Shown here: in pieces, positions 1 through 64,000 of the stretch | Layout of the letters: every line of letters starts with the position of its first letter | Numbering within the stretch: position 1 is the stretch's first letter | From: Phycisphaerae bacterium | GTDB lineage: Bacteria > Planctomycetota > Phycisphaerae > SM23-33 | Length of the DNA stretch: 64,000 nucleotides | Assembly: GCA_046541875.1 (NCBI GenBank) | Contig: JBKHCL010000003.1 | Coordinates: 598 to 64,597 of the forward strand | Direction: 5' to 3' | Made by a program: the position numbers and the translations under genes | Notes under the pieces: generated by a model | Told to the model about the DNA's origin: nothing | The model's database searches: none | What the model saw: the letters and a program-made list of their open reading frames with translations, nothing else

Positions 1-660
1 CTCGGTCGTGGCGGCATTTTCGAGCATGTCCACGGCATCCAACGTGTAATAGACCCCGTCGTCGCCATGGATCGAAGTCCAATAGACCTCGCCCTGGGCC
101 CCGAGGATGCCCGTTTCGTCGGACTTACGAATGATAGCGATCAATGTTTCGACATGAGCCTCAGTTTCCATGCCGACCAAGTTACCTCCCTCATTGGCTT
201 GAAGGATCCCATCAATCGACACATCCATGTTTACAGTGAAGGACTCGCCTGGACTAATTGTGTCAGATGCGAACGTAAAGGGTGTGAAGGTCTCAACGTC
301 CGCACCACACGCCAGGCCGCCGCCATAGTCGTTGTTCGTGTCTCGGTGTGTCACGCGGCACCAGGCCTTGTTCCGGCCTTGGGTGTCAGCGAGAATCTCC
401 CCCTTGGCGTGCGCTTCGATGGTGTTGTTGTCTGGAATCCAGCCGAACGGACACGTCGAATCCGCTTCGGCCAAGTCGGGGGCCAGCATTTCGTCTTCGG
501 CCCCTGGCACGGTGGCTCTCGCCCAAGCGTACTGAAAATCCCCACCACCCGGCCCAAGCCCCTGAGTGTCAGCCTTTGCGGTTACGGCCACAACGCAGAC
601 CACGATAGGTAGCATCGTAGCGCAGATCACCCGCCCCACCCAGAATCTGTCCGTCTGCAT
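1..660 (-). CDS. Secreted hypothetical protein (N-terminal signal peptide), partial; continues beyond the window start
   Basis: Minus-strand ATG at 658-660 sits 7 nt downstream of an AAGGAGGA RBS (reverse complement of 663-676). The frame is open over all 220 codons to position 1. It translates to MQTDRFWVGRVICATMLPIVVCVVAVTAKA..., a signal-peptide-like start followed by a G/T/D-rich secreted-type composition. It is absent from the ORF track only because there is no stop inside the window. The plus-strand ORF at 67-612 overlapping it is R-rich antisense noise. Confidence 0.55.
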   Translation of the reverse strand, partial: MQTDRFWVGRVICATMLPIVVCVVAVTAKADTQGLGPGGGDFQYAWARATVPGAEDEMLAPDLAEADSTCPFGWIPDNNTIEAHAKGEILADTQGRNKAWCRVTHRDTNNDYGGGLACGADVETFTPFTFASDTISPGESFTVNMDVSIDGILQANEGGNLVGMETEAHVETLIAIIRKSDETGILGAQGEVYWTSIHGDDGVYYTLDAVDMLENAATTE

Positions 661-1207
661 TTTCAGGTCCTCCTTCTGAGGGTTCCAACCGTCCCTATGA
701 ACGACGCTGAAGTAGCCAGACAACAAACTCTCCATTTTGGAATCCTATACCACATCTTGCGGTTCAATGCAAGCGATTTCTCGGCAGAATCGCAACTTGC
801 AAAGACCAGATCACTGGCCGGGCGTTTTCATATCCTACTGCCAACAAAGGCTTAGGGCGATTTTCGTTCGCCTGGAAAAGTCTTTGGTTCGCAGGCGAGA
901 TTCCGGGGTCCGAAAGCAACCATGACGGTTGCTCCCGTTCGCCGAAAAATCGGCCGCGAACTCTCGAACTCTCTCGTGAACAGATCGAGCCGGGTTAACA
1001 GCAGGGTTGCTTTCGGGGCCGGCAGCGTTCTGGAACTCTTGCATTTTGCCTTTGGCTGTGGATACTTCCTGCAGGCGATGGAGTCCGCCTTTAACCGCCG
1101 CGATCATTCCGGCTGATGACTCCTATCCGACGGATTGCTCGCGTGTTGTAATGGCAACGGACGCCATCACGGCGAGCAGCGGATGGGTGCTGTCAGAAGG
1201 AGTGGCC

Positions 1208-2470
1208 ATGGCGGTCGGCATCGCGGAAATCATCGTCCTCAGTCTCATCGCCGACTGGGTTCTTCGGCGGATTCGCATTCCCGGGCTGATCGGCATGCTG
1301 TTGGTTGGTGTCGTCCTCGGCCCTTATGTTCTCGGCTACCTGGACCCGGACCTGCTGGCCATCGGCCCGGACCTTCGGCTGATCGCTCTGATCGTCATCC
1401 TGCTACGAGTCGGGTTTGAGCTGAGCCGGAACACCCTTCACCGTGTCGGCGGTCGCGTTCTTCTGCTGGCATTCATCCCCGCCACGTGCGAGGGCATTGT
1501 CATCACGCTGGCCGGGCCATACCTGTTGGGCCTGACGTTGCTCGAGTCGGCGATTCTGGGCTCGGTTCTCGCGGCGGTGTCGCCGGCCGTGGTCGTGCCG
1601 GCCATGATCCGCTTCATGAAGGAACGCAGGGGCGCAGCCAAGGACATCCCCTCGATGGTGATGGCGGCCGCCTCGGTTGACGACATCTACGTGATCGTTG
1701 CCCACAGCGTCATCGTCGGGCTTTACGTCGGCAATCAGGTGAACGTCGCCTGGCAGGTGGTGGGCGTGCCGCTCTCGCTGGTTCTGGGCATTGCCGTGGG
1801 CCTTGGGATCGGCACGGGGCTTTACCTTCTCTTTGACCGCTTTAATCCCCGCGCCACCAAGCGAGTGCTTGTTGTCATCGCCATCTCCCTGCTGCTGGTA
1901 CGCCTTCAGCACGTTCTGGCGGGATACATCCCATTCGCCGGGCTGGTATCGGCCATGGCCATCGGGTTCGTGATCCTGGAGAAACGCGAGCACATGGCCC
2001 ACGAGATTTCGGCCAAGCTTGCCAGGCTCTGGGTGTTCGCCGAGATTGTTTTGTTTTCAATGGTTGGCGCACAGGTGAATGTCGGCGTTGCCTGGCACGC
2101 CGGGCTGGTTGGCCTGGGCATCATCCTCGTCGGGCTGGCCGCTCGCAGCGTGGGTGTGTTGACGTGTCTTGCCGGAAGCCGGTTGAATCTCAAGGAACGA
2201 CTCTTTGTGGTGGTGGCCTACTCCCCCAAGGCCACGGTACAGGCGGCCATCGGTTCCGCGCCGCTGATGGCCATGCGGGCTGCGGGCATGGAGACCGGCC
2301 CGGGGGAGATCATCCTGGCCGTGGCGGTATTGAGCATCGTCATTACAGCGCCGACCGGTGCATGGGCCATCGCCGCCCTGGGCAACCGCGTGTTGGCGGT
2401 CGCGCCGGAATCGGTCCATGACTCGTATGACGCCGCCATCGAAAGCACACCAGAGGACGACGTTCTCTGA
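1208..2470 (+). CDS. Cation/proton antiporter, CPA1/NhaP-type Na+(K+)/H+ exchanger
   Basis: About 12 predicted TM helices with Na_H exchanger-like segments (IAEIIVLSLIADWVLRRIRIPGLIGMLLVGVVLGP...). Start chosen at the ATG at 1208, which is preceded by GAAGGAG at 1196-1202; the track ORF begins at 1007 but its earlier ATGs lack an RBS. Confidence 0.85.
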   Translation: MAVGIAEIIVLSLIADWVLRRIRIPGLIGMLLVGVVLGPYVLGYLDPDLLAIGPDLRLIALIVILLRVGFELSRNTLHRVGGRVLLLAFIPATCEGIVITLAGPYLLGLTLLESAILGSVLAAVSPAVVVPAMIRFMKERRGAAKDIPSMVMAAASVDDIYVIVAHSVIVGLYVGNQVNVAWQVVGVPLSLVLGIAVGLGIGTGLYLLFDRFNPRATKRVLVVIAISLLLVRLQHVLAGYIPFAGLVSAMAIGFVILEKREHMAHEISAKLARLWVFAEIVLFSMVGAQVNVGVAWHAGLVGLGIILVGLAARSVGVLTCLAGSRLNLKERLFVVVAYSPKATVQAAIGSAPLMAMRAAGMETGPGEIILAVAVLSIVITAPTGAWAIAALGNRVLAVAPESVHDSYDAAIESTPEDDVL

Positions 2471-3047
2471 TGAGACGGTGAGAAAAGTAAGGTCTTTATG
2501 TCCGGCCCGAAGATGCAATGTTTGCGGGTCTACACGAGGGAAGCCAAGCGTCTTGGCCGCAGACGTCTGATTCCAACTGGGCCGCTCCGCTCTGCTCTGC
2601 AGTTTCCCTGCCGGTCATCCGCAGCGTTACCCCCAACATTTCCTCTGCGCCTCCCACCGCAAGAGCAGTTCTTCCGCAGCTTCTTCAGGTTGAGGCCCAT
2701 CTTCGCCGGGCGGGGCGTCGCGACAAGCCATCGGGTTCGTCCGTCTTCGGGAGGGGCTTCACTGCGTTTCGTCCCGGCAGGGCGATGTTCCTGGCCGGGC
2801 AAGGCGATCGGGTCATCGTGGCTGCCCGGATCCGCGACGAGACCGAGGCGATGCGGGAAACGAGATAAGAAAAAACGCGATTACGCCAAATCGGGGCGGT
2901 GCCTTCGGGGCGTCGCCCTGTTTGTATATGGGGGATGGAGCGGAGTTCACGGATTCTTCAAAACTCCTTTTCATTGACGCTGAAATCGCTACACTCTGTG
3001 GTCCCGGCGATATCGCTGAAACCCGCAGAGACAGGATCTCAACCGGC

Positions 3048-3815
3048 ATGCAGAACGAACCCGACAATACAGGCCAGCCCAAACCCCAGCCCCGCGGCGA
3101 CGTGCTGATCGAGGCCCGCGACGTTGAACGGGTCTACAAGACCGGCGATACGTCCGTGTACGCCCTGCGGTCGATCGACCTGGAGATCCACCAGGGCGAG
3201 TATCTCTCGCTGATGGGGCCTTCCGGGTCGGGCAAGACGACGTTCTTCAACATGGTCGGCGCCCTGGATTTTCCCACAGCCGGCGAGGTCCGCATCGGCG
3301 GGCGGGACCTGCGGGAGCTCTCCTCGGGGCAGTTGGCGTATCTGCGTTGCGTCAACATCGGTTACATCTTCCAGAACTACAACCTCATCGAGGTTTTCTC
3401 GGCCTTGGAGAACGTCAAGCTGCCGATCAAGATCCGCGGCGCCGACGACGACGAAGCCGAGGAGACGGCCGCTGAGCTGCTCACCCGCGTGGGTCTGGGG
3501 CATCGCCTGGGGCACTTGCCCGGTGAGCTTTCCGGCGGTCAGCAACAGCGGGTGGCCATTGCCCGCGCGTTGGCGAACAATCCGAGCCTGGTATTGGCCG
3601 ACGAGCCGACCGGCAATCTGGACTCCGGCACCGGGCACGAGATTGTGCAACTGCTCAGCGAACTGAGCGATGAACATGGCGTGACGGTCGTATCGGCGAC
3701 GCACGATCACCGCATGCTCGATGTCTCCGACCGCGTGGTGTATCTGCGGGACGGGACGGTGGAGCGGATCGTATCGCGTTCGGATCTCAATATTTCGGTC
3801 GGATCGGTGGGTTAG
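3048..3815 (+). CDS. ABC transporter ATP-binding protein, MacB/LolD/FtsE-type (ATPase 1)
   Basis: Walker A GPSGSGKTT, Q-loop, signature LSGGQQQRVAIARAL, Walker B LVLADEPTGNLD and H-loop ATHD. Paralog of the ATPase at 15516-16286; both have a ~20-aa N-terminal extension. Start taken at the internal ATG (MQNEPD...) by analogy with the paralog; the RBS is weak. Confidence 0.9.
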   Translation: MQNEPDNTGQPKPQPRGDVLIEARDVERVYKTGDTSVYALRSIDLEIHQGEYLSLMGPSGSGKTTFFNMVGALDFPTAGEVRIGGRDLRELSSGQLAYLRCVNIGYIFQNYNLIEVFSALENVKLPIKIRGADDDEAEETAAELLTRVGLGHRLGHLPGELSGGQQQRVAIARALANNPSLVLADEPTGNLDSGTGHEIVQLLSELSDEHGVTVVSATHDHRMLDVSDRVVYLRDGTVERIVSRSDLNISVGSVG

Positions 3816-3888
3816 TAAGCTGTTTGAGGCAGACTCACGGCGGGCCGCCGGTGTCCGTCGTTCTTCCACGAGACGAAGGTAGAAACGC

Positions 3889-6837
3889 ATGAAGTGGTCT
3901 CATCTGGGCACGATTCTCCTCGGGCTGGTTCTGATTGCGATTCTGGTTCCGTTGTGCCAGTTTCTCACCCAGATGACGGTCAACGTGGACGCCGAGACGT
4001 CCACGCCGGTCGCCTGGGCGGTGGGTATCGTTTTCAGTCTGTTGCTGGTGTTCGGTACGATTCGCGCGATCGCCCGGACCCGCCGGATCGACAAGCCCAA
4101 CATGGTGCTGCTGTACTGCATGCTCACGGTGGCGATCCCGGTGATGAACATCGGGCTGGTCCGCCAGGTGTACATGTCCATGCAGGCGGGCATGCACGAG
4201 TACTTTCTTAACGGGAATAACACCTACCGCACCCAGGTGAACAATCTGCGTCGCGGTTGGTTCCCGGTGGTTCCCACGCGCGAGGGGTTTGCGTGGCTCA
4301 AGGCCGATCGGCTGCTGAACTTCATGGAAGACACCGAAATGGCGTCCCAGCAGCGCAAGGCCGAGTCGAAGCTTCGGGGGCTGGTGGTCAAGGAATCGCA
4401 GGCCCGTCGCCTCCGGCAGGCCGCCACCCAGCCGGCGACCACTCAGCCGACCGCAACCCAGCCCGCGGATGCCAACGCCGCGCCGGTCGACGGGCAGGTC
4501 GACGCCAACGAGCACACCCAGGCGCTGCAGTGGGTGGCCAAGCTCCGGGCCGACCAGGCGGATGCGTTTCTCGTGGAGCGATCGCGCTGGACGTCGGTCG
4601 ATCTGAAATCGCTCGATCTGCTCAAACCGCTCCGCCGGAGGCAGCAGGAAGCCGGCCAGGTCAGCCGTGAAAACCTCCAGAAGCTCCCGGAGATGCTCAA
4701 GGGCATCGATGAACTCGAAGCCAGCCTGCTGGAGGGGAACTGGAACTCGGGTCTGATGGACCAGAGCACCCGCGAACGCCTTTTCGCCCAGTTCCCCGAT
4801 TTGCGAACCCCCGAGGCACGCCGGGAGCGGATTGCCCACTTCGCCGACCAGGCCGACCGGATTGGCCGGATGGTGGCGATGCTTACCACATCCGACCGCA
4901 CGCAGTTGCGGTCGGCGTTGATGGACGACTACCTCCAGCAGTACGCCACCATGCCGGATCATGAAGTGCGAGCCATGCAGAACCGGCTGGTGTATCGCAT
5001 GAAGACCTCTTCCCGTACGGACATGGTGAAGATGGACGGCTCGGGCGGCAAGGTCAACCAGTTCTTGGACGGGTTCCGCAACGGGCTCTGGGCGAAGCTC
5101 CAGGACAAGTCAGCCGTCAAGGAACTGACGGTCCGGGACCGCTTCGAGAAGTCGGCCGACGATCTGCCATGGCACCTCTGGGCCAAGCCGATCGTCATGT
5201 GGACGTCGCTGTTCCTGGCGATTTTCATGCTGCTGATGTGCGTCTCGGAATGGCTCCGCCGCAAGTGGATCGACCGCGAAAACCTCGCCTTCCCCCTGGT
5301 GGAAATCGCCGACACGATGATTCGTCATGACGCGGACATCGAAAACGCAGCCGACCTGTATCACCCCCAGCCTCGGAAGCGTCCGGTCAACCCGGTGTTC
5401 ATGATCGGCTTGCTGATCGGCCTGGTCTGGGTGGGCATGGAGGCGCTGGGTCATTACGGTTTCCTCACGGGCGATTACCAGGCGACGTTCAGCGTTTCCA
5501 AGGAACTGTTCACCGGCAATACGCTGAAGAACGCCGACAAGGTCTTCCTGGTGGTCTCGCCGATCATTCTGGGGCTGGGGTTCCTCATCAGCCTGGAGAT
5601 CAGCTTCTCGGTGTGGGTGATTTTCATCATCTATACGATCATCGTGATGATCGGGAAGAACACCTACCCGGACCTGAAGGACAGCCTCTTCTCCGGCTGG
5701 GCCGGCGGGAGGCAGTACCCGTTCCCGATGGCGCAGATGCTGGGGGCGTCGTTGTGCTTCTCGGCGATCGTCCTGTTCAAGACTTTCCGCGGCTCCAAGC
5801 AGGCCAAGACCACCGCCTCGGACGATTACTTCATCCCGCCTCGGCTGAACTTCATCGGAATGGTCGTGCTGCCGATCGTCATTCTCGCTCTGTTGTGGCA
5901 TCACGGGGTGGGGGAGGGCATCGTGGGCGTGCTGTTCATCGCCCTGATCGGCCTGCTGGCGTTCGTGCAGATGATCACGGCTGCCCGCGTTCGTGCGGAG
6001 ACCGGCCTGCATACCCAGCACGTCTCGTACGAGTTCACGAAGATCCCGATGGTCTTCGGTATGACCAGCCTGTTGGGTTCGCGCATCTTCTCGCTGTTCG
6101 TGACGGTGGCGTTCCTGCCGTTGACGCTGCTGTTCCGCACGATCCCACAGCACCTCGAAAACATGGAGCTGGCCAGGCGAAACAAACTGCGCCTGCGCAC
6201 GGTGGCGGTGGCGTCGCTGACGGCCTTCATCGTGGCGGTGGTCGTCGGCATGGTTGTCCTGCCGATCTGGGCGTACGCCTACGGCGGCGTCGCCTACGGC
6301 GAAGGCGCCGAGGACCAAGGTCAGACCTCGCGCACCATCGCCCACTACTCGCTGTGGATTTCGCACTACCTCGGTGAGGAGGGGCTCGACCAGTGGACGC
6401 AGGTCCACTGGATCCGCATCTGGTTCATGCTGGGCGGCTTCGGCGTGGTGGCGGTGCTGTCGCTGCTGCGAAGCCGATTCCTGCAATTCCCCCTGCATCC
6501 GATCGGATACCTGCTGATCCTGTTGAGTATCTACTACGTATGGGTGTCGCCGTATTACAAAGGAACCTCGGACGCGCCGTCCGAGTCGTCCTGGCTGTGG
6601 GGAAGTATCTTCCTGGCCTGGTTGCTCAAGAAGGTGATCATCAAGTACGGTGGCATGACCACCTACCGACGGGCCAAGCCCTTCTTTATCGGGCTGGTGG
6701 TCGGTGCGGTGCTGTGTGTGTTCCTGTTCAACGCGACGGATCTGGTCTGTTCGCTGATCGGTGCTGACGCCAAGGACCCGGGCGGATTCATCAAACCCTT
6801 CCTGGACAAGCACCCGTTCAGCCCGGCGTTCTATTGA
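3889..6837 (+). CDS. Large polytopic membrane protein, OPT-superfamily-like (982 aa), with a ~300-aa hydrophilic insertion
   Basis: GAAGGTAG RBS before the ATG. At least 14 hydrophobic helices. The N-terminal TM pair and the C-terminal segment (...GSIFLAWLLKKVIIKYGG..YRRAKPFFIGLVVGA) are collinear with the 684-aa paralog at 12766-14817. The N-terminal pattern resembles oligopeptide-transporter (OPT, TC 2.A.67) first helices; that family assignment is from memory, not a search. A Q/R/E-rich loop (aa ~100-440) contains short TQPA repeats. Confidence 0.8.
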   Translation: MKWSHLGTILLGLVLIAILVPLCQFLTQMTVNVDAETSTPVAWAVGIVFSLLLVFGTIRAIARTRRIDKPNMVLLYCMLTVAIPVMNIGLVRQVYMSMQAGMHEYFLNGNNTYRTQVNNLRRGWFPVVPTREGFAWLKADRLLNFMEDTEMASQQRKAESKLRGLVVKESQARRLRQAATQPATTQPTATQPADANAAPVDGQVDANEHTQALQWVAKLRADQADAFLVERSRWTSVDLKSLDLLKPLRRRQQEAGQVSRENLQKLPEMLKGIDELEASLLEGNWNSGLMDQSTRERLFAQFPDLRTPEARRERIAHFADQADRIGRMVAMLTTSDRTQLRSALMDDYLQQYATMPDHEVRAMQNRLVYRMKTSSRTDMVKMDGSGGKVNQFLDGFRNGLWAKLQDKSAVKELTVRDRFEKSADDLPWHLWAKPIVMWTSLFLAIFMLLMCVSEWLRRKWIDRENLAFPLVEIADTMIRHDADIENAADLYHPQPRKRPVNPVFMIGLLIGLVWVGMEALGHYGFLTGDYQATFSVSKELFTGNTLKNADKVFLVVSPIILGLGFLISLEISFSVWVIFIIYTIIVMIGKNTYPDLKDSLFSGWAGGRQYPFPMAQMLGASLCFSAIVLFKTFRGSKQAKTTASDDYFIPPRLNFIGMVVLPIVILALLWHHGVGEGIVGVLFIALIGLLAFVQMITAARVRAETGLHTQHVSYEFTKIPMVFGMTSLLGSRIFSLFVTVAFLPLTLLFRTIPQHLENMELARRNKLRLRTVAVASLTAFIVAVVVGMVVLPIWAYAYGGVAYGEGAEDQGQTSRTIAHYSLWISHYLGEEGLDQWTQVHWIRIWFMLGGFGVVAVLSLLRSRFLQFPLHPIGYLLILLSIYYVWVSPYYKGTSDAPSESSWLWGSIFLAWLLKKVIIKYGGMTTYRRAKPFFIGLVVGAVLCVFLFNATDLVCSLIGADAKDPGGFIKPFLDKHPFSPAFY

Positions 6838-6857
6838 TGCATGAAGGAGTGGTCGAC

Positions 6858-9800
6858 GTGACTCGGCGACTGATAACCTGTTGTTTGGTTCTGCTGGCTG
6901 CGTGGGCCGTTGCGCAGGGCGGCGAGCGGAACGAGAAAATCCAGAAGGACATCGATGTCCCGGTGCGAAAGCAGTTGGAGTCCTACTCGGCCCTCTCGCC
7001 CCAGGGGCTGGAGGCGCTGGACCGCGTCTCCTCCTCCGCTGCGCTGCGCGCGGAGATGGAGGAGATTCTCAAAGGCAACCTGTCCGTCGGTGCCAGGCAG
7101 GTCGATGCCAACGGCAGGGCCCATATCCACCGTTACCTGGACAGGAAGTTCGATGCGCTCTCTGAGCGGGGACTTCGGAAACTGGGCGCGATTACCGGAC
7201 AGGTGGCGGTCCCCGTTTCGATCCGCAACGCCCGCTCGCTCGGCGAGAAAGGCAACGCCCGAGGCCGATCGAGAGTGACCATCGACGGGGTGCGCTGGGC
7301 GGACGGCAACAGCTGTCACCTGCTGCCGATGTGGCCCAACGGCCCGATGCCGTCGATCTGTCCGGTCGGTGGGTTGAGCGGCCCGCTGGTGTACGTCGAA
7401 GACGGTTCGTGGGAAGCCCTGCGAGGCCTGCCCCTCGAGGGCGCCATTGTGCTGATGGACTTCCGTGGCGGACGACGCTGGGCGACACTGGCCTCCATGG
7501 GGGTTCAGGGCGTGATCGCCATCGAGGACGAGCACGTTTCCCGCGACAAGGCCGAGCGGTGGTTCGTGAATACTCCGGTCCCCTTGCCGCGGTTCTACGT
7601 GGACCGCAAACGCGGGCAGGAGCTGATCGCCCACGCCACGCGCAAGGAGTACCCCGAGAAAGGCGATCAGTGGCGCATCGTCAAAGGCAAAGCCGCCACC
7701 ATGCACGGTGGGAACGTCTACGAGCAGCGTCGCTTCGAGTCGCCCTTCGTGTACCTTCCACCCACCGAGCCGATCATTCACACGGTCATGGAGCGCGAGC
7801 TGCTCCGTCGTCTGGGCGACAAGTACGGGGTGGCCGGCGAAGACATCGCGGTGTTGAACAGGCTGGGAGACTCGCCTCCCAAGGCCGGTACCAAGCTGAA
7901 GATTCCCGGAAAGGACGAGACCTACGAAGTCAAGGAGCAGGATCTGCTCAAGCAGATCGCCGCATCTTACGAAGTCTCCCTGGACGCTCTGCTCAAGGCC
8001 AATGACCTCGATAAAGACAAGGAAGACCAGGGCATCTCGGCGGGTACGAAGCTGACGATTCCGAACATCAACCAGTCGCTGGTGATTCTCGTTCGGATTG
8101 ACAGCTGCTCGGTGGTTCCCGACGCCCCGCACGGCGCGAATGCGGCAGGCAACATCGCTTTGGCGATCAAGCTGATGGAGCATCTGGCGACCGACCCGTC
8201 GGTGATCCGGCGCAAGGGCGTGGTGTTCGGGTTCCTGGACGCCGAAGGGCTTGGTGGGCGCACCAGCCGGGCCGTTACCGAGTCGATGCTGCTGAAAGAG
8301 AACAAGCTCAAGCTTCGCCCGAAGGAAGACCCCGCCAACCGCATCAAGCGGTATCGCCAGGTGGTGGCTTGGCTGGAGGCCGACCAGAGCGGCAAGATAG
8401 GCTACGACACCGCGAAGTGGTTGGCCGACGAGTGGTTGTACTCCCGTCTGGAATCGTTGCGAATCCGTCTGGCGGAGGAGCGGACGCGCCTGCGCCGACG
8501 CTTGCGTGAGCTTCCCGAGGACTCCGCCGAAGCCAGGGAAATCGAAACCCGTCTCGACGAGATCAAGCTCCTTGTATGGGGCAAGGACCCGCGCGAAGCC
8601 GATGGCGGGCTGGTGGACCTGCGTGATGAGACCATCAAGAACACCAGCCTCTCCTATCCCGAGCGGACCAAAAGATTTCTACGGACGGTTCCCCAGACCA
8701 TCGCGGAGGCCCGCGATCAGGATATGCCCGAGCTGGCGTTGCCGACGCTCCAGGCGCGACTCAAGGCCGAGCTTGCCGAGGAACAGGAAAGCTACGATAT
8801 CTCGCAGGGCAACCTGGATGTGATCGGCAAGATCCTCGATGCGATGGTTCCCAGCAAGGATCAGCCTTCCCTCGCCTACCAACTGGACCTTGCCGACGCG
8901 ACCCATTCGCTGGGGATCGTGTCCGAGAACAAGGACTTCCGCCGCAATCACCCGGCTGCGGGGAACGCCAAGGCCTTGGCCAAGCGATACCGCAAGGTGC
9001 TGGCGTACGCAGCCGTCCAGGCGGGTTGGCCGGAAGACTTCCTTATTCTGACCAACGACGACGTGCTGCATCACGCCCTGATGAAACTCCAGTCACCGCC
9101 GATTTATCCGGAGTTCTGGGCGGGCGTGGACGTGTCGCTGTTGGCGTTGAGCACGCAGAACGATACCAAGCAGAAGCTGGACTCACCACGGGACACCCTC
9201 GATCGGGTCAAGTGGGAGAACCTGCATATCCAGGCTCGCAGCGCGATGTTACTGCTTCGGCTGGGGCTGGAAAGCCCGCTGGACTCCCTGCCTCCGGCGA
9301 AGATCAACAAGAAACCGAAATTCGGTCGTCTGACCGGCAAGATCGCCGAGTTCAACATGCGATCGGGCATTGACGCCCAGGACCCGATCGCCGGGGCCTA
9401 CGTGTACTACCCGGCCTTGAAGAAGGATCATGGCACTCACGCGCATAACACGCTCGCCTACCGCGGAGCTCGCCGCGGGATTCTGATGATCACGCCGCTG
9501 AACGGCATCTATACGCTGCCGCTGGAGGACGCCTCCTACGACGATGCCCTGTTGCTGTACTCGTATTTGCTGGACAGTGAAACAGGCCTGTTCAACAAGG
9601 TCGCCGACCAGGGGCAGATCGGCAGCCAGAGGGCAAACCCGAAGTTCAAGCTGCTGGACCTGGAGGAGACTGAAAAGAAGATCGTGCTCACCGAGGTCTA
9701 CCCGTGGATGTTCTTTCCGGGCGTGGACCCGCGGGAGTACAAGGTCGTCGGCGAGACCGAGAGTCAGTTCCACCTCGTTGACGTGGTCCGCAACGGCGAT

Positions 9801-12764
9801 CCGAAGCATTACGCCCTGGATGCTCCCCGAGGGGACTACAAGGAGCATGACCTCGACGCGGTCGTGGTCTACATGCCCAACGGTAGCCGGGCTCGGGTGG
9901 CCGTCCAGTCGGCGGTCACGACCAAGATGGTGCTCAGCGGCTGGGTGCATCCCGAGAGGTTCCGCCATCGCGGAAACGGGTACGTCATCGGCGACCTTGG
10001 CTCGAAGGAGTCCAAGGCGACGCTGATGGAATCGAAGCGTACCCAGGCCCGCGTGGAGGCCGACGTCACCGGGGAGAGCTTTGACGAGGCCGCCTGGGAG
10101 AAGGAATTCGAGGCGTGGTACCAGGCACAGATGGCCAAGCCCGGCTGGGCGCGAAATCTTACGCTGTCCCAGACGCCGCTGCACATTGCCGGGGACATGC
10201 TGATCCTGGCTGAGCGTCGTCAGCGGGTCTACAAGGAATTCGGTATCAAGGACCAGGGCGTTGCCCACGCCATCGAACGAGCCCGGGAGAAGTACGCCCG
10301 CGCCAAGGACGCCCTGAACCGCAAGGACTACCAGAGTGCCAACGGAGCCGCCCGCGAGGCGTGGGGCATCCTGATGAAGTCCTACGGACAGGTATTGGAC
10401 CTGGGTCGCGAGGCGGTCTTCTCGGTGGTGGTCCTGATGGCCCTGTTGCTGCCGGCGAGCATGTTCCTGGAGAAGCTCACTATCGGGCGGAAGGGCATTG
10501 TGGGAAAGCTGGCGGGTACGACCGTTTACTTCGTGCTGGGCACGACGTTCCTGAACTTCTTTCACCCGGGATTCAAGATCTCGGTTTCGCCGTTCATCAT
10601 CATGATCGCCTTCACGATGATCCTGATGTCGCTGATCGTGCTGATTATCTCGTATCAGCGGTTCGACGTCCTGCTTCGCCGGGCCCGCGCCGCCGGTGGC
10701 GAGGTGGAGAGCGAAGAGATCAGCCTGACCAGTTCGCTGGCGACGGCCTTGTCGATGGGCGTATCGAATCTCAAGAAACGACCGGCCCGAACGTTCCTGA
10801 CCGTTTTCACCGTAACGGTGCTGACCTTCTCGATCGTGACGTTCGTGTCGGTGCGCGGCGACGACCAGGTGGAGCTGTTGCCGCTCTCGCTGGACGAGGA
10901 TCTCTCGGGCCGCACCGTAAAGCCGATCCCGCCGAAATACCGCGGCGTGATGTTCCGCGAGTTTTTCTGGTTGACGATGGAGGACAACTTCGTGGACGCG
11001 GTGGAGACCGAGTTCGGCGCCCGCTATGACCTTGCCGTTCGCGCCCATCGCATCCAGGTGGAAGGCGGCAACAACGCCGACCGCGAAGGGATGAACCAGG
11101 AGAAGCTCACCCGGATCACGGGCACCCCGAAGAATCGCCCCACGTGGGTGGCCACCGGCATCATGGCGTTTCAGCCCGCCGAGCGGAAATTCAGTCATCT
11201 CCAACAGGCCGTCAGCAACGAGTCCTGGTTCCGCTCGGCCGACCCCATTACCGGACGGGTCGAGGACCGCGACGTAATCATCATCCCCGACAACGGGGCC
11301 GAGGCGTTGGGCATCACCGAGGAGAAGATCTTCCGTGAGGATCCCAACGGGCAGATGGTGCGTCGGGCTCACGATGAACTGCCGAAGGTGCGCCTGATGA
11401 ACCGCCAGTGGCGCGTGATCGGGATCCTCGATACGGACCTGGCCAACCGCCTGCGGGACGTCAACGGCAAGAGCCTGGCGATGGTGGACTACCTTCGCAG
11501 CGCGTTCGCCTCGGGCGCCGCCGGTGGTGGTCACCTGGCCAACGAGCCCGAATCCTACCACATGTCATGGGAAGAGCTCGTCATCGTCCCGTATGCCGCC
11601 AAGAACGACGTGAAGGCCGAGACCCGCTCGGTGGCGATCCGCCTGCGCGAGCCACAAGAGGTCACCGTCGAGCCGGGCGAGTCGCTGGCGGACCTGGCCA
11701 AGCGGTATCTGGGCAGCAAGCTACGGGCCAGGGAGATCCTCCAGGCGAACGAATCGCTCGACGACGCCGCCGACATCCAAGCCGGCATGACGGTGCAGAT
11801 TCCCGGCGACGACATGGAGACATTCCGAAACGACGTGGCCTTGCGTGTGAACAAGGCGATGTTCGGGCAGGTCGGCGGGCAGATCTCGCTGATCACGACG
11901 CAGTCCCAGCAGAGCGTAGCGGGTCTGGCGAAGGTGATCGTTCCGGTCATCCTCTGCGTTCTGATCGTTCTGAACACGATGATGGCCAATGTCGAAGAAC
12001 GTCGCGGCGAGGTGGGCATGCTCGGGGCGATCGGCCTGAGCCCGGCCCAGATCTCGTTCCTGCTTCTCAGCGAGTCGACGGTCTTCAGTGTGCTGGGGAT
12101 CGTGCTGGGCACGTTCATCGGACTGTTGTTCGCGAACGTCGCCTCGATGATCGGCATCCTGCCGGGATTGTCGTTCAACTTCACCTCGCTGCTGTCGATG
12201 GCTTTGGCGGCGGGAACGGGCATCGTGGTGTTGATCGCGACGTTGATTCCCGCCCGCAAGGCGGCGGCACTGGCGGCCCCGAGCGGCATGGCCCAGTGGG
12301 AGCTGCCCGAGCCGTCGGCCGACGGAGACATCTCCTTCGAGCTGCCCTTTACGCTCACGCGGGGCAACGCGGTGGGCATGTCCGCCTTTTTCCGTCGCTT
12401 CCTGCTGAACCACACGGACCCGGCGAGTCCGGACTTCAACTGCCGGGATATCGAGTTGTCGGTTATTGACGAACCCGACGAACAGGCCCTGCGGGTGGAT
12501 GCGGTGATGTGGCTGAGCCCGTACGATCTGGACGTGGCCCAGAAGTTCGCGCTGAAGGTGGTTCCCACCGAGAGCGAGGGCGTCTTCACGGTGGTGATTC
12601 TGCTGCACCGCACCTCCGGTACGGAGGACGCCTGGCTGCGGACCAACTACGGGTTCCTGGACCTGGTGCGCCGGCAATTCCTGCTGTGGCGCAACCTCGA
12701 CAACGATTCACGCAGCGACTACATTGCGGAAGGCGCACAGCTCTTCCAGGAGGCCGCTCAGTAA
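6858..12764 (+). CDS. Giant secreted/membrane fusion protein (~1970 aa): signal peptide, PA domain, M28/transferrin-receptor-like peptidase-like domain, LysM domains, 3-TM linker and a C-terminal FtsX/MacB-type permease module
   Basis: The track ORF starts at TTG 6834, overlapping the upstream stop. A GTG at 6858 lies 9 nt after AAGGAG and gives MTRRLITCCLVLLAAWAVAQG, a clean signal peptide. The ATG at 6837 is an alternative start. PA-like segment LEGAIVLMDFRGGRRWATLASMGVQGVIAI. M28-like segment HGANAAGNIALAIKLMEHLATDP...RKGVVFGFLDAEGLGG. LysM-like segments at aa ~320-400 (e.g. YEVKEQDLLKQIAASYEVSLDALLKANDL...GTKLTIP) and aa ~1600 (VTVEPGESLADLAKRYLG...AGMTVQIPG). FtsX TM1-like KRPARTFLTVFTVTVLTFSIVTFVSV. 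FtsX C-terminal domain VLNTMMANVEERRGEVGMLGAIGLSPAQISFLLLSESTVFSVLGIVLG followed by two more TMs. Confidence 0.85.
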   Translation: MTRRLITCCLVLLAAWAVAQGGERNEKIQKDIDVPVRKQLESYSALSPQGLEALDRVSSSAALRAEMEEILKGNLSVGARQVDANGRAHIHRYLDRKFDALSERGLRKLGAITGQVAVPVSIRNARSLGEKGNARGRSRVTIDGVRWADGNSCHLLPMWPNGPMPSICPVGGLSGPLVYVEDGSWEALRGLPLEGAIVLMDFRGGRRWATLASMGVQGVIAIEDEHVSRDKAERWFVNTPVPLPRFYVDRKRGQELIAHATRKEYPEKGDQWRIVKGKAATMHGGNVYEQRRFESPFVYLPPTEPIIHTVMERELLRRLGDKYGVAGEDIAVLNRLGDSPPKAGTKLKIPGKDETYEVKEQDLLKQIAASYEVSLDALLKANDLDKDKEDQGISAGTKLTIPNINQSLVILVRIDSCSVVPDAPHGANAAGNIALAIKLMEHLATDPSVIRRKGVVFGFLDAEGLGGRTSRAVTESMLLKENKLKLRPKEDPANRIKRYRQVVAWLEADQSGKIGYDTAKWLADEWLYSRLESLRIRLAEERTRLRRRLRELPEDSAEAREIETRLDEIKLLVWGKDPREADGGLVDLRDETIKNTSLSYPERTKRFLRTVPQTIAEARDQDMPELALPTLQARLKAELAEEQESYDISQGNLDVIGKILDAMVPSKDQPSLAYQLDLADATHSLGIVSENKDFRRNHPAAGNAKALAKRYRKVLAYAAVQAGWPEDFLILTNDDVLHHALMKLQSPPIYPEFWAGVDVSLLALSTQNDTKQKLDSPRDTLDRVKWENLHIQARSAMLLLRLGLESPLDSLPPAKINKKPKFGRLTGKIAEFNMRSGIDAQDPIAGAYVYYPALKKDHGTHAHNTLAYRGARRGILMITPLNGIYTLPLEDASYDDALLLYSYLLDSETGLFNKVADQGQIGSQRANPKFKLLDLEETEKKIVLTEVYPWMFFPGVDPREYKVVGETESQFHLVDVVRNGDPKHYALDAPRGDYKEHDLDAVVVYMPNGSRARVAVQSAVTTKMVLSGWVHPERFRHRGNGYVIGDLGSKESKATLMESKRTQARVEADVTGESFDEAAWEKEFEAWYQAQMAKPGWARNLTLSQTPLHIAGDMLILAERRQRVYKEFGIKDQGVAHAIERAREKYARAKDALNRKDYQSANGAAREAWGILMKSYGQVLDLGREAVFSVVVLMALLLPASMFLEKLTIGRKGIVGKLAGTTVYFVLGTTFLNFFHPGFKISVSPFIIMIAFTMILMSLIVLIISYQRFDVLLRRARAAGGEVESEEISLTSSLATALSMGVSNLKKRPARTFLTVFTVTVLTFSIVTFVSVRGDDQVELLPLSLDEDLSGRTVKPIPPKYRGVMFREFFWLTMEDNFVDAVETEFGARYDLAVRAHRIQVEGGNNADREGMNQEKLTRITGTPKNRPTWVATGIMAFQPAERKFSHLQQAVSNESWFRSADPITGRVEDRDVIIIPDNGAEALGITEEKIFREDPNGQMVRRAHDELPKVRLMNRQWRVIGILDTDLANRLRDVNGKSLAMVDYLRSAFASGAAGGGHLANEPESYHMSWEELVIVPYAAKNDVKAETRSVAIRLREPQEVTVEPGESLADLAKRYLGSKLRAREILQANESLDDAADIQAGMTVQIPGDDMETFRNDVALRVNKAMFGQVGGQISLITTQSQQSVAGLAKVIVPVILCVLIVLNTMMANVEERRGEVGMLGAIGLSPAQISFLLLSESTVFSVLGIVLGTFIGLLFANVASMIGILPGLSFNFTSLLSMALAAGTGIVVLIATLIPARKAAALAAPSGMAQWELPEPSADGDISFELPFTLTRGNAVGMSAFFRRFLLNHTDPASPDFNCRDIELSVIDEPDEQALRVDAVMWLSPYDLDVAQKFALKVVPTESEGVFTVVILLHRTSGTEDAWLRTNYGFLDLVRRQFLLWRNLDNDSRSDYIAEGAQLFQEAAQ

Positions 12765-12765
12765 C

Positions 12766-14817
12766 ATGGCTGAGAATTCGGGTAAGAAGAAGGCGTCGGG
12801 CGAGAAGTTCTACGACGCCAAGTTCTCCATCGAGGCGATCCAGCACCACCCCTATGAGAACGGGTTCACCTGGCGGACCGTTCTCGGTGCGCTGTTCGTG
12901 GCGTTCGTGATGCTCCCGGGCGTGATTTTCATGGGGCTGATGATCGGTCAGAGCCTCGGGACTGCCGCCGAGTGGGTGACGATCATCCTCTTCGTGGAGT
13001 TGGCCCGCCGCTCGTTCGTGACGCTGCGGAAGCAGGAGCTGTACATGCTCCGCTACACCGTCGGGTCGCTGTCGCACTTCTCGGGCGGGGTCGCTCTGGG
13101 CGGTGGGATGTTTGCCTACCTGGTGTTCAACCGCTATCTGCGAAACAGCGAGGAATTCCACAACTTCGGCATCGCCCAGGATGTGCCCGACTGGTTCGCT
13201 CCATACGGGGACGCCGCCTATACGAGCTTCCTCAACTCGGTCTGGTGGCCGGTGATCGCCGTGATGGTCGGGGGCATGATCCTCTCGAAGCTCACCTCGC
13301 TTTCCCTGGGATACCTCGGATACAAGCTGACCTCCGACGTCGAGAAGCTTCCCTTCCCGCTGGCCCCGGTTCACGCCGAGGGGGCCATCGCCCTGGCTGA
13401 GCGCTCGCAGGATGAAAACTCCCGTGGCTTCCGGCAGTACTGCTTCTCGATCGGCGTGATCCTCGGTGCGGTGTTCGGCATTCTGTACACGGCGATCCCG
13501 ATTCTCTCCCAGGCGGTGCTCTCCCGGCCGATCCATCTGCTGCAGATCCCGTTCTGGGACTTCACCGAGATGTGTGAGAACTTCCTGCCGGCGGCGACGA
13601 TCACGCTGGGTTCGAACCTGATGCTCCTGTTTCTTGGGTTCGTGCTGCCCTGGCGGATCGTCGTGGGCGGGTTCGTCACCGGCGTGCTGTTCCAGGTGAT
13701 TCTCAACCCGTTCGTATTCCATCCGCTGGGGATGCTTCCTCACTGGGAGCCCGGCAAGGACGCCATCAAGACGCACGTGTCCAACCAGATCGACCTGTAC
13801 CTCTCGATCGGTATGGGGACGGCCTTCGCGGTGGCGGTGCTGGGTATCTACGGAATGATCCGCAGCGTGCTGAAATACAGCAGATCCACCGCCGAGGAAG
13901 AACGATCGGTCGACCTGCGGAACTTCTGGAAACGCGACGTGGAACGTGGCGACCCGCCGACCGGGGCGGCGTTGCTGGTGTGGATCTTCTCGGCGGCGGG
14001 GTTCGTGATACTGTCCTACTATCTGGTGAACTTCCGTCGGGGCGCGATCCTTCCGCCCGAGGAAAGGTTCCCATGGTACTGGCTGGCGCTGTTCGCGTTC
14101 ATCTGGACGCCGATCAACACGTACATCAACGCGCGGATGAGCGGTATTGCAGGCCAACACGCGGGCATCCCGTATATCAAAGAGGCCTTCATCTTCCTCT
14201 CGGGGTATCGGCAGGTGAACATCTGGTTCGCTCCGCTGCCGATCCATAACTACGGTAACATGTCCGACAAGCTGCGGGTCTGTCAGTTAACGCGAACAAA
14301 GTTCTCTTCCATCCTGCGGGCGGAGCTGTTCATCTTCCCGTTGATGTTGTTTGCGTCGTTCATCTTCTGGAACTACATCACCAGCCTGGGCCCGATTCCC
14401 TCGGATCGCTATCCGTTCGTGCAGAAGTTCTGGCCGCAGTTCGCGCAGATGAAGGCGCTGTGGGCGGCCGGCATGCAGGAAGGTCAGTCGCTGCTGATGC
14501 AATCGCTCAAACCCAGTGTGATCTTCACCAGTCTGGGCACGACGCTGCTTCTGTTCATCGGGTTCGGGTGGCTGGGGGTCTCCGCCCAGTATATCTACGG
14601 TGGAATCGGCGGGCTGAACCGCTACCCCCACGAGCCGTTGACGATGTTCCTGGGCGGCCTGCTGGGGCGGTACGTGCTGGCCAAGCGGTTCGGACAGGAG
14701 CGCTGGCAGAACTACGCCCCGATTCTGGTGGTGGGCTTCGGTGCGGGGATGGGCCTCTCGTCAATGATTGCCATCGCCATCAACTTCCTCTGGACTTCGA
14801 TTGGAAGCGGTTTCTGA
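12766..14817 (+). CDS. Polytopic membrane protein, OPT-superfamily-like (684 aa); paralog of the 3889-6837 protein
   Basis: ATG at 12766 two nt after the giant gene's TAA, with AGGAGG upstream. About 14-16 TM helices. N-terminal FTWRTVLGALFVAFVMLPGVIFMGLMIGQSLG...EWVTIILFVELARR resembles OPT-family first helices. C-terminal ...LGGLLGRYVLAKRFGQERWQNYAPILVVGFGAG parallels the C-terminus of the 982-aa protein. Confidence 0.8.
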   Translation: MAENSGKKKASGEKFYDAKFSIEAIQHHPYENGFTWRTVLGALFVAFVMLPGVIFMGLMIGQSLGTAAEWVTIILFVELARRSFVTLRKQELYMLRYTVGSLSHFSGGVALGGGMFAYLVFNRYLRNSEEFHNFGIAQDVPDWFAPYGDAAYTSFLNSVWWPVIAVMVGGMILSKLTSLSLGYLGYKLTSDVEKLPFPLAPVHAEGAIALAERSQDENSRGFRQYCFSIGVILGAVFGILYTAIPILSQAVLSRPIHLLQIPFWDFTEMCENFLPAATITLGSNLMLLFLGFVLPWRIVVGGFVTGVLFQVILNPFVFHPLGMLPHWEPGKDAIKTHVSNQIDLYLSIGMGTAFAVAVLGIYGMIRSVLKYSRSTAEEERSVDLRNFWKRDVERGDPPTGAALLVWIFSAAGFVILSYYLVNFRRGAILPPEERFPWYWLALFAFIWTPINTYINARMSGIAGQHAGIPYIKEAFIFLSGYRQVNIWFAPLPIHNYGNMSDKLRVCQLTRTKFSSILRAELFIFPLMLFASFIFWNYITSLGPIPSDRYPFVQKFWPQFAQMKALWAAGMQEGQSLLMQSLKPSVIFTSLGTTLLLFIGFGWLGVSAQYIYGGIGGLNRYPHEPLTMFLGGLLGRYVLAKRFGQERWQNYAPILVVGFGAGMGLSSMIAIAINFLWTSIGSGF

Positions 14818-14818
14818 C

Positions 14819-15478
14819 ATGGTCACGCGAGAATGGGAAATCGGACAGCTTCACCTTCGCTGGGACCTGGTCTGGTCGATGGCGATGAGCAGCCTGAAGG
14901 TCCGCATGATGCGGTCCTTCCTGACCTGCCTGACCATCACGACGGCCACCGCGTTCATGGCGTATCTGCTCGCCAGCCCGCGGAAAACCGGCGACGTCAC
15001 CGAGATGCAGAGTTGGTTGCTGATGCTCGTTCTGGCGCTGATCGTATCCGGCGCGGGCGTGCTCAACGCGATGCTCATGTCCGTCGCCCAGCGATACCGC
15101 GAGATCGGGACCATCAAGTGTCTCGGCGCGCTGGACACGCTGGTCCTGTGGATGGTGCTGGTCGAATCGGCCATCCTCGGGTTGGCCGGTGCGGTGGTGG
15201 GGCTTTTGGTGGGCCTGCTGTTCTCGCTGCTGCTGGGCATGGCCGATTTCGGGCTGGGATATTTCGCGACGTTCTTCGTGGGCACCATGCCCCCCGAGCA
15301 ACTGCCCGGGTGGCTGGCGTCGACGTTCCCCGACGGGATGAACCGCATGATCTGGCTGCTGGGCACGATGGTCTTCGTGTTCGTGGTGGGCATGGGGCTG
15401 ACCACCCTCGGGGCGGCGATCCCGGCGTATATCGCTTCCAAGATGCCGCCCGTCGAGGCGATGCGGGGCGAGAAGTAG
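14819..15478 (+). CDS. Minimal FtsX-like ABC permease (219 aa, 4 TM, no large extracytoplasmic domain)
   Basis: Start overlaps the upstream stop (TGAcATG). TM1 preceded by KVRMMRSFLTCLTITTATAFMAYLL, a pattern typical of FtsX/MacB TM1. C-terminal MSVAQRYREIGTIKCLGALDTLVLWMVLVESAILGLAGAVVGLLVG matches the FtsX signature region. The TM1-TM2 loop is only ~15 aa. Confidence 0.75.
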   Translation: MVTREWEIGQLHLRWDLVWSMAMSSLKVRMMRSFLTCLTITTATAFMAYLLASPRKTGDVTEMQSWLLMLVLALIVSGAGVLNAMLMSVAQRYREIGTIKCLGALDTLVLWMVLVESAILGLAGAVVGLLVGLLFSLLLGMADFGLGYFATFFVGTMPPEQLPGWLASTFPDGMNRMIWLLGTMVFVFVVGMGLTTLGAAIPAYIASKMPPVEAMRGEK

Positions 15479-15515
15479 CCAACGCACAACGCCCCGCGCG
15501 GGCGGAGAGAATCCT

Positions 15516-16286
15516 ATGACGCAGCAGAAAATCAACTGGTTCACCGACCTCGAAGAATCGGTCGACTATACCGTGATGACCAAGAACGTCACGAAGATCT
15601 ACGAGATGGGCGACACCAGGATCCAGGCGCTGGACAACGTGACGGTCTCCATCCAGACCGGCGAGTACATCTCCATCATGGGTCCGTCGGGCTCGGGCAA
15701 GACCACGCTGTTCAACGCCATCGGCGGACTGATGAAGCCCACCTCCGGCAGCGTCTTCATCGACGAGATCGACGTCGCCCAACTGGACGCCAACGAACTG
15801 GCCTGGCTGCGCTGCCGAAAGATCGGCTACATCTTCCAGAGCTACAATATCGTCAAGGTCATGACCGCCCTGGAGAACGTCGTGCTGCCGATGCTCTTCG
15901 CCGGCGTTCCGGGCGACGAGGCCCAGGATCGCGGCGTGGACATCCTCTCGCGCGTCGGGCTGGGAGACCGCATCCTGCACACCCCCAAGGAACTGTCCGG
16001 CGGCCAGCAGCAACGCGTCGCCATCGCCCGGGCGTTCGCGAACAACCCGGCGATCATCCTGGCCGACGAACCCACCGCGAACCTCGACCTCAAGACCGGG
16101 GCCGAGATCATCCAACTGATGAAGGACATGAACCGCGAGCGCGGCGTGACGGTGATCTGCTCCACCCACGACCACGCCATGCTGGACATCTCCGACCGGA
16201 TCATCTGGATGGAGGACGGGCAGGTCAAACGCATCGCCGACCGCGACGATGTGGACATCAAGGTCGACGTGTTCGAAGAGCAGTAA
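15516..16286 (+). CDS. ABC transporter ATP-binding protein, MacB/LolD/FtsE-type (ATPase 2)
   Basis: GGAGAG RBS before the ATG. Walker A GPSGSGKTT, signature LSGGQQQRVAIARAF, Walker B ILADEPTANLD and H-loop STHDH are all present. Clear paralog of the 3048-3815 ATPase. Confidence 0.9.
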   Translation: MTQQKINWFTDLEESVDYTVMTKNVTKIYEMGDTRIQALDNVTVSIQTGEYISIMGPSGSGKTTLFNAIGGLMKPTSGSVFIDEIDVAQLDANELAWLRCRKIGYIFQSYNIVKVMTALENVVLPMLFAGVPGDEAQDRGVDILSRVGLGDRILHTPKELSGGQQQRVAIARAFANNPAIILADEPTANLDLKTGAEIIQLMKDMNRERGVTVICSTHDHAMLDISDRIIWMEDGQVKRIADRDDVDIKVDVFEEQ

Positions 16287-16393
16287 TCCCCGCCGCCCCG
16301 GCGGCGTACAATGTTCGACGGCCCGATGACCCTGCCGCTTTCGTGGCGCAGGCTCGTGGCTGCACACCTCAACCGATCGCAAGGAGACGCACC

Positions 16394-18310
16394 ATGAGGA
16401 CCTCCGCACGCCTGAGACTCTTTGTCGCAATCGTGGCCATCCTGGCCTCCGCTGGGTCAGCCCTGTCGGCCGACCCGCTGGGCCCGTCGGATGCGAACTG
16501 GCCCTATCCCTTCAAGACGGTCAAGACCCACCCGGGCGCCAAGGCGGCCCCCGCTTCCAGCCCCGAGACCTACCCGCACTCCAAGGCGTTCTTCCAGCGC
16601 GCCCGAAAGGTCATCCAGGGTCTCGGCGACGAGGATCTGGGCAAGTGGCGTCGCGGCTGGTTCGCACGCGGCGGGGACCCGGCCAAGTACCTCATCGGGG
16701 CGGCGATGGCCCGGCTGATCGCCGACGGCGACGACGCCCAGGCCCGGAAGTACATGAACGACGAGCGGACCTACAAGGAGCACTACCATTTCGGCACGGT
16801 CAACTGGGCACGGTTCTACCCGCTGTTCGGTGAGAAGGTGCTCTCCAAGGAGATACAACAGAAATTCGCCGATGCAGGCTTCCGGTACGGGTCGTATTCC
16901 TCGCCGCGAGGAACGGAGAATCACAAGGTCATGTGGTGGACCTCCGCCAACGTGCTGCCGTATTACACCGGCAAGGGGCTCTCCCGCCGCTCGGTCAAGG
17001 CGACCCTCCAGCACGGCAAGCAGCAGTTGCGAAGCTACGTCAAGGGCCTGTACAAGGCAGGGCAGGGCGAATGGGACTCGTCCACGTACCTGATGTTCGA
17101 CGTCAACGGCATGTTGAACATTTACGACTTCTCGGAGGACGCCGAGGCCCGCCTGCTCGCCAAGGCCGCCCTCGACTGGTACCTCGCCGGATATGCCCTG
17201 AAGTACACCGACGGGGTCTACTGCGCCCCCAACCAGCGAGGCTACGCGCCGGGACCGGTCGAGAAGATCGCCGACGAGACCGGCTATCTCTGGTGGGGCA
17301 GCCGAGCGAAAATCACCCCCGAAGACCTCTCCAATGCCCGCCACACACTGCACGCGATTACCTCGGCCTATCGTCCCAACAAGGTCATCACGAACATCGC
17401 CACGAAGAACCTGCCCAAGCTGCCGGCCGAGCAGCGCAACACCAAGCCGAACTACTGGCATGGCCTTCGCCTGGAACCCAACCCCGGCGTGTACCACGAG
17501 AGTGTCTACCTCAGCAAGCACTACACAATGGGCTCGCTGTGGAACGGCCATGGCGGACAGATGTCCCGCTTCCAGATCGTCGCCGGCACGCCCGATGGCG
17601 GCGTTCCCTTCACCGGCGGCCACCCGACCGGCTACAAGTACAAAGACGGCGGCGGCAAGTACGACCAGACCGCCCAGGTCGGAGCGGTGCATGTGTTGCT
17701 CTCGCGTATCGCCAAGGACGACCCGGTCGGGTATGTCTTCTTCTCGTTGCCCGAGGGTGTCGAGAAGCCCACGCGCCACGGCGAGTGGTATCTCATCACT
17801 GCCGGCAAGACGTACCTGGCGCTGCTGCCGCTGAGCGAGAAGTCCGAGATCGGCAAGACCGAGTTGTCGCCCAAGCAGAAGCAGCGAAACGCCAAAGCAA
17901 TCGAGCAGGGCAAGGACCCGCGCTACACCCCCAAGCCCATTCTCAAGCTCCACGGGCCCAGCACCGGCTGGGTGCTGGTCACCGGCGACGCCGGCACGTA
18001 CGATTCACCGGATGCCTTCAAGGCGTCCCTGGGCAAACGCAAGGTGGACGTCTCCGGTTGGCCCACAAAGGGGCACGTATCGTTCGTGACGCCTGACGGC
18101 AGAGATACCCGCGTGTCGTACCAGGAAGGCAAGGATCGTCCCGCCGTCGCGATCGACGGAACGGTCGTCGACTACGACCAGTGGGACGCCGTCTACGCCG
18201 GCCCGTATGTCAAACAGGACGACGGCGTGCTGAGGGTTACGGATGGAAAAGACGGGTTCATCGTCGATTTCACCGGCGAGAAGCCCGTCTACAAGCCGTG
18301 GAAGAAGTAG
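16394..18310 (+). CDS. Secreted hypothetical protein (638 aa), possibly a carbohydrate-active enzyme
   Basis: AAGGAGA RBS and signal peptide MRTSARLRLFVAIVAILASAGSALSA. W/Y-rich mature protein typical of secreted glycan-active proteins. No family recognised by eye. Confidence 0.8.
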   Translation: MRTSARLRLFVAIVAILASAGSALSADPLGPSDANWPYPFKTVKTHPGAKAAPASSPETYPHSKAFFQRARKVIQGLGDEDLGKWRRGWFARGGDPAKYLIGAAMARLIADGDDAQARKYMNDERTYKEHYHFGTVNWARFYPLFGEKVLSKEIQQKFADAGFRYGSYSSPRGTENHKVMWWTSANVLPYYTGKGLSRRSVKATLQHGKQQLRSYVKGLYKAGQGEWDSSTYLMFDVNGMLNIYDFSEDAEARLLAKAALDWYLAGYALKYTDGVYCAPNQRGYAPGPVEKIADETGYLWWGSRAKITPEDLSNARHTLHAITSAYRPNKVITNIATKNLPKLPAEQRNTKPNYWHGLRLEPNPGVYHESVYLSKHYTMGSLWNGHGGQMSRFQIVAGTPDGGVPFTGGHPTGYKYKDGGGKYDQTAQVGAVHVLLSRIAKDDPVGYVFFSLPEGVEKPTRHGEWYLITAGKTYLALLPLSEKSEIGKTELSPKQKQRNAKAIEQGKDPRYTPKPILKLHGPSTGWVLVTGDAGTYDSPDAFKASLGKRKVDVSGWPTKGHVSFVTPDGRDTRVSYQEGKDRPAVAIDGTVVDYDQWDAVYAGPYVKQDDGVLRVTDGKDGFIVDFTGEKPVYKPWKK

Positions 18311-18347
18311 TCCGAATCGGCTGCCTGTGCAGCCAGGAGGCAATACC

Positions 18348-20243
18348 ATGACACCGAAGAAACGCGCTGTTTTCGCGATCGTTACCGTGGCTGCCGGCCT
18401 TGGAGCATTCACCACCCCGGCGTTGTCAGGGCAGGAGTTTGCCGTCGGCGTGACGCACCTGGGCCGATCCCTCAACGGGCAGACGGAGGTACCGGCCGGG
18501 CTGTTCGGCACGCACCACTATCCGCTCAGCGAGGAGCGGGTGAAGGAATGGAACATCGAACTGGAGCGGAAGATCTTCTGGCACCTCAATACCAAGCCCG
18601 TCGTGCCCAAGAAGACGCCCCTGTTCATCGAATGCTTCTTCGACCGCTATCAGCCCGCCCTCGTGCTGACCAAGCGCGACGACTGGAAGGAGTACATCGT
18701 CAACTCGGCCACCAAGTACGCCCAGGCCGCCAAAACCACCGGCCACGACCACATCGTGGAGTTCTGGAACGAGCCCTACCTCAACTGGGCATGCAAGCCC
18801 GGCGTGAACTACGACGGGCGATTCTACAAGACCGACGACGCCAAGCCCGGCGGCCGGGTGACCATCAAAGGACACGACAAACCCACCGAGTATCTCGTGT
18901 GGGATCGCAAGAAGAAGCTCGCCTGGCGCAACGGCCAGGTAGACTACGTCCGCACGCGGTACATCCCCAAGGACAAGCAGGTCGGCGACGTGTGGAAGCA
19001 GGGCAGCCGCGAGTACAAGATCATCGAACGCTGGTGGGCCAAGGACACCACCCAGAAGCACTACTGGTCCGGCAAGCAGAGCGTGAAATGGTACCTGCAG
19101 ATGTTCAAGCCCTTCGCGAAGACCATCAAGACCGTCAATCCGGACGTGACGGTCCTGGGCGGCTGGGGTTTCAACATCTACAACGAGGGGTGGGACTCGT
19201 GGCGCGTGCTGTACAAGCCGCTGATCGATGAATGTCACCCGTGGATGGACGGCATCCACGAACACCACTACGGCGGCGACACGCGCAGGGTGGCCGCCAG
19301 CTACGAAACCGCCTACGCCTACGCCCTGGGCACCTACGGCAAGAAGCTGCGGTTCTACAACACCGAGACCTCCGGCTGGGCCGACCCCCAGCAGCCCACC
19401 GCCAGGCCGAACCCCAGCGGCAAGGAAGAATCCCACCGCCGGGGCGCGTCGATGTACCTCATGCGGGACATCACGTACCTCATCGCCGTCTGTCCGGACA
19501 AGGCCGCCTCTCGAACCGCCCACTACTGGGGCAACCCCAAGCTCGATTCGATCGGCTTCAAGGCGCTCGCGAAGCTGCGCGGCAAGCTGCTGCACGTCAG
19601 CAACGGGCTCATGCAGGACATGTGGACCGTCGCCAGCTACGACCAGAAGAACAACCGTGTTTGTGCGGTGGTCTTCTACGACAACCCCGACGGACTCGAG
19701 TTTCCCTTCCACATCCAGGCCCCGATGGGCACGAAGATCAAGGCCGCCCGCATGCTGGTGCCGAAGATCGCCGATGGGGCATACCAGCTCGTCGAGAGCA
19801 AGCTCAAGCACAAGACCGCGTCGCTGTCCCATCGCATCAAGACCGACGGCAAGACGGTGCGCGTCTTCCTGCTGGACCTCGAAGGCCAAGCCGACAAGCT
19901 CAAGCACGTTGTGGAGCAGCAGTACGTCTCCAAGGATGTCGTCACGTCGCTCAAGCCCGGCGCGTCGATGAAGACGAGCATCAAGATTCCGGCCAGGCAA
20001 CTGGCGACCAGGCCGACAGCGCGCCTCCGCATCTGTCAGGAAGGCGCGAAAGGTCGGTCGCTCACGGTGAAGGTCAACGGGAAGGAATGTGAATTCGGCG
20101 CCCTGCAAGCCCCCATCGCGGAGTATCCGCTGGGCTCGGCCGACGACGTCCTACAGGCCGACAACACCATCGAGATCACCGCCGGCGACAAGGGTGCCCT
20201 GGTGACCGCGGTGAGCGTGATCCTGACCCATTCGCCGAACTGA
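18348..20243 (+). CDS. Secreted glycoside hydrolase, clan GH-A (NEP acid/base and TE nucleophile-like motifs), family undetermined
   Basis: AGGAGG RBS and signal peptide MTPKKRAVFAIVTVAAGLGAFTTPALS. Motifs IVEFWNEPYLNW, HEHHYGG and RFYNTETSGW match the paralog at 26445-29228 (EVWNEPFMW, TEHHYFG, IYNTECN). Confidence 0.8.
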   Translation: MTPKKRAVFAIVTVAAGLGAFTTPALSGQEFAVGVTHLGRSLNGQTEVPAGLFGTHHYPLSEERVKEWNIELERKIFWHLNTKPVVPKKTPLFIECFFDRYQPALVLTKRDDWKEYIVNSATKYAQAAKTTGHDHIVEFWNEPYLNWACKPGVNYDGRFYKTDDAKPGGRVTIKGHDKPTEYLVWDRKKKLAWRNGQVDYVRTRYIPKDKQVGDVWKQGSREYKIIERWWAKDTTQKHYWSGKQSVKWYLQMFKPFAKTIKTVNPDVTVLGGWGFNIYNEGWDSWRVLYKPLIDECHPWMDGIHEHHYGGDTRRVAASYETAYAYALGTYGKKLRFYNTETSGWADPQQPTARPNPSGKEESHRRGASMYLMRDITYLIAVCPDKAASRTAHYWGNPKLDSIGFKALAKLRGKLLHVSNGLMQDMWTVASYDQKNNRVCAVVFYDNPDGLEFPFHIQAPMGTKIKAARMLVPKIADGAYQLVESKLKHKTASLSHRIKTDGKTVRVFLLDLEGQADKLKHVVEQQYVSKDVVTSLKPGASMKTSIKIPARQLATRPTARLRICQEGAKGRSLTVKVNGKECEFGALQAPIAEYPLGSADDVLQADNTIEITAGDKGALVTAVSVILTHSPN

Positions 20244-20359
20244 TCCACGCTGGCGAGCCCCGTCTCGGCGAGATACAATCAGCCCATCGACGCATTCTCA
20301 CCCTCGGGCCTGGTGCTCGGGGGTGAGTGTATTTCCGTTTCCACAACGAGGACGTGACG

Positions 20360-23260
20360 ATGCACCTGGATCTTAACGGCCCGTGGCAGTGCGGGCTGGA
20401 CCGTCAATACGACCGGACCGCAACCGTGCCCGGGCTGGCGGGCGACCCGGCGGTGGTCACGCCCGGTGAGCTGTGGTATCGCCGCGAGGTGCATCTGCCC
20501 GAGGGCGAATGGACCCGGGCGACGCTTCGTCTCAACGGGGCACGCTTCGCCCCGCGCGTGTACGTGGATGGAGAGCAGGTCTCCGCGTCGGCCGGTGGAA
20601 TGGCCCCGACGCTCCACCGCCTGGAGCACCCCGCCGTGAAGCCCGGGGCAACCGTCACGTTGGAGATCGCCCTGACGAACCTGGACGACCTGCCGACCGA
20701 CGACGCCTCGCGCATCCCGGGGGCGGACCGCTGGCGGAGCAACATCTCCTCGTGCATCTGGGACGACGTCACGCTCATCACCCACCGCGACGCGTGGATT
20801 CGCCGGATCGACGCGAACCCCGACCTCGTCAGCCGATGCGTCGAGCTGACCTGGGACGTCGAAACGCTCGAAGATGGCCAACCGCGGGTGATCGAGTTCC
20901 GCCTGCAGGACGCCGACGGCGTGTTCGTTGCCGATTCCCGTTTCATGCTCGAAGGCCCGTGCGGCAGCGGCGTGATGGAGCTGCCCGAGCACGTCGAGAC
21001 CTGGTCGCCCGAGCATCCGACGCTCTACCGCCTGGAAGCCGCCGTCTTCGACGACGATGGCGCTATGGATGTCCGTCGGCGGAACCTTGGCCTGCGGACC
21101 TTCGAGGTCGACGGAAAGCGCTTCAAACTCAACGGGCGCGATGTGACGTTCCGGTCCGGCTCGGTGGTCTGGCACCGCTGGGTGCGGGATCCGGAATCGC
21201 ACGACCTCGCCTGGGACCTGGAATGGTTCGAGCAGAATGTCGCCCGTCGCCTGCTGTCTCACGGCGCCAACGGTCTGCGGTTCCACCTGGGCAGCCCGCC
21301 GGAGGCGTTTCTGGACCTCTGCGACCGGCTCGGGCTGCTGGTACAGGCTGAATGGCTGTTCTTCCACGGGATGAAGGCGTCGCGCGAGAGCCTCATCGAG
21401 CAGTGGGCCGCCTGGCTGGACCTCTGCCGCCGACACCCGTGCGTGGTCATTCACCACCCCTGGAACGAGACCGAGGGCGACGAGCTGAACACCGCGTTCT
21501 CGGCGATCGAGGAGCTTTCGGAGCAGTATCCGCCGCTGGTGATTTCCCATCGCGACGTTCTGCACATTCACAAATACTGGTGGAGCATGTTCGAGAACGT
21601 GGGGGTCTACTACGACGACGCCGAGCAGTTCTCCCAGCCGATCGTGGCCGACGAGTTCGGCGGCAACTACCTCGACGGGTGGTGCAACCCGGGGTTCTAC
21701 CCGGCCCTGCGGGGCAGCTTCCTGCGCTTCCTCGGGGTCAAGCAGACCGCCGCAGACCGCCTCTGGCTGCACACCGAAGCGAACGCCCGGATCGCCGAAT
21801 ATTGGCGACGGATCGGGGCGGCGGGATTCAGCCCGTTCTGCATTCTCGGCCCGCCGGAGGACGGCAACCACCACTTCCTGGGTCCGTTGGCGGAAGGCAA
21901 CCCCAAGCCCGTCTGGGACGCCCTGACCGCAGCGTATTCGCCGCGCAGCGTGAGCTTGGAGATCTGGGACCGCAACTATCGGCCGGGCGAGTTGGCCCGC
22001 GCGACGCTGCACCTGCTGAACGAGTGCGACCAGGCCCACAGACTGCCCATCGCCTGCCGCGTGGTGAACCAGACCACCGGCGAGTTCACCGGCGAGCAGA
22101 CGCTCGAACTCACGCTGCCTCCCAACTGCTCGGCCTTTGAGGACATCCAGCTTCAACTGCCCGCCGAGCCAGGCCAATACCGACTGCAGGCAGAGCTGAC
22201 CGACCCGCCCGAGACGGTGACCCACCGGGTGATCTCGCACTGGGACGTGCAGACGTTCTGGCCGGTCGTGCCCGACGGCGTTCGCTCAGCTACCGTGGGG
22301 CTCTGTGGCGACGAAAACGAACTCCGCGCGTTCTGCGAGTCGCTGGGAATCGTCACGGCCGAGGCGACCGATCCGTCGGTGGACGTGATCCTCACCGGAC
22401 AATCCTGCTGGAACCGCATCGCAGCCGGCGGGTGCAACGGGGCGGGGCTGGCTGCGGCGATCGATCGCCAAGCCGGCGTGGTCATGCTGGACGTGGGCCC
22501 GCGCGAGCTGGGGCAGGGCTACCTGGACGGTGACGACCTGGGACCGCTGCAGGGGGGCATGTACATCGCGCACCCCGACGCGGAGGAGTATCCCGTCGTC
22601 AAGGGCGTGAAGCTGCGGTTCGGCGAGCTGCCCGAGCCCGAGTCGCACATTCACCCAGCCCCGGCGGGCGAGCCGCTCTGGTGGAACCTGCCGCGCCGGG
22701 CCACCTGGTTGTGGAACGGCCTGCGGGGCGGGCTGATCGTACCCGCCCGCGACATGGAGGCGCAGGGTCTGCAGGCCGAGGCGCTGCTGGCCACGTGGAC
22801 AGCCCGCGGCGCGGACGCCGCTGCCATCCGCGCCGGCGACTACCACGCATACGAATTGGCCGGCCAATACGCATTCTCCGTCGGCGAAAGCGACGAAGTG
22901 CCCCGCGAATTGCGCCGTCGCGTGCAGTTCCTGGTGGACGACGCGCCCGCGCTGGCCGGCGCGATCAACCCGCACGCCGAGATCCTCCACCACGATCTTT
23001 CCGCGATGCTCGCCGCCGGCGACCAAGGCCAGGCCCGCACGCTCACCCCGCTGGTGAGGGCGGGAAAGGACCTCGTTCGAACTCCGGTGATCGAGATCGA
23101 ATTCGCCCCGGGGCAAGGCCGACTGATCTGCTCGCAACTGCTCACCGCCGGGCGACTGGCGGAGGGGTTCGGCAGCGAAGGACCGTTCGGCCTGCGGACC
23201 GACCCAGGCGCGCAGCAGCTTACGCTGAACCTGCTGGCCCGCGCGCTGCAACGAAGCTGA
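20360..23260 (+). CDS. Glycoside hydrolase family 2 (beta-mannosidase/beta-galactosidase-like), cytoplasmic
   Basis: N-terminal sugar-binding-domain pattern LNGPWQ...WYRREV. TIM-barrel acid/base region VIHHPWNETEG (the NE motif of GH2). GAGGA RBS before the ATG at 20360; the track ORF begins at GTG 20327. The last 144 bp of the gene are duplicated at 23911-24054. Confidence 0.85.
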   Translation: MHLDLNGPWQCGLDRQYDRTATVPGLAGDPAVVTPGELWYRREVHLPEGEWTRATLRLNGARFAPRVYVDGEQVSASAGGMAPTLHRLEHPAVKPGATVTLEIALTNLDDLPTDDASRIPGADRWRSNISSCIWDDVTLITHRDAWIRRIDANPDLVSRCVELTWDVETLEDGQPRVIEFRLQDADGVFVADSRFMLEGPCGSGVMELPEHVETWSPEHPTLYRLEAAVFDDDGAMDVRRRNLGLRTFEVDGKRFKLNGRDVTFRSGSVVWHRWVRDPESHDLAWDLEWFEQNVARRLLSHGANGLRFHLGSPPEAFLDLCDRLGLLVQAEWLFFHGMKASRESLIEQWAAWLDLCRRHPCVVIHHPWNETEGDELNTAFSAIEELSEQYPPLVISHRDVLHIHKYWWSMFENVGVYYDDAEQFSQPIVADEFGGNYLDGWCNPGFYPALRGSFLRFLGVKQTAADRLWLHTEANARIAEYWRRIGAAGFSPFCILGPPEDGNHHFLGPLAEGNPKPVWDALTAAYSPRSVSLEIWDRNYRPGELARATLHLLNECDQAHRLPIACRVVNQTTGEFTGEQTLELTLPPNCSAFEDIQLQLPAEPGQYRLQAELTDPPETVTHRVISHWDVQTFWPVVPDGVRSATVGLCGDENELRAFCESLGIVTAEATDPSVDVILTGQSCWNRIAAGGCNGAGLAAAIDRQAGVVMLDVGPRELGQGYLDGDDLGPLQGGMYIAHPDAEEYPVVKGVKLRFGELPEPESHIHPAPAGEPLWWNLPRRATWLWNGLRGGLIVPARDMEAQGLQAEALLATWTARGADAAAIRAGDYHAYELAGQYAFSVGESDEVPRELRRRVQFLVDDAPALAGAINPHAEILHHDLSAMLAAGDQGQARTLTPLVRAGKDLVRTPVIEIEFAPGQGRLICSQLLTAGRLAEGFGSEGPFGLRTDPGAQQLTLNLLARALQRS
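23117..23260. repeat. 144-bp perfect direct repeat, copy 1 (3' end of the GH2 gene, including its stop)
   Basis: The sequence GGCCGACTGATCTGCTCGCAACTG...CTGCAACGAAGCTGA recurs base-for-base at 23911-24054, as read directly from the sequence. Confidence 0.9.
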
Positions 23261-23365
23261 GATGCGAGGATGCGACAAGAAAATGTTGGCTCTGAAAACT
23301 GGGTGGCGGTCTAATCAGGTGCATGTCGCGATGGCATATATCTCCGACAGGGAAAGGAATAGAGG

Positions 23366-23725
23366 ATGACGGAAGTTCAGCAGGATCAAGGAAAACGCCG
23401 TGGCCCGGGATTTGTGTTGGCCGTGGTGGCACTGGTGCTTGGAGTAGTCGGCATGGCTGTCTCGGCCATGTCCTTCATCATGAGGGGCCCGGCGATAGTC
23501 GGCGGGCCGTTGGCGGTGATCTCCCTGATTGTCGCGATAGTGTCGTTGGTGATGGGCGCCAAGGGCAGGCGAGGTGCGGCGAGGATTGCCTTGGCTGTGT
23601 CGCTCCTGGCGATCTTTGTAAGCTTCTCGGCAGTGGTGGTCGAATGGCACCGCACAGCCAACGAGGCCGCCCAGCGGTGGCAGAAAGCCAAGGAGAGCGA
23701 AGGCGTCAGCCCTGACGACCTGTGA
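23366..23725 (+). CDS. Small integral membrane protein (119 aa, ~3 TM; DUF4190-like Gly/Ala-rich helices)
   Basis: AGGAATAGAGG RBS. Three hydrophobic helices followed by a charged tail. Lies in a ~650-bp lower-GC (~58%) segment bounded by the 144-bp direct repeats. A hairpin with a T-rich run follows the stop. Confidence 0.65.
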   Translation: MTEVQQDQGKRRGPGFVLAVVALVLGVVGMAVSAMSFIMRGPAIVGGPLAVISLIVAIVSLVMGAKGRRGAARIALAVSLLAIFVSFSAVVVEWHRTANEAAQRWQKAKESEGVSPDDL

Positions 23726-23910
23726 CCTGGCCATGAAAAAGTCCACTGGCGGACGACACTTTTCTTCCGGTGATTGGCCGCTGAAAGCGTGGGTGATTCT
23801 GGTACGTTTTGCGTGTGTCGTTGGGGTTCTCACGCCTGTCCCGCTGGCGTCGAGACCTTGAGAAACCGGCAACCCATGGTATGGCTGGTGTTGTCGGTGC
23901 TTGCTGCCAG

Positions 23911-24054
23911 GGCCGACTGATCTGCTCGCAACTGCTCACCGCCGGGCGACTGGCGGAGGGGTTCGGCAGCGAAGGACCGTTCGGCCTGCGGACCGACCCA
24001 GGCGCGCAGCAGCTTACGCTGAACCTGCTGGCCCGCGCGCTGCAACGAAGCTGA
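23911..24054. repeat. 144-bp perfect direct repeat, copy 2
   Basis: Identical to 23117-23260. It creates a chimeric track ORF (23809-24054) whose C-terminal 47 aa equal the GH2 C-terminus. Confidence 0.9.
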
Positions 24055-24077
24055 GGACCCCCAACCCCCAACTGAGG

Positions 24078-26441
24078 ATGACGATGAACCTGGACAACGG
24101 ACATTTCTCCGCCGACGGCAGAGAGTACATCATCACCGACCCCCACACGCCCCGGCCGTGGCATAATTACCTGGTCAACCGCGTGTATCTCGCGAACATT
24201 ACGCAGTACGGGAGCGGGGCGAGCTTCTATCAGCCCACCGGCGAGGGGCTCCGCGCGAACGTTACCGAAGACCCCGACGGCTCCGGCGGCCCGCGTGCGG
24301 TGTATCTGCGCGATAACGACACGGGCGAGTACTGGTCGCTGACCGGTTGGCCGGGTTGCGAACCAATGGAGCAATGGACCTGCCGCATCGGGTTGGGCTA
24401 TCAGGTGAACACATCGAGGCGGTCGGGCATCGAGGCGTCGTGGCGGGTGTTCGTCCCGCAGACCGACGACCCGTGCGAGCTGTGGACGGTGATCGTGACC
24501 AATCGCTCGGATCGGGCGCGACGGATCAGCGCGATCCCCTACGTCGAGATGCACCTCACCGGCGGCAGCACGCTGATGGACTTCATCTCCGTGCTTGGAG
24601 GTCATTACGACCCGGAGCACCGGGCCGTGTTCGGGATCAACTCGTGCGTGAAGTTTCCGGACATGTTCAAAGCGGTCTTCGCCAGCGACTCGCCCGTCGC
24701 CGGCGCCACCGTCAGCCGAGATGAGTTCATGGGCCATTATCGCGACTGCCGAAACCCGCTGGCGGTGGAGCGTGGCGACGTGCACAACCCCCAGGCGGGA
24801 ACCGAATGGCTGGGCGCGTCGCTGCGTCACGAACTGGAGCTCGCCCCGGGCGAGTCAGCCACCATTCACCTGGTCCTGGGCGTGGTCGACAGCGTCGAGT
24901 CGGGAAAGGCGATGGCGAGCAAATACCTCACCGACGGCGCCGTCGGCCGAGAGTACGACGCCTTGCGAGACCGGGCCGAGGGACTGGTCTCGCGCACGAC
25001 CGTCGCCACCGGCGATGAGCAGTTCGACCGCTGGATGAACGTCTGGCTGAAACATCAGTTGGCGTTCGTCGCCCGATGGGGCCGGGTCATCGGCCGGGGG
25101 TTCCGCGACATTCTGCAGGACACGATGGCCCACCGCATCACCGAGCCCGACGTCGCGCGGGACTGCCTGCTGGAGGTGTTCTCCAAGCAGTTTCCCTCGG
25201 GCAAGTGCATCCGCGCATGGCGGCTGCCGACGGGCATCCTGGACCTGCAGGACTACGCCGACTCGCCCAGTTGGATGATCATGGCCCTGTCGATGTACCT
25301 CAAGGAGACCGGCGACTTCTCCGTGCTGGACGAGTCGGTCCCGTTCCTGAACCCGGACGACCCCTACGCCGAGTCGACCTCCGGCGCCAGCGTCTGGGAG
25401 CACGTGGTCCTCGCCCAACGATACCTGCTGGCCGAGCGGGGCGAGCACGGACTCAGCAAGATCTACTACGGCGACTGGTGCGACACGCTCAACGGCGTGG
25501 GTGTGCGGGGACGCGGCGAAAGCGTGATGCTCTCAATGCAGGTCAAGTGGGGATGCGACCAACTCTCGGAACTGGCCGATCGGCGCGGCGACGAGGCGCT
25601 CGCGCGCGAGATGGCCGACGCATCGGCACAGCTCGACGAAGCGATCAACACCCGCGCCTGGGACGGGGAGTGGTATCTCCGCGCGTTCGACGACGACGCC
25701 GTGCCCGTGGGTACGAGCAATCCGCCGGCCGAGGACGAGGGCGAGGGGACGATCTTCCTGAACCCGCAGAGCTGGGCGCTGATCGCCGGGGTCGCCGACG
25801 ACGCCCGTGCCCACTCGGCCATCGCCGCTGTCCGCGAGCAACTGGACACCGGATACGGAAAGGTGCTCAACGCGCCGGCCTACACGCAGCTTCGCCCACG
25901 CATCGGGCAGATGTCGGCCATGACGCCGGGCTTCTACGAAAACGGAAGCGTGTACGTACACGGCAACTGCTTCTGGCTGTACGCGCTGGCCGTCGCGGGG
26001 CGGGGCGGCGAGGCGTGGGACGCCATCCGCGACATCCTGCCCGACACGCCCAATAAGCCCAATACCGACACCGAACCGTTCGTGATTCCCAACTACTACA
26101 TCGGGCCCAACGTCGAACGGCGCAGACAGCGCAACCTCTACCTCTCCGGCTGGCGGACCGGGTCGGCCGCCTGGATCTACTTCACCTGCCTCGAAGAAAT
26201 CCTCGGCCTGCGGGCGGAGTACGACGGGCTCGCGATCGATCCGCACCTGCCCGAGGGGTGGACGAATGTCTCGGCCACTCGGCCGTTCCGGGGCGATACC
26301 TATCGGATCACCCTCGAAAGCACCGGACAAACCGGGGCAGCCGTCCGGCGGATCACGATGAACGGCAAACCCGTCGACGGGACGGTCATTCCGCCCGTCG
26401 GTGATGGCGGCACGCACAAGGTGCACGTCACGCTGGGCTGA
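24078..26441 (+). CDS. Glycoside hydrolase family 94 phosphorylase (cellobiose/cellodextrin/chitobiose phosphorylase-like)
   Basis: N-terminus NGHFSADGREYIITDPHTPRPWHNYL parallels cellobiose phosphorylase (FDD..REYVITTPHTPYPWINYL). Internal YLKETGDFSVLDESVPF matches CBP YIKETGDFSILDEPVPF. C-terminal EYDGLAIDPHLP parallels EYDGLVVDPQIG. Start at ATG 24078 or 24084, with GAGGA adjacent. Confidence 0.85.
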   Translation: MTMNLDNGHFSADGREYIITDPHTPRPWHNYLVNRVYLANITQYGSGASFYQPTGEGLRANVTEDPDGSGGPRAVYLRDNDTGEYWSLTGWPGCEPMEQWTCRIGLGYQVNTSRRSGIEASWRVFVPQTDDPCELWTVIVTNRSDRARRISAIPYVEMHLTGGSTLMDFISVLGGHYDPEHRAVFGINSCVKFPDMFKAVFASDSPVAGATVSRDEFMGHYRDCRNPLAVERGDVHNPQAGTEWLGASLRHELELAPGESATIHLVLGVVDSVESGKAMASKYLTDGAVGREYDALRDRAEGLVSRTTVATGDEQFDRWMNVWLKHQLAFVARWGRVIGRGFRDILQDTMAHRITEPDVARDCLLEVFSKQFPSGKCIRAWRLPTGILDLQDYADSPSWMIMALSMYLKETGDFSVLDESVPFLNPDDPYAESTSGASVWEHVVLAQRYLLAERGEHGLSKIYYGDWCDTLNGVGVRGRGESVMLSMQVKWGCDQLSELADRRGDEALAREMADASAQLDEAINTRAWDGEWYLRAFDDDAVPVGTSNPPAEDEGEGTIFLNPQSWALIAGVADDARAHSAIAAVREQLDTGYGKVLNAPAYTQLRPRIGQMSAMTPGFYENGSVYVHGNCFWLYALAVAGRGGEAWDAIRDILPDTPNKPNTDTEPFVIPNYYIGPNVERRRQRNLYLSGWRTGSAAWIYFTCLEEILGLRAEYDGLAIDPHLPEGWTNVSATRPFRGDTYRITLESTGQTGAAVRRITMNGKPVDGTVIPPVGDGGTHKVHVTLG

Positions 26442-26444
26442 TTA

Positions 26445-29228
26445 CTACTTTTCGGATTCGGTGCGTTCCAGAACGACGCCGGCTGCGTACACGGTAAACC
26501 CATCCCACTGCGGTTTGTCGTCGCAGCGGAACTCGATCGCACCGGCTTCGCTCAGCGCGTCCAGCGGGATCTCCACCTCCTGCACGACGGCCTGCCCGTC
26601 GTTGGAGCTGGACCAGGGCAGGGGAATGGTCTCTTCGCCGATGACGACGACGCCTTCGCCCCGATGCACGCCGCGCGTCACCAGCCGAAGGAAGGCGGTC
26701 TCTGCCTGGTCGAGTCGGCTGCGATAGTGGATCTTGCCGGCGACGGCCTTGCCGGGCGTGACGCGACGGCAGGTGACGTCGGCGTAGTGCGTGGTCCGCG
26801 AGAGGGTGGCCGGTTTGGCGGTCTTTTTCTCGTCGTCCTTCTCGATGGGCTTGAGCGTGAAACGGAGTGTCTCCATGTGTCCCAGGCGTGGAGTGTTGTT
26901 GCTGTCCCTCGGCTCAAGCGAAGTCTTGTCGCCGTCCACGCGGAGGGCGAGCTGTTCGACGATGTCCCAGCCGGGCACGTTGAGGTTGAACGCCTGCTCC
27001 CGCCCGCTCTCGTTGTGGACCACCAGCACGATGTGCCCATCCTCGGTGCGGACGGCGACGGCCGACATGCCCACCGGCTGCGTGCAGGGCAGCATCCGTC
27101 CGCGCAGCGTGGAGAGCAGCCGATACGCGTGCTCCTCGCCGGTGTTCCGCAGGTAGCCTCCCCACAGGGCGTGGACGGCCCGGCCTTTGAGGATGTCCGG
27201 GCAGCGGCGGATCTCGTGGAGAATCTCGGAGACGTTGTAGAACGCCCGGCGGATATCGCTGTCGGAGAGGTCGTTGCATTCGGTGTTGTAAATCGGAAGT
27301 CGCCGCCCCAAGGCGGTGTCCATGTATGCGGTGGCGACGATGTAGCTGGCGGCGTAAGCGGCCGGGTTGCCGAAGTAGTGGTGTTCGGTGAGGAAGTCGG
27401 CCTTGTGGCCACAGCGATCCAGGAACGGGCGAACGTGCTTGGTGAACACCGAGTAGTCGTCCCCGTTCATCGACGGTGAGCAGGGCCCGCCCAGCAGGAC
27501 GTGCTTGTTGGCCCGCTTCGCACCACGGTGGGCCGCCTCGAAGAGCGTGGCGTATTGGTCGGTGATGAGCTTGGCCGGCAGGTAGCCGTGCTGGGTGGGG
27601 TCGGTCCACGCCTTCTTCCCGGGCGGGTTTCGGAAGCCCATGTTCACGTGGCGGGCCCACATGAACGGTTCGTTCCACACTTCCAGCCGACGGAGCAGGT
27701 TGTTGCGGTCGCCCGGGCGCCAGGCGATTTTGCCCAACCCGTTGTAGAACTGTTCGACGTCGCGTGCGATCGCGTCGATGGGCGTGTCCATCCACACCGG
27801 GCGGGCCCAGAGATCCATGGTGTGGCAGTAGACGATGTTGTCGGTAGCGTTGGCGGCGACGGCCCGGCGGTAGAACGGCGTGCCGTCGGCGATGCTGCGG
27901 GCGGTCTTCTTCACCGCGCCGGATTGACTGGCTTCGGCGCCGCGCGCTCGACCCGAGAACCCCACGTGATCCAACGGCCGAAGGTATCCCGGATTGATCC
28001 GCCGCATGTATTCCGGCGGGGTGAGCTCCTGCCCCTTGGTTCGCGGCTGGGCGTGCCAGACATCGTGGAACCCGAACAACCCCTTGGGAACGTCGCGGGT
28101 TCCGTCGATGTTCAACTCGACGGCCGGGCTGACCGTGAGCGTCGGGGTCTGGGGATGCGTCACGCCTTGAGCGTTGCCGTGAAGCTCCACGCGTCTGACG
28201 GAGAACTCCACCGTACCGACGCCGTGGGGATTGTCCACGCCGATGAAGATGGCGGCGATTTTCTCTCGGTCGAAGTGGTAGTTGTCGCTGCCCCCGCGGA
28301 AGTCTTTCAGGGGGATCCGGAAGGTTCGCTCCCCGCCCGTCAGCCGAGCCGCCGAGGTGACCGAGTAGAATCCGCCGCCTTGTTCGGTGAACCCGACGGC
28401 GACAGCGGCGTCGCTGCGGGCCTTCCGGGAGGAAACGGTCAGCAGGATCGCGCTGTGGTCGCTGAGGTCGAGGGGTTCGGCGAATCGTTTCACCGCCCAG
28501 CCGCTGGAGGGCGGGGCGACGCGCGTGGGGCTGAGCTTGACGGCCAGGCGCATTCCGCCCCCGTCGGCCGGCGCGATCACCACGTTGCCGCGCGGGGCGA
28601 ATTGCCCGACCGCCCTGGCTGGGCTGACGCCTCCCAGCAGATCGCCCCGGGTCTTGACCTTGCCCCGGACGGCGGTGTAGCTGCCCGTGACCAGCGTCCC
28701 GCCGTAGCGGGGGGTGTCCTTGCGGTAGGAGGGCAGGAAGGCTTCGACGTCGCGACGGAAGGGCACGGTCTGACCGTGCTGGATGGTCGCCGCGAACTCG
28801 ATAAGGTACTCATCCGGCGGGTTGGGAAAGCCCTTCTCGCGGCGGGATCGCGGGTGGTCCCAGCCGATGGTGACCGCCAGACTGCCGGTGATGCGGTTGC
28901 CCTCCCAGGTGACATCCTTGAGGGTCACCTCGTTCTTGCCGGCCTGGTTGTAGTTGGCTGAGGCGGTGTGCCCGTCGCCGGCCCATCGGCCTTGCGTGCG
29001 CCGGAGCTGGACGGTCACGTTGCCGTCGCCGCCGCCGGGCATCGGGCGGATGTCCTCGAAGGTCAGGGCGACGATGGTATTCGCGTCGCCCGAGGGCAGG
29101 TCGGTCGAGAAATCGGTCAGCAGCACGCGGGGCCCTTCGATGCGGGGGTCGGTCGTCCGTTGACAGCCGACGGCCAGGGACAGGGCAGCGAGGGTTACGG
29201 TCAGCAGCGGCAGGTTGCGTCGGATCAT
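26445..29228 (-). CDS. Lipoprotein glycoside hydrolase, clan GH-A; paralog of the 18348-20243 protein, with large N-terminal beta-rich extension domains
   Basis: Start MIRRNLPLLTVTLAALSLAVGCQ (lipobox AVGC) with a GGAGA RBS; the track ORF runs on to 29309. Motifs LEVWNEPFMWARH, TEHHYFG and IYNTECN are present. Confidence 0.8.
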   Translation of the reverse strand: MIRRNLPLLTVTLAALSLAVGCQRTTDPRIEGPRVLLTDFSTDLPSGDANTIVALTFEDIRPMPGGGDGNVTVQLRRTQGRWAGDGHTASANYNQAGKNEVTLKDVTWEGNRITGSLAVTIGWDHPRSRREKGFPNPPDEYLIEFAATIQHGQTVPFRRDVEAFLPSYRKDTPRYGGTLVTGSYTAVRGKVKTRGDLLGGVSPARAVGQFAPRGNVVIAPADGGGMRLAVKLSPTRVAPPSSGWAVKRFAEPLDLSDHSAILLTVSSRKARSDAAVAVGFTEQGGGFYSVTSAARLTGGERTFRIPLKDFRGGSDNYHFDREKIAAIFIGVDNPHGVGTVEFSVRRVELHGNAQGVTHPQTPTLTVSPAVELNIDGTRDVPKGLFGFHDVWHAQPRTKGQELTPPEYMRRINPGYLRPLDHVGFSGRARGAEASQSGAVKKTARSIADGTPFYRRAVAANATDNIVYCHTMDLWARPVWMDTPIDAIARDVEQFYNGLGKIAWRPGDRNNLLRRLEVWNEPFMWARHVNMGFRNPPGKKAWTDPTQHGYLPAKLITDQYATLFEAAHRGAKRANKHVLLGGPCSPSMNGDDYSVFTKHVRPFLDRCGHKADFLTEHHYFGNPAAYAASYIVATAYMDTALGRRLPIYNTECNDLSDSDIRRAFYNVSEILHEIRRCPDILKGRAVHALWGGYLRNTGEEHAYRLLSTLRGRMLPCTQPVGMSAVAVRTEDGHIVLVVHNESGREQAFNLNVPGWDIVEQLALRVDGDKTSLEPRDSNNTPRLGHMETLRFTLKPIEKDDEKKTAKPATLSRTTHYADVTCRRVTPGKAVAGKIHYRSRLDQAETAFLRLVTRGVHRGEGVVVIGEETIPLPWSSSNDGQAVVQEVEIPLDALSEAGAIEFRCDDKPQWDGFTVYAAGVVLERTESEK

Positions 29229-29385
29229 GGGTGTCTCCAGATGGATGTGGGTGGCGCCAACACTATAGCCGCCCCGGCTGGGTTGCCACAAGAGCGGCGC
29301 ATCGGCCACTGGCTGGACGGGGGGCGACCTGTTATGGTGTCAGGCGGGTTTCACTGGTGAACCCTCCCTCGTGAAAGGACACATC

Positions 29386-30447
29386 ATGAGACGTTCCCTT
29401 CTCGTTACTGCCGGTGTAGCAGCATTCATCTCCGGCGTGGTTGTTATCGCGTGGGCGTCGAGCCCGGGCGAGAAGCTCCCGGCCCCGCCGTTCGAACGCT
29501 CGCCTGCGGGTGGCAGCAACTCGCCCGAGCCGTCCGATCCGCTGCCGTTCGTGCTGAAGCTCGCGGAGATCGGCGGGGAAGGTTTCCGCATCCGCGTTCC
29601 GACCGGCACGTACACCGCCCCCGAGGGCGGCGCGCCGGCGTATCGTGTGCCCGGACCCATCGCGTCCTTCAAAGGTCCGGACGGCCAATGGCGCGGCAGG
29701 GGATACCTCGAAACGTACCCGAGGCTGATGAAGTTCTCCGGCAAGAAGGTGGACGTTGCCGACGCTGCCGACGGAACCCGCAGCAGTGCGACGCTGAAGT
29801 ACACCTTCGAGGGCGGGAAGACTTACGAGGTGAAGCTCGCCGTCAAGGCCGACCACGTGCTGCTGGAAGAGACCAGCGACCTGGGTCCGCGGAACATGTA
29901 CGTGTTCGACGCTTTCCCGAACTGGCAGCCGACCAGCGGCTTTGCCGTCGGGCTGGCCGGTCAGACGCACGCGTTTCGCTATCTCCCATGCTTCTACGAC
30001 AAGCCCGAGGCGACGGTCAATCCCACGGCTGAGCAGGCCCGGCGGGTTGGCACCGACGCCAAAGAGACCGACCCTGTCCCCGGCGGGGTGGCCGTCGTGT
30101 CGGCCGACGCGGAGAGCAAAGACGTCGCCGGTTTCTGGTGTCGAGACGTGGGCTCCTGGAGACAGGGCGAGGCGATGGGCTTCCAGCTCTGGCAGCGCCG
30201 CCAGCTGCCGGGCGAGCCGGCGAGCCGACACTTCCTCGGACCCGAGACCAAGAGCGACTCGACACCCAACCCCCGGACGGCCGGCATGCTCGGGAAAAGC
30301 CTCTACGAAGGACACGTGACCATCGAACTCAACCTCGGTGTCGGCAGCCGAAAGCTCGGCTTCACAGCCACACGCAAGGGCGAGGGCGACAAGCTGCCCG
30401 ACCCGTTCAAGAAGCTCGTAGCCGCGACGTTGAAGGAGGGTGAATAA
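29386..30447 (+). CDS. Secreted hypothetical protein (353 aa); stand-alone paralog of an internal domain of the downstream 1345-aa protein
   Basis: AAAGGA RBS and signal peptide MRRSLLVTAGVAAFISGVVVIAWA. The segment FRIRVPTGTYTAPEGG..VPGPIASFKGPDGQWRGRGYLE...TYEVKLAVKADHVLLEE..RNMYVFDAFPNW aligns with FRCRVVDRSMTFKTP..VPGPVVSVSRDGKQWIGDGYLD...SYKVRVRVYPGKPYAQLVED..SKYVFNYGDW in the next gene. Confidence 0.7.
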   Translation: MRRSLLVTAGVAAFISGVVVIAWASSPGEKLPAPPFERSPAGGSNSPEPSDPLPFVLKLAEIGGEGFRIRVPTGTYTAPEGGAPAYRVPGPIASFKGPDGQWRGRGYLETYPRLMKFSGKKVDVADAADGTRSSATLKYTFEGGKTYEVKLAVKADHVLLEETSDLGPRNMYVFDAFPNWQPTSGFAVGLAGQTHAFRYLPCFYDKPEATVNPTAEQARRVGTDAKETDPVPGGVAVVSADAESKDVAGFWCRDVGSWRQGEAMGFQLWQRRQLPGEPASRHFLGPETKSDSTPNPRTAGMLGKSLYEGHVTIELNLGVGSRKLGFTATRKGEGDKLPDPFKKLVAATLKEGE

Positions 30448-33400
30448 TGACACTCGCCAAACGGATGATCCTGCTGTCGGCTGTCGTGATGCTGTCGGCT
30501 GTTCCGGCGGTGGCGAAGAACGTCAAGACGTTCGTGGTCAACGAGTATTTCGGCGTGCGATACCAGAACGAACCGGTCTCGTGCGACGTGACATTCGAGA
30601 AGCCCGTTCCGCTTTCGAGCATCGCCCTGTCTGAAGGCGAACAGCTCGACGACCGGCCCTTCCAGGTGGAGGTGCTCGAAGGCACGACGCAGGCCGTCAG
30701 AAAGGCCCGGGTCTGGACGCTGGTGAGCTTCCGCCCCAACAGTTGGTACCTGCAGGCCAAGGAGATTACGGACGTCGCCGCCTTGGTGAAGTCCATCAAC
30801 GCCGACCTCGCTGCCGAAGGTCCGAGCCTCGGCAAGGAGGCGTGGGACACGATCCGCAAGGAGATGGATTGGCCTCGCGATCACAAGAAGCAGTTGCCCG
30901 CGAAGCTCACATCCGATCAGACCGACGCGCTGCGGCGCGGGATCAACCATTTCATCGGGCGGAACAAGCGATACGACAAGACGCTGGTCGAGAAGCTGGA
31001 CTTGGCGAAGCGAGCGCCCGAGGCGCTCAAGGCACTGGGCGATAAGCGCCCCTCCAGTGCCGCGCTGCAGGAGGTCAACCGGGCCGCGGTCGATGCGGCG
31101 TGGAAGGGCATCGCCAAGCACAAGATCTATCCGCGGCAGAGGGTTTTCCACATCCACACCGGGGTTGAAACCCAACAGGGCCCAGCCGCGATCGAGACGC
31201 GAGACGGGGGGACCTCGGGCGGAGTGAAGCTCGTCGAGTTGGATTCAGGCGTCTTCCGTTGCCGAGTGGTGGACCGGAGCATGACGTTCAAGACGCCGGT
31301 TTCGGCGCTGAAGGTTCCCGGGCCGGTGGTAAGCGTCTCGCGCGACGGAAAACAGTGGATCGGCGACGGCTATCTCGACAGCATGCGGCGGGTGGAGAAG
31401 ATCGAGGTCACTCGCGACGACGGGCCCGTCTACTCGCAGCGGCGGATCGTGTACCACTTCGAGGACGACCGATCGTACAAGGTGCGGGTGCGCGTCTACC
31501 CGGGCAAGCCGTACGCGCAGCTGGTGGAGGACTTCGACGTCGGCGGCGCCTCGAAGTACGTGTTCAATTATGGCGACTGGACCGTCGACGGGTTCTACGA
31601 CATGGGCGACAGTCGACTGTATGGCTGGTCGCACGTGAAGGCGAGCAATCCCTGCGGCGACTTCGTGACCATCGAAGGCCAGAAGGCGCTGGCCCGGCTG
31701 GTGATCTGGACGCAGCACAACTACTTCGCCGGCAAGCAGGAAATCATCGGCCTCAAGCAGCCTGCCCCCGACGCCCTGAGATCGCACTACGCCGAACAGC
31801 GTGAGAAGTACGCCGCCGACCTCGCGAAGTACAAGCGGCGCGTTGCGGAGGGCTGGACCGACCGTCGCGGCCGGGGGCCCCGCAAGCCGGACAAGCCCGA
31901 TCAACCCGCCTGGAGCGAGGATGTCTACACCCACGGCGGGGCGAGCATGGAAACGGGCAACGTGCTCACGCCGGCAGGCGACTCGCTCTGCGTGGGCGGG
32001 TTTTACATTCGCCCGGATCGCTGGACGCGGGCGAAGGTCAATCACGTGGACCTCTACCTCCGCCCCGAGGTCCCCGGCGATCGCATGACGCGCGGTGTGG
32101 TCGGCCTGAAGGGCGCCAAACTGCGCCCGGCGATGGAAGCGTGGCTGGTGGACGGACATCGCGAATGGGCCATCTTCGCCGTGCCGGCGGCCGACCGCGA
32201 CTGGATGGCGAAGTCCCACGTGCGTGACGGCGTTTGGCCGTTGGATCGGTTGAACCGGCTGACGCTGGTGTGGAATTCGGACGGTTCGCCGGTGTCTCCC
32301 GCCAGCGCCAAACCGACGCTCGTCGACGCCGGCGGGGCCGCCTCTGCTGTGCTGAAGGGAACGCGCGGGCGGAGCGGGATGCAGTACTTCAACGGATCGA
32401 ACGGCCACATTCGCGGCGGCTATCCACCCCGGGAGGGTTGGGACGGCAGCGTGACACCCACCCGCGCGAAGGACGCGGACATCAATCGGATGATCTCCCT
32501 GGCGATCACGGCCTACATGGCCGGCGACGACTCGGCCTATCCCAGCTTCCGGGCGATGCTTCCCTGGACGCATCCCGAGGCGATCAACCCGTTCTACCAG
32601 GGCATGGAGAACATGAACTTCAACGCCGACCTCTACCGGTACGTCTCGTCGCGGGCCTACCCGCTGGCGAAGATGGGTCACCCCGAGGCCGACCGCTTCC
32701 TGACGCATGCCGAGAAGAGTCTCGATATGGCGTTGAACCGTTACGTGTATCCCCAGAGTGGCTGCTGGGAGGAATCTCACGGCTACGCGGGGCACACGTT
32801 GAAGGTGGTCGGTCCGCTGGCGCAGGCGATGAAGAACACCAAAGGTCGACATGATTTCCTGAACGATCCGAGGCTGGCGCGGATGATGGAGTTTTTCCTG
32901 TACGTTCACACCCCGATCGACAGGGACTTCGGCAATCGCGTGGTGCCGGCCGTCGGCGACCACGGCCAGAGCAAGAAAGGTCCGGCCGACCGACTGGGAC
33001 CGATGCTGGGACTCTTCGCGAATTCGACAGACCCCGAGGTCAAGCGGATCGCGGCGCAGGCGGCCTGGCTGATCCGCGAGGACAACGGCAACGTGCCCGA
33101 CGGGATCACCCCCAGCAAGCCCGATATGCGAAGCCGCTGGCTGCAGGGCTACGGCAGCGTGCTGCGAGGCTTGGGCGAGAGCACGTCGGTCCTGGAGATC
33201 ACGCTGGATCGTGGCGCGGTGCGGGCGGGCAAGAAACGCAAGAACAAGCCCCGCGAGATGACCCGCACGCCGATGATGCTGACGGTCCCGCTGGAGACGT
33301 CCGGCAAGCCGGTGACAATCCTTGGGGGCGGGGCGCCGCGACACAACCGAGGAACCATCTCGGGCACCGCGAAGCTCGCTCGGGAGGGTAAGGATCTCGT

Positions 33401-34484
33401 CATCGAGTTGGACCTGGAGCTCGGCTCGGACAAGTGGGTCAAGGGCGGGCAGGGCAAGTACACCGTCAGGCTGGCCGGCTCGGACAAGAAGGGGTACACA
33501 GGTTCGGCGGCAGGGACGTTCGGAGGCCATGCGACCACCGGCGACGCCTCGGCCCGGGTGACCGACCGCAGCGAGGAGAGCTTCCTCGTGCTGCGGGCCG
33601 GCCAGAGCTGGGGCCATCACCACATGGACAAGGGCTCGATGTGGTTCTGGGGGCGCGGGGTGCATTTCTTCGGCGATTGTTCGTGGGGCGCCCCGCCCGG
33701 TGGCACGTACGGCAACCCGTTCAAGCAGGGCCCGGCCAGTGGCACGCAGATCGAGATGAAGGGTATTACCAACTGGACGCTGCCGTGCAAGTACGCCGCG
33801 CCGTACATTGCCGATGAGACGTACGCCGACGGGTACGATTACGCTCTGGCCCGCTGCCAGTTCCCGTTCAACCCGAAGCTGGAACTCGCGAAGGACGCGC
33901 CCTCGGCGCTGTGGAACGGCTACGACCGGCAGGTGCTGTTCGTGCATCCGGACGTGCTGATCGTGCGCGACAACGTCCAGGCGGTCTGTGAGACGGTGTG
34001 GCGGCTGCACAGCTTCCAGAAGGACAGCACGCGAGTGAAGGGCAACACCGCCACGCTGAAGAGTTCTCACGGTGTGACCGGCGAGTTGGCGATTGTTTAC
34101 CCCCGGGGCGTGAAGCTCGATACGCTGGGCGAGTTCCCCAAGGTGAGCCCGTGGGGCGGTCAGCCTCACAAGGACAGCGGCAAACCGTTCTCCACGCTGA
34201 TGCTCGAGTGGGAGATGCCCACGAATACCTCGGCGACCTGGGCGTTCGCGGTGCATGGCAAGGGGGAGAAGGCCCCGAAGACCGAGAAGCTCGACGAGAA
34301 CGGCTACGTCACGAAGGTCACGCTGCATGACGGTTCGAGCATCGTGGCGCTGTTGAACATCGACCCGTTCGAGTACACCGTCGCCGGGCGGACGTTCAAA
34401 GGCACAGCCGGCCTGGTGCGGACCGACGCAAAGGGCCGGACGACGTTTACCGCGATTCGCGGGACGTTCACCAAGGGCGATTGA
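30447..34484 (+). CDS. Large secreted protein (1345 aa), heparinase II/III-like or polysaccharide-lyase-like multidomain protein (family call tentative)
   Basis: Start overlaps the upstream stop (TAATGA) with AAGGAGGG upstream; signal peptide MTLAKRMILLSAVVMLSAVPAVA. Shares the motif DKWVKGGQGKYTVRL with the 1011-aa protein at 60161-63196 (DKWIKGGQGSYTIEL) and a domain with 29386-30447. The heparinase-like assignment is from motif recollection only. Confidence 0.8.
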   Translation: MTLAKRMILLSAVVMLSAVPAVAKNVKTFVVNEYFGVRYQNEPVSCDVTFEKPVPLSSIALSEGEQLDDRPFQVEVLEGTTQAVRKARVWTLVSFRPNSWYLQAKEITDVAALVKSINADLAAEGPSLGKEAWDTIRKEMDWPRDHKKQLPAKLTSDQTDALRRGINHFIGRNKRYDKTLVEKLDLAKRAPEALKALGDKRPSSAALQEVNRAAVDAAWKGIAKHKIYPRQRVFHIHTGVETQQGPAAIETRDGGTSGGVKLVELDSGVFRCRVVDRSMTFKTPVSALKVPGPVVSVSRDGKQWIGDGYLDSMRRVEKIEVTRDDGPVYSQRRIVYHFEDDRSYKVRVRVYPGKPYAQLVEDFDVGGASKYVFNYGDWTVDGFYDMGDSRLYGWSHVKASNPCGDFVTIEGQKALARLVIWTQHNYFAGKQEIIGLKQPAPDALRSHYAEQREKYAADLAKYKRRVAEGWTDRRGRGPRKPDKPDQPAWSEDVYTHGGASMETGNVLTPAGDSLCVGGFYIRPDRWTRAKVNHVDLYLRPEVPGDRMTRGVVGLKGAKLRPAMEAWLVDGHREWAIFAVPAADRDWMAKSHVRDGVWPLDRLNRLTLVWNSDGSPVSPASAKPTLVDAGGAASAVLKGTRGRSGMQYFNGSNGHIRGGYPPREGWDGSVTPTRAKDADINRMISLAITAYMAGDDSAYPSFRAMLPWTHPEAINPFYQGMENMNFNADLYRYVSSRAYPLAKMGHPEADRFLTHAEKSLDMALNRYVYPQSGCWEESHGYAGHTLKVVGPLAQAMKNTKGRHDFLNDPRLARMMEFFLYVHTPIDRDFGNRVVPAVGDHGQSKKGPADRLGPMLGLFANSTDPEVKRIAAQAAWLIREDNGNVPDGITPSKPDMRSRWLQGYGSVLRGLGESTSVLEITLDRGAVRAGKKRKNKPREMTRTPMMLTVPLETSGKPVTILGGGAPRHNRGTISGTAKLAREGKDLVIELDLELGSDKWVKGGQGKYTVRLAGSDKKGYTGSAAGTFGGHATTGDASARVTDRSEESFLVLRAGQSWGHHHMDKGSMWFWGRGVHFFGDCSWGAPPGGTYGNPFKQGPASGTQIEMKGITNWTLPCKYAAPYIADETYADGYDYALARCQFPFNPKLELAKDAPSALWNGYDRQVLFVHPDVLIVRDNVQAVCETVWRLHSFQKDSTRVKGNTATLKSSHGVTGELAIVYPRGVKLDTLGEFPKVSPWGGQPHKDSGKPFSTLMLEWEMPTNTSATWAFAVHGKGEKAPKTEKLDENGYVTKVTLHDGSSIVALLNIDPFEYTVAGRTFKGTAGLVRTDAKGRTTFTAIRGTFTKGD

Positions 34485-34501
34485 CGCGGAAGGAGCAGAC
34501 G

Positions 34502-35695
34502 ATGGATCGGCGCGAGTTCATGAAGCTGGCGGGCGTCGCCGGGGCGGCCGGCGCGCTGGCGACGGCGGGTCGTACACTGGCCCAGAGTGGCCAAAAACCC
34601 GAGCCCGCCCGCGAGGGCGAGGTGCGCATCAAGGACGTGGAGTGCTTCCCTGCCGGTCGGCTGTATGTGCGGATCACCACCGACGCCGGCGTCGAGGGCT
34701 GGGGCGAGGTCAACACCTTCTCGTCGAGCATCTCCCAGGCCATCGTCAAGACCTACCGCCCATTGCTGGTGGGGGTGAACCCCACGCGGATCGAGCATAT
34801 CTGGCAGATGCTGTTCCGGGCCCATCGCAACATGCGTGGCGGGTTGGCGTTTGCGGCCGCGATCGCCGGGATCGACATCGCCCTGTGGGACCTGCTGGGT
34901 AAGCTTCTCAAGCAGCCGGTCTCCACGCTGCTGGGCGGGCCCTGTCGGCGGACGCTGCGGAGTTACCCGTCGCCCAACGCCCACAAGGTGACCTCGCACA
35001 CGCTGCACGAGATGGTCGAGACGCCCAGCGACATCGATCGCATCGCCGACGACGTGCACAAGACGCGCAGGAAGCTCGGCAAGGGCGGGCTGGTGATGGT
35101 GGACGGCCATGGGAAGTTCACCGCGCAGGTGGCGATCCAACTGGCGAAGAAAATCGAGGACGCCGGGGTGTTGTTCTTCGAGGAAGTCGTCCCGCCGGAG
35201 AACAACGACGACCTGGTCCGCGTGAAGAAGGCGACGACGGTTCCGCTGGCGGCCGGTGAGCGGATGGCGACGATCTGGCCGTTCCGCGAGATTCTCGAAG
35301 CCCGCGCCGTCGACGTGCTCAACGCGGACATCGTGGAGGTCGGCGGGATCAGCCAGATGAAGAAGCTCGCGGGAATCGCCGAGTTGTACGACGTGCCGCT
35401 GGCGCCGCACAGCACGCACTCGGCGATCGGGCTGGCGGCCAGTCTGCACGTGGCTGCTTCGGTGAACAATTTCCTCGTGCACGAGGCGTACTCGCACATC
35501 GCCAACGGCCCGTCGTTTGTCGGCGAGCTGGAATGGACGAAGAACAAGACCGCCGTCAAGCTGCCCGACGGGCCCGGACTCGGGGTGGCGGTGAACCTCG
35601 ACGGACTCAAGTCGGCCGTCGCGAAACGCGCCGAGAAACCCACCGGCCTCAAGAAGGCCTACTTCCTCAAGGACGGTTCCGTCGCCGATCGGTAG
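34502..35695 (+). CDS. Enolase-superfamily (mandelate racemase/muconate lactonizing enzyme-like) sugar-acid dehydratase/cycloisomerase with a twin-arginine (Tat) signal
   Basis: GGAAGGAG RBS. N-terminus MDRREFMKLAGVAGAAGALATAGRTLAQ is Tat-like. N-terminal capping domain plus C-terminal barrel, with likely metal ligands in the MVDGHGKF, LFFEE and AAGE segments. Confidence 0.85.
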   Translation: MDRREFMKLAGVAGAAGALATAGRTLAQSGQKPEPAREGEVRIKDVECFPAGRLYVRITTDAGVEGWGEVNTFSSSISQAIVKTYRPLLVGVNPTRIEHIWQMLFRAHRNMRGGLAFAAAIAGIDIALWDLLGKLLKQPVSTLLGGPCRRTLRSYPSPNAHKVTSHTLHEMVETPSDIDRIADDVHKTRRKLGKGGLVMVDGHGKFTAQVAIQLAKKIEDAGVLFFEEVVPPENNDDLVRVKKATTVPLAAGERMATIWPFREILEARAVDVLNADIVEVGGISQMKKLAGIAELYDVPLAPHSTHSAIGLAASLHVAASVNNFLVHEAYSHIANGPSFVGELEWTKNKTAVKLPDGPGLGVAVNLDGLKSAVAKRAEKPTGLKKAYFLKDGSVADR

Positions 35696-35715
35696 GACAT
35701 CGCACCGAGAACCTG

Positions 35716-38970
<3,255 letters not shown>

Positions 38971-39155
38971 TTAAAGGAGTAAAACCCGCTACGTACCCCG
39001 TTGCCCTTTCCGCTGCAGGTGGCGGGGACAGGTTCAAATGCAGTGTTCACTGGACATTACTCTTGGTGCATAGCCTGTCGTATTCCGAGCAAAACACGGA
39101 CCTGTCGGGCAACAGGATGTTTTCGTCCCATCTCTGTCCGCCTCCTCAGAAATGT

Positions 39156-40274
39156 TCAGCGATAGTCACTCAGGCGGATCGTCTCACCCGGGCGGGTGAG
39201 GGCGTCTTCTGCCGCAAATGCCAGCCGCATGGTTTCCAGGGCGCCGCTCGATGCGTCGACGGCCTCCCCGCCGGCGGAGACCTGTCGGATGAATCGCAGA
39301 AGCAGCCCGAGCATGTCGTGGTGGGACTTGTCGGGCACGTTGGGGCTGAAGGTTTCGGTCCGCTCGAAGACGGTGTCCTTGTTCTCGATGTCGAAACGGA
39401 ACAGGTGCAGGTCCTCCCCGTAGATTTCCATCTTACAGCTGGCCGCGTCGCCGACGAGCGAGACGTTGAACTCGTGGCCGGGCACGGTGCGCCAGTCCGG
39501 ATGGAACGGGACGGCCTCGCGGTAGTAGGTCGGCGCGCGGTCGTGGAACACCTGGAAGTTCGCCACGGCCCCGTTGGCGGCGGTGAGCATGAGCGTCACG
39601 TTGGCGGGGACGTCGTCGGGGTAGAACGGCAGGGGGTTTTTCGGCGGGACAAACGCGGTGACTTTTTCGATGGGGCCGAGATAGCTGCGGATCATATCCA
39701 ACTGGTGGATGCCGCAATGGAAAATGATTCCCCCGCCGCGGCTGCGATCGAGCTTCCAGATCTCGTCGCGCGAGGCGTGTGGGTCGATCGACCACCAGTG
39801 GCCGCGGGAGTCCAGCACGCTGGCCCACTGCAGGTTGCCGAAGTAGCCCTCGTCCACGAGCTGCTTGAGTCGCGACGTCATCGTTCCGTGCATGTACTCG
39901 AAGCCCACCTGGATGTGTCCGGGCGAGTTCTTCTCGGCTTCGACCATGGCGACGCAGTCTTCCAGCGTGGCGGCCATCGGTTTTTCGAGATACACGTGGC
40001 AGCCGGCCTGGAGGGCCTTGATCGTCGGGTCGCGGTGATGCTCGTTGGCGTTGACCACGCAGACGACGGCCGGCTTGTCATCGGCGTCGAGCAGTTCCTC
40101 GATGGTGCTCACGCCCGGGACGCCGTACTTCCGGTGGAGTTCTTCCTGGCGGGCAGGGGTCCGGGTGACAATGCCCGTGACGTACATGTCCGGCTGTCGC
40201 TGAAGCGACCGGATGAAGCCCTCGCCCACACGGCCGCCGCCTACGATTCCAACGGGTATCTGATTGTCCGGCAT
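39156..40274 (-). CDS. Gfo/Idh/MocA family NAD(P)-dependent oxidoreductase
   Basis: N-terminal Rossmann fold VGIVGGGRVG...EKP. The AGGAGGA RBS sits in the antiporter... no: the upstream RBS check was not recorded; call rests on the Rossmann motif and family fold. Confidence 0.85.
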   Translation of the reverse strand: MPDNQIPVGIVGGGRVGEGFIRSLQRQPDMYVTGIVTRTPARQEELHRKYGVPGVSTIEELLDADDKPAVVCVVNANEHHRDPTIKALQAGCHVYLEKPMAATLEDCVAMVEAEKNSPGHIQVGFEYMHGTMTSRLKQLVDEGYFGNLQWASVLDSRGHWWSIDPHASRDEIWKLDRSRGGGIIFHCGIHQLDMIRSYLGPIEKVTAFVPPKNPLPFYPDDVPANVTLMLTAANGAVANFQVFHDRAPTYYREAVPFHPDWRTVPGHEFNVSLVGDAASCKMEIYGEDLHLFRFDIENKDTVFERTETFSPNVPDKSHHDMLGLLLRFIRQVSAGGEAVDASSGALETMRLAFAAEDALTRPGETIRLSDYR

Positions 40275-40746
40275 GGATGGTGTCCTCTCGATGATCGGTT
40301 CGATGGAGCCCCATGCTAGATGCCTGCCTTGTGACGGTCAAGCAGGCGTCGGGAGATGCACGGTCGAACGGGCCGGTCCCGGGCGAAATCTGCGTGAAAA
40401 CCATCCCCGCAATTTGCCTCCTGCCCAAGCGTATTCTACGTTTTCTTCGTGCCCCGGCTGCCCTCGGCGATGCTCGCCGGCCGGGGTGGTTCGCTCGCTC
40501 GCGAACCCCGAAGGATGTTGCCTGGCGGCAGGTCCGCGCGCCGGTGTCTGCACCGGCCCTGCGCGCTTCCCGCCGGAGAGATGCAACAAGCTCTTTGCTG
40601 CACTGTGTGTTCTGTGTGACGTTGCCACGTGGCCATGCCGGCTTTGGACGTCGGATCCGTGGGGTTCGGCGTCCGGGCCGGTTGGTCGACACGATCACCG
40701 TCCGCGCGTGGGCGCGGGCACACACGCTCGAAAGGAAGGGAAGCAA

Positions 40747-40956
40747 ATGTCGATGTCCGTTCAATCCGTTGGTGCGACGATGGGACAGATGACCCTGAAG
40801 AACCCCGTTGGAAGTCTCGGCCATGCCGCATCGGCCATGAAGGACTGGAACAAAAAGGAAGCCGCCCAGGTGCATTCGCCGGTGGTGTTGGCCGAGCATA
40901 TCGCCAACGCCGGTGTCATGAACGGCGTGGGCCAAGGCGTGAACTGCCTGGCCTGA
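40747..40956 (+). CDS. Small protein (69 aa) with a Gly-rich C-terminus; candidate precursor or exported peptide (speculative)
   Basis: Strong RBS GAAAGGAAGGGAAG 6 nt before the ATG. Sits inside a 470-bp intergenic region and is followed by a hairpin plus T-run. Sequence: MSMSVQSVGATMGQMTLKNPVGSLGHAASAMKDWNKKEAAQVHSPVVLAEHIANAGVMNGVGQGVNCLA. The longer track ORFs here (40264-40956, 40313-40792) are R-rich upstream extensions without an RBS. Confidence 0.5.
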   Translation: MSMSVQSVGATMGQMTLKNPVGSLGHAASAMKDWNKKEAAQVHSPVVLAEHIANAGVMNGVGQGVNCLA

Positions 40957-41017
40957 TCGGGGGATTGCAGCAGACCGATCATCCCCGGTTGCGGGGGTGC
41001 GATGATTGACTCGGGGG

Positions 41018-41061
41018 GACGGCGGCGGGTCCGGTAAACGGGCCCGTCGCTTCCTCTTTTT
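41018..41061 (+). terminator. Putative intrinsic terminator after the small ORF
   Basis: GC-rich imperfect stem GACGGCGGCGGGTCCGGTAAACGGGCCCGTC followed by CTTCCTCTTTTTCGGGG. Coordinates approximate. Confidence 0.35.
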
Positions 41062-41168
41062 CGGGGCGAATGTACGCCAAATGCACCAGCGGGCATTGCA
41101 ATCTCCCGGCAGTGAGGTAGGATCCAAACCCATCGACGTTGTTTTTCCCCTCGACCGCTGGAGGTCCC

Positions 41169-42944
41169 GTGAAGCTGGCGAAGCAGGCCGATATCCTTTC
41201 TCATCGGTACGACCGGGAGCGCCCGGTCCGTTCGCTGTGGTTCCTCTACGCCGAGGAGCGGGGACGGATCGGTCTGTCGCTGGTGTTCTATGTCCTCAAG
41301 CATTCCCCGGTCTGGCTTTGGCCGGTAGGGATGGAATGGATCACCTCGGCGGTTCTGCTGGGTTGGCCGGAGGGGCTTTGGCCGATGCTGTACAGCGGGG
41401 CGTTGGTGGCGTTGATCTTCGCTCAGAACATCCCGTCGCACATGGCGTTCATGAAGCTCTTCTCCCGGGCGAAGCGGAATATGGAAGCCCGTCTGCGCGG
41501 GGCGATCATCCGTCGCCTTCAGGAACTGTCCATCGCCTACCACGATCGCACGCGCTCGGGGAAGCTGCAGGCGAAAGTCCTGCGCGACGTCGAAGCGGTC
41601 GAACGACTCTCCCACATGCTGATCAACAGCATGCTCCCGGGCATCCTGGGCATGCTGGTCGCCATCATCTACACCGTGCTTCGCGAACCGGCGGTGGCGG
41701 GTTTCTACGCGGTGGCCATTCCCGTGGGGCTCGTCATCCGCGGCGTGTTCCGAAGCCGAATCCGCAAACGCAACCGCGAATTTCGTGGTCGAGTGGAAGA
41801 AATGTCAGGCCGGGTGAGCGAGATGATCGAGATGATCCCCATCGCCCGGGCCCACGCGGTGGAGGATGAAGAGATCCGCCGCGTCGACGCCGAACTGGAT
41901 CACGTTCGCGAGCGGGGATACCGCCTGGACCTGATCAACGCGCTGTTCGCCTGCGCCAACTGGGTGACGTTCAACGTGATCCGCCTGTCCTGCCTGATGG
42001 TCACAAGCTACCTGGCGATGCGATATCCCCAGCGGCTGGGCCTGCCGCAGGTGGTGTTGTACCAGGGGTTCTTCGAGGTGATTCTCCGGTCGGTCATGCA
42101 GGTGCTCAACGCCTACCCGATGATCGCCCGCGGGTTCGAGTCGATCTACTCGATCGGCGACGTGCTCCAGTGTCCGGACATCGAGAACAATGAGGGAAAG
42201 CGTCGGCTGGACGAGGTCGATGGGGAGTTCACCTTCGAGAACGTCACGCTGGTGTACCCGGAAACCCAAACCCCGGCGGTGAAAGATTTCAATCTGCACG
42301 TCGAGCAGGGCGAGTCGGTGGCGTTCGTGGGCGAGAGCGGGGCGGGCAAGACCTCCGTGATGAGCCTGTTGATCGGGTTCCATCGCCCCACCAAGGGACG
42401 TATTCTGCTGGACGGCAACGACATGGCCGAGCTGGATCTGCGAACCTATCGCAACCACCTTGCCGTCGTACCGCAGACGCCGCTGCTGTTCTCCGGATCG
42501 CTGCGGGACAACATCGCCTACGGGCTGGGCGAGGTGGAAGAGGATCGCGTCTGGAACGCCCTGCGCGACGCCAATGCCCTGGAGTTCGTCGAAAAGATGC
42601 CCGACGGGCTGGACACCACCGTCGGCGAACGCGGCTCGACACTCTCGGGAGGCCAGCGCCAGCGAATCGCCATCGCCCGGGCCATCATTCGCGATCCGCG
42701 GGTGATTATCCTGGACGAGGCGACCTCCGCTTTGGACCTGCGCAGCGAGGCCCTGGTGCAGGAGGCGATCGAGCAGCTCATCTCGGGACGGACGACGTTC
42801 GTGGTGGCGCATCGGCTTTCGACGATCCGCCATTGCGGCCGGATCGTGGTGATGCGCGACGGCCGGGCCGTCGAAATCGGCACCCACGAGGACCTCCTCG
42901 CCCAGGGAGGGGAGTATGCCCGCTTCCGGGCGCTGCAGACGTGA
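41169..42944 (+). CDS. ABC transporter, fused permease-ATPase type I exporter (MsbA/bacteriocin-exporter-like, no C39 peptidase domain)
   Basis: GTG at 41169 lies 5 nt after GGAGG; the track ORF begins at TTG 41139. Six TM helices, then Walker A GESGAGKTS, signature LSGGQRQRIAIARAI, Walker B ILDEATSALD and H-loop VAHRL. Confidence 0.85.
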   Translation: MKLAKQADILSHRYDRERPVRSLWFLYAEERGRIGLSLVFYVLKHSPVWLWPVGMEWITSAVLLGWPEGLWPMLYSGALVALIFAQNIPSHMAFMKLFSRAKRNMEARLRGAIIRRLQELSIAYHDRTRSGKLQAKVLRDVEAVERLSHMLINSMLPGILGMLVAIIYTVLREPAVAGFYAVAIPVGLVIRGVFRSRIRKRNREFRGRVEEMSGRVSEMIEMIPIARAHAVEDEEIRRVDAELDHVRERGYRLDLINALFACANWVTFNVIRLSCLMVTSYLAMRYPQRLGLPQVVLYQGFFEVILRSVMQVLNAYPMIARGFESIYSIGDVLQCPDIENNEGKRRLDEVDGEFTFENVTLVYPETQTPAVKDFNLHVEQGESVAFVGESGAGKTSVMSLLIGFHRPTKGRILLDGNDMAELDLRTYRNHLAVVPQTPLLFSGSLRDNIAYGLGEVEEDRVWNALRDANALEFVEKMPDGLDTTVGERGSTLSGGQRQRIAIARAIIRDPRVIILDEATSALDLRSEALVQEAIEQLISGRTTFVVAHRLSTIRHCGRIVVMRDGRAVEIGTHEDLLAQGGEYARFRALQT

Positions 42945-42996
42945 GTCACAAGGAACCGTCAACGGGCAAGCGGTTGCCGGCGCTTCGGACAATGCC

Positions 42997-43971
42997 CTAC
43001 TGTAGTTCGATGGTTCTTCCGTCGAGGACGGACTGGATTTCCGCCCTCGCCACGCGCAGGGCGTCGAGAGCCTCCTCGCCGGTTGCGCAGCTGGGCGATT
43101 GACCGTTCCGCACGCACTCCAGGAAGTGACTCAGCGCTTCGCGGTATCGACAGCGTACCGGCAGGTGAGGCCGTTCGACTCGGCCGTCATCGTGGCGAAT
43201 GGTCAGCGGGGCCGGTTCGGTAGAGTGGTACTCCGCCGTGGCGCGGCCGAACTCCAGGACCGCACCCACGTGCAGCGGGTCGGCGTCGTGTACCCAGCCG
43301 CCCTCGGCGGTCACCTCCGGGCCCTGCGGGCCGAAATCGTACCGCGTCTGGATGTAGCTCACGCCGCCATCATCCTCTCGCACGCCCGAGGAAGTGACGG
43401 CCCGGGGTATGCCCAGCCACCAGAGCACCACGTCGACGTCGTGAATGTGCAGGTCCAGCGCCGCCAGCCCGCTGCGGTCGCACCGCGAAACCCAGTCGCC
43501 CGCGGAGTCCGTCGGCCAAACCGCCAATCGCTGCAGCGAGAGGTACTTCAGCGGACCGAGAGTCTGATTCCGCACGAGGTTGCCCAGCAGTTGATACTCC
43601 GGGCGGAATCGCAGGAAATGCCCGACCATCAGCACCCGGCCGGTTCGTTGGGAGGTCTCGATCATCGCCTCGGCGTCGGCGGGGTCCACGGCCAGGGGCT
43701 TCTCGCAGAAGACGTGCGCCCCGGCCTCCATGGCGGCGACGGCCGAGGTGCGGTGCAGGTCGGTCGGCAGGCAGATGTCCACGATGTCGGGTCGATGTGC
43801 GAACAGGTCCTCCGGTCTCGCGCAACCCTTCACCTCGGCGGGGAGGTTGGTCAGTCGTTGCGGGATGCAATCGCAGACGGCCACGACGCGCGCAGCGTCC
43901 AGCGACTGCCAGGCCGACAGGTGAGCCCTGCCGACCGCTCCGTTCCCCGCGATGCCCACCGTGTATGTCAC
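42997..43971 (-). CDS. Gfo/Idh/MocA family oxidoreductase
   Basis: MTYTVGIAGNGAVGRAHL...EKP Rossmann N-terminus with the dimerisation C-terminal domain. Confidence 0.85.
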   Translation of the reverse strand: MTYTVGIAGNGAVGRAHLSAWQSLDAARVVAVCDCIPQRLTNLPAEVKGCARPEDLFAHRPDIVDICLPTDLHRTSAVAAMEAGAHVFCEKPLAVDPADAEAMIETSQRTGRVLMVGHFLRFRPEYQLLGNLVRNQTLGPLKYLSLQRLAVWPTDSAGDWVSRCDRSGLAALDLHIHDVDVVLWWLGIPRAVTSSGVREDDGGVSYIQTRYDFGPQGPEVTAEGGWVHDADPLHVGAVLEFGRATAEYHSTEPAPLTIRHDDGRVERPHLPVRCRYREALSHFLECVRNGQSPSCATGEEALDALRVARAEIQSVLDGRTIELQ

Positions 43972-43992
43972 CCGCGTCCTCCGTTGCTGAGG

Positions 43993-44637
43993 TCAGGTCT
44001 TTATCACCCGGCCATGCACGTCCATGTGGCGGTCCGTAACGAGTTCCACGATCAGTCCTTCCAGCCCTGCGCCCGATAGCTGCGATCGGACCTCATCGGG
44101 AGTATAGGCGCTCAAAAGCGAGCGGTGGAATTCTTCCCGCAACAAGGCCGACTCGCCGCCGGCATGCTCGGCCACCAGGTCGGCGGCCTTGGTCGACGTC
44201 GCGGGTCTGGCCAGGTCCCGCAGGAACACCAGAGCACCCTCGGCGGCGACGCGTTTCAACTCGCCCCAGAATGCTCCGGTCTCGGTGATGTGGTGCAGGA
44301 TGCTGTTGGAGAAGATCACGTTGAAGGACCCGTTCGGAAAGGGCAGGTCTTTCGCGTCGGCCCGGACAAATCGCACCGCGGCTGCGGGGGCTCGCCGGGC
44401 CAGGTCGGCCTGGGCGATCGCCAGCATCGCCGGTGCGGCGTCCACCGCGGTAACCACCCAGCCGTTGGTTCTGAGGGAGAGTCGGATGGGAATGTCCCCC
44501 GGGCCGGTGCCCAGATCCAGCGCCCGCAGTGGCGGGCGGCTGTCCTCGGCGAGCTTGATCAGCCGATCGACGAAGGCTTCGTTGACCTCGGCGAAATCCG
44601 CCTCGGCGTAGGCGGCTGCCTCGGCGTCGTCGTCCAT
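43993..44637 (-). CDS. Class I SAM-dependent methyltransferase
   Basis: Motif I LDLGTGPGD and post-I/II motifs. Start chosen at the internal ATG (MDDDAEAA...) to avoid a 77-bp overlap with the xylanase gene; the track ORF extends to 44769. Confidence 0.7.
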   Translation of the reverse strand: MDDDAEAAAYAEADFAEVNEAFVDRLIKLAEDSRPPLRALDLGTGPGDIPIRLSLRTNGWVVTAVDAAPAMLAIAQADLARRAPAAAVRFVRADAKDLPFPNGSFNVIFSNSILHHITETGAFWGELKRVAAEGALVFLRDLARPATSTKAADLVAEHAGGESALLREEFHRSLLSAYTPDEVRSQLSGAGLEGLIVELVTDRHMDVHGRVIKT

Positions 44638-44692
44638 CAACTCGGGCTCGGGTTGTCGGCGCTGCAGGTCCACGACGGTCTCCGGGGAGGGG

Positions 44693-46003
44693 CTATTTCG
44701 CGGCGAACCGCACGGTGGCGGTGCGGTGCTTGGGCCCGAGGCGGACCGTCGCAGCCAGTCGCGTGCCATCGGCAGCGGTGGTGGTCAGCTTGTAGGTCCC
44801 ATGAAAGCCGCGGAATTCAACGTCGCCTTTCTCGCCGCTCTTTCGGCCGGCGTTGGTGCGCCATTCCTTCAGCAGCAGGTTGCTGATTCGCTTACCGGCC
44901 GGCAGGAGGGTCCAGTCTTTGTCCACCAAGGCGGCGTCGGCACCCAGCCAGTGGCGCTTCGCCCAGAATCCCCACAGCAGGATCGCCTCGACGTCCTTGT
45001 GGGCGTATCCCACGCGGAACAGCGCTTCCAGGGTGTCGGCCCGGCGCTGGGGGTCTTTCGTGCGCGAAGAGATTTCCGTCAGATGGATTGGCAGGCCCAG
45101 TTTGCCGAACTTGTCCAGCCGACGCCAGACCTCCGAGGGAATCAGCGCCCCGCTGCCTTTACGCTCGGGTCGGTCGTCCTGGTCGGTCTCGGTGCTGGTT
45201 ACGAACCGCTCGCTGGCGTGCTCCTGAATGCCGATCCCCGTGACCGGCACGCCCCCTCGTTGCAGCCGACGCACGAGTTGAATGTAGCGGTTCATCTTCT
45301 TGTCGTTGCACAGCACGCCGTACTCGTTGGTGTACAGCCCGGCGTTGGGGTCCAGCTTGTGGGCGATCTTGAACATGTCCTCGCGGATGGATGCCCCGAG
45401 GCGGTCCTTGTAGAACGATCCGTCGAGCATTTCGTTGTTCACGTCCCAGCAGACCACCTTGCCGCGGTACTTCGGCACGATGGTGTGGAGACGTTCGATG
45501 ACCTCCTCGCGCAGCTCGTCCTTGGGGAGCTTCTGCACCCAGTCCTGCACGAACTTCCGCTTCGACCAGAACAGGCAATGCCCGCGGATCTTCATCTCGT
45601 TGGCCAGGGCCCAGTTGGTCAGTGCGTCGGCCCGCTCGTAGGTGAGTTGGTCGCGTTTCTTCTCGGTGGCGTACCACTTCATGTGGTTCTCCAGCACGAC
45701 CGAGTTGAAGTGCTTGCGGATGAACGAGAAATACTTCTTCTCGTTCGGCTCGTTGGAGTCCGGATCGCCCGTGATGCACATGCCGAACAGAAAGCGGCTG
45801 GCGGTCTGGCGGATGCGGATGGTGTGCCCGGAGAGGGGTTTGCCGTCGGGCCCCACGCATCTCAGCGTGAAATCGCCCTTACGCACTTTCTCGATTCGTC
45901 GATTCGCTTCGGTTTTCCAGTCTTCGGCGGTTGCCATCGAGGCGCCTCCCAGAACAGACAGCACGAGTATCGCAGGCACGATGTTCGATTTCATAAGGAT
46001 CAT
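44693..46003 (-). CDS. Endo-1,4-beta-xylanase, GH10, secreted
   Basis: Signal peptide MILMKSNIVPAILVLSVLGGASMATA. GH10 acid/base motif WDVNNE and nucleophile motif HLTEIS. Start overlaps the upstream stop (ATGA). Confidence 0.85.
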   Translation of the reverse strand: MILMKSNIVPAILVLSVLGGASMATAEDWKTEANRRIEKVRKGDFTLRCVGPDGKPLSGHTIRIRQTASRFLFGMCITGDPDSNEPNEKKYFSFIRKHFNSVVLENHMKWYATEKKRDQLTYERADALTNWALANEMKIRGHCLFWSKRKFVQDWVQKLPKDELREEVIERLHTIVPKYRGKVVCWDVNNEMLDGSFYKDRLGASIREDMFKIAHKLDPNAGLYTNEYGVLCNDKKMNRYIQLVRRLQRGGVPVTGIGIQEHASERFVTSTETDQDDRPERKGSGALIPSEVWRRLDKFGKLGLPIHLTEISSRTKDPQRRADTLEALFRVGYAHKDVEAILLWGFWAKRHWLGADAALVDKDWTLLPAGKRISNLLLKEWRTNAGRKSGEKGDVEFRGFHGTYKLTTTAADGTRLAATVRLGPKHRTATVRFAAK

Positions 46004-47760
46004 GGTGAGGGGTTCTCCGGAATGTCGAGAATGAGCACGTAGCCGTCCGATTGCCCGGCGTGCGGGCGGAACGGCTTGTCTGTTCGAGGTGGCTTGGCCG
46101 ACAGTGCCCGCCCGACGATGACCGCCCGTCGGCCTTGGGTGGCGATCGTTCGCGGAAGCAGGTCGGGCAGGCCGGCACTGAAGCGCGTTTTCATCGTCGG
46201 TCCGAGCACACGGATCCACGCGTTGTTCACCGGCGTCGAGCGGCGGTTGGTCGCCAGGCGGTCGGTGGCCGGGGCGGCTGCGCCCGCCCAGGTCTTCTGC
46301 GTCACGCCGAAGCCCACGCTGTAGCGTCCCGCAGCGATACTGCTTCCTCCGGGCAGGGGGGCGATGTCCACCGCCCAGGCGGGGGTCACGCGCTGCTTGC
46401 CCCGTCCGTGAATCGCCTGCCCGCCAAGAGGTTTGAGCGTCTTGCCGTCGATGCGGACGATCGGCCCCCAGAACAACGTCCGCCCGCTGAAGCCCCCCAC
46501 GCCGAGGTCGATCTTCCGGCCGTCGGGGGTGATCGGCCACTTGGTGTAGTCGGTGGGCGATTTCCGAAGGACACTGTTGCCGCCGTCGGAGATGGTGGCC
46601 GCCAGGATATTCCCGTTGGCGTCCACGTTCACGCTTCGCACGCACGAGTCGGCTACGTCGCCGTGCAGCCGGCCGTTCTTGCCGCTCATCGGGTCGGTGG
46701 TATAAACCGCCCCGGTCCGCTTGCCGTCACCATCGAAGCGGATCAGGAACGGCGTCCACCACGGCTCGCCGCTGGTTCGGCTGGGCGAGTAGCCCGCGAT
46801 GTAGATGTTGTCCTTCCTGTCGGTTCGCAGGCGGAGGATGCGTGTCTGACCGGCGGTGGGATGGGACCAGTCTTTCGGCGCCGGCTGAAGCCAGCGTCGT
46901 CGCCCGAAGAGGTGCTCGCGAAGGTTCTCGGGGGCGATGTTCGGCAGGTAGAGGTCTTTCTTCCAGCGCCGCTTGGTGAGGTCGCCGCTGAGGCGGGAAA
47001 GTCCGTCGGCGAGGGAGTAGAACTGCTCGAAGCGCCCGCTGACGTCGAAGCGGTTGAATCCGTAATCGTGGGAGACCACCACGTCTCCGCTGCTCAACAC
47101 CGCCAGTCCGACCGGCTGATGCCAGTCCTCCCCCAGGGGGCGCGGGACATGCCACACGCTCTGCCAACCCTCCAGCAGCGTTCCGCCCGTGACGGCAGAG
47201 AGGTCGCCGGTCAATCGCAGCACGAACGGCAGGCCTCGCTGATCGTTGGATTTGGAGAAATCCGGGTCCGAGTGGTGTTCCATCGGGTAGGCCACCTTCT
47301 TGCCCCGATGGCCCAGCCGACCGTCGAATGAGGTCATCACTCCGCCGCTGTCCTGGAGGACCTTGGCGAGTCCCTCTCCGCCGTAACCCGCAATGTATAC
47401 GCTGCCGTCGCCGACGGCCACGGTGGTCAGCTTGGCTGCGCCTTTGGAGAATGGGCGGATCGCCAGAATCTTTCGTCCGTCGGCGGAGATCTTCGCCACG
47501 AAACCATGGGAATAGCCCCAGTCTTCCTCGACGGTGCCCAGGGCGTCATGGAACTCGGTGAGGACGTGTTTCTTCGTGAGTTGGGCGGCGGTGTTCCCGA
47601 CGACGTAGATCGTTCCGTCGGAGGCGATCGTCACGCCCTCGATCACGTCATCGCCGGTCGACCCCAGGAAACCGGCCGCCACCACGTTCGGTTCGTGCGC
47701 CGACGCGAAGGCGACAGGCAGGGACAGGACCGCGACACAAAGCAGAAGACGTTGGCTCAT
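46000..47760 (-). CDS. Secreted beta-propeller protein with SBBP-like repeats
   Basis: Signal peptide MSQRLLLCVAVLSLPVAFASA. Repeats of the type DG.IYV.G.T and GDG.VYIAGY recur. Confidence 0.75.
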   Translation of the reverse strand: MSQRLLLCVAVLSLPVAFASAHEPNVVAAGFLGSTGDDVIEGVTIASDGTIYVVGNTAAQLTKKHVLTEFHDALGTVEEDWGYSHGFVAKISADGRKILAIRPFSKGAAKLTTVAVGDGSVYIAGYGGEGLAKVLQDSGGVMTSFDGRLGHRGKKVAYPMEHHSDPDFSKSNDQRGLPFVLRLTGDLSAVTGGTLLEGWQSVWHVPRPLGEDWHQPVGLAVLSSGDVVVSHDYGFNRFDVSGRFEQFYSLADGLSRLSGDLTKRRWKKDLYLPNIAPENLREHLFGRRRWLQPAPKDWSHPTAGQTRILRLRTDRKDNIYIAGYSPSRTSGEPWWTPFLIRFDGDGKRTGAVYTTDPMSGKNGRLHGDVADSCVRSVNVDANGNILAATISDGGNSVLRKSPTDYTKWPITPDGRKIDLGVGGFSGRTLFWGPIVRIDGKTLKPLGGQAIHGRGKQRVTPAWAVDIAPLPGGSSIAAGRYSVGFGVTQKTWAGAAAPATDRLATNRRSTPVNNAWIRVLGPTMKTRFSAGLPDLLPRTIATQGRRAVIVGRALSAKPPRTDKPFRPHAGQSDGYVLILDIPENPSP

Positions 47761-48046
47761 GGCAACCTCCGGACAGGATACCCGCTTTATACCACAAGCA
47801 GCCTTCCTTGAACACCCCGCCGACCGACGGGTGGCGGGTGGTCCGGGCGAAGCGCATAGAGAAGGCGAGACGCGCGGGCAAGCGCGACTCGCCTGTGGGC
47901 GCTGCCACGCACCAGCGTGGGTGCGGGCGCGCCCCCAAACTCGGGTCCGGCGGGATCGAAGTCGGTCCCGGGATCGACCGATCCGTTCGGACCCGGCCAG
48001 ATCGGCATCTCAGCCGACACTGGAATGGGTTGGTATTGTACCGTTC

Positions 48047-48466
48047 TCAGCCGGCCCGACAGATGGACCGCATCACCTCGCCGGTAAGTTCTTCGTCGCC
48101 GGCGTTGGCGGCGATATCACCGACGGAAATCAGTCCGATGGGCAGATTGTTGCTGTCCTTGACGATCAATCGCCGGACCTTCTTGCTTTCCATCGTTTTG
48201 GCGGCCTCTTCCAGGTCGCTGTCGAAGCGGCAGGTGATGGGCTCTTCGCTCATCACGTGTTCGACCTTCATCTCCGCCGGGTTTGCGCCGCTGGCGACAC
48301 CGCGTATGACGATGTCACGGTCGGTCACTACGCCGATGATCTCGCCATCGCGGACAACCGCCAAGGCGCCGTCATCGTTCTTGTCCATGGCCATCCCGGC
48401 CTCTTTCAGCGTCGCGCCGGCGTCGATACGATCAAGACTTCGTGTCATTGCTTCATTCACAAGCAT
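48047..48466 (-). CDS. CBS domain pair protein
   Basis: AGGAGGA RBS 5 nt before the ATG (MLVNEAMTRSLDRIDAG...). Two CBS motifs (IIGVVTDRDIV and PIGLISVGDI). The track ORF extends to 48505. Confidence 0.75.
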   Translation of the reverse strand: MLVNEAMTRSLDRIDAGATLKEAGMAMDKNDDGALAVVRDGEIIGVVTDRDIVIRGVASGANPAEMKVEHVMSEEPITCRFDSDLEEAAKTMESKKVRRLIVKDSNNLPIGLISVGDIAANAGDEELTGEVMRSICRAG

Positions 48467-48767
48467 GGTGGTCCTCCTGGAACCGTTGTGTTGTTCAAAA
48501 CTCATTGCATCCCAAAGGCCGGGCCGGCGGCGATACCCTCGGGTGCCCGCCGACCTGGCATGCCCGGCTGGGATCGATCCGGATTCTGAATGATCCCTTT
48601 CGAGCCATCAGTACACTATCGCTCCGGCAGGGAGTTCCCAATGGGAGCGAGGTGTATTCTGTTGTGCGACCTGCTCCCCCGGCCCATGGGAGATTCCTCC
48701 ATGGCGGGCAGGGGCGGCTGAAAGCATCTCTGTTCCGACGGCTGTGCATTGTCCGTATTGTGCGTGC

Positions 48768-48790
48768 CACCGGCGTGGCCCACGCCGGTG
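48768..48790. promoter_or_regulatory. Perfect inverted repeat (11-bp arms, 1-nt spacer) in the CBS/xylA divergent intergenic region; candidate operator or RNA stem-loop
   Basis: CACCGGCGTGG c CCACGCCGGTG, read directly from the sequence. Confidence 0.3.
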
Positions 48791-48919
48791 CTTTCTGATG
48801 CCATGAACAGCACCCCGTAGCACGGCCCTTCGGTCCGACCTCCACCAAAGAGAGAGCGGTTGTTTGATGGACCGCCCAGAATCATGTCGCGCACGGAACG
48901 GGGCCGATGTGCCGATATC

Positions 48920-48947
48920 TTGCATCCCCGATCGGGCGCGGTACAAT
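48920..48947 (+). promoter_or_regulatory. Putative sigma70-type promoter of xylA
   Basis: TTGCAT, a 16-nt spacer, then TACAAT, about 70 nt upstream of the xylA ATG. Confidence 0.35.
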
Positions 48948-49016
48948 TCGGCCCCGGGAGACGCCCAGCGGCGCCCCGCACCACACAGAACCCGATCCAT
49001 CAGACAGGAGAGCACC

Positions 49017-50327
49017 ATGGCTGACTTCTTCCAGGGCGTTGACAAAATCCAGTACGAAGGCCCGGACTCGAAGAACCCCCTCGCCTTCAAGCACTACAAC
49101 CCCCAGGAGGTCGTCGAGGGCAAGACGATGGCCGACCAGTTGCGGTTCGCCGCGGCGTACTGGCATACGCTGTGCAACGGCGGGGCCGACCCGTTCGGCG
49201 TGGACACCCGCATCATGCCCTGGAACGTCGAGGACCCCATGGAATCGGCCCGCAACAAGGTCGACGCGATGTTCGAGTTCTGCTCGAAGCTCGGGCTGAA
49301 GTTCTACTGCTTCCACGATCGCGACGTGGCCCCGGAGGGCAAAGACTTCACCGACAGCTGCCGGAACCTCGACGAGATCGTCAAGCTCCTCAAGGCCAAG
49401 CAGGAAGAAACGGGCATTACCCCGCTGTGGGGCACGGCGTGCCTGTTTGTGCATCCGCGGTTCATGCACGGGGCGGGCACCAGCTGCAACGCCGACGTCT
49501 TCGCTTACGCCGGGGCCCAGGTCGCCAAGGCCATCGAGGTCACCCACGAGCTCGGCGGGCAGGGATATGTCTTCTGGGGCGGCCGGGAGGGCTATAAAAG
49601 CCTGCTGAACACCGACATGGGTCGCGAGCTGGACCACCTGGCCAAGCTGCTGCACCTGGCCGTCGAGCACAAAAAGGCCATCGGCTTCGACGGGCCGTTC
49701 TACATCGAGCCCAAGCCCAAAGAGCCCACCAAGCACCAGTACGATTTCGACGCGGCTGCCGTCCTGGGCTTCCTCCGCAAGTACGACCTCACCGAGCCTT
49801 TCAAGCTCAACATCGAGGCCAACCACGCCACGCTCGCCCAGCACAGCTTCCAACACGAGTTGGAGTTCGCGGTGGCCAACGACATGCTCGGCTCGGTGGA
49901 CGCCAACCGCGGCGACCTGCTGCTGGGCTGGGATACCGACCAGTTCCCCACCGACCTGTACGACACGACGGCTGCGATGCTGAGCATTCTCAAGGGCGGC
50001 GGGTTCACCACCGGGGGGCTGAACTTCGACGCGCACGTGCAGCGCGAGAGCATCGAGCCGGTCGACCTCTTCCACGCCCACGTCGGCGCGATGGACGCGT
50101 TCGCCCGCGGCCTGAAGATCGCCGCAGCCATCCGGGCCGACGGCGTGCTCAGTGATTTCGTGGCGGAGCGCTACAGCAGTTGGGATAGCGGAATCGGCGC
50201 GAAGATCGAAGCCGGCGACGTCTCCCTCGAAGACCTCAAAACCTACATGGCCGACAAGGGCAATCCCGACGCCAACGCCTCCGGCAGAGTGGAAATGCTG
50301 GAGAACATCGTGAATGAGTATATTTAG
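49017..50327 (+). CDS. xylA: Xylose isomerase
   Basis: CAGGAGAG RBS. Full-length collinearity with class II xylose isomerases ([60 protein letters not shown]). Confidence 0.95.
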
Positions 50328-50456
50328 TTGTTAGTCGTTAGTCGTTAGCAACCAGCAGCTGGCAACTGGTCGTAGGTTAGGCACTTGCGTTTACCTTGCG
50401 TGCTGCAGATCGGTTTGGTGGTGGATTCGGTCCTCCCGGGGCGGTACGCTTGGGGC

Positions 50457-50939
50457 ATGACGGCAGCGACGCGACAGAAGGGCACATTCTGGCTGGTGTT
50501 GGTGTGTGTGGCGGGGACGCTGGCTGGGTGCGCGTCGAGCGGCGATCCGGGGGGCGATTCAGATGGCGTGGTGGTTCTGACCCCGGCCGAGGCGCGGGAG
50601 TTGATCGAGCGGGAGGACGATCTGTTCGTTCTGAGCGTCTGCCACAAGTGGGAGTTCGACTACTACCGCATTCCGGGCAGCGCGATGGTTCCGCATCATC
50701 TGCTGGCGTCGTGGCTGGGCGGGGCGGAGCTGTACCCCGAGATCAACCAGGGGCGTCGGCCGAGGAAGGATCAGCCGGTGCTGCTGTACTGTTCGACGGG
50801 CGGGCGAACGCGGAAGGCCTCGAAGCAGATGGCCCGTATGGGGTACGAGACGGTATACGTGCTGGGCGGGGGCATGCGCGACTGGATGCGCGCGGGGATT
50901 CCATATGACAAGACGACGCTGGTCGAGGAGGACCGATAG
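50457..50939 (+). CDS. Rhodanese-domain lipoprotein
   Basis: Signal peptide with lipobox (VAGTLAGC). Rhodanese fold with active-site loop CSTGGRTR. Confidence 0.75.
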   Translation: MTAATRQKGTFWLVLVCVAGTLAGCASSGDPGGDSDGVVVLTPAEARELIEREDDLFVLSVCHKWEFDYYRIPGSAMVPHHLLASWLGGAELYPEINQGRRPRKDQPVLLYCSTGGRTRKASKQMARMGYETVYVLGGGMRDWMRAGIPYDKTTLVEEDR

Positions 50940-51134
50940 CGTCGGGTTGTGGACGAAAGGTCGACTTACCGGTGGCGTAAGTATCGGTTTTGCAAGGTGT
51001 TGCCTCGTGGGTCCGCGGGCGGGGTGTGTTCGCCGGGGAAAATGGACCGGAGCGGGGTTGAAGTTTCGCCCGGATCGGTCCATAATGAAGCGCTACACTC
51101 AAGTTGCTCTGACAAGTGAAGAAGAGGATTGTGA

Positions 51135-51878
51135 ATGCATACGGATCTCGGGGCGTTGCTGACGCTTCAGAACATTGAGCGTCAACTGGCACAGGTGCGA
51201 TCTCGGCTGAAACGTCGGCAGAATGCGGTCAACGTCCAGCAGAGGCGGATCGACAAGCTACAGGAAGAGTACGACGCGTTGCACGCGCGTGCGATGGAAG
51301 CCCGGAAGTCCGCCGACGCGCTGGAGTTGGGGCTCAAGAGCAAGGCCGAGAAGATTGCCCATCTGCGCGAGGCGCTCAACAACGCCAAGTCCAATAAGGA
51401 ATACGCGGCCCTGCTGACGGAGATCAACACCCACAAGGCCGACAACGCCGGGGTGGAGGAGCAGGTTCTCACGCTGATGCAGGAAGCCGAAACCATCACC
51501 GAGCAGGCCGACGAGGTCAAGCAGAAGATCGAACCCGAGCGGGAGAAGCTCGCGGAGATCCAGGCCAACTCGCAGGCCGAGATCGACAAACTCTCGGCGA
51601 TGGTTGCCGAACTGGAGAAGAAGCGCGACGCCGCGGCGGAGGGGATCTCCCCGGAGGTGATGACGGTCTTCGAGCGGATCGCCGAGCGGTACGAGGGCGA
51701 GGCGATGGCCCCGGTGGAGGTAATGGGACGCAAGCCCCCCTACGATTACGTCTGCGGAGGCTGCTACATGGCCCTGACGGCAGAGCATGCCAACGCCCTG
51801 CGGATGCGCGACGAGATCCGGCGGTGCGACAACTGCGGCCGAATCCTCTACATGGACGAAGATCCGGCCAAGACGTGA
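51135..51878 (+). CDS. Coiled-coil zinc-ribbon protein (COG1579/DUF164-type C4 zinc ribbon)
   Basis: GAAGAGGA RBS. Long coiled coil followed by a C-terminal CGGC...CDNCGRIL zinc ribbon. This family is commonly found beside rnhA. Confidence 0.8.
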   Translation: MHTDLGALLTLQNIERQLAQVRSRLKRRQNAVNVQQRRIDKLQEEYDALHARAMEARKSADALELGLKSKAEKIAHLREALNNAKSNKEYAALLTEINTHKADNAGVEEQVLTLMQEAETITEQADEVKQKIEPEREKLAEIQANSQAEIDKLSAMVAELEKKRDAAAEGISPEVMTVFERIAERYEGEAMAPVEVMGRKPPYDYVCGGCYMALTAEHANALRMRDEIRRCDNCGRILYMDEDPAKT

Positions 51879-51881
51879 GAT

Positions 51882-51903
51882 CCGCCCGCGGGCGGTTTTT
51901 TTG
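51882..51903 (+). terminator. Rho-independent terminator
   Basis: CCGCCCGCGGGCGG hairpin followed by TTTTTTTG, immediately after the stop at 51876-51878. Confidence 0.55.
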
Positions 51904-51942
51904 TGTGAGGCGGGGCTTCTTTGGCAAGGACGCGACACGGGC

Positions 51943-52401
51943 ATGAGTGAGCAAGACCTTTCTGTCATCATCCACACCGACGGCGGGGCGAGGGGCAATC
52001 CCGGACCGGCCGGGGCGGGGTTCGTTATCGTGGACGCCGCCGACAACCAGCCCATATTCGAGGGCGGACTGTTTCTCGGGCGGGCGACCAACAACGTGGC
52101 CGAGTACAAGGGTGTCATCGGCGCGCTGCGGGTGGCTTCCAGGTTGGGTGCTTCCCGCGTGACGCTCCAGAGCGACTCGCAGTTGCTGGTCCGGCAGATC
52201 AACGGGCAATATCGCGTGAAGAACGCCGGCCTCAAACCGCTCTACGAGCAGGCCAAGCAGTTGCAGGCCGGGTTCGATTCCTGCGAATTCCGCCACGTTC
52301 GTCGCGAAGAAAACACCGACGCCGACCGTCTGGTGAACCGGGCGATCGACGCGAAGAAACACGTCGAGGGTGCCGCCGACTGGGCGGACATCCTGGCGTA
52401 A
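51943..52401 (+). CDS. rnhA: Ribonuclease HI
   Basis: IHTDGGARGNPGPAGAGFVI, ...NNVAEYKG..., ...LQSDSQLLVRQINGQYRVKN... and the C-terminal DADRLVNRA are canonical RNase H motifs. Confidence 0.9.
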   Translation: MSEQDLSVIIHTDGGARGNPGPAGAGFVIVDAADNQPIFEGGLFLGRATNNVAEYKGVIGALRVASRLGASRVTLQSDSQLLVRQINGQYRVKNAGLKPLYEQAKQLQAGFDSCEFRHVRREENTDADRLVNRAIDAKKHVEGAADWADILA

Positions 52402-52438
52402 CACATCCGCCGTCGTTGACATGAAAGGGAGACACATA

Positions 52439-53185
52439 ATGGCTGTTGAGCAAACGTCCAAGCCGAGAGCGTCCGGGCTCTGGTACCTCGTGGCGGTGTT
52501 GCTGATCGTCGGGGGGATCGCCTACGGGGGATATCTCGCCGCACAGGCCGTCATGGGAAGTGTGGAGAGCTTCACCGAGGGCGATGGCGAAATCATCCAG
52601 AAGGTCGGCGTGCCCGTTCCCGTCACCGACGAAGTGGTCACGCTGCCCCAGCCCGGGGAGTACATCGTGTACGTCGCCTTCGAAGGCAACGAGGATCTCG
52701 ACAACGAGGACCCGGCCTTGAAAAAACTCGCTCGGGACGTCTACGTCGCGGTCAAACCGACCGAGCCCAGCGGGTCGGTCAGCATGTCGCCGATATCGGT
52801 AAACATGACGTACCATATGAACAACAAGGTGGGGTTCGGCGTGTTCAGCCTCGATTCGGGCGACGCCAACCAGGTGACCATGACCACCGCCCTGAACGCC
52901 GACGAATTGTCCGGCGACGCAGCCAGTGCGATGGGCCGCGTGGACAACGTCCAGATTGTCGTGGCGAGGTTCAATGACGGCGGGCTGGTGGGCAACCTGC
53001 AGTCGGCCGGCCTGGTGGCAGGCGGGGGAATCGTGCTGGGTATCGTGGTGATCATCATCACGGCTGTCCGTCGCTCGCGCAGCAGCGGGGCAGTGGCTGA
53101 TCCGTACCAGAACAGCCCGGCCGGGCAGTCGCCGCCTCGCATACCGGAGCAGGGACCACCCCCGGCGCCGCCGAGGCAGCAGTAG
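52439..53185 (+). CDS. Membrane-anchored hypothetical protein (N- and C-terminal TM helices, Pro-rich tail)
   Basis: AAAGGGAGA RBS. TM helices LWYLVAVLLIVGGIAYGGYL and GGGIVLGIVVIIITAV, then a C-terminal PPRIPEQGPPPAPP tail. Confidence 0.65.
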   Translation: MAVEQTSKPRASGLWYLVAVLLIVGGIAYGGYLAAQAVMGSVESFTEGDGEIIQKVGVPVPVTDEVVTLPQPGEYIVYVAFEGNEDLDNEDPALKKLARDVYVAVKPTEPSGSVSMSPISVNMTYHMNNKVGFGVFSLDSGDANQVTMTTALNADELSGDAASAMGRVDNVQIVVARFNDGGLVGNLQSAGLVAGGGIVLGIVVIIITAVRRSRSSGAVADPYQNSPAGQSPPRIPEQGPPPAPPRQQ

Positions 53186-53255
53186 CCCGGCGGAGCGTGT
53201 AGAATGTAGTCAACGCAGACGAAGCGCCCGCCACGAGCGGGCGCGGAGGTGGCGA

Positions 53256-55043
53256 TTGCCGCTGTTTTCCGAACAGTTCATCAACCAGGTCGCCCAGGCG
53301 ACGGACATCGTCGAGCTGGTCTCCCAGTACGTCGCCGTGAAGAAGCGTGGCAGGGAGTTTGTCGGCCTGTGTCCGTACCATGACGACAAGTCGCCGTCGA
53401 TGTACGTCACGCCCACCAAGCAGATCTTCAAATGCTTCGCGTGCGGCGCCGGCGGGGGCGTGTTCCAGTGGATGATGATGTACGAAAAAATGTCCTTCCC
53501 CGAGGCGGTCCGCGCCCTGGCCGAGCGGGCGAACATTCCGCTGCCGGAGGCGTCGGCCGGCCCGCGTCGGCCGGACGGCGAGCCCTCCAAAAGCGATCTG
53601 CTGGCCGTGATGGGATTCGCCGAGACGTTCTTCCGTCGGCAGCTCAAAAGCCCTGCCGGCAAGGCGGCGCTGGACTATGTCTACTCGCGCAAGCTCACGG
53701 ACGAATCGCTGGACCGTTTCGGCGTGGGGTTCGCTCCGGACACCTGGGACAGCCTCGCGCGGGCGGCCCGGAGCGAGGGCATCTCCGAGCGGATGCTGCT
53801 GGCGGCAGGGCTGGTGTCCCAACGCAACCAGGGCGGCGTGTACGACCGGTTCCGCAATCGGCTGATCCTGCCGATTTACGACGCAATGGGCCGATGCATC
53901 GCTTTTGGCGGGCGGGCAATGGACCCCGAGGACAACGCGAAGTATCTCAACTCGCCCGAGACGATGCTGTTCGACAAGTCCTCGAACCTCTACGCCCTCA
54001 ACTGGGCCCGCGACGCGATTGTCCGCAGCGGAACCGCCGTCGCGGTGGAAGGCTACTTCGATGCCCTGATGCCCATCCAACTGGGCGCAGAGAACGTCGT
54101 AGCCACCCTGGGAACCGCCCTGACCGAGCGGCACGTTCGGCTGCTCTCGCGATACGCCGATGACGTCGTGCTCGTGTTCGACGCCGACGAAGCCGGCACG
54201 AAGGCCGCTGAGCGAGCGCTGGAAACCTTCCTCGCCCAGCAGGTGCAGGTGCGGGTGGCGACGATTCCCCAAGGAAAGGACCCGTGCGATTTCTGCCTGG
54301 CCGAGGGCGTCGAGGCGTTCGGCGAACTGATCGACAACGCCCCGGACGCCCTTCAGTACGTCTGGGACCGACGCCTGGCAGCCTTCCGGCAGGCCGGCGG
54401 GAACCTCGCCGACCGGCAGCGCGTGGTGGAGGAGTTCCTCCGCCTGGTCGCCTCCAGCGAGGTGTACGGCGCGATCGACGAAGTCCGGCGGGGGCAACTC
54501 GCCCAGCACATCGGGCATATCCTGAACGTCCCCGCCTCGGAGCTGCAGCAGCAGATGAAACGCCTCACCCGGCGGATCCAGCGACAAAGCGGTGGCCCGG
54601 CGCCCCTCGAGGGCGCCTACCAGGGTCGGGCGCCGACGGCAGGGCCGGAACAATATCTGCTGGAAGTGATCCTCGCCGAGCCCGATCTGTTCGACCAGGC
54701 GGCTGAACGTGTTCATCCGCAAGACTTTACCGAGCCTCGCCTGCGATGGCTGGCCGAGCGTCTCTGGGCGCGCGGCGAGCGGGGCCCGTTGCGGTTGGAC
54801 GAGTTGCTCCGCGACCCGGAATTGTCCGACTCTGCCGGGTGGATCGTGCAACTCAGCGAAGCCGGCGAACGTCGGGGCAACAACGAAGCCACCCTCCGCG
54901 GCGTGCTGGATGTGCTGGCCCACCGGCAATCCGACGCCGAACTGCGTAGATTGAAGGAGCAGGGCCTCAATGACGACGCCCTTCGGCGGGTCGAGCAGAG
55001 CGCCCGGGGCGCCAACCCGCGGAGACTGCCGAGAATCATGTGA
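53256..55043 (+). CDS. dnaG: DNA primase
   Basis: TTG start 5 nt after GGAGGTGG. Zinc-ribbon CPYHDDKSPSM...CFACG, the RNA-polymerase core and a Toprim domain (EGYFDAL, VFDADEAG). Confidence 0.9.
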   Translation: MPLFSEQFINQVAQATDIVELVSQYVAVKKRGREFVGLCPYHDDKSPSMYVTPTKQIFKCFACGAGGGVFQWMMMYEKMSFPEAVRALAERANIPLPEASAGPRRPDGEPSKSDLLAVMGFAETFFRRQLKSPAGKAALDYVYSRKLTDESLDRFGVGFAPDTWDSLARAARSEGISERMLLAAGLVSQRNQGGVYDRFRNRLILPIYDAMGRCIAFGGRAMDPEDNAKYLNSPETMLFDKSSNLYALNWARDAIVRSGTAVAVEGYFDALMPIQLGAENVVATLGTALTERHVRLLSRYADDVVLVFDADEAGTKAAERALETFLAQQVQVRVATIPQGKDPCDFCLAEGVEAFGELIDNAPDALQYVWDRRLAAFRQAGGNLADRQRVVEEFLRLVASSEVYGAIDEVRRGQLAQHIGHILNVPASELQQQMKRLTRRIQRQSGGPAPLEGAYQGRAPTAGPEQYLLEVILAEPDLFDQAAERVHPQDFTEPRLRWLAERLWARGERGPLRLDELLRDPELSDSAGWIVQLSEAGERRGNNEATLRGVLDVLAHRQSDAELRRLKEQGLNDDALRRVEQSARGANPRRLPRIM

Positions 55044-55147
55044 TGTCCGCATCGCGTGGCCGAAATGTCGACGGAAAATGAACCGTCATGCGGCCTGGGG
55101 GGCGGAGAAACCGAATAAACTGTAGAGGAATGTGCCCGGTTGCCCGA

Positions 55148-55177
55148 TTGACATGGGGGAATGCGACCGCCTAAAAT
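55148..55177 (+). promoter_or_regulatory. Putative sigma70-type promoter of rpoD
   Basis: TTGACA, an 18-nt spacer, then TAAAAT, about 65 nt upstream of the rpoD ATG. Confidence 0.45.
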
Positions 55178-55241
55178 ACAGAGTTCACACACTTACGAGA
55201 AGGCGTGAGCCTTTTCCCCCTGACAGCAGGAGTCCTGACTG

Positions 55242-56891
<1,650 letters not shown>

Positions 56892-56930
56892 CTGCCCGGG
56901 CAGCATGCCCATCACAACGAGTACTCTCTC

Positions 56931-56959
56931 GGCCCCGCTGCCTCGCGGGGTCGATTTTC
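56931..56959 (+). terminator. Putative intrinsic terminator downstream of rpoD
   Basis: CCCCGC tgcctc GCGGGG stem-loop followed by TCGATTTTCT. A 12-bp palindrome CTGCCCGGGCAG sits immediately after the stop. Confidence 0.4.
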
Positions 56960-57160
56960 TGCGCAAATCGTAACCGTTCGGCGTCTCTGCGTGTTGCATC
57001 CGTTGCCATGGCTGTGCGTTATGGATGTTACGGAAAACGTCGAGCACTTGCGGGTAACGCCGTCCCAGCTAAAGCATCGCCTGCGTCGGGTCGATGGAAT
57101 ACATGGATCGGAAACCCCGCAACGGAGGAGTCAGCCGGAGGGCTGATCAGGAGGAAGTGA

Positions 57161-58186
57161 ATGTCGAACGCCTTTCCCAGGGTGTTGGTAGTCGATGATG
57201 ACGTGCGCCTGGGCCGCGCTGTGGAAGAGGGCCTCAAGGCACGCGGCCAAGGCTGCCTCGTCGTCAATGGCGCAATCCGCGCCCGCCAACTCATGCACCG
57301 CCACACGTTCGACGTGCTCGTCACCGACGTGTCGATGCCCGTGGCCACCGGCCTGGAACTGCTCGACGACGCCCTGGAACTCAACCCCGACTGCCGCGTG
57401 ATCCTCATCACCGGGATCCGATCGGCCCGCTGCCTGGCCCGTGCGCTGGAAGCGGGCGCGTACGACTTTCTTCACAAACCCTTTGAAGTCAGCGAATTGG
57501 CGAGAGTCGTCAAAGCCGCCCTGGATGGCGGGATCGCCCCGGCCCTGTCGCTGCGGGCTGCCAAGGCACTCGAGCAGAAGCAGGTCACCGGGCAGGCCGG
57601 TCTGGAAGCCGTCGGTGCGCTGGTCAAGGCCGTCGAGGCCAAGGACCCCTGCACCTGCCGACACAGCGAGCACGTAGCCCACTACGCGGTCGCACTGGCG
57701 GATCTTCTGGGCCTGGGTAGCAGCGAGACCGAACGCATCCGGACGGCCGCCATGCTGCACGACGCCGGGAAGATCGGCATCCCCGACCGCATTCTCACCA
57801 AGCCAGGACGCCTGGACGACAGCGAGTTCGGGCGCATTCGTCGCCACCCAGCCATCGGGGCCGAGATCCTCGAGAACATCGCCATGTTCTCCCAGGAGGC
57901 CGGGCTGATCCGCTACCACCACGAACGGTGGGACGGGACGGGCTACTCCGAAGGCCTGCGCGGCGAGCAGATCCCGCTGGGCGCCCGGATCATTGCCATC
58001 GCCGACGCCGTCGATGCCATGCTCATGCGACGCAGCTATAAGGCCCCGTTCACCGTCGAACAGACCGTCGCCCAACTCGAACAGGGGAGCGGCACGCAGT
58101 TCGACCCGAACCTCGCTGCCGTCGCGGCAAGGTGGGTCCGCGAAAACCCCGACCAGGTCATCCTCCACGCCGACCAGGCCGCCTGA
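57161..58186 (+). CDS. Response regulator with receiver domain fused to an HD-GYP-type phosphohydrolase domain (GYS variant)
   Basis: CAGGAGGAAG RBS. Receiver domain VLVVDDD...FDVLVTDVSMP...K. HD domain CRHSEHVAHYA...LHDAGKIGIPD...HHERWDGTGYSEGL. Confidence 0.85.
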   Translation: MSNAFPRVLVVDDDVRLGRAVEEGLKARGQGCLVVNGAIRARQLMHRHTFDVLVTDVSMPVATGLELLDDALELNPDCRVILITGIRSARCLARALEAGAYDFLHKPFEVSELARVVKAALDGGIAPALSLRAAKALEQKQVTGQAGLEAVGALVKAVEAKDPCTCRHSEHVAHYAVALADLLGLGSSETERIRTAAMLHDAGKIGIPDRILTKPGRLDDSEFGRIRRHPAIGAEILENIAMFSQEAGLIRYHHERWDGTGYSEGLRGEQIPLGARIIAIADAVDAMLMRRSYKAPFTVEQTVAQLEQGSGTQFDPNLAAVAARWVRENPDQVILHADQAA

Positions 58187-58360
58187 GACCCACGCCTCCA
58201 GGGCGCATAGCGCCTTGCCCACACCCGCCATGTCGGCCGTCGGCACCGCCGGATCCCCATGGAGGAAAGATACAAGGCTGGGCACTTGTGCCCACCTTCC
58301 GGCTACGTCGGGGCGGCCTCGTTCGACGCGAATCGTCGGCGGCCATGTCCGGTCGAAGGG

Positions 58361-60094
58361 TCAGCGCGATTTGACGTTGTGCAGTTTGACCCAAGCTTCG
58401 GCCAACTCACGGTCGGCGATCCACAGCATATGCCGACGACGGTCGGCGGCGACGTCTTTGGCGGGATGGAGGTAGGACATCGGCTTGGGGGCGCCGTCGG
58501 CAAAGCGCTTGCGGAAGGCCTTCTCCTTGGCCTCCTTGTCGGCCTGGGTTGCCTTGGCTGCGGCGACTTCCTTTTCGGTGGCCTTGGCGAAGCCCGGCTC
58601 GACGTGACCCCAGGTGACGCTGTGCATCCGCAGCGCGAAGAGCATCGGGTACAGTCCCGGACGCATCGCGACGACCTGGTTGTGATCGACGGGCACACCG
58701 TTGAGCACGATCTGCAGTCGCACCGCCATGGAGTGATAGCCGACGATCTTTACGGTGCGCGCCTCGTCGACCTTCAGCACGGTGTAGCCAATGACGGTGA
58801 TCTGCTTGTTTTTTGGCTGCAGGCCGTGCTTCATCGTGAGGCCGCGGGGGTTGCCCTTCTCCCGTCGGCCGATCTCTTTGTCGGCGATCGGGGTGAAGGT
58901 GGCGGTCTTCCCGTCGATCTTGATGGTGTCGTCGGGCTTGGGGCGGAGGTCCTTGAACGCGCTGACGTCGACCATCGGATCGGTCTTCATTGCCCACGGG
59001 AGGTTCTTGGTCAGCAGCCACTTCGTGGGGCTCATAGGCACCTCGAAGGAGACCACCGGCACGCCGTCGGCGGGCTGGTAGTCCTTGGCGGGCGCAATTT
59101 CGACGTAGCCGTTAAGCTTCGGTCGATCGGCGTGGGGGTCCACCACGTAGCCATCCTTATCACACACCAAGTCCATGCGAGGCCGACCGAACGTATCTTC
59201 CACGGCGAAGGGTTCGATCAGGTAGCCGGTCGACGGATCGACCTTCTTGAGCTTGATCGGGGCGTTGGTGGCGTAGGCGTCGGCGGGCACGCGCAGCTCC
59301 ATCGCCTTGTCCACGAACAGGGCGAGGTAGTTCCACACGTCACGCACGCTGGTCTTGCCGGGATGCGACTTGCCCCAGCCCTTGGATCCGTGGGCATCGA
59401 CATAGTCGCCGTGGCCTACACCGTGTGCGACGATCTGGTGAGGCAGCACGTTGGTGTGCAAGCGGTAGTTCAGCAGCGACGGCCTGACGTGCTTGGCGAA
59501 CGTGCCGCCCCATTCCAGTTCACCGTTGGCGCTGCAGTGCAGGATGGTCTGGTCTTCGATGTTGGACCAGTCGGCCATCGGCCATTTGGGCGTCTCGGCG
59601 TGATAGTTGATGGTTGCGACCGTGCGGCCGGGATACTTCCACGCCATGTAGTATGGGAACTTGCCCATCGACGACTTGCCGAACGTCACCCACGGGGCGT
59701 GGGCGATCTCCTCGTGACCGACCTGCTTGGCGACGTGGGCGAGGATCTTCGGCACGTTGTCCAGATCGCTCTGCAGGGCGTACCGGAAGTAGATGATCGC
59801 CATACCATGCTTGGCGGCGACGGCACGGGTCTTCTCGTATTCGGCGAAGTGCTTGGAATCGGTGTTGGCCACAATCAGCAGCATGCCGCGGATCTTCTTT
59901 GCATCCTTCGGCACCCAGGCAAGGATGGGAGTCTGCTTCTTCTTTCGCTTGGCGTCGATCTTTGCCTGGATCGAGGCGGGCATGTCCATGCTGTACGGCC
60001 AGGGGTCCTTGCCTCCCTCGGCTGCAAAGGTTGCGTCCGGCGTTACTGCTGCGTACGCCAACATCACGATTATCAGGCTGCACAAACGTTTCAT
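58361..60094 (-). CDS. Secreted alpha/beta-hydrolase (esterase-like) fused to a C-terminal domain shared with the adjacent heparinase-like protein
   Basis: GAAGGGA RBS and signal peptide MKRLCSLIIVMLAYAAV. The N-terminal half is dienelactone-hydrolase/esterase-like. The C-terminal half (GVPVVSFEVPMSPTKWLL...DLRPKPDDT...VIGYTVLKVDEARTVKI...) aligns with aa ~330-520 of the 1011-aa protein. Confidence 0.75.
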   Translation of the reverse strand: MKRLCSLIIVMLAYAAVTPDATFAAEGGKDPWPYSMDMPASIQAKIDAKRKKKQTPILAWVPKDAKKIRGMLLIVANTDSKHFAEYEKTRAVAAKHGMAIIYFRYALQSDLDNVPKILAHVAKQVGHEEIAHAPWVTFGKSSMGKFPYYMAWKYPGRTVATINYHAETPKWPMADWSNIEDQTILHCSANGELEWGGTFAKHVRPSLLNYRLHTNVLPHQIVAHGVGHGDYVDAHGSKGWGKSHPGKTSVRDVWNYLALFVDKAMELRVPADAYATNAPIKLKKVDPSTGYLIEPFAVEDTFGRPRMDLVCDKDGYVVDPHADRPKLNGYVEIAPAKDYQPADGVPVVSFEVPMSPTKWLLTKNLPWAMKTDPMVDVSAFKDLRPKPDDTIKIDGKTATFTPIADKEIGRREKGNPRGLTMKHGLQPKNKQITVIGYTVLKVDEARTVKIVGYHSMAVRLQIVLNGVPVDHNQVVAMRPGLYPMLFALRMHSVTWGHVEPGFAKATEKEVAAAKATQADKEAKEKAFRKRFADGAPKPMSYLHPAKDVAADRRRHMLWIADRELAEAWVKLHNVKSR

Positions 60095-60160
60095 CGGGTA
60101 TCCCTTCAAAGTCATCGAATCACATTTCATGTTCGGCTCGGCCGTCGCAAACGCAGCCCG

Positions 60161-63100
60161 CTACTTCTTGTCGAGAACAAGGTTCTTGCCGTTGAAGCGA
60201 ACGGTCCGTCGGCCGACGGTGACGGTGGCGCTCAGCCCCTTCCCGGAAACCTTCACATCGGGGTGGGTTTGGCCCTTGGGAACGATCGTACCGACGAAGA
60301 AGAAGTGGTCTTCGCCGGGCACGCGTACCGCATCAATTACGAACTTGAGCTTCGTGCCCTGCGCCTTGCCCCACTTCTTGATGATCTCGCGGATCATCGG
60401 GTCGGTATCGACGTTGACCTTTCGGGGGTAAGCAAAGGTCCCATCAAGCGTGGCGTCGGTCTTCTCCGGTGCGATCGCGAAGCCGTCATCGCGCGTGGTG
60501 ACGATCTGCTTGAGGAGGTTCTCGCCTTTCTTCGCCTTGCCCTCGGGCTTGGGCGGCTGGAAGAGCCACTGGCGGGTGTACTCGTCGCCGCCGTCGATTT
60601 GATCGACCAGGGCGAACAGGCACGGCGCGCCGCTGATCCCGCTGAAGTCGAACGCCAGCGACCGCTTTCCGGTGATGTTGGAGGGCGGGGGGATCTTCTC
60701 GCCCTTGGGAACGCTCACCACCGGGAAGCGCAGATGGCCGTACTTGCTGTACCAGTAGCGACCCTTTCGGCTGTAGATCTCGTCGAGGTCGGCGCTGAGC
60801 ACCATGGTGCGGGCCTTTTCGTCCATCGCCAAGTGTGTGAGGAATGCCCGGCCGCCATCATTCAGGCCGCCTTCGGGCAGCCAGACGACGTTTTCGTTCT
60901 GACGGTTGCGGACGCGGCTGGACGTGCCGGTCGCCCAGTTTTGCCCCAGTCCACGCAGGCGATACGTGCCGGCGTTGGCGCCGTTCCAGCCGCTGATGAT
61001 CTGGCTTTTGAGGAAGACCTGCGCGATGAACGCATCTTCGCCCCAGCCGCTGCGGATGGCGTAATAACCCAAATCGGGCGCTTTCCACACCCGCGGCAGG
61101 TTCGTACCGATCGGCGTGGGCTTCATGTCCAGCGGATAGCTGATAAACGCTCGGACCGGGTCCTCGGCGAGTACTTCGACGGGCAACTCGGTGTTGTCCA
61201 CCTTCTGCCATACCTGCCATGCCTTCAGCACGTCGGTCTTCCATTGCTCGCGGACCACCGGGAACAGTGCGGCGAAGAAGCGGTTGGGGATCGCCGTGGT
61301 ACCGTTGATATCCTGCGGGCCGCCGACGAGTTTGCGCGGGATGTAGTCGGGGTACTGGAAATCCGGCGCCAGGTCGTAGCCCATGACGCGGCGGTACGCA
61401 GGCCAGAGCTTGGCGTGCCCGGACATCGCATCCAGCGAATAATGGCCGACCTCGGCTTGGAAGCCCCCGCGACCGACCGCGTCGGTGCAGTGCAGGTAGC
61501 TGGTAAATCGCGCCAGACGCATCAGCCGCGTGAACGCGGGGTTGCCCCCGCCGGTCCGCTTCCAGGTAGCCAGCACCGTGTCGTAGGCGGACTTTCGCGT
61601 CTCGTACTTGCCCTTGAGCTTCTCGGCCTGCTTGGCCCAGGCCTTTTCGGCTCCCTCTTTGTACGGCCAGATGCCCGGTGCGAAATGCCCCCACTTCATC
61701 CGCCACTGGGCCATCGCCATCAGCGGGTAATAACCCGGTTTGAGCTTCACAACCTGGCCGTGTGACAGCAGCTTGCCCGCCAGGGCCAGCTGCGAAAGAT
61801 TCGCCCGCGAGGTGGGGTTGAAGATCGTGTATTTGCCCGGCTTGTCCACCTTGATCACGGTGTACAGAACGATCGTGAACGGCTTATCGAGCTGCGCCTT
61901 GGCGTTGGCGTGCGGAGAGAGTACCGAATCGATCTCCAGCCCGCCGATTTTGTCGTCCGAACGGAACTTCTCGTTCATCTTCTTGAGCTCAAGACTGAAA
62001 TCGCCCACGTGCAGCGTGTCGCCCGGCTTGGGCCGGAGGTCCTCCAGGCCGTAGAATACCTCTCGCGGATCATCCGGGGTGGCCTGGAACATCGGCTTGG
62101 TGTGCAGCCACTCGGTGGGCGACTGGCCTGGAGTCAGCTTGACGACGGGCACGCCCTTGGCCGGTGTGAAGTCCTTGTCCGGAGGGACGGTTTCCTCAAG
62201 GAACGGCTGCGAGGGAGGCTCGGGCTTGGGGGCCGGTTCGTCGAATACCGCCAGCGCCCCGTGCGTAAGCCCCGAGTACACATTGGCTACATGATTGCTC
62301 ACCACGTGCCAGTTGGTCGTGCCCAGCGACTCGGGCGCGAAGTACGCCTGGAACGCGAAGTTCGCCAGGTACGCGCGGTAGCGACGCTTGAAGTCTTCCG
62401 ACAGCGCGTCGTAGCACAGGTCGTACACCAAGGCCGTCTCCTCCAACTGCGCCCACAGGGGCTTCTTCGGCACAAAGGGGTCGGCACTGGGCTTCTTGCC
62501 GGACAGATACAGCTCGGCCTCCTTCTCGGCCTTCCTGGCCCACTCCTTGTCGCCGGTGAGCTGGTAGAGCATGCCCAACGCCGTAGGCGTACCGGCCTCC
62601 TTCATGCGATTGATCGCAGCCTTGCCGAAGGGCGTGTTCATCTTCGCCTTCAATGCCGGCAACTCGTGCTTGCGGAACAGAATCCGTGGATGCTCCTGTG
62701 GCTGAAGAGGGCGGCGATCCTTGGACCGCTGCGGGGCGTATACTTCACCGGTGGCCGTCCCGCTGACCTTCTCGTCGTTGTATTGGCCGGTGAACGTGCC
62801 GCCCAGCCGACGACCGTCGCGCTTCAGTTCGATCGTGTAACTGCCCTGGCCGCCCTTGATCCACTTGTCGGGCGTGATGACCGTGCCGACCCTGAGCGTG
62901 ATTTCGTCGTTCTTCACGCTTGCCTCGTGGACCGCTCCCTTGTGGAAGGGCATGTTGAAGTTACGCGAAACCGCGTAGACCGCACCCCAGTCATCGCCGT
63001 ACTGCACCAGGTCCATGACCAGCTCGCGCGGGTCGCCGGGGGTGTCTCCGCGGTACATGGCCTTGTCCAGCACCAATTGATAGTAGACGGGCGGAGTTTT

Positions 63101-63196
63101 GGGGGCTTTGGTTTCGTTGTCGGCCTGCTCAGCAACGGCCGGCCCGACCCACGGCCCCAAAAGCAGCAATACGATTGCGTAACGCAGTTTCAGCAT
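60161..63196 (-). CDS. Large secreted protein (1011 aa), heparinase II/III-like or polysaccharide-lyase-like (tentative); paralog of the 30447-34484 protein
   Basis: Signal peptide MLKLRYAIVLLLLGPWVGPAVA. Shares the DKWIKGGQGSYTIELKRDG motif with the 1345-aa protein, plus the GVPVV...DLRPKP domain found in the 589-aa protein. Confidence 0.8.
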   Translation of the reverse strand: MLKLRYAIVLLLLGPWVGPAVAEQADNETKAPKTPPVYYQLVLDKAMYRGDTPGDPRELVMDLVQYGDDWGAVYAVSRNFNMPFHKGAVHEASVKNDEITLRVGTVITPDKWIKGGQGSYTIELKRDGRRLGGTFTGQYNDEKVSGTATGEVYAPQRSKDRRPLQPQEHPRILFRKHELPALKAKMNTPFGKAAINRMKEAGTPTALGMLYQLTGDKEWARKAEKEAELYLSGKKPSADPFVPKKPLWAQLEETALVYDLCYDALSEDFKRRYRAYLANFAFQAYFAPESLGTTNWHVVSNHVANVYSGLTHGALAVFDEPAPKPEPPSQPFLEETVPPDKDFTPAKGVPVVKLTPGQSPTEWLHTKPMFQATPDDPREVFYGLEDLRPKPGDTLHVGDFSLELKKMNEKFRSDDKIGGLEIDSVLSPHANAKAQLDKPFTIVLYTVIKVDKPGKYTIFNPTSRANLSQLALAGKLLSHGQVVKLKPGYYPLMAMAQWRMKWGHFAPGIWPYKEGAEKAWAKQAEKLKGKYETRKSAYDTVLATWKRTGGGNPAFTRLMRLARFTSYLHCTDAVGRGGFQAEVGHYSLDAMSGHAKLWPAYRRVMGYDLAPDFQYPDYIPRKLVGGPQDINGTTAIPNRFFAALFPVVREQWKTDVLKAWQVWQKVDNTELPVEVLAEDPVRAFISYPLDMKPTPIGTNLPRVWKAPDLGYYAIRSGWGEDAFIAQVFLKSQIISGWNGANAGTYRLRGLGQNWATGTSSRVRNRQNENVVWLPEGGLNDGGRAFLTHLAMDEKARTMVLSADLDEIYSRKGRYWYSKYGHLRFPVVSVPKGEKIPPPSNITGKRSLAFDFSGISGAPCLFALVDQIDGGDEYTRQWLFQPPKPEGKAKKGENLLKQIVTTRDDGFAIAPEKTDATLDGTFAYPRKVNVDTDPMIREIIKKWGKAQGTKLKFVIDAVRVPGEDHFFFVGTIVPKGQTHPDVKVSGKGLSATVTVGRRTVRFNGKNLVLDKK

Positions 63197-63516
63197 GATT
63201 CAGTCTCCGATCAGTTGTCCGGATTTCACTGGGGTGATGCATTGAATTGCAGGACATAGTATACGGTAAGCGGAGGCTGAGTTGAACTTCCGTTCTCCGC
63301 TCCGCCTGCGAGTTGTGTGCGACATAAATTGGGGGCGGCGTGTCAGGCGGCACGTTGGAATTTCCGGTAGTCATTCCACAGGCGGCTGTTGTCCAAGGCG
63401 GTCAGGGCCATCATGGCATCGGCGTTGTCGGTGTCCCATCGCATGCCCGGGCCTTTGACCCGCGCGGTAGTCGTGCCGCACTGGCTCTCGGTCGGCCCGG
63501 ACCCGCAATCGTAGCC

Positions 63517-64000
63517 TTGGGCAACGAAACGGGGAAGACCGTCGAAGCGCTGCGGGCGAAGCTCACCACCGACCACGCCGACCAGGCCGCCCACGCACTG
63601 GTTGCCTTCGCCGAAAAGATGCCGAAGCAAACGGCCGCCGCCAAGGCCGAACTGATCAACCTGCTGACTTCCAAAAACGCCAAAGTCGCCATCGCCGCCG
63701 CGAATTGCTTGCGGCAGGTACCGCTCGGCAAAGAGGCGGTTGCGCCGCTTAAACATACGGTCCTGAAAGTCGACCATCAGCCGGCCGAGCCGTTGCTGAA
63801 GGGCTACTGCAAAGACGCGCTGATTGAAATCGTTCGTAATCAAGGGTCCGGCGAAGCGGAGGCAGGGGCGGCACTGGTCGAGATCCATCGCGCTGATAAG
63901 CGTTTCGCCAGTGATGTCTGCAGACTGCTGAACATTGAGTTCCAGGCAGTGAAAGACCCTGCCGTAGCGAAGCGTTTCGCAGATATCGCGTTGAAGATCG
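63517..64000 (+). CDS. HEAT/PBS-lyase-like repeat protein, 3'-truncated at the window end (start uncertain)
   Basis: The plus frame is open from 63328 to the window end. It encodes repeated A/L-rich helices (LRAKLTTDHADQAAHALVAFAEK...ELINLLTSKNAKVAIAAANCLRQV...). Not in the ORF track because there is no stop. The antisense ORF 63343-63888 is compositionally junk. Confidence 0.4.
   Translation, partial: MGNETGKTVEALRAKLTTDHADQAAHALVAFAEKMPKQTAAAKAELINLLTSKNAKVAIAAANCLRQVPLGKEAVAPLKHTVLKVDHQPAEPLLKGYCKDALIEIVRNQGSGEAEAGAALVEIHRADKRFASDVCRLLNIEFQAVKDPAVAKRFADIALKI

Follow-up and report, generated by a model that had tools for sequence, protein, structure and literature searches.

A six-gene locus of a Phycisphaerae bacterium that appears to encode a conserved ABC, FtsX and OPT-fold membrane system

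Gene content and limits of the locus

In the window (the whole 64,000-nt stretch of DNA analysed here), ORF calls confirmed the six tightly packed plus-strand genes described by the first-pass annotation, and both their coordinates and their short spacings were recovered (Table 1). Where the identical locus is annotated in public MAGs, the same six genes are called. The intergenic gaps are 73 nt for A1-M1, 1 nt for X1-M2, 1 nt for M2-X2 and 37 nt for X2-A2. For X1, ATG 6837 is a more probable start than GTG 6858. The ATG overlaps the stop codon of M1 (TGATG) and yields the annotated 1975-aa product; among six recovered copies of the locus, this product is annotated in three, the 6858 start in two and a shorter call in one.

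A terminator-like hairpin upstream of A1 is a possible upstream limit of the transcription unit. A second one lies after D2, hence the transcription unit may take in both D1 and D2. These two genes lie outside the conserved system, even if they are possibly transcribed with it: their homologs occur 3′ of A2 only in the close Phycisphaerae loci L014 and L022. They are mutually unrelated, and neither has a match in Pfam, NCBIfam or PADLOC or to PDB sequences. An ORF upstream of the locus (2498-2977), considered as a counterpart of the PqqD-like component found in other lineages (see below), was rejected for its spurious-looking composition and lack of similarity.

Table 1. Features of the locus, with positions in the window
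Feature	Position	Strand	Basis
Terminator-like hairpin upstream of A1	2892..2920	+	13-bp stem, 9 GC pairs; consensus match only
A1, ABC ATPase (MacB/LolD/FtsE type)	3048..3815	+	ABC_tran 1.4e-31
M1, polytopic membrane protein of predicted OPT/YSL fold, DUF6785+DUF6784, 982 aa	3889..6837	+	Pfam, AF2 model
M1 insert, all-helical, predicted periplasmic, ~340 residues	4162..5190	+	DUF6785 profile split, model
X1, giant FtsX fusion	6837..12764	+	Pfam, hydropathy, profile matches, AF2
X1 M28/PA-fold ectodomain, predicted catalytically dead	7110..9287	+	two LysM inserted at 7773-8066
X1 beta-rich domain and helical stalk into membrane	9321..10409	+	AF2 secondary structure, residues 822-1184
X1 extra TM segments, invariant His-Pro (H1236, P1237)	10413..10649	+	hydropathy, invariant columns
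X1 FtsX/MacB-type module: TM1, ~350-aa periplasmic domain, TM2-4	10746..12257	+	FtsX 2.3e-14, profile matches
X1 third LysM, within TM1-TM2 periplasmic domain	11658-11807	+	Pfam
X1C, conserved C-terminal domain, ~160 aa, predicted cytoplasmic	12285..12761	+	invariant columns
M2, putative divergent OPT-family membrane protein, 683 aa	12766..14817	+	family-level OPT PF03169 matches
X2, minimal 4-TM FtsX permease without periplasmic domain	14819..15478	+	FtsX 4.4e-14
A2, ABC ATPase	15516..16286	+	ABC_tran 2.2e-34
D1, gene downstream of A2	16394-18310		
D2, gene downstream of A2	18348-20243		
Terminator-like hairpin after D2	20297..20327	+	consensus search

The five protein families

Both ATPases match ABC_tran in Pfam, and all catalytic motifs are intact in A1 and in A2. 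Both belong with the NBDs of the LolD/MacB/FtsE clade. The best NCBIfam matches of A1 are LolD, DevA, MacB and FtsE, all under the equivalog cut-offs, and the two ATPases miss those of FtsE (208 and 202 bits against 264.85) and LolD (237 and 222 against 307.75). A1-type copies were found in PVC loci only, and all 18 non-PVC ATPases compared score nearer to A2 than to A1. Judged from these scores, A2 is the ortholog of the single ATPase of other phyla, and A1 a PVC-specific extra paralog.

X1 and X2 both match FtsX PF02687 (53.9 and 53.0 bits, cut-off 25.5), and X1 additionally gives profile matches to YtrF, MacB, LolF and LolC/E; the equivalog cut-offs were missed for lolCE (31 against 362) and for FtsX_Gpos (25 against 225). 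The TM1-TM2 loop of X2 has ∼14 residues, far from a large loop of the MacB_PCD type, that of X1 has ∼350, and MacB_PCD PF12704 itself was found only in distant homologs of X1. The claim that each component has a clear paralog within the locus stands for the ATPases (54% identity, E 5e-99). It does not stand for X1 and X2, whose similarity is weak (7e-4 across 25-50 residues), nor for M1 and M2, which are not significantly similar by BLASTP (E 1) and become related at the profile level only (hhalign probability 98%, E 1.3e-13, 446 columns).

X1 is built from a signal peptide, a pseudo-M28/PA ectodomain, a beta domain, a helical stalk, three TM segments, a MacB-like FtsX permease and a C-terminal domain. 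Profile and structure comparison assigned the ectodomain to the M28 alpha/beta fold with a PA domain, and Peptidase M28 PF04389 is detected in distant X1 homologs. At the alignment positions of the M28 consensus motifs, the Glu-Glu general base is found in none of 32 aligned members and is also missing in the X1-like proteins of a Thermoprotei archaeon (L092) and of locus L093; moreover, the PVC clade has lost the His and the bridging Asp. The ectodomain thus has the M28/PA fold of an aminopeptidase whose catalytic residues have been lost, which agrees with the earlier description ‘peptidase-like’ in fold but not in catalytic residues. It resembles transferrin receptor, nicastrin, nicalin and GPAA1 in that an M28 fold devoid of its catalytic residues is tethered to a membrane machine, here together with a PA domain. 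Unlike these receptors, X1 is prokaryotic, is fused in cis to an ABC permease and, in the PVC version, carries inserted LysM domains. LysM PF01476 occurs three times in X1 (72.6 bits, cut-off 20.9) and is present in 19 PVC loci; none was found among non-PVC X1-like ORFs.

No separate fold assignment was obtained for the beta-rich domain and stalk, which are modelled by AF2 with pLDDT mostly >80. The extra TM segments match positions 76-188 of the PADLOC profile PDLC01991 (CARF_m8--CARF_LolE_TM, candidate defence-associated), and the X1-type C-terminal membrane module aligns to its positions 13-683, with E-values of 9e-45 for X1 and down to 3.9e-68 among X1 relatives. No CARF domain was identified in X1, the isolated X1C fragment and the ectodomain do not match PDLC01991, and PADLOC gave no match for M1, M2 or the X1 ectodomain. 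Near the cluster no CRISPR or defence genes were found, and the 2025 CRISPR classification makes no mention of LolE or FtsX. X1C has numerous invariant columns and no Pfam match, and it is kept in distant FtsX proteins adjoining OPT genes (5e-16 in L090, 2e-15 in L091); it is the signature of the FtsX subfamily to which X1 belongs.

M1 matches DUF6785 (3.2e-48, 164.9 bits, cut-off 25) and DUF6784 (3.3e-19, 69.4 bits, cut-off 26.4) in Pfam, M2 has no Pfam or NCBIfam match, and neither protein itself matches OPT PF03169. Profiles of M1 and M2 found no solved structure by sequence search. The AF2 model of M1 (pLDDT 83, pTM 0.85) has a single significant PDB match, the barley transporter HvYS1 (7wst/7wsr; E 1.8e-5, probability 1.0, TM 0.60), the next-best match being at E 0.19. 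The M2 family comprises at least 815 representative clusters, and OPT PF03169 is matched by 24 of 51 aligned family members (best E 1.3e-17). This profile is also matched weakly by the archaeal M1-like and M2-like proteins, one ortholog is labelled ‘OPT/YSL family transporter’ by NCBI, and an E-(K/N)-L-(P/A)-F-P motif is common to M1 and M2. M1 is thus modelled with an OPT/YSL fold, and M2 is likely a divergent OPT-family protein, as the designation ‘OPT-like’ had proposed. They depart from known OPT/YSL proteins in falling below OPT detection, in forming a fixed pair of distant paralogs beside an FtsX gene, and in the 340-residue insert of M1; to our knowledge, OPT/YSL proteins function without ABC partners wherever they have been studied. 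The insert interrupts the DUF6785 profile between positions 121 and 122, contains only helices in the model, and is predicted to be periplasmic by the positive-inside rule applied to loop 63-72. It was seen only in PVC loci. Non-PVC relatives of M1 mostly have 630-720 aa, with the exception of a 1161-aa M1-like ORF in a Planctomycetota locus outside the PVC clade (L075). Some M2 relatives contain PDZ or beta-propeller inserts. Characterised OPT/YSL proteins are importers, and YS1 is a dimer with a fold not seen elsewhere (PMC9691689).

Conservation and evolutionary units

The gene order A-M1-X1-M2-X2-A was found again in a 5-Mb genome with different flanks, where M1 shares 38% identity, and the same order holds across Opitutales and Phycisphaerae loci. 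Outside these, the X1, X2, M1, M2 and ATPase families occur with at most one ATPase in Armatimonadota, Gemmatimonadota, Latescibacterota, Abditibacterium, Desantisbacteria, Brocadiia, Lentisphaeria and OP3 loci. Among 49 fully covered loci, X1 adjoins M2 in 37, M1 is present in 24 and X2 with the ATPase in 13; where X2 is found at all, it adjoins the ATPase in nearly every locus. The X1 stop and the M2 start are separated by no more than 20 nt in 19 of 40 loci. M2 stands alone within 10 kb in about a quarter of the well-covered loci (12/49), and a complete genome of Armatimonadota has M1 at a distance of 120 kb from X1-M2; hence the genes are not obligatorily linked. At least 551 species genomes, mostly of poorly studied phyla, match one M2 motif, which was drawn from a 13-sequence alignment for the search of related loci.

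The evolutionary units are [M1-X1-M2] and [X2-A], and the ‘two paralogous three-part modules’ of the first-pass annotation are not supported, since outside PVC the four membrane families are found with a single ATPase and in these two sub-clusters. This bears directly on the possibility that a three-gene duplication produced two independent paralogous ABC systems, A1+M1+X1 and M2+X2+A2. Each half does hold a single copy of the ATPase, of the FtsX protein and of the OPT-like protein, and A1 and A2 are clear paralogs. However, X1, X2, M1 and M2 are all retained where only one ATPase exists, the conserved neighbours X1-M2 and X2-A cross the module borders, and the M1/M2 split is ancient, since archaea already have it, and unconnected with the ATPase duplication. 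The two-system model is largely refuted by synteny, and we consider it very improbable.

The M1-X1-M2 triad is also present in a Thermoprotei archaeon and in low-GC lineages, with no X2 or ATPase within 8 kb, so ATP coupling may not be universal. This distribution also weighs on the suggestion of cell-wall remodelling or muropeptide handling, in which an FtsEX-like ABC/FtsX unit spends ATP on the control of peptidoglycan hydrolysis or on catching muropeptides; the LysM domains and the dead head would then act as activators of the EnvC/PcsB type, and M1/M2 would recycle muropeptides. The three LysM domains of X1, the FtsE bit scores of both ATPases, the established theme of dead enzyme domains as hydrolase regulators (DipM, EnvC) and the peptide cargo of OPT transporters all speak for it. 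On the other side, LysM is limited to the PVC orthologs, the FtsE and FtsX equivalog cut-offs are missed, no peptidoglycan hydrolase gene is conserved beside the cluster, and ORF annotation and the census of flanking genes found no EnvC/PcsB-like gene there. Moreover, the core triad belongs also to a Thermoprotei lineage, which has no murein. With its three-gene core in many bacterial phyla and an archaeon, the machine is probably not primarily a cell-wall system; peptidoglycan handling is unlikely as the core function and would at best be a PVC-specific overlay, and we regard the FtsEX-like regulator as a rather unlikely explanation of the locus.

In at least 14 non-PVC loci from at least two phyla (Armatimonadota-type and Desantisbacteria), a protein with a PqqD-like peptide-chaperone domain precedes X2-A, and a Cys-rich soluble protein is encoded beside it, also directly 5′ of X2-A. 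No TM segment occurs in the PqqD-like protein, which is probably cytoplasmic, and peptide export therefore fits at least as well as import. The locus could thus encode an export or extraction machine akin to MacB, Lol and Bce systems, which expels a peptide or lipid-linked molecule, with the OPT-fold pair as conduit for cargo from the cytoplasm, possibly a small modified peptide that the PqqD-like chaperone presents in non-PVC lineages. Outward action would be typical of the superfamily, as most of its characterised systems (such as MacB, LolCDE, HrtBA and BceAB) act outward or on the outer leaflet or periplasm. Against export, the PqqD-like gene is absent from the PVC loci, including the window, the conserved neighbours include neither a precursor peptide nor a modifying enzyme, and the direction differs from that of the characterised OPT/YSL importers, which leaves this alternative improbable to about the same degree as the FtsEX-like one. 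Among 119 ORFs that flank 22 non-PVC loci, a Pfam census revealed no common function, only scattered TPR, sulfatase and peptidase matches.

A possible receptor-assisted transport machine

The six genes appear to form one conserved multi-subunit membrane system of five protein families, and its architecture and conservation are well supported. The neighbourhood survey confirmed that the combination of ABC, FtsX and OPT-like proteins is conserved; full-text searches of the searchable library found no paper describing such a system, in line with the earlier view that it is undescribed. With the type VII ABC or MacB superfamily (MacB, LolCDE, FtsEX, YtrF, BceAB) it shares the 4-TM FtsX fold, the periplasmic TM1-TM2 domain of X1, the MacB_PCD matches of distant X1 homologs and the LolD/MacB/FtsE-type ATPase. 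The six-gene system differs from these in having no MacA-like adaptor, EnvC-like partner or histidine kinase, in the ∼1300 extra N-terminal residues of X1 (pseudo-M28 head, stalk, three TM) and its conserved C-terminal domain, and in having two OPT-fold proteins as gene partners.

Our tentatively preferred reading, which we hold to be plausible but short of probable, is a type VII ABC mechanotransducer (X1/X2 with A1/A2) that works together with an OPT-fold pair to which it is coupled and has the pseudo-peptidase as its ligand receptor. X1 and X2 would form an asymmetric type VII ABC transmembrane dimer with an ectodomain on one half only, powered by A1/A2; halves with and without an ectodomain are likewise combined in BceB, where they are arranged in a single chain. 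M1 and M2 would form a heterodimer, modelled on the YS1 homodimer. As in other type VII systems, the ATPase would perform mechanical work outside the membrane rather than pump through the FtsX helices, and FtsEX-type systems are described as signal or mechano-transmitters (PMC7468199, PMC11627006). The dead-peptidase head, by analogy with transferrin receptor, nicastrin and GPAA1, could serve as a receptor for a free terminus, most plausibly of a peptide, and ATP-driven motion would pass the ligand to the OPT-fold pair and across the cytoplasmic membrane, most likely as import. In PVC bacteria the three LysM domains may tether X1 to peptidoglycan, and the helical insert of M1 may touch the X1 head. 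The substrate and the direction of transport are what we infer; the peptide theme derives from the PDZ or beta-propeller inserts of M2 relatives and from the PqqD-like protein upstream of X2-A.

A more specific version, an ancient bacterial and archaeal machine with physical coupling between an OPT-fold elevator heterodimer and a type VII ABC mechanotransducer whose pseudo-peptidase head resembles nicastrin and transferrin receptor, is more doubtful, and we put it only slightly above the export and FtsEX-like alternatives. If true, it would be a new transport class, in which a secondary-transporter fold is loaded or gated by ATP with the help of a receptor. The cultured Abditibacterium utsteinense (LMG 29911) carries the X1-M2 pair, so the question is open to experiment. 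A single complex of all five families would be the first in which a MacB/FtsX-type mechanotransducer works with OPT-fold proteins, and it would provide a prokaryotic dead M28 peptidase as the receptor of a membrane machine, comparable to eukaryotic nicastrin, transferrin receptor and GPAA1. It would also place a divergent OPT branch and the Pfam families DUF6785 and DUF6784 in a context.

Layout of the six-gene operon

Six plus-strand ORFs were found in the window where the first-pass annotation had placed them (see table), and the same six genes are annotated in the identical locus of several Phycisphaerae-type MAGs. The intergenic gaps are 73 nt (A1-M1), 1 nt (X1-M2), 1 nt (M2-X2) and 37 nt (X2-A2). 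Judged from the sequence, the most likely start of X1 is ATG 6837, which overlaps the stop codon of M1 (TGATG); this gives the 1975-aa product annotated in 3 of 6 recovered copies of the locus, the others having a start at 6858 (2/6), from which X1 residues are numbered here, or a shorter call (1/6). By consensus matching, strong terminator-like hairpins on this strand lie only upstream of A1 and downstream of D2, and the transcription unit may therefore extend to D1 and D2, the genes between A2 and the second hairpin. No family was detectable for D1 or D2, nor any kinship between them, and their homologs lie 3′ of A2 in close Phycisphaerae loci only.

Further downstream, GH2-like and GH94 genes, annotated in the identical MAG locus, suggest a glycan-utilisation neighbourhood. 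Upstream, the short ORF that one public assembly annotates has an Arg/Pro/Ser-rich translation, contains a terminator-like hairpin and is probably not a real gene. Other genomes do not keep the Na+/H+ exchanger family gene (Pfam 4.4e-41) beside the cluster, and no defence-related genes flank the locus.

Features of the operon and its flanks
Feature	Position	Strand	Description
Na+/H+ exchanger gene	1007-2470
Short ORF	2498-2977		159 aa, probably not a gene
Hairpin	2892-2920	+	terminator-like
A1	3048-3815	+	ABC ATPase
M1	3889-6837	+	OPT-fold membrane protein
X1	6837-12764	+	giant FtsX fusion (most likely start)
X1 extra TM segments	10413-10649	+
X1C	12285-12761	+	X1 C-terminal domain
M2	12766-14817	+	OPT-fold membrane protein
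X2	14819-15478	+	minimal FtsX permease
A2	15516-16286	+	ABC ATPase
D1	16394-18310	+	~635 aa, N-terminal hydrophobic segment
D2	18348-20243	+	~635 aa, N-terminal hydrophobic segment
Hairpin	20297-20327	+	terminator-like
GH2-like gene	20360-23260	+	966 aa
GH94 gene	from 23290	+	glycoside phosphorylase

Component families and the dead peptidase head

X1 begins with a signal peptide and a ~1165-residue ectodomain, followed by two clear hydrophobic segments and a weaker third (required by topology), and then by an FtsX part composed of TM1, a ~350-residue periplasmic domain with LysM, and TM2-4. The strongly conserved X1C (~160 residues) is predicted to be cytoplasmic by analogy with MacB topology. 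In the extra TM segments a His-Pro pair (H1236, P1237) is invariant and a Glu (E1205) nearly invariant among bacterial relatives, and these polar membrane residues hint at a functional site.

The X1-family profile matches PA-domain M28 aminopeptidases (2ek8, 1.8e-17), nicastrin, transferrin receptor and nicalin, and its C-terminal part matches YtrF, MacB, LolF and LolC/E; Pfam Peptidase_M28, PA and MacB_PCD are present in distant homologs (21-25% identity). The AlphaFold model of residues 1-1185 was confident (pLDDT 89, pTM 0.88), and Foldseek matched the ectodomain to aminopeptidase, TfR1 and GCPII. None of the 32 aligned family members has the catalytic Glu-Glu, which is also missing from the X1-like proteins of L092 (a Thermoprotei archaeon) and L093, and the HxD histidine and bridging Asp are likewise lost in the PVC clade. 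Since the catalytic residues are lost, the X1 head is, on its sequence, a pseudo-peptidase, into which two LysM domains are inserted.

The first-pass description of the large membrane proteins as OPT-like was correct, on the following evidence. Although M2 itself has no match in Pfam or NCBIfam, Pfam OPT is matched by 24/51 aligned members of its family (815 representative clusters; best E 1.3e-17), and one ortholog bears the NCBI name 'OPT/YSL family transporter'. Profile comparison shows the M1 and M2 families to be homologous (probability 98%, E 1.3e-13), which BLASTP did not detect. The only significant PDB matches of the M1 model (pLDDT 83) were two entries for barley Yellow Stripe 1 (E 1.8e-5, TM 0.60; next best match E 0.19), whose fold is otherwise unique and which functions as a homodimer with core and scaffold domains (PMC9691689). 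M1 also matches DUF6785 and DUF6784 and carries a ~340-residue helical segment between TM3 and TM4, of which ~280 residues split the DUF6785 profile between positions 121/122. Some M2-family proteins (P0115, P0122, P0128, P0132, P0136; L095) bear 200-400-aa inserts near residue 570 with beta-propeller (Reg_prop/WD40) or PDZ domains, and one of these genes still lies 3′ of an M28+FtsX gene.

A1 and A2 share 54% identity, and both retain Walker A, Walker B, Q-loop, LSGGQ, D-loop and H-loop; in NCBIfam both score best against LolD, DevA, MacB and FtsE, in each case under the equivalog cut-off. X2 is an FtsX protein of 219 aa with 4 TM and a TM1-TM2 spacing of ~14 residues.

The literature searched contained no mention of DUF6785 or DUF6784, nor of a system joining FtsX to M28 or to OPT. 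A prior trace was found only in PADLOC-DB, whose model 'CARF_m8--CARF_LolE_TM' aligns over the whole X1-type membrane module (9e-45 for X1, down to 3.9e-68 for relatives). No CARF domain was located in X1. Together with 'CARF_m8--CARF_Beta-galactosidase_LolE_TM', this model strongly matches the module in the window (6837-12764), L090, L092 and L093. The module may be reused elsewhere with a CARF-like sensor, or X1C itself may be the CARF-like part.

Conservation and evolutionary units

A 5-Mb PVC genome in which M1 identity is only 38% keeps the order A-M1-X1-M2-X2-A between unrelated flanks. Scanning species-representative genomes for an M2 motif yielded 551 relatives, and the best 80 loci were analysed; ORFs came from a simple six-frame phmmer screen (threshold 1e-5), thus divergent partner genes could have been missed. 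Among these 80, PVC loci keep all six genes, three Opitutales loci having both ATPases upstream. At ~40% M2 identity, an X1-like gene of 1450-1950 aa still lies immediately 5′ of M2 in Armatimonadota, Abditibacterium utsteinense, Gemmatimonadota, Latescibacterota, Desantisbacteria, Brocadiia, Lentisphaeria/Victivallales and an OP3 bacterium. X1 is present in 37 of the 49 fully covered loci, an M1-like gene (630-720 aa) in 24, and X2 followed by a single ATPase in 13, while M2 stands without other members within 10 kb in 12. The X1 stop lies ≤20 nt from the M2 start in 19/40 loci, and all 18 single ATPases are nearer A2 than A1. M1 and X1-M2 are 120 kb apart in one complete Armatimonadota genome.

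Triads of M1-like, M28+FtsX and M2-like genes occur in the Thermoprotei archaeon and another lineage, also where M2 has a beta-propeller insert, and on a 43% GC contig an 830-aa FtsX protein with X1C adjoins a genuine Pfam-OPT protein. Neither X2 nor an ATPase was found within 8 kb of the archaeal or low-GC triads. The M1 insert and second ATPase were seen in PVC loci only, save a 1161-aa M1-like ORF in L075, a non-PVC-clade Planctomycetota locus. This synteny and the A2-like single ATPases therefore identify [M1-X1-M2] and [X2-A] as the evolutionary units. The pattern of two permuted A-M-X modules proposed earlier is instead an accident of PVC operon assembly, and synteny contradicts the modules' independence, which is very improbable.

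LysM in X1 was seen in PVC orthologs only. An FtsEX-like cell-wall role, with which these domains are compatible, is thus not the core function, because the triad also exists in an archaeon; we consider this role unlikely, and it may still capture where the PVC version is tethered. In L054 (2520-9927, Latescibacterota), genes for a TPR protein, an ExbB/TolQ-like protein and a SurA/PpiD-like PPIase precede M2, with M1 and X1 ~4 kb downstream, an envelope-biogenesis context not shared by other phyla.

In at least 14 non-PVC loci (L046:12893-13369, L023:445-819 and 12 more), the gene directly upstream of X2-A encodes a protein with a PqqD-like peptide-chaperone domain (RRE-type, ~125-160 aa, no TM segment). 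These are Armatimonadota-type loci and one Desantisbacteria MAG; PVC loci, the window included, lack the gene. Between M2 and this gene, ~15 loci encode a soluble protein of ~270-350 aa (L035:12378-13415, L046:11934-12929, L064:12204-13007) with conserved Cys motifs (W-x-C-x-x-C ... W-x-C-P-[ED]-S-N ... C-H) and no Pfam or NCBIfam match.

Proposed mechanism

In our model, X1 would pair with X2 in an asymmetric FtsX dimer driven by A1/A2, and M1 with M2 in a heterodimer by analogy with the YS1 homodimer. ATP hydrolysis would move the extracytoplasmic parts as in other type VII ABC systems; FtsEX systems are described in abstracts as transmitters, not transporters (PMC7468199, PMC11627006). The pseudo-peptidase head may serve as a receptor whose ligand has a free terminus and would be handed to the OPT-fold pair for translocation.

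The substrates of known OPT proteins are peptides and chelates. By analogy these fit a peptide ligand, as do the PDZ/propeller inserts of some M2 relatives and the PqqD-like protein, and none of the three fixes the direction of transport. Export or extraction, which fits MacB-family precedent and the cytoplasmic PqqD-like partner equally well, is given a low probability. That these families make up one conserved machine is quite likely; the receptor-plus-import mechanism by itself is tentative, and the two combined in a single statement fall somewhat short of an even chance. We read the operon as encoding a type VII ABC system whose partner set is deeply conserved and, in the literature searched, unprecedented.

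Follow-up and report, generated by a model that had tools for sequence, protein, structure and literature searches.

Type VII ABC systems, among them MacB, LolCDE, FtsEX and BceAB, contain FtsX-domain permeases that relay ATP-driven movement to a periplasmic domain. FtsEX acts with EnvC- or PcsB-type partners; this ABC machine governs hydrolysis of the cell wall by way of a peptidase-like partner that is catalytically dead. We know of no described type VII member with OPT-fold partner proteins, and to our knowledge bacterial proteins of the OPT superfamily are almost unstudied. OPT/YSL proteins, with plant and fungal members that carry peptides or metal chelates, couple the uptake of oligopeptides or chelates to protons, and their fold of transport core plus scaffold is built from inverted repeats. 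Barley Yellow Stripe 1 (HvYS1; PDB 7WSR/7WST) is an OPT/YSL transporter whose core holds acidic proton-binding residues (Asp446/490/494). HvYS1 is a proton-coupled, elevator-type dimer with a core and a scaffold (PMC9691689).

The window analyzed here, a 64,000-nucleotide stretch of a Phycisphaerae bacterium contig, contains an operon in which two divergent relatives of these transporters are encoded among the genes of an FtsX-type ABC system. This conserved pairing of two OPT-superfamily relatives inside an FtsX-type operon appears to be undescribed. Literature searches found no type VII ABC system with OPT-fold partners, and no relevant paper came up for DUF6785/DUF6784 or for OPT combined with FtsX, LysM, M28 or Phycisphaerae.

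A heteromeric type VII ABC operon

The operon encodes, in order and all on the forward strand, an ATPase, a DUF6785 protein, a giant LysM/FtsX protein, an OPT-like protein, a small FtsX protein and a further ATPase. Its 5′ boundary is marked by a terminator-like hairpin that closes the upstream unit (2892..2920, +; a 13-bp stem with 9 G-C pairs, then TTTGTATATG), and at the gene junctions TGATG, TAAcATG and TGAcATG the start and stop codons overlap or lie one base apart. ATPase 1 (3048..3815, +; Pfam ABC_tran, 1.9e-31) and ATPase 2 (15516..16286, +; ABC_tran, 2.2e-34) are both of the LolD/MacB/FtsE type. The mechanically called frame of ATPase 1 opens at 2922; the likely start is the ATG at 3048, and homologue alignments begin at residues 43–62. 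The two ATPases are about 52% identical (cross-hits 48–55%), and their best NCBIfam matches are LolD, DevA, MacB, FtsE and DarD (1e-59 to 1e-70), all under the equivalog cut-offs. By profile score, both are predicted members of the LolD/MacB/FtsE clade and belong to none of the named systems.

The giant FtsX-domain protein of about 1970 aa (6837..12764, +; Pfam LysM 2.4e-20, FtsX 2.3e-14) is composed of a signal-peptide-like N-terminus, a degenerate PA/M28-like region, two LysM domains and a type VII ABC permease domain. It aligns with a Peptidase_M28+MacB_PCD+FtsX protein from the distant locus L085 (BLASTP, 8e-46). Pfam detected no MacB_PCD in the window's giant protein, but did so in the L085 homologue (2.8e-11), which aligns with the giant protein through that region. 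In a tentative alignment to an M28 reference sequence, all giant homologues included seem to have lost the catalytic Glu-Glu motif, and the window's own protein the metal ligands as well; an active M28 aminopeptidase was considered and set aside on the strength of this tentative alignment. The small FtsX permease subunit (14819..15478, +; 219 aa; Pfam FtsX 4.5e-14) has no large ectodomain and is kept in related loci. It is the real gene at this position, and the mechanically listed open reading frame at 14833–15519 is a spurious frame.

The operon encodes a type VII ABC system that is heteromeric and belongs to the mechanotransmission kind. Its FtsX domains match LolF, MacB, YtrF and LolC by sequence in the PDB, its ATPases resemble LolD, MacB and FtsE, its two unlike permease subunits recall LolC/LolE, and a homologue of the giant subunit carries the MacB periplasmic core domain. 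It differs from the described members in having one permease of about 1970 aa with LysM and M28-like modules and another nearly devoid of an ectodomain, as well as two distinct ATPases. Like FtsEX with EnvC or PcsB, it unites an FtsX-type machine, a peptidoglycan-binding module and a peptidase-like domain seemingly without catalytic residues. Here, however, that domain resembles M28 instead of LytM/M23 or CHAP and is fused into the FtsX protein; the operon has no identified hydrolase partner, and two transporter-fold proteins are added.

Two divergent members of the OPT/YSL superfamily

The open reading frame at 3889..6837 (+), from which the initial annotation started, is a genuine gene with a 982-aa product; a 983-aa homologue (P0001) is 93% identical. 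The product matches DUF6785 (PF20581; 3.2e-48, 164.9 bits, gathering score 25), with an insert dividing the match in two, and DUF6784 (PF20580; 3.3e-19, 69.4 bits, gathering score 26.4) C-terminal to DUF6785. The second membrane protein (12766..14817, +) is likewise genuine, with a length corrected from 684 to 683 aa by the ATG at 12766; its 99% identical homologue P0113 is also 683 aa long. A Pfam scan of the 683-aa protein gave no match to any family. Pfam OPT (PF03169, gathering score 25.8 bits), proposed at first as the check on an OPT assignment, was matched by neither protein at E <= 1, and NCBIfam scans of both gave no OPT match either; weak Na_Ala_symp/agcS matches in the Pfam and NCBIfam scans were far under threshold and were disregarded. 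Going by these profile matches, the proper family label of the 982-aa protein is DUF6785/DUF6784, not Pfam OPT. Neither the two proteins nor their family profiles retrieved anything relevant from the PDB in sequence and profile searches.

Structure prediction gave a clearer picture. The AlphaFold2 models of the 982-aa protein (pLDDT 87.5, pTM 0.88) and the 683-aa protein (pLDDT 76.7) each had HvYS1 as their sole Foldseek match in the PDB at the threshold of E <= 0.001 (E 7.9e-5, TM 0.60 on the target, and E 3.3e-8, TM 0.56/0.63, respectively). Sequence also connects the 683-aa family with Pfam OPT: among its 67 profile-defined relatives, 29 exceed the Pfam OPT threshold, the best with 64.2 bits. 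This exclusive structural match, the grading of the 683-aa family into OPT and the alignment of diverse profiles described below support the term OPT-like at the level of fold and superfamily, where the OPT assignment first made holds, although it fails at the level of the Pfam family. DUF6785/DUF6784 is thereby identified as a divergent branch of the OPT/YSL superfamily with a two-domain elevator-type fold, in which a transport core moves against a fixed scaffold, and the 683-aa protein as a second member of the superfamily, anciently separated from the 982-aa protein.

The length of the membrane part and the helix order of both proteins agree with HvYS1, and a KL-x-[YF]-P motif lies at about residue 195 in HvYS1 and the 683-aa protein. 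The OPT motif KL-x-Y-P-S-G-T-A-T-A after TM3 corresponds to KLVYPSGTATAILINGFHT in HvYS1 (195–217), EKLPFPLAPVHAEGAIALAE in the 683-aa protein (194–213) and ENLAFPLVEIADTMIRH in the 982-aa protein (464–480), with the L-x-F-P core alone retained in the window proteins. There are also differences from described OPT/YSL proteins. Both window proteins fall under the Pfam OPT threshold and are 12–14% identical to HvYS1; known members are lone proton symporters, whereas these two are encoded as a pair in an FtsX/ABC operon; and the 982-aa protein has a 300-residue domain in its predicted TM2–TM3 loop. It matches both DUF6785 and DUF6784 above threshold, but typical members of that family, of about 650–700 aa, are without the insert.

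In the 982-aa protein, the N-terminal membrane segment (residues 1–128; 3889..4272, +), supported by hhalign, has AlphaFold2 helices at residues 3–30, 38–62, 69–87 and 90–107, which by their order may represent TM1, H1 and a broken TM2 of the transport core. The main membrane domain (residues 430–982; 5176..6837, +), assigned from TM3 onward by hhalign and invariant columns, contains ENLAFPL, RAETG with its invariant R700, and the DUF6784 part at its C-terminal end. Short DUF6785 members align along its entire membrane part, and 21 columns of this alignment are invariant.

The two proteins had at first been described as paralogs. Pairwise alignment, suggested as a check, finds nothing between them (BLASTP, best E = 1). 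A shallow alignment of the 683-aa family (members 58–75% identical) reached only 31% in hhalign, and significance against the 982-aa family was attained only once distant representatives had joined the 683-aa family profile. The N-terminal helices singled out initially (TILLGLVLIAI / TVLGALFVAFV) then align, residues 3–128 of the 982-aa protein with 34–148 of the 683-aa protein (hhalign 94.7%, E 5.9e-8). So do the C-terminal segments (WLLKKVIIKYGG..RAKPFFIGLVVG / LLGRYVLAKRFGQERWQNYAPILVVGFG), residues 430–946 with 160–669, over 450 columns (98.2%, E 3.5e-14). R700 (RAETG) aligns with R458 (NARMSG), and the membrane domains of both families show strongly conserved polar and charged residues and many invariant Pro and Gly. 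At face value, the missing OPT match and the missing pairwise alignment thus spoke against the initial annotation, and the deeper fold and profile tests restored it in part. Judged by profile comparison, the two proteins are ancient homologues over both membrane parts. They are not recent paralogs: the two lineages exist apart in Anaerolineales and Omnitrophota as well, which points to an ancient divergence.

The insert of the 982-residue protein

The hydrophilic insertion of about 300 aa is genuine, with boundaries revised from aa ~100–440 to residues ~129–429 (4273..5175, +). The 683-aa protein has a linker of 11 residues in its place, and the DUF6785 proteins of about 650–700 aa have a gap. 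Described at first as E/R/Q-rich, the insert shows an excess of R, Q, D and E (10.8, 7.9, 7.9 and 6.0%, vs. 4.2, 2.6, 3.0 and 2.9% outside it). The AlphaFold2 model contains about 18 helices of 4–32 residues, mostly with pLDDT >90 and with only ~25 residues of low confidence. Of the coiled-coil and disordered states between which a decision had been sought, the model supports neither, and predicts a folded helical domain without a long coiled coil. An insert-only HMM searched against all collected proteins and six-frame open reading frames matched long-form DUF6785 proteins only. The insert is present in all of the ~100 long-form proteins, and its residues 160–420 are mostly weakly conserved among these homologues (13–47% column identity). 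Together, alignments and model show a clade-specific domain with a predicted all-helical fold.

The TQPA micro-repeat within the insert (4421..4463, +), encoding ATQPATTQPTATQPA, was correctly noticed, with a unit of 15 nt (5 aa: TQPAT/TQPTA/TQPAD) in place of the 12 nt first given and a shorter span than ~4425–4480. It comprises 2.9 copies with 71% matches, at a TRF score of 51 against a threshold of 50. The TQPA loop (residues 181–200) is both the lowest-confidence loop of the 982-aa protein (pLDDT 56–58) and its least conserved (column identity 0.13 among long-form homologues), and predicted disorder within the insert looks limited to it.

The flanks of the insert follow a positive-inside pattern, with RTRRIDK before TM2 and WLRRKW after TM3. 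KLVYPSGTATA lies within chain residues 195–217 of HvYS1, EKLPFPL at 194–200 of the 683-aa protein and ENLAFPL at 464–470 of the 982-aa protein, and this matching position indicates that the helix before the motif is TM3 and the insert the TM2–TM3 loop. In HvYS1, the TM4–H4 loop is disulfide-bonded to the C-terminal strand (PMC9691689). If that loop is taken as outside, TM3 would run out-to-in, which would leave the TM2–TM3 loop outside. From the flanking charges and this mapping onto HvYS1, we infer that the insert lies in the TM2–TM3 loop of the transport core, probably on the periplasmic face. An assignment to the “arm” helix H3, which links the core with the scaffold, was dropped, since the position of the KLxYP motif in HvYS1 points to the TM2–TM3 loop.

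Conservation of the locus and candidate mechanisms

Examination of long-form loci with enough flank on both sides shows all six genes in the same order in 18/18 cases, and truncated loci carry whichever operon genes fit. The long-form DUF6785 subfamily (~950–1080 aa) occurs only in Phycisphaerae/Planctomycetota, Verrucomicrobiota and Victivallales, and always in the six-gene operon. A trio of insert-less DUF6785, giant M28/FtsX and OPT-like genes is found in Anaerolineales, Omnitrophota and two unassigned metagenome contigs; the Anaerolineales clusters have neither the insert nor ATPase 1 (ABC1), and the distant loci L085, L061 and L091 have no adjacent ATPase gene. The insert, the LysM domains and the second ATPase appeared together, their co-occurrence being a single phylogenetic event. 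The initial remark that coupling to an ABC/FtsX module is unusual holds up: the coupling is conserved across phyla, and no paper on it was found. Most short DUF6785 genes stand alone; of 47 short-form loci inspected, 39 showed no nearby counterpart of any partner gene from the window. Some lone short genes (as at L041) lie beside a standard MacAB-like cluster, which looks coincidental.

We lean, with slightly better than even confidence, toward a composite envelope machine in which the insert would couple the OPT-fold subunit to the FtsX ectodomain. The two OPT-fold proteins may pair by their scaffolds as a pseudo-symmetric heterodimer, comparable to the HvYS1 homodimer, and this would join the FtsX heterodimer. 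The giant subunit would hold the cell wall or another GlcNAc polymer by its LysM domains, and the insert would transmit ATP-driven motion of that subunit's periplasmic part to the DUF6785 subunit's mobile core. The moved core could then gate or drive the passage of a substrate, a peptide or muropeptide-like compound derived from the wall, through the inner membrane. Several observations weigh against this: gene order indicates functional linkage, not contact; insert-less DUF6785 proteins in the same cluster type in Anaerolineales and Omnitrophota imply that the insert is not needed for association; the missing adjacent ATPase at L085, L061 and L091 weakens the case for ATP driving of the OPT-fold subunits; most of the insert (residues 160–420) is poorly conserved; and insert, LysM domains and extra ATPase count as one event. 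A more specific proposal, which we regard as rather doubtful, is a hybrid of primary and secondary transporter, with a heteromeric FtsX-type ABC mechanotransducer, anchored to peptidoglycan by LysM, physically joined to an OPT-fold elevator heterodimer, the periplasmic insert acting as a lever by which ATP hydrolysis would gate or power what is otherwise a secondary-transporter fold, and an ancient insert-less core reaching from Chloroflexota to the PVC group.

The coupling might also be functional only, with the giant FtsX/ATPase machine acting on an extracytoplasmic polymer, the OPT-fold pair importing the products by proton drive, and the insert serving as a periplasmic lid or substrate-capture domain. 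This is possible though not probable: OPT/YSL proteins work as proton-coupled symporters independently of any ATPase (PMC9691689), in keeping with the distant trios without an adjacent ATPase and the solitary position of most short DUF6785 genes, and the Peptidase_M28-like domain of giant homologues points to peptides. Yet M28 catalytic residues look lost in the tentative alignment, overlapping junctions and strict cross-phylum gene order suggest a stoichiometric assembly, and the insert arose along with the LysM domains and second ATPase. That the OPT-fold proteins transport nothing and, as membrane scaffolds or anchors, position or regulate the giant wall-binding FtsX protein as FtsEX-type accessory subunits do, is unlikely. 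The conserved polar and charged membrane residues, including R700 and its counterpart R458, the invariant Pro and Gly and the complete core-plus-scaffold fold predicted for both argue for transport, even though neither protein matches Pfam OPT, the motif KLxYPSGTATA has shrunk to NLAFPL / KLPFPL, and the giant partner already resembles a pseudo-enzyme. A cytoplasmic insert that docks the ABC1 encoded just upstream would make the DUF6785 subunit a directly ATP-energized OPT-fold transporter. Insert and ABC1 do arise jointly in the PVC clade and are both absent from Anaerolineales clusters, but the charge bias on both flanks and the HvYS1 mapping put the loop outside, and ATPases about 52% identical are expected of an ordinary heterodimer serving two FtsX subunits, making such docking very improbable. 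Hardly credible is the literal first picture, in which the two genes are recent paralogs within a standard OPT peptide transporter family and one copy acquired a disordered or coiled-coil low-complexity insertion driven by repeats. The R/Q/D/E-rich insert with its short TQPA repeat invites it, but BLASTP leaves the two proteins at E = 1, both lineages are distinct in distant phyla, the insert is confidently modeled as multi-helical with low confidence in only ~25 residues, and the repeat amounts to 2.9 copies inside a hypervariable loop.

These results tie DUF6785/DUF6784, a family without assigned fold or function, to the OPT/YSL elevator fold, and identify two OPT-fold proteins whose partnership with a giant FtsX-type ABC system is conserved over at least four or five phyla. 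The envelope biology of Planctomycetota and Verrucomicrobiota is poorly understood, and the insert is a concrete candidate for a coupling element. A physical partnership would be the first example known to us of a type VII ABC mechanotransducer acting on a secondary-transporter fold, and would offer a handle on cell-wall-linked transport in these phyla.

Fold and family of the two membrane proteins

The 982-aa protein is encoded by a plus-strand ORF (3889–6837) that is genuine. It has a 93%-identical homologue of 983 aa and about 100 more of 900–1090 aa, found in metagenome-assembled genomes that carry the labels Phycisphaerae, Planctomycetota, Opitutales and Verrucomicrobia. In Pfam it matches DUF6785 (3.2e-48) and DUF6784 (3.3e-19) and has no match to OPT; by sequence it is a member of DUF6785/DUF6784, its proper family name. 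The OPT-like protein (12766–14817), previously taken as 684 aa long, is a real gene of 683 aa, its start being placed at ATG 12766 because the upstream stop and this ATG are spaced one base (TAAcATG). Residues of this protein are counted here from 12763, and so run one higher. It has no match in Pfam, and BLASTP between the two proteins gives E = 1.

AlphaFold2 models were built from family alignments of both proteins and are confident (982-aa protein, pLDDT 87.5, pTM 0.88; 683-aa protein, pLDDT 76.7, pTM 0.78). The only significant Foldseek match of either model in the PDB was barley Yellow Stripe 1 (HvYS1), a solved OPT/YSL transporter (982-aa model, E 7.9e-5, TM 0.60 on target; 683-aa model, E 3.3e-8, TM 0.56/0.63), all others having E of at least 0.015. 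A profile of the 683-aa family retrieved 950 relatives from 1.84 billion representatives, and among 67 full-length relatives covering 23–63% identity, 29 passed the Pfam OPT threshold (best 1.3e-17). With a diverse 683-aa profile, hhalign aligned residues 430–946 of the 982-aa protein with 160–669 of the 683-aa protein (98.2%, E 3.5e-14, 450 columns), and the N-terminal parts, 3–128 and 34–148, at 94.7% (E 5.9e-8). Common motifs are WFPVVP/WFAPY, ENLAFPL/EKLPFPL and RAETG/RMSG, the last with an invariant Arg.

The initial annotation had called the two proteins OPT-like paralogs, quoting N-terminal helices and C-terminal segments that do fall inside the two hhalign alignments. At face value the missing OPT match and BLASTP alignment contradict this; the fold, the link of the 683-aa family to Pfam OPT and the hhalign homology reverse that verdict, with "paralogs" holding only in the sense of an ancient divergence. 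Because of these three lines of evidence, the proteins are, from profiles and models, old, separate members of one superfamily with an OPT-like fold. The closest known families are OPT/YSL, whose fold both proteins share without matching its profile, and DUF6785/DUF6784, to which the 982-aa protein belongs.

Extent and placement of the insert

Between the two hhalign blocks, residues ~129–429 of the 982-aa protein stand opposite an 11-residue linker of the 683-aa protein, and the same residues are a clean gap in DUF6785 proteins of ~650–700 aa from Armatimonadota and other phyla. This insert is hydrophilic, as originally described, with R, Q, D and E more frequent than elsewhere in the protein. 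It is modeled as neither disordered nor a long coiled coil, with ~18 helices of 4–32 residues each and pLDDT mostly >90, dropping to 56–58 only in the TQPA loop (residues 181–205). Across 27 long-form (insert-bearing) homologues, the proximal part (residues 110–150) is conserved as TYRT..WFPVVPT.EGFAW.KADRLL, residues 160–420 keep length and helices at a column identity of only 13–47%, and the TQPA loop has the lowest conservation of the region (0.13). An insert HMM matched all long-form proteins and loci examined (E 1e-29 to 1e-94); among the proteins examined, it matched no short form, giant protein or 683-aa family member.

The TQPA repeat is present at 4421–4463, with a unit of 15 nt (five codons) rather than the 12 nt first reported; its 2.9 copies with 71% matches score 51 in Tandem Repeats Finder, barely above the threshold of 50. 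The 64 kb window holds only three such arrays, two of them within the 982-aa gene. Another marginal 15-nt micro-repeat in this gene (6270–6309) encodes AYAYGGVAYGEGA, in a predicted periplasmic loop. Some relatives of the 683-aa family, 800–1080 aa long (P0234, P0235, P0240, P0241, P0243, P0252), match the family profile in two stretches with a break past position ~570, as if this sister family had independently gained a large insertion elsewhere in the protein.

HvYS1 consists of a scaffold and a transport core (TM1-H1, TM2, TM3, H3 and TM8-H6, TM9, TM10, H7), and an elevator mechanism has been proposed in which the core shifts ~15 Å against the scaffold (PMC9691689). Phe240 and Tyr244 are assigned to TM4, and the TM4–H4 loop is disulfide-linked to the C-terminal strand (PMC9691689). 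The motif used for placement reads KLVYPSGTATAILINGFHT in HvYS1 (chain residues 195–217), EKLPFPLAPVHAEGAIALAE in the 683-aa protein (194–213) and ENLAFPLVEIADTMIRH in the 982-aa protein (464–480). With Phe240/Tyr244 on TM4, the long helix preceding the motif would be TM3 and the helix following it the arm helix H3, which places the insert in the TM2–TM3 loop of the core. We take the TM4–H4 loop to be extracellular from its disulfide; TM4 would therefore run in-to-out and TM3 out-to-in, leaving the TM2–TM3 loop outside. The charge bias agrees, with RTRRIDK ahead of TM2 and WLRRKW directly past TM3. Helix order, this one motif and charge, read by analogy with HvYS1, thus point to an insert on the outer face of the core.

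A co-inherited OPT-fold/FtsX operon

One tightly coupled, co-inherited operon on the plus strand encodes the pair of OPT-fold proteins together with two FtsX subunits that differ from each other and two likewise different ATPases. A strong terminator-like hairpin (2892–2920; 13-bp stem and T-rich tail) ends the upstream unit immediately 5′ of the listed TTG start of ABC ATPase 1 (2922); the true start is probably ATG 3048 (gene 3048–3815), which removes an apparent 60-residue N-terminal extension. The DUF6785 gene is followed by that of a giant protein of ~1970 aa (6837 or 6858 to 12764). This protein combines a signal-peptide-like N-terminus (MTRRLITCCLVLLAAWAVAQG) with a pair of LysM domains and, at its C-terminus, an FtsX domain matching LolF, MacB, YtrF and LolC. 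The OPT-like gene, a 219-aa FtsX-domain protein (14819–15478) and ABC ATPase 2 (15516–16286) complete the operon. A 228-aa ATG ORF overlapping the small FtsX gene (14833–15519) was rejected as wrong-frame, being Arg/Gly/Pro/Ala-rich with no family match. Stops and starts overlap or lie one base apart at 6835–6839 (TGATG), 12762–12768 (TAAcATG) and 14815–14821 (TGAcATG), a sequence arrangement that suggests translational coupling. The ATPases, ~52% identical to each other, belong to the LolD/MacB/FtsE clade, below every equivalog cut-off. For the neighbours of the 982-aa protein, the closest known systems are type VII ABC systems (LolCDE, MacB, FtsEX). Directly 3′ of the operon lie two plus-strand ORFs (16343–18310 and 18243–20243; 655 and 666 aa) without Pfam match.

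All six genes occur in one order in 18 of 18 long-form loci with enough flank on both sides, and truncated contigs carry them as far as they reach. These loci are labelled Phycisphaerae, Planctomycetaceae, Opitutales, Verrucomicrobiota and Victivallales. In locus L031, ATPase 2 is absent from the next 1.9 kb; in L026 (Verrucomicrobiota), the genes for small FtsX and ATPase 2 (1202–2583) are on the other strand and precede the cluster rather than ending it, reflecting either rearrangement or misassembly. Insert-less Anaerolineales loci (L038–L040) encode a DUF6785 protein of ≤760 aa, a giant FtsX protein (1966 aa) that lacks LysM, an OPT-like protein, small FtsX and one ATPase. Omnitrophota L061 (9587–17952) has an insert-less DUF6785 protein (655 aa), Peptidase_M28+FtsX (1458 aa) and an OPT-like protein, and metagenome contigs L085 (1467–9896) and L091 (3–8274) hold the trio of insert-less DUF6785, giant M28/FtsX and an OPT-like member that passes Pfam OPT in both. 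No ABC ATPase gene adjoins the trio in L061, L085 or L091; either its gene lies at another site or the FtsX proteins function without one. The remaining short DUF6785 genes are mostly solitary. The core trio is ancient; the PVC clade added to it the insert, the LysM domains and a second ATPase.

The giant protein of the window has Peptidase_M28+MacB_PCD+FtsX homologues in other phyla; BLASTP matches the L085 giant, which also carries a MacB periplasmic core domain, over residues 1106–1967 (8e-46), with further matches in the PA/M28 region. Set against an M28 reference sequence, and as leads only, the M28 metal-ligand motifs appear lost from the window giant (AHFDS to VRIDS, GAQDSLG to GANAAGN), and the catalytic Glu-Glu seems absent in all giant homologues aligned.

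A possible link between transport and the ABC module

We hold the identity, fold and operon with high confidence; the coupling mechanism set out here, the likeliest of those considered, is held with low confidence. The components may form pseudo-symmetric heterodimers, by analogy with the HvYS1 homodimer formed via the scaffold. The giant subunit would bind peptidoglycan or another GlcNAc polymer, and the predicted periplasmic insert, carried by the moving core of the DUF6785 subunit, would touch the giant ectodomain. Through this contact, mechanotransmission powered by ATP could gate or drive the elevator motion and the passage of a wall-derived peptide-like substrate.

The same operon could instead encode independent proton-driven importers whose tie to the ABC system is functional only, or OPT-fold proteins that serve as scaffolds without transport. 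An insert in the cytoplasm docking ATPase 1 would also join the two modules, against the helix order and charge bias that favour the outer face. Literature searches of incomplete coverage returned no paper on DUF6785/DUF6784 and none combining OPT with FtsX, LysM or M28.

The 982-aa protein represents an OPT-superfamily subfamily with a large domain insertion, predicted to be periplasmic. This subfamily is housed in a cross-phylum OPT-fold/FtsX gene partnership that is new relative to the literature searched.

Follow-up and report, generated by a model that had tools for sequence, protein, structure and literature searches.

A giant protein joining a predicted non-catalytic M28/PA-type ectodomain to a type VII ABC permease, probably the central subunit of a conserved envelope machine in Planctomycetota and other bacteria

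Type VII ABC systems such as MacB, LolCDE, FtsEX and YbbAP are the reference case for mechanical work powered by ATP in the bacterial envelope, and to our knowledge the partner that they move is a separate protein in every case studied. One such partner of FtsEX, EnvC, is a degenerate LytM protein and is catalytically dead. The M28-fold proteins nicastrin, nicalin, GPAA1 and the transferrin receptor are eukaryotic, held by a single-helix anchor and devoid of ATPase coupling; the active PA-M28 aminopeptidases are secreted in soluble form and measure 400-500 aa. OPT proteins are, as far as we know, stand-alone secondary carriers that do not occur within ABC operons. In Bacillus subtilis the YtrBCDEF operon encodes, besides an FtsX-like protein, a pair of ATPases and a pair of other membrane proteins, and the YtrF system of Bacillus alters cell-wall thickness (PMC8060467).

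We analysed a window of 64,000 nucleotides from a Phycisphaerae bacterium (GCA_046541875.1, contig JBKHCL010000003.1, positions 598 to 64,597), which encodes a giant permease and its putative partners. Like the type VII members MacB, LolCDE, FtsEX, HrtBA, YbbAP and YtrEF, the giant has a four-helix permease with an elbow helix, its TM1 and TM2 are separated by a periplasmic domain, and LolD/FtsE-type ATPases are likewise encoded alongside the permease. Unlike the known members, it has one permease partner without any periplasmic domain, and we know of no type VII member with an N-terminal ectodomain of ~1,150 aa on three extra helices or with a conserved C-terminal cytoplasmic domain. The make-up of the operon is like that of YtrBCDEF, but the accessory proteins differ: small YtrC and YtrD there, OPT-like and DUF6785 proteins of 650-980 aa here. 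With FtsEX and its partners EnvC, PcsB, RipC or CwlO the locus shares an ABC module whose presumed role is to set in motion a partner that lies outside the cytoplasm and is not itself transported. A dead peptidase-fold partner is common to the giant and FtsEX/EnvC, fused in the former and separate in the latter; the folds are LytM, CHAP or NlpC/P60 among the FtsEX partners and M28/PA in the giant, and no coiled-coil-binding external domain of the FtsX type was identified in the giant. A link to peptidoglycan would also be shared with FtsEX, here through the LysM modules of the Planctomycetota/Verrucomicrobiota branch, but these are missing from most of the giant family.

The giant gene (6837..12764; all features given here lie on the forward strand) is a single open reading frame of 1,975 aa from ATG 6837, and in the ORF listing its frame is uninterrupted over 6834..12764. 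The first-pass annotation had proposed one polypeptide of ~1970 aa starting at 6858; the single chain is upheld, and we place its true start at ATG 6837, because this ATG shares nucleotides with the stop codon of the gene upstream (TGATG). Residue numbers below are counted from GTG 6858, and adding 7 converts them to the ATG 6837 start. A homologue (P0001) that is 94% identical to the giant has the same length, 1,975 aa, and ~28 homologues with 40-52% identity are likewise single proteins, each of 1,700-2,100 aa; a frameshift or assembly artefact, the check called for when the gene was first annotated, is excluded on these grounds. Since all full-length relatives measure 1,400-2,150 aa, the fusion is the rule in this family. 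The window has 62% GC and holds many long spurious ORFs in other frames, and a chance ORF in GC-rich DNA or a merger of two to three genes by a sequencing or assembly frameshift might be considered for that reason. Against this, the same single chain recurs in over 40 protein clusters and at no fewer than 595 loci, spread over species-representative genomes of at least ten bacterial phyla, homology is full-length with conserved residues in every segment, and the structure models are confident for both halves of the giant. A frameshift was rejected on the conservation of the full-length architecture, and the chance of any such artefact is vanishingly small.

At its N-terminus the giant has a signal peptide or anchor (6837..6926; MHEGVVDVTRRLITCCLVLLAAWAVA, predicted to be followed by QG after cleavage) with a hydropathy peak at aa 1-23. 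The hydrophobic character of this stretch and its RR and AVA-Q motif bear out the signal peptide originally proposed, for which cleavage is a prediction, and most of the complete homologues likewise begin with a hydrophobic segment. A lipoprotein signal was also considered; the LITC motif is no typical lipobox. N-terminal helices, the first M28-like strands and a PA (protease-associated) domain (6927..7772, aa 24-305) lead into the first half of an M28-like core (8070..8297, aa 405-480), a long insertion into the M28-like fold, helical in the model (8325..8852, aa 490-665; pLDDT 81-95 over most of it, dropping to 61 in one block of 10 residues), and the second half of the core (8865..9293, aa 670-812). 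At the insertion, many homologues have an extra hydrophobic hairpin. Beyond the core are one or more beta-rich domains (9315..9947, aa 820-1030) and a helical bundle or stalk toward the membrane (9999..10388, aa 1048-1177; helices in both model fragments), the last helix of which is modelled as continuous with the first membrane helix. The ectodomain thus delimited comprises ~1,150 aa and not the ~1300 aa first estimated.

Direct scans of the giant against Pfam and NCBIfam gave no match to M28 or PA at E <= 0.1, and a single-sequence search of the PDB matched only the permease and LysM; the PA/M28 assignment was reached through profiles of the family, through distant homologues and through predicted structures. 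The family profile matches PA-M28 aminopeptidases, nicastrin and the transferrin receptor, and the ectodomain has an M28 alpha/beta fold with a PA fold inserted in the peptidase-like domain. Its core is closest, in fold and sequence, to the PA-M28 aminopeptidases (Aneurinibacillus 2ek8, Bacillus YwaD/BSAP, Pseudomonas PaAP). The active enzymes keep the ligands His, Asp, Glu, Asp and His along with the catalytic Glu, whereas the giant is altered at four of the five: alignment to 2ek8 places R413, N428, G464 and D775 there, replacing the His ligand by Arg, the bridging Asp by Asn, the Glu ligand by Gly and the last His by Asp, and the fifth ligand (the second Asp) has no alignable position in the giant. 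The general-base position alone stays acidic (E463). Alignment to 2ek8 and family column counts show the metal-site motifs of the first half-core to be degenerate (RID, GANAAG, DAEG), and in the second half LDSPRDT takes the place of the YHTxxDT His-ligand motif.

Because the metal ligands are lost in all 43 aligned family members, none of which has a complete M28 site, we regard the M28 domain as a pseudo-peptidase. The PA/M28 (transferrin-receptor-like) domain proposed in the first-pass annotation therefore holds as a fold but not as an active peptidase, and an active aminopeptidase effector was rejected, the ligand set being destroyed in every member examined. Judged from its residues, the fused M28 domain cannot be a hydrolytic effector; the altered metal site could in principle permit a different chemistry. 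Nicastrin, nicalin, GPAA1 and the transferrin receptor have non-catalytic M28/PA ectodomains as the giant does, and to this plan the giant adds LysM insertions, the 175-aa helical insertion, beta domains, the helical stalk and the fusion to an ABC permease.

LysM is matched in the giant by PF01476 (Pfam, E 2.4e-20). LysM 1 (7773..7901, aa 306-348) and LysM 2 (7920..8060, aa 355-401) lie between the PA domain and the M28-like core, in a region aligned to NCBIfam DipM over aa 308-403 and to the two-LysM structure PDB 4uz2 over aa 308-387; LysM 2 is also matched by Pfam LysM and LysM3_LYK4_5 at aa 355-402. The best Pfam LysM stretch corresponds to LysM 3 (11664..11804, aa 1603-1649), within the periplasmic domain. 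All three modules have the beta-alpha-alpha-beta unit in the models. Of the two LysM modules first reported, one before the membrane and one in the TM1-TM2 domain, the placement is right, but the count is three, two of them in the ectodomain. Within the giant family, LysM occurs in the Planctomycetota/Verrucomicrobiota branch and nowhere else; by this distribution, peptidoglycan binding is apparently an add-on and not the core function of the family.

The ectodomain is joined to the permease by a three-helix membrane adaptor (10389..10679, aa 1178-1274; invariant P1199 and H1236). Hydropathy peaks at aa 1178-1210, 1214-1232 and 1237-1274, the loop charges obey the positive-inside rule, and the structure model has three long helices in this region; the middle helix is weakly hydrophobic in the giant (1.41), and strong hydrophobicity of all three segments is seen in almost all of the 42 homologues. 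These observations confirm the three-helix linker of the original annotation. The adaptor places the chain in the cytoplasm ahead of the permease, a helix topology based on hydropathy. A cytoplasmic linker, an amphipathic elbow helix (SMGVSNLKKRPARTF) and permease TM1 follow (10680..10850, aa 1275-1331; invariant R1308 and R1311; model), then the MacB-type periplasmic domain between TM1 and TM2 (10851..11915, aa 1332-1686), which resembles the domains of MacB, YknZ and LolC, and TM2-TM4 (11916..12275, aa 1687-1806). The last of these carry the Pfam FtsX match (PF02687, aa 1697-1803, E 2.3e-14, 53.9 bits against a cut-off of 25.5). The fold has four helices, begins with an elbow helix and bears an extracytoplasmic domain between TM1 and TM2.

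In searches with the family profile the giant matches YtrF at 5e-14 as well as LolF, MacB and LolC; weak NCBIfam matches are to MacB, ADOP and LolC/E, and there is no match to the FtsX equivalog models TIGR00439 and NF038347 at E <= 0.1. The best relatives of the permease in sequence and fold being YtrF, HrtB, MacB and LolC, orthology to FtsX was rejected; the FtsX permease of the first-pass annotation stands as a PF02687 protein with a type VII ABC fold, but it is not FtsX proper. The chain ends in a conserved cytoplasmic alpha+beta domain (12327..12761, aa 1824-1967), part of a conserved tail of ~160 aa absent from the earlier description. How the adaptor packs against the permease is uncertain, because the model of the C-terminal half reaches a pTM of only 0.63.

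The genes on either side of the giant encode its putative partners. ABC ATPase 1, of the LolD/MacB/FtsE type by Pfam and NCBIfam (3048..3815), sits in conserved synteny; its ORF opens at TTG 2922, ahead of the likely start at ATG 3048. A terminator-like hairpin lies at 2892-2920 and was the only informative signal; a promoter scan performed at chance level. ABC ATPase 2 (15516..16286; Pfam, NCBIfam) is 54% identical to ATPase 1, and in both the Walker A, signature, Walker B-Glu and H-loop motifs read as intact. The giant permease thus has two ATPases of the MacB/LolD/FtsE type in its operon, and in 55 of 84 loci an ATPase gene lies within 10 kb of the giant gene. The 219-aa FtsX-only paralogue first noted in the operon is a four-helix permease without a periplasmic domain, here called mini-FtsX (14819..15478); it is matched by Pfam FtsX (E 4.5e-14), is related to the giant's permease, with which it shares the elbow-helix motif (52% over 25 aa), and scores 25 and 16 bits against FtsX equivalog models with cut-offs of 225 and 255. 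It is conserved across cassettes in the annotated neighbourhoods.

Two large polytopic proteins complete the set. Partner X (3889..6837, 982 aa, ~15 hydrophobic segments) contains DUF6785 and DUF6784 (Pfam, E 3e-48 and 3e-19) and is conserved beside the giant gene in annotated neighbourhoods. Partner Y (12766..14817, 683 aa) is encoded next to the giant in 71 of 84 loci and is a paralogue of X by profile-profile comparison (hhalign probability 95.2%, E 2.7e-8, 445 columns), a relationship seen by that method alone, pairwise BLASTP between X and Y giving no match. A homologue 61% identical to Y (P0286) matches Pfam OPT (PF03169, E 1.3e-8, 34.5 bits against a cut-off of 25.8), and NCBI names another (P0288) an OPT/YSL family transporter; size and many-helix topology of Y also fit OPT/YSL proteins. 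Y itself has no Pfam OPT match, such a match being found in one of the 22 Y-family members and none of the 19 X-family members scanned, and searches of PDB sequences with the X and Y profiles returned nothing meaningful. We therefore treat Y as a candidate divergent member of the OPT superfamily, and X as a candidate by paralogy.

The cassette, comprising the giant, mini-FtsX, one or two LolD/MacB-type ATPases and X-type and Y-type proteins, is kept despite shifts in gene order in Phycisphaerae, Opitutales and distant phyla, and in the seven annotated neighbourhoods it always includes the DUF6785/6784 and OPT-like proteins. Genes for GT28_C and GT4 glycosyltransferases and AsmA/YhdP-like proteins stand beside distant cassettes, where flanks vary by phylum and may be coincidental. 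A protein of 655 aa encoded downstream has no Pfam, NCBIfam or PDB match. Searches of the full-text literature found nothing relevant on DUF6785, on FtsX/M28/LysM combinations in Planctomycetes or on nicastrin-like bacterial ABC ectodomains.

From this we propose, with a probability of roughly 0.6, that the cassette encodes an ATP-driven mechanotransmission machine which moves a non-catalytic receptor or lid ectodomain beside OPT-like permeases; this type VII (MacB/LolC/FtsX-fold) machine, conserved but uncharacterised and encoded by five to six genes, probably has the giant as its central subunit. The giant and mini-FtsX would pair asymmetrically as the permease subunits above an ATPase dimer, like LolC/LolE on LolD, and the six cassette proteins may form one complex. 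ATP binding and hydrolysis would move the periplasmic domain with nothing pumped through the permease, as in MacB, LolCDE and FtsEX, so that the giant would work by mechanotransmission and not by transmembrane transport. Adaptor and stalk would relay the motion to the ectodomain, which may act as a receptor or lid in the way of the dead-M28 fold of nicastrin, nicalin, GPAA1 and the transferrin receptor, and which, by analogy, probably sits above the X/Y permease pair, passing on or gating an envelope substrate that bears peptide. In Planctomycetota and Verrucomicrobiota, anchorage of the device on peptidoglycan or some other GlcNAc glycan would fall to the three LysM modules. The first-pass annotation had spoken of an all-in-one FtsEX-effector or MacB-like device. 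The MacB-like class is reasonable, because ectodomain and LysM are fused through an odd number of helices and the paralogue and ATPases are in the operon; "all-in-one" is wrong, because the giant is one subunit of a five- to six-protein machine with X and Y as obligatory partners.

An extractor or exporter of the MacB, LolCDE or YbbAP type, drawing lipid, glycolipid, lipoprotein or secreted peptide out of the inner membrane or periplasm, in which the tall ectodomain stands in for the membrane-fusion adaptor as a conduit across the periplasm or a platform for hand-off, and X and Y feed substrate from the cytoplasm, would account for the MacB-type periplasmic domain and fold, the LolD/MacB-like ATPases, the stalk modelled as running on into the membrane, and a permease pair that, like LolC and LolE, consists of two different subunits; the glycosyltransferase and AsmA/YhdP-like neighbours would suit it too, but these differ between phyla and may be there by coincidence. 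TM1 and TM2 show no visible MacB-like periplasmic stalk extension in the model, members of the OPT family are generally known as importers, and no HlyD-type membrane-fusion adaptor or outer-membrane factor is encoded in any of the seven annotated neighbourhoods or among the scanned cassette and flanking ORFs of the window. A tripartite pump of the MacAB-TolC type was rejected on this last observation, and we consider extraction or export in general doubtful. A hybrid transporter, with a type VII ABC motor working a nicastrin-like lid over an OPT-type heterodimer for ATP-gated import or export of peptide-bearing substrates, which in Planctomycetota and Verrucomicrobiota would be LysM-held peptidoglycan peptides, seems to us quite unlikely.

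The three LysM modules, the FtsX-fold permease with FtsE-like ATPases and the M28 peptidase fold would together suggest a self-contained FtsEX-like device for division or autolysis, in which permease motion activates the giant's own peptidase on LysM-held peptidoglycan, and the best structural match, YtrF, belongs to the cell-wall-thickness system of Bacillus (PMC8060467). The peptidase site, however, is lost throughout the members examined, LysM does not extend beyond Planctomycetota and Verrucomicrobiota, the FtsX equivalog models leave the giant unmatched, its periplasmic domain is of the MacB/YknZ/LolC type, and two OPT-like polytopic proteins always belong to the cassette. Nor were division or cell-wall genes found among the window ORFs scanned, the identifiable ones being glycoside hydrolases and transporters. 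Such a device is accordingly very unlikely.

The mechanotransmission machine favoured here, with the presumed partner fused to its permease, would provide a natural single-chain model of force transfer from ATPases to an external domain. Its giant subunit has a fixed architecture in at least 595 species-level genomes of at least ten phyla, mostly uncultured, and suggests that the dead-M28 "receptor or lid" solution of eukaryotes occurs in bacteria too, wired to an ATPase. Two orphan families, the DUF6785/6784 proteins and the divergent OPT-like proteins, are tied to an ABC machine and so gain a testable context, and in Planctomycetota and Verrucomicrobiota the presence of three LysM modules points to a link, so far unstudied, of peptidoglycan with a membrane machine.

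One unbroken frame spans 6834 to 12764 on the + strand of the window, and an ATG at 6837 shares bases with the stop of the preceding gene (TGATG); the giant gene is therefore placed at 6837-12764, with a product of 1,975 aa, which is also the length of the metagenomic homologue P0001 (94% identity). The first-pass annotation was right to read a single ORF without a frameshift, and only its start, at 6858, has to be moved; residue numbers given here begin at that GTG, and adding 7 converts them to the true ATG start. Searching 5.8 billion proteins gave about 28 more full-length homologues (40-52% identity; 1,700-2,100 aa) in Phycisphaerae and Opitutales genomes, all with FtsX and most with LysM, and a second tier at 22-27% identity (1,500-1,770 aa). 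In an alignment of 43 homologues, each segment of the giant contains invariant positions; together with the full-length homologues this shows the ORF to be real, and excludes a frameshift or assembly artefact.

The gene lies in an operon, closely packed from ATPase 1 through ATPase 2 on the + strand, with a strong terminator-like hairpin directly ahead of it (2892-2920, +; 13 pairs, 9 G-C). ATPase 1 (about 3048-3815), of the LolD/MacB/FtsE type, has an ORF that opens at TTG 2922, its true start probably being ATG 3048; ATPase 2 (15516-16286) is 54% identical to it, and both have intact motifs as read from the sequence. Between them lie X (3889-6837), a DUF6785 plus DUF6784 protein with about 15 hydrophobic segments, the giant, Y (12766-14817; 683 aa, polytopic, without a Pfam match), which starts one base past the giant's stop, and mini-FtsX (14819-15478), a permease of 219 aa with four helices and no periplasmic domain. 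In the window's branch, a soluble and mostly helical stretch of ~330 aa is inserted in X past its third helix (residues ~95-430); the ~660-aa versions found in other phyla lack it. The gene at 16343-18310 (+) encodes 655 aa with a signal-like N-terminus and without a match in Pfam, NCBIfam or PDB; it is kept right behind ATPase 2 in three related loci (L001, L013, L015) and nearby in two more (L002, L010), and may represent a seventh, branch-specific component.

Direct Pfam and NCBIfam scans of the giant found neither an M28 nor a PA domain. We nevertheless assign the ectodomain to the PA/M28 type because Pfam PA, Peptidase_M28, MacB_PCD and FtsX are all present in distant homologues, because the family profile matches the PA-M28 aminopeptidase 2ek8 (E 2e-13) and YwaD (5e-8) as well as nicastrin (8e-7) and transferrin receptor (5e-3), and because AlphaFold2 models residues 24-1180 with confidence (pLDDT 91.6, pTM 0.91). 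In the model, tandem LysM modules (aa 306-348 and 355-401) stand ahead of the M28 core, and the ectodomain also contains a helical insertion of ~175 residues, the second half of the core, beta-rich domains without an assigned relative, and a helical bundle whose final helix is continuous with the first membrane helix. The best Pfam LysM stretch (aa 1603-1649) falls within the permease's periplasmic domain; LysM had been recognized in both places, and the total is three modules. Many close homologues (P0002, P0003, P0009, P0011, P0013 and others) have two additional, strongly hydrophobic helices in the helical insertion (~aa 480-545; window equivalent ~8300-8500) that the giant lacks, a hint that the ectodomain is in part located at the surface of the membrane.

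The M28 site was read from a HMMER alignment to 2ek8 and from residue counts in family columns of 43 sequences, covering all ligands except the second Asp, which is not alignable. The first His ligand of active enzymes is replaced by Arg413 (Arg/Pro in close homologues, Phe/Tyr in distant ones), the bridging Asp by Asn428 (variable in close, often Asp/Glu in distant), the Glu ligand by Gly464 (never Glu in either), and the His of the YHTxxDT motif by Asp775 (Asp in close, Gly in distant); the general-base Glu is present as Glu463 (Glu/Asp in close, His in distant). A complete metal site was found in none of the 43, and on these residues the domain is a pseudo-enzyme across the family: the proposed fold stands, the active effector does not.

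Hydropathy places a signal-like segment at the N-terminus (RR, a hydrophobic core, then AVA|Q), an adaptor of three hydrophobic segments (aa 1178-1210, 1214-1232 and 1237-1274) between ectodomain and permease, and four permease helices near aa 1309-1334, 1683-1714, 1735-1760 and 1775-1801. Loop charges obey the positive-inside rule, with three Lys/Arg and zero acidic residues between adaptor helices 1 and 2 and seven Lys/Arg past helix 3, which bears out the linker of three helices predicted from the sequence. The middle adaptor helix is weakly hydrophobic in the giant (1.41), against 1.7-2.5 in nearly all homologues.

The Pfam "FtsX" model takes in all MacB/LolC/FtsX-type permeases. No curated FtsX equivalog of NCBIfam matches the giant, whose weak NCBIfam matches are to MacB, ADOP and LolC/E; in profile and fold searches YtrF, HrtB, MacB and LolC come out level with or above FtsX, and the periplasmic domain matches those of MacB, YknZ and LolC/E. 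The permease is a type VII ABC protein, of the fold first proposed but not an FtsX orthologue.

At least 595 giant-family loci were found with one genome per species, those listed including Opitutales, other Verrucomicrobiota, Phycisphaerae, Planctomycetaceae, Armatimonadota, Latescibacterota, Poribacteria, Omnitrophota, Gemmatimonadota, Nitrospirota and Fervidibacter. Searched exhaustively with HMMER, the ectodomain matched 1,046 cluster representatives (E <= 1e-3), and the 47 that reach E <= 1e-30 are the LysM-bearing group; LysM is confined to the Planctomycetota/Verrucomicrobiota branch. Full-length relatives are all 1,400-2,150 aa, so that fusion is the rule, and shorter matches either seem truncated or are ordinary peptidases.

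All six operon genes recur in a Phycisphaerae genome and, in changed order, in an Opitutales genome; in distant relatives the set is mini-FtsX, a single ATPase, the giant, X and Y. By tblastn, Y adjoins the giant in 71 of the 84 fetched loci and 55 have an ATPase no more than 10 kb away; of all components Y is conserved best (34-66% identity). Locus L004 (JGI contig, 1.38 Mb; 5728-14509) has the giant, X and Y only, without a nearby mini-FtsX or ATPase; archaeal-looking genes surround it (HVO_A0261_N, DUF4443), and the contig is possibly archaeal, in which case the family may reach archaea. Profile-profile comparison (probability 95.2%, E 2.7e-8, 445 columns) shows X and Y to be paralogues. 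Y had no PDB sequence match; one homologue, at 61% identity, scores above the Pfam OPT threshold (E 1.3e-8; the only one to do so of the 22 family members scanned), and NCBI labels another an OPT/YSL family transporter. The cassette, with two ATPases, two permease subunits and two OPT-like proteins, is thus pseudo-twofold.

Several neighbours may bear on context. GT28_C glycosyltransferase and a conserved ~272-aa gene lie immediately upstream of distant cassettes, with AsmA/YhdP-like genes near two (L086 6336-8320 and 1473-5120, L087 6501-8479, L085 4554-6941), hinting at a glycolipid or envelope-lipid connection. Glycoside hydrolases abound in the window (GH2-like, 20327-23260, +; GH94 phosphorylase, 23901-26441, +; LacZ-type GH2, 35716-38937, -; GH10, 44693-46645, -), and GH42 and GH10 neighbour the cassettes of L001 and L002; the link may be functional or merely reflect lifestyle. 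Three very large ORFs of 1,345 aa (30447-34484, +), 1,168 aa (58259-61765, +) and 954 aa (26445-29309, -), gave nothing in Pfam at E <= 1e-5; they represent new proteins or, in some cases, spurious frames in GC-rich DNA.

Beyond the domain order, topology, catalytic-site loss, type VII fold and conserved partners, which are direct results, we favor a type VII ABC motor that moves a non-catalytic ectodomain next to the X/Y pair (probability about 0.6). The giant and mini-FtsX would form an asymmetric pair on an ATPase dimer, like LolC/LolE on LolD; ATP would move the permease helices, and the motion would pass to the periplasmic domain and on through adaptor and stalk to the ectodomain, which may be a receptor or lid beside X and Y, on the model of nicastrin, nicalin, GPAA1 and the transferrin receptor. 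LysM would tether the device to peptidoglycan in the Planctomycetota/Verrucomicrobiota branch. The narrower version, an ATP-gated lid over OPT-type permeases that handle peptidoglycan-derived peptides, we regard as quite doubtful. An extractor or exporter like MacB, LolCDE or YbbAP would suit the periplasmic domain and some of the glycosyltransferase and AsmA-like neighbours, but is unlikely; no adaptor or outer-membrane partner was found in the seven annotated neighbourhoods. The dead site, the restricted LysM, the missing FtsX orthology and the obligatory partners count against the self-contained FtsEX plus effector of the first-pass annotation, which appears improbable.

The closest known systems are type VII ABC transporters, the nearest by operon composition being YtrBCDEF (PMC8060467). 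No described member has a fused giant ectodomain, the three-helix adaptor, the giant's cytoplasmic tail, a partner permease without a periplasmic domain or OPT-like accessory proteins, and full-text literature searches turned up nothing published on DUF6785 or on such an architecture. The cassette would be of relevance to specialists in ABC transporters and in the cell envelope.

Follow-up and report, generated by a model that had tools for sequence, protein, structure and literature searches.

The 649-bp segment situated between a GH2-like glycoside hydrolase gene and a GH94 phosphorylase gene is probably an old insertion-duplication allele, polymorphic in the population, which is homogenised and can be reversibly deleted by homologous recombination. 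The locus is neither a brand-new event nor a new kind of mobile element, and it represents no new molecular system. The window, that is, the whole 64,000-nucleotide stretch analysed here, is in this region core chromosome carrying dnaG, rpoD and RNase H.

Organization of the insertion site

The site is arranged in the order GH2-like gene, first repeat copy (R1), insert (X), second repeat copy (R2), spacer and GH94 gene, all on the plus strand. Upon comparing the window sequence with itself, an exact direct repeat of 145 bp was found between positions 23117-23261 (R1) and 23911-24055 (R2), with a spacing of 794 bp. The repeat had been correctly predicted to be perfect, but its length had been given as 144 bp. 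At 99% identity it reaches 148 nt (23114-23261 and 23908-24055), and the pair is the sole high-identity repeat of at least 35 nt within the 64-kb window. R1 consists of the last 47 GH2 codons, the TGA stop codon and one G. R2 retains the native context of GH2 stop, spacer and GH94 start, the native spacer being 28 nt long (24056-24083) with GAGGA ahead of the ATG.

The GH2-like gene (20360-23260, the final 144 nt lying in R1) remains an intact open reading frame despite the insertion. The longest frame, 20327-23260, begins with GTG at 20327; the real start is likely to be the ATG at 20360, giving the 966 aa annotated in relatives. The protein has a Pfam Glyco_hydro_2 match, while NCBIfam matches of the beta-galactosidase/glucuronidase type are below cutoff. 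It shares 69% amino acid identity with the 966-aa gene of L001, one of the relatives described below, and its C-terminal 47 aa are 45-78% conserved over about 40 loci from several phyla. The downstream gene (24084-26441) encodes a 785-aa protein of the cellobiose-phosphorylase type, with Pfam matches to GH94_b-supersand and Glyco_hydro_94, that is 100% identical to P0010 of MAG GCA_046539585.1.

X (23262-23910) resembles no other part of the window, and neither a second copy nor another insertion site was found there; the close homologs of its gene are all at the same GH2-GH94 site. Its GC content of 59.0% is lower than that of GH2 (68%) and GH94 (66%), as originally noted, but among 650-bp segments of the window it lies no more than about 1.9 SD under the mean and does not stand out: other stretches of the window are lower, and the "foreign" signal is not beyond chance. 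The hairpin terminator formerly assigned to X amounts to a single weak 5-pair match at 23741-23754, scored on the minus strand, where 1.2 such matches are expected by chance. There are no terminal inverted repeats, the longest inverted match between the ends of X being 6 nt, and no significant palindrome or fold was detected at these ends. Searches of phage, plasmid and viral collections with blastn, and of Rfam, gave no match and no viral contig. A Pfam scan of the X open reading frames and of the 35 main frames of the 64-kb window found no integrase, transposase, resolvase or reverse transcriptase, in agreement with the original prediction for integrases and transposases.

X contains a 119-aa gene (23366-23725) for a three-helix membrane protein of an orphan family. 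The hydrophobic segments of the translation lie at about residues 16-39, 43-65 and 73-94, an AAGGA motif is placed 7 nt 5' of the ATG, and the codon-position GC (0.65/0.47/0.75) is gene-like, so that the predicted membrane protein gene with its ribosome binding site is borne out. Only two close homologs, 84% and 82% identical, were found among 5.8 billion proteins, both at the same locus; a few distant homologs occur in other contexts. Matches to Pfam, PHROG and NCBIfam stay under the thresholds throughout and are of the kind that transmembrane composition commonly gives, phrog_32775 (E 1e-6), of unknown function, being among them. Codons 15-61 have a dN/dS of about 0.2. Codons 62-96 change faster than silent sites (dN/dS >1, from small counts). 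The conserved core of the first two transmembrane segments suggests that the gene is in use, which may be why the allele persists though it is easily deleted.

Two further frames are present. A 42-aa frame beginning MKKSTGGRHF (23733-23861), whose start is overlapped by the weak hairpin, is open in all three lineages that carry X and changes freely: nine of its 42 residues differ from L001, and its C-terminus is different in L002. Its status as a gene is doubtful. The predicted chimeric frame of 81 aa (23809-24054) does exist when read from the upstream TTG at 23809; from the in-frame ATG at 23881 it is 57 aa long (23881-24054) and joins ten insert codons (MAGVVGACCQ) to the duplicated 47-codon GH2 tail. 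The equivalent 57-aa frame was called in L001, whereas in L003 and L002 the chimera runs out of frame into a GH94 remnant. It has no family match in Pfam, PHROG or NCBIfam and is probably a by-product.

Relatives with and without the insert

Empty sites are found within the same species. In three MAGs (L152, L154 and L155), whose sequence on both sides agrees with the window at 99.4-99.7% identity, a single repeat copy is present and X is absent. They correspond to the window minus exactly 794 bp, with the single copy identical to the window copies (for R1, as recorded in L152 and L155) and the same spacer 3' of it, and no cluster of SNPs is seen near their empty sites. More distant relatives (L083-87, L156, L005 and L077; five in the summary count) are also empty. 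The comparison with related strains that had been proposed yielded relatives lacking the insert, and the suggested insertion with duplication of the target 3' end, located between GH2 and GH94, is supported. A conspecific Logan contig, L153, with 99.8% identity, begins exactly 30 nt before the end of R2. This length is presumably k-1 at k=31, Logan's setting, and the break falls where it would be expected if continuations from the repeat into X and from the repeat into the spacer coexist in the sample.

The complete GH2-repeat-X-repeat-GH94 architecture occurs in three lineages: the window, L003/L002 and L001, the other two being also Phycisphaerae. The flanks of L003/L002 are 91-94% identical to the window and those of L001 72-78%, whereas X is 89-91% identical in all three pairs of window, L001 and L002, evenly over coding and non-coding parts. 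Between the window and L003/L002 the GH2 dS is 0.19, matched by the dS of the X gene (0.12-0.20, the range found in all pairs). Between the window and L001 dS is 0.89 for GH2 and 0.81 for GH94, while the X gene of L001 has a dS of 0.14-0.17; judged by dS, the flanks in L001 are about 5-6 times older than X.

The repeat copies are closer to each other within a genome than their orthologs are between genomes. R1 and R2 differ at 0 of 145 positions in the window, at one of 123 in L001 (99.2% identity) and at none of the 61 surviving nt in L003, as compared with 77-78% identity between window and L001 repeats and about 94% between window and L003. About four window-specific substitutions, relative to L003 and L083, sit in both window copies. 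Some 11-18 differences between R1 and R2 would be expected without homogenisation (P about 1e-5 or less). The compared sequences all come from assembled metagenomes, where the assembly of short reads may in principle make nearly identical repeats uniform or bypass a loop bounded by repeats. At the level of these alignments, the copies are shown to be kept identical in each genome by gene conversion while drifting between genomes.

The 100% identity had been taken as a sign that the duplication is very recent. This does not hold, since the same architecture is present in L003/L002 and L001, with X about 10% diverged and the copies identical or nearly so within each genome. An old conserved arrangement with diverged copies had been named as the outcome that would speak against a recent event, and half of it is observed: the arrangement is indeed old, yet the copies are undiverged because they are homogenised.

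L001 displays a mosaic of identity to the window. GH2 is 72% and X 90.8% identical. The first 22 nt of R2 are 86% identical and match the GH2 gene of the window clade, not that of L001 itself, whereas the inner 123 nt show 77% identity to the window and, apart from a single C/G mismatch, have the sequence of L001's own R1. The spacer is again window-like (24 of 27 positions), as are the first 57-62 nt of GH94, which are 100% identical before identity falls to about 80%. In L083, which is much closer to the window, the spacer is more diverged. The 62 perfect nucleotides could partly reflect constraint, because L083 has two differences in the same 57 nt of GH94 where about seven are expected. 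A 123-nt block of L001 type is thus enclosed between a window-like X with its 22 nt and a window-like spacer and GH94 5' end. The mosaic points to lateral import of the X allele into L001, followed by gene conversion of the second copy.

Proposed history and competing explanations

In the ancestral operon, GH94 would have begun 10-30 nt downstream of GH2. In the clade of the window and L003, X would first have lodged immediately 3' of the GH2 stop codon, presumably accompanied by a duplicate of the terminal 145-150 nt or so of GH2. The GH2 gene is therefore still whole, and the sequence preceding GH94 is still the native one. Across their distance of 794 bp, the two copies are kept identical in each genome by gene conversion, as the alignments show. 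A crossover between them would delete X and one copy precisely and restore the ancestral operon; the product of such an event is seen in the three conspecific MAGs, and the direction is the one we infer. As shown by the identity mosaic, recombination in the flanks appears to have carried the allele sideways into the distant L001 lineage, where copy 2 would later have been overwritten by that genome's own GH2 tail. X itself encodes no mobility function. Against the import into L001, flanks with 20-25% divergence should recombine only very inefficiently. Because there are only three X-bearing lineages and the X tree is an unrooted star, gain and loss in the window's species cannot be polarised.

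The same distribution could be produced by a small mobile cassette, non-autonomous and directed to the 3' end of GH2, that was gained recently in the window's strain and invaded three times independently. It would move as a 794-bp circle (X plus one repeat), entering by a Campbell-type single crossover through host RecA, or be placed by a trans-acting recombinase that makes a long target duplication. The distances between X sequences, a star of about 10% whatever the host distance, are as such a cassette would give, and X always occupies the same site, with repeat copies that equal the resident GH2 sequence of each genome and an architecture exactly as in single-crossover insertion-duplication; its presence or absence also differs among 99.5%-identical genomes without a flanking SNP tract. 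We nevertheless regard this explanation as unlikely. The window holds no recombinase, X has no terminal inverted repeats or hairpin ends, each genome has one copy, and a search of 5.8 billion proteins gave only two or three occurrences, to which the viral, phage and plasmid collections added none. The young tract of L001 runs past R2 into the spacer and GH94, as neither a circle nor a target duplication would bring about, and the agreement of X and flank dS between the window and L002/L003 is that of vertical descent. The 5 nt before R2 (GCCAG) match the GH2 gene of L003 and not the GGCAA of the window's own GH2, which speaks against fresh copying from the latter. That X and one repeat together form a minimal selfish cassette without a recombinase, bearing a copy of the GH2 3' end as a "homology attachment site" and cycling between chromosomes as an excised 794-bp circle or fragment by host homologous recombination alone, is rather improbable. 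If true, this would explain the presence at the same site across about 25% divergence, the star-like X phylogeny and the presence or absence within a species, with one or more small membrane proteins perhaps stabilising the cassette.

A different origin, compatible with the later history favoured here, would be a decayed integrase-bearing integrative element or prophage of the type of e14, or of phage 21 at icd, which brought along a substitute 3' end for the gene it entered, with R1 and R2 as attL and attR and X left over from an internal deletion. The long direct repeats of a target 3' end, the intact gene and the precise empty sites are as this origin predicts. Since neither X nor the 64 kb contains an integrase, phage or ICE gene, X resembles nothing in the phage, plasmid and viral collections and no larger version was found at any related locus examined, we give it little credence; the weak PHROG matches of the small protein that might favour it are typical of transmembrane composition. 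That the repeat, or the threading of X into the contig, was made by the assembler is very improbable. The three conspecific MAGs lacking X would fit an artefact, but four separate assemblies share the architecture with different sequences (the window, L001 by SPAdes, L003 by SPAdes co-assembly and L002 by MEGAHIT k127), and the Logan contig breaks where both continuations would make it break. Of the origins first suggested, the remnant of an excised element and a gene cassette are possible ones; pure replication slippage leaves 649 bp of unrelated DNA unexplained. The layout superficially resembles a diversity-generating retroelement (DGR), with a gene 3'-end repeat of about 145 bp a few hundred bp downstream and a gene of about 120 aa between; in such an element R1 would serve as variable repeat and R2 as template repeat, with the small gene coding for an accessory factor. 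There is next to no chance of this: the sole RVT_3 match is an RNase H domain protein (51787-52401), and a DGR is contradicted by the lack of both a reverse transcriptase and differences specific to adenines, the window copies having no mismatch at all and L001 only its C/G. The protein of accessory size is moreover a membrane protein, and the empty-site alleles are precise deletions.

Comparison with known systems and significance

In E. coli, e14 leaves a 163-bp icd' duplicate (PMC6379469). As in e14 and phage 21 at icd, direct repeats of about 150 bp from the 3' end of a coding gene flank the insert, the target is intact, and loss restores a single-copy gene (PMC6379469). The repeats described here likewise include the target 3' end and reconstitute the target gene, as att-type repeats do. 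However, e14 is 15 kb long with its own integrase, a site-specific att core and icd ends differing at some positions, while X is 649 bp without a recombinase, flanked by identical copies that evolve together within each genome. Campbell-type single-crossover insertion has the same homology-insert-homology topology and is reversible to the exact empty site by a second crossover. It is a laboratory and plasmid phenomenon requiring a circular donor, whereas this locus shows no sign of a circular form, a replication gene or an origin, and the L001 mosaic fits linear double-crossover import better.

Like MITEs and other non-autonomous transposable elements, X is small, lacks a transposase and is present or absent among strains. 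That identity was rejected: in place of terminal inverted repeats there is the 6-nt match, the duplication is 145 bp instead of 2-14 bp, and there is a single copy at a single site. An integron gene cassette is not supported, given the lack of an integrase and of a significant palindrome or fold at the X ends in a general check of such structures, as distinct from a dedicated attC model.

Concerted evolution by gene conversion is known for duplicated bacterial sequences, for example tufA/tufB and the rRNA operons. The repeats resemble these in being closer within a genome than between genomes, with a bounded conversion tract (123 nt in L001, 145 nt in the window). They differ in that one of the two copies, situated only 794 bp from its donor, is a fragment of 145 bp that is either non-genic or chimeric, and in that the repeats also make the intervening DNA deletable.

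Of note for annotation are a small orphan membrane protein whose core is constrained and the chimeric frame of 57 aa. The locus is a clear natural case in which perfect repeat identity does not date an insertion: the rule that identical repeats mean a recent event fails because gene conversion resets the clock, and the same 145-bp repeats make the insertion reversible. Three processes would also be recorded here for the poorly studied Planctomycetota (class Phycisphaerae): a very small insertion allele spreading laterally, a conversion tract that is still visible, and presence or absence within a species.

Organization of the repeat pair and the insert

The GH2-like glycoside hydrolase ORF occupies positions 20327-23260 (start probably at 20360), and its last 47 codons, stop codon and one further base form the first repeat copy, R1 (23117-23261). 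Downstream of the second copy, R2 (23911-24055), come a 28-nt spacer and the GH94 phosphorylase gene (24084-26441). The perfect repeat described in the original prediction is real, but is 145 bp long rather than 144 bp. The R1-R2 spacing is 794, and the match reaches 148 nt at 99% identity; it is the sole long high-identity repeat within the 64-kb window. An exact look-up returned no record of the window's GH2 protein.

The insert between the two copies, X, is 649 bp long. It contains a 119-aa ORF (23366-23725) and a doubtful 42-aa ORF (23733-23861). A chimeric ORF runs out of X into R2, having 57 aa if read from the ATG at 23881 (the first 10 codons in X and the rest in R2) or 81 aa from the TTG at 23809. 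The GC content of X is 59%, lower than that of its neighbours, as had been predicted; at about 1.9 SD under the mean, however, X is no outlier for the window, and its composition was rejected as a sign of foreign DNA. The predicted hairpin terminator was not borne out: the scan picked up a single weak terminator-like site where chance alone would give 1.2, and it found no promoter-like site. A weak hairpin with a T-run on the minus strand (23741-23754) coincides exactly, in antisense, with the 42-aa ORF's start codon. Its stem is kept, with a changed loop, in two other X-bearing sequences (L001 and L002), and its frequency is no higher than chance in the scan. The arrangement has the layout of an antisense-regulated small hydrophobic peptide. 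There is no Rfam match near threshold for X, the folding z-scores are -0.6 and -1.2, and a 5' hairpin has a single compensatory pair across four sequences, too weak a signal for a claim of RNA structure.

No terminal inverted repeats of X were found, nor a second copy of X within the window, nor a match to X in viral, phage and plasmid collections. Among the window's 35 main ORFs there is no recombinase, transposase or reverse transcriptase. Readings of X as a diversity-generating retroelement, a transposon or MITE, or an integron were discarded, each being without its defining features. The neighbouring genes belong to the core chromosome and to glycan utilisation (ABC/FtsX, GH2, GH10, GH94, dnaG, rpoD, RNase H). 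Upstream of the glycoside hydrolase genes, a 1976-aa ORF (6834-12764) with LysM domains and a C-terminal FtsX-like permease domain clusters with more FtsX and ABC ATPase genes, and this cluster is syntenic in L001 and in the empty-site relative L083. Elsewhere, a zinc-ribbon/coiled-coil gene (51135-51878) has at its end a GC-rich palindrome (CCGCCCGCGGGCGG) followed by a T-run (51858-51919), which resembles an intrinsic terminator and overlaps the listed start of the RNase H ORF.

Occupied and empty sites in related genomes

X is present in L001 (= L004), a Phycisphaerae MAG (GCA_046539005.1) whose GH2 is 69% identical to that of the window in amino acids and 72% in nucleotides. Its locus carries GH2, the 119-aa gene, the 57-aa ORF and GH94, and has its own 123-nt repeat (9774-9896 and 10574-10696, one mismatch). 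X is also present in the microbial-mat contig L002 and the MAG contig L003 (CAZYIH010000003.1), the flanks of which are 91-94% identical to the window in nucleotides. In L002 and L003, R2 equals R1 for 61-66 nt, after which it joins the last ~100 codons of GH94 out of frame. A deletion of ~2.2 kb in this lineage has made GH94 a pseudogene while X was kept; the junction (L003:9747-10082, L002:655-990; window 23971 joined to 26147) is found in both assemblies, which may share samples. L003 has a 100-N scaffold gap inside the 119-aa gene (9256-9355) with a duplicated 55-nt edge (9201-9255 and 9356-9410), and the sequence directly 5' of the gap is unlike that of L002. This looks like a scaffolding artefact.

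In more distant relatives GH2 is followed by GH94 within 10-30 nt, with one copy of the GH2 tail and no X. Such empty sites are found in L005 and L077 (GH2 60% and 54% identical to the window in amino acids), in L156 (about 80% in nucleotides), and in L083 together with the Logan contigs L084-L087 (87-89% in nucleotides). The GH2 of L083 (8001-8654; likewise in L084-L087) has only 217 aa, about 750 internal codons having been deleted in frame between two '(P/K)DLV' motifs. As GH94 is lost in L002 and L003 and GH2 is shrunk in L083, different genes of the operon have been inactivated in different lineages.

Empty sites also occur within the window's own species. Three MAGs (L152, L154 and L155), from at least two projects, have both flanks 99.4-99.7% identical to the window, and each equals the window minus exactly 794 bp. 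The single repeat of L152 and L155 is identical to both window copies, and that of L154 differs by one SNP. The proposal of an insertion, with related strains lacking it, is thus supported both among conspecific MAGs and in more distant relatives. No SNP cluster lies beside the site when the window is compared with these three MAGs, and a recent arrival of the insert in the window's strain by import from a diverged source was therefore rejected. The Logan contig L153 (sample SRR19844290), from the same species and with 99.8% identity to the window, begins with exactly the last 30 nt of R2 (L153:1 = window 24026). This break point would fit a k=31 graph and is a hint that the repeat leads both to X and to the spacer in that sample.

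Mosaic divergence and exchange between the repeat copies

The identity between L001 and the window changes along the locus. It is 72% over GH2 and 90.8% over X, evenly across the 5' region, the ORF and the 3' region. The first 22 nt of R2 are 86% identical and encode GRLIC(S/L)Q, as does the native GH2 of the window, L003, L083 and L156 (GRLVCSQ in L156); the L001 GH2 has CGVLLLSQ instead. The remaining 123 nt of R2 are 77% identical and equal L001's own R1. The spacer matches at 24/27 positions, the first 57-62 nt of GH94 at 100% and the rest of GH94 at about 80%. L083, although far closer to the window genome-wide than L001, has a more diverged spacer and two differences in the same 57 nt. 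Silent-site divergence points the same way: the dS of the X gene is 0.12-0.20 in every pair, whereas between the window and L001 it is 0.81-0.89 for GH2 and GH94; for GH2 of the window and L003 it is 0.19.

The simplest reading of these sequence comparisons is that, around when the window and L003 diverged, a window-clade donor passed X, R2, the spacer and the beginning of GH94 to the L001 lineage, and that 123 nt of R2 were later overwritten by L001's own GH2 tail, leaving a direct trace of gene conversion. For the window/L003 pair, an X as old as its flanks fits vertical descent.

The repeat copies are alike within genomes and diverged between them. The window and L001 repeats are 77-78% identical, while L001's own copies differ at 1/123; the window and L003 repeats differ at about 9/150 positions, and both window copies share about four substitutions that are specific to the window when L003 and L083 are taken for comparison. 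For a duplication dating back to when the X copies split, one would expect R1 and R2 of the window to differ at 11-18 positions; 0 differences are seen (P about 1e-5 or less). R1 and R2 thus evolve together, and their 100% identity does not date the event, so that the very recent origin originally read from it is not supported. The lone mismatch in L001 (10686-10688 against 9886-9888) falls in the penultimate codon, which is CGG (Arg) in GH2 and CCG (Pro) in R2; the L003 GH2 has CCG at the same codon. The CCG in the L001 R2 may reflect a donor base that persisted because it lay beyond the converted tract.

The small membrane protein and the history of the allele

The 119-aa ORF has three hydrophobic helices and gene-like GC by codon position. 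Its only close homologs among 5.8 billion proteins are two, 84% and 82% identical, both at the same locus; exact look-up in the protein collection gave no record of the window's own protein. The 119-, 42- and 57-aa products had only sub-threshold matches in Pfam, PHROGs and NCBIfam, typical of transmembrane composition. An exhaustive HMM search with the small-protein alignment gave six matches only. Three of these (P0005-P0007), on short contigs in unrelated contexts, resemble distant homologs, having the helices and a tail motif in common. P0007 (95 aa; L088:181-560) is apparently truncated, its conserved tail motif (...EQWWEDVQQEEVLDPNDM) resuming in a different frame, which suggests a frameshift or sequencing error. 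The small protein had no match in a JGI metagenome scan, and a metagenome scan with the GH94 N-terminus found relatives only, at <=47% identity.

The dN/dS of the whole 119-aa gene is 0.6-0.9. The neutral evolution that this value suggested was dropped after a region-wise analysis: codons 15-61 (TM1-TM2) have 3-4 replacements against 6-7 silent changes (dN/dS about 0.2), and codons 62-96 evolve fast, with 9-12 replacements against one silent change. The core looks constrained, the counts being small. Given this core and the distant homologs, the ORF is probably a genuine gene that is in use and belongs to an orphan family.

We propose that the insertion-duplication allele at this locus is old and still segregating in the population. 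Homologous recombination of R1 with R2 homogenises the copies, as their comparison shows, and would also precisely remove X together with one repeat, a presumed direction of change whose product is observed. Recombination in the flanks brought the allele to the L001 lineage, as shown by the mosaic. Because the duplication leaves GH2 whole and GH94 with its native upstream sequence, the insertion would be tolerable, and selection on the core of the small protein may account for persistence of the allele although its loss is easy. X and the duplication may first have arisen by Campbell-type integration of a circular DNA with a fragment of GH2, by decay of an element like e14 of E. coli, which is flanked by a duplicate of the 3' end of its target gene icd, or by break-repair capture.

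A cassette cycling without a recombinase would fit the star-like distances among X copies and the presence and absence of X within a species. It leaves unexplained, however, the young tract that extends past R2 in L001, as well as the 5 nt before R2 (GCCAG), which match the GH2 of L003 and not the window's own GGCAA. An assembly artefact is unlikely, since four separate assembled sequences, differing in sequence, give the same architecture, but the perfect R1/R2 identity and the empty sites are known at the level of assembled sequence.

The segregating insertion-duplication allele belongs to phenomena of known kinds, namely insertion-duplication, concerted evolution and repeat-mediated deletion. 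The locus is of modest interest as a clean natural example of these known processes.
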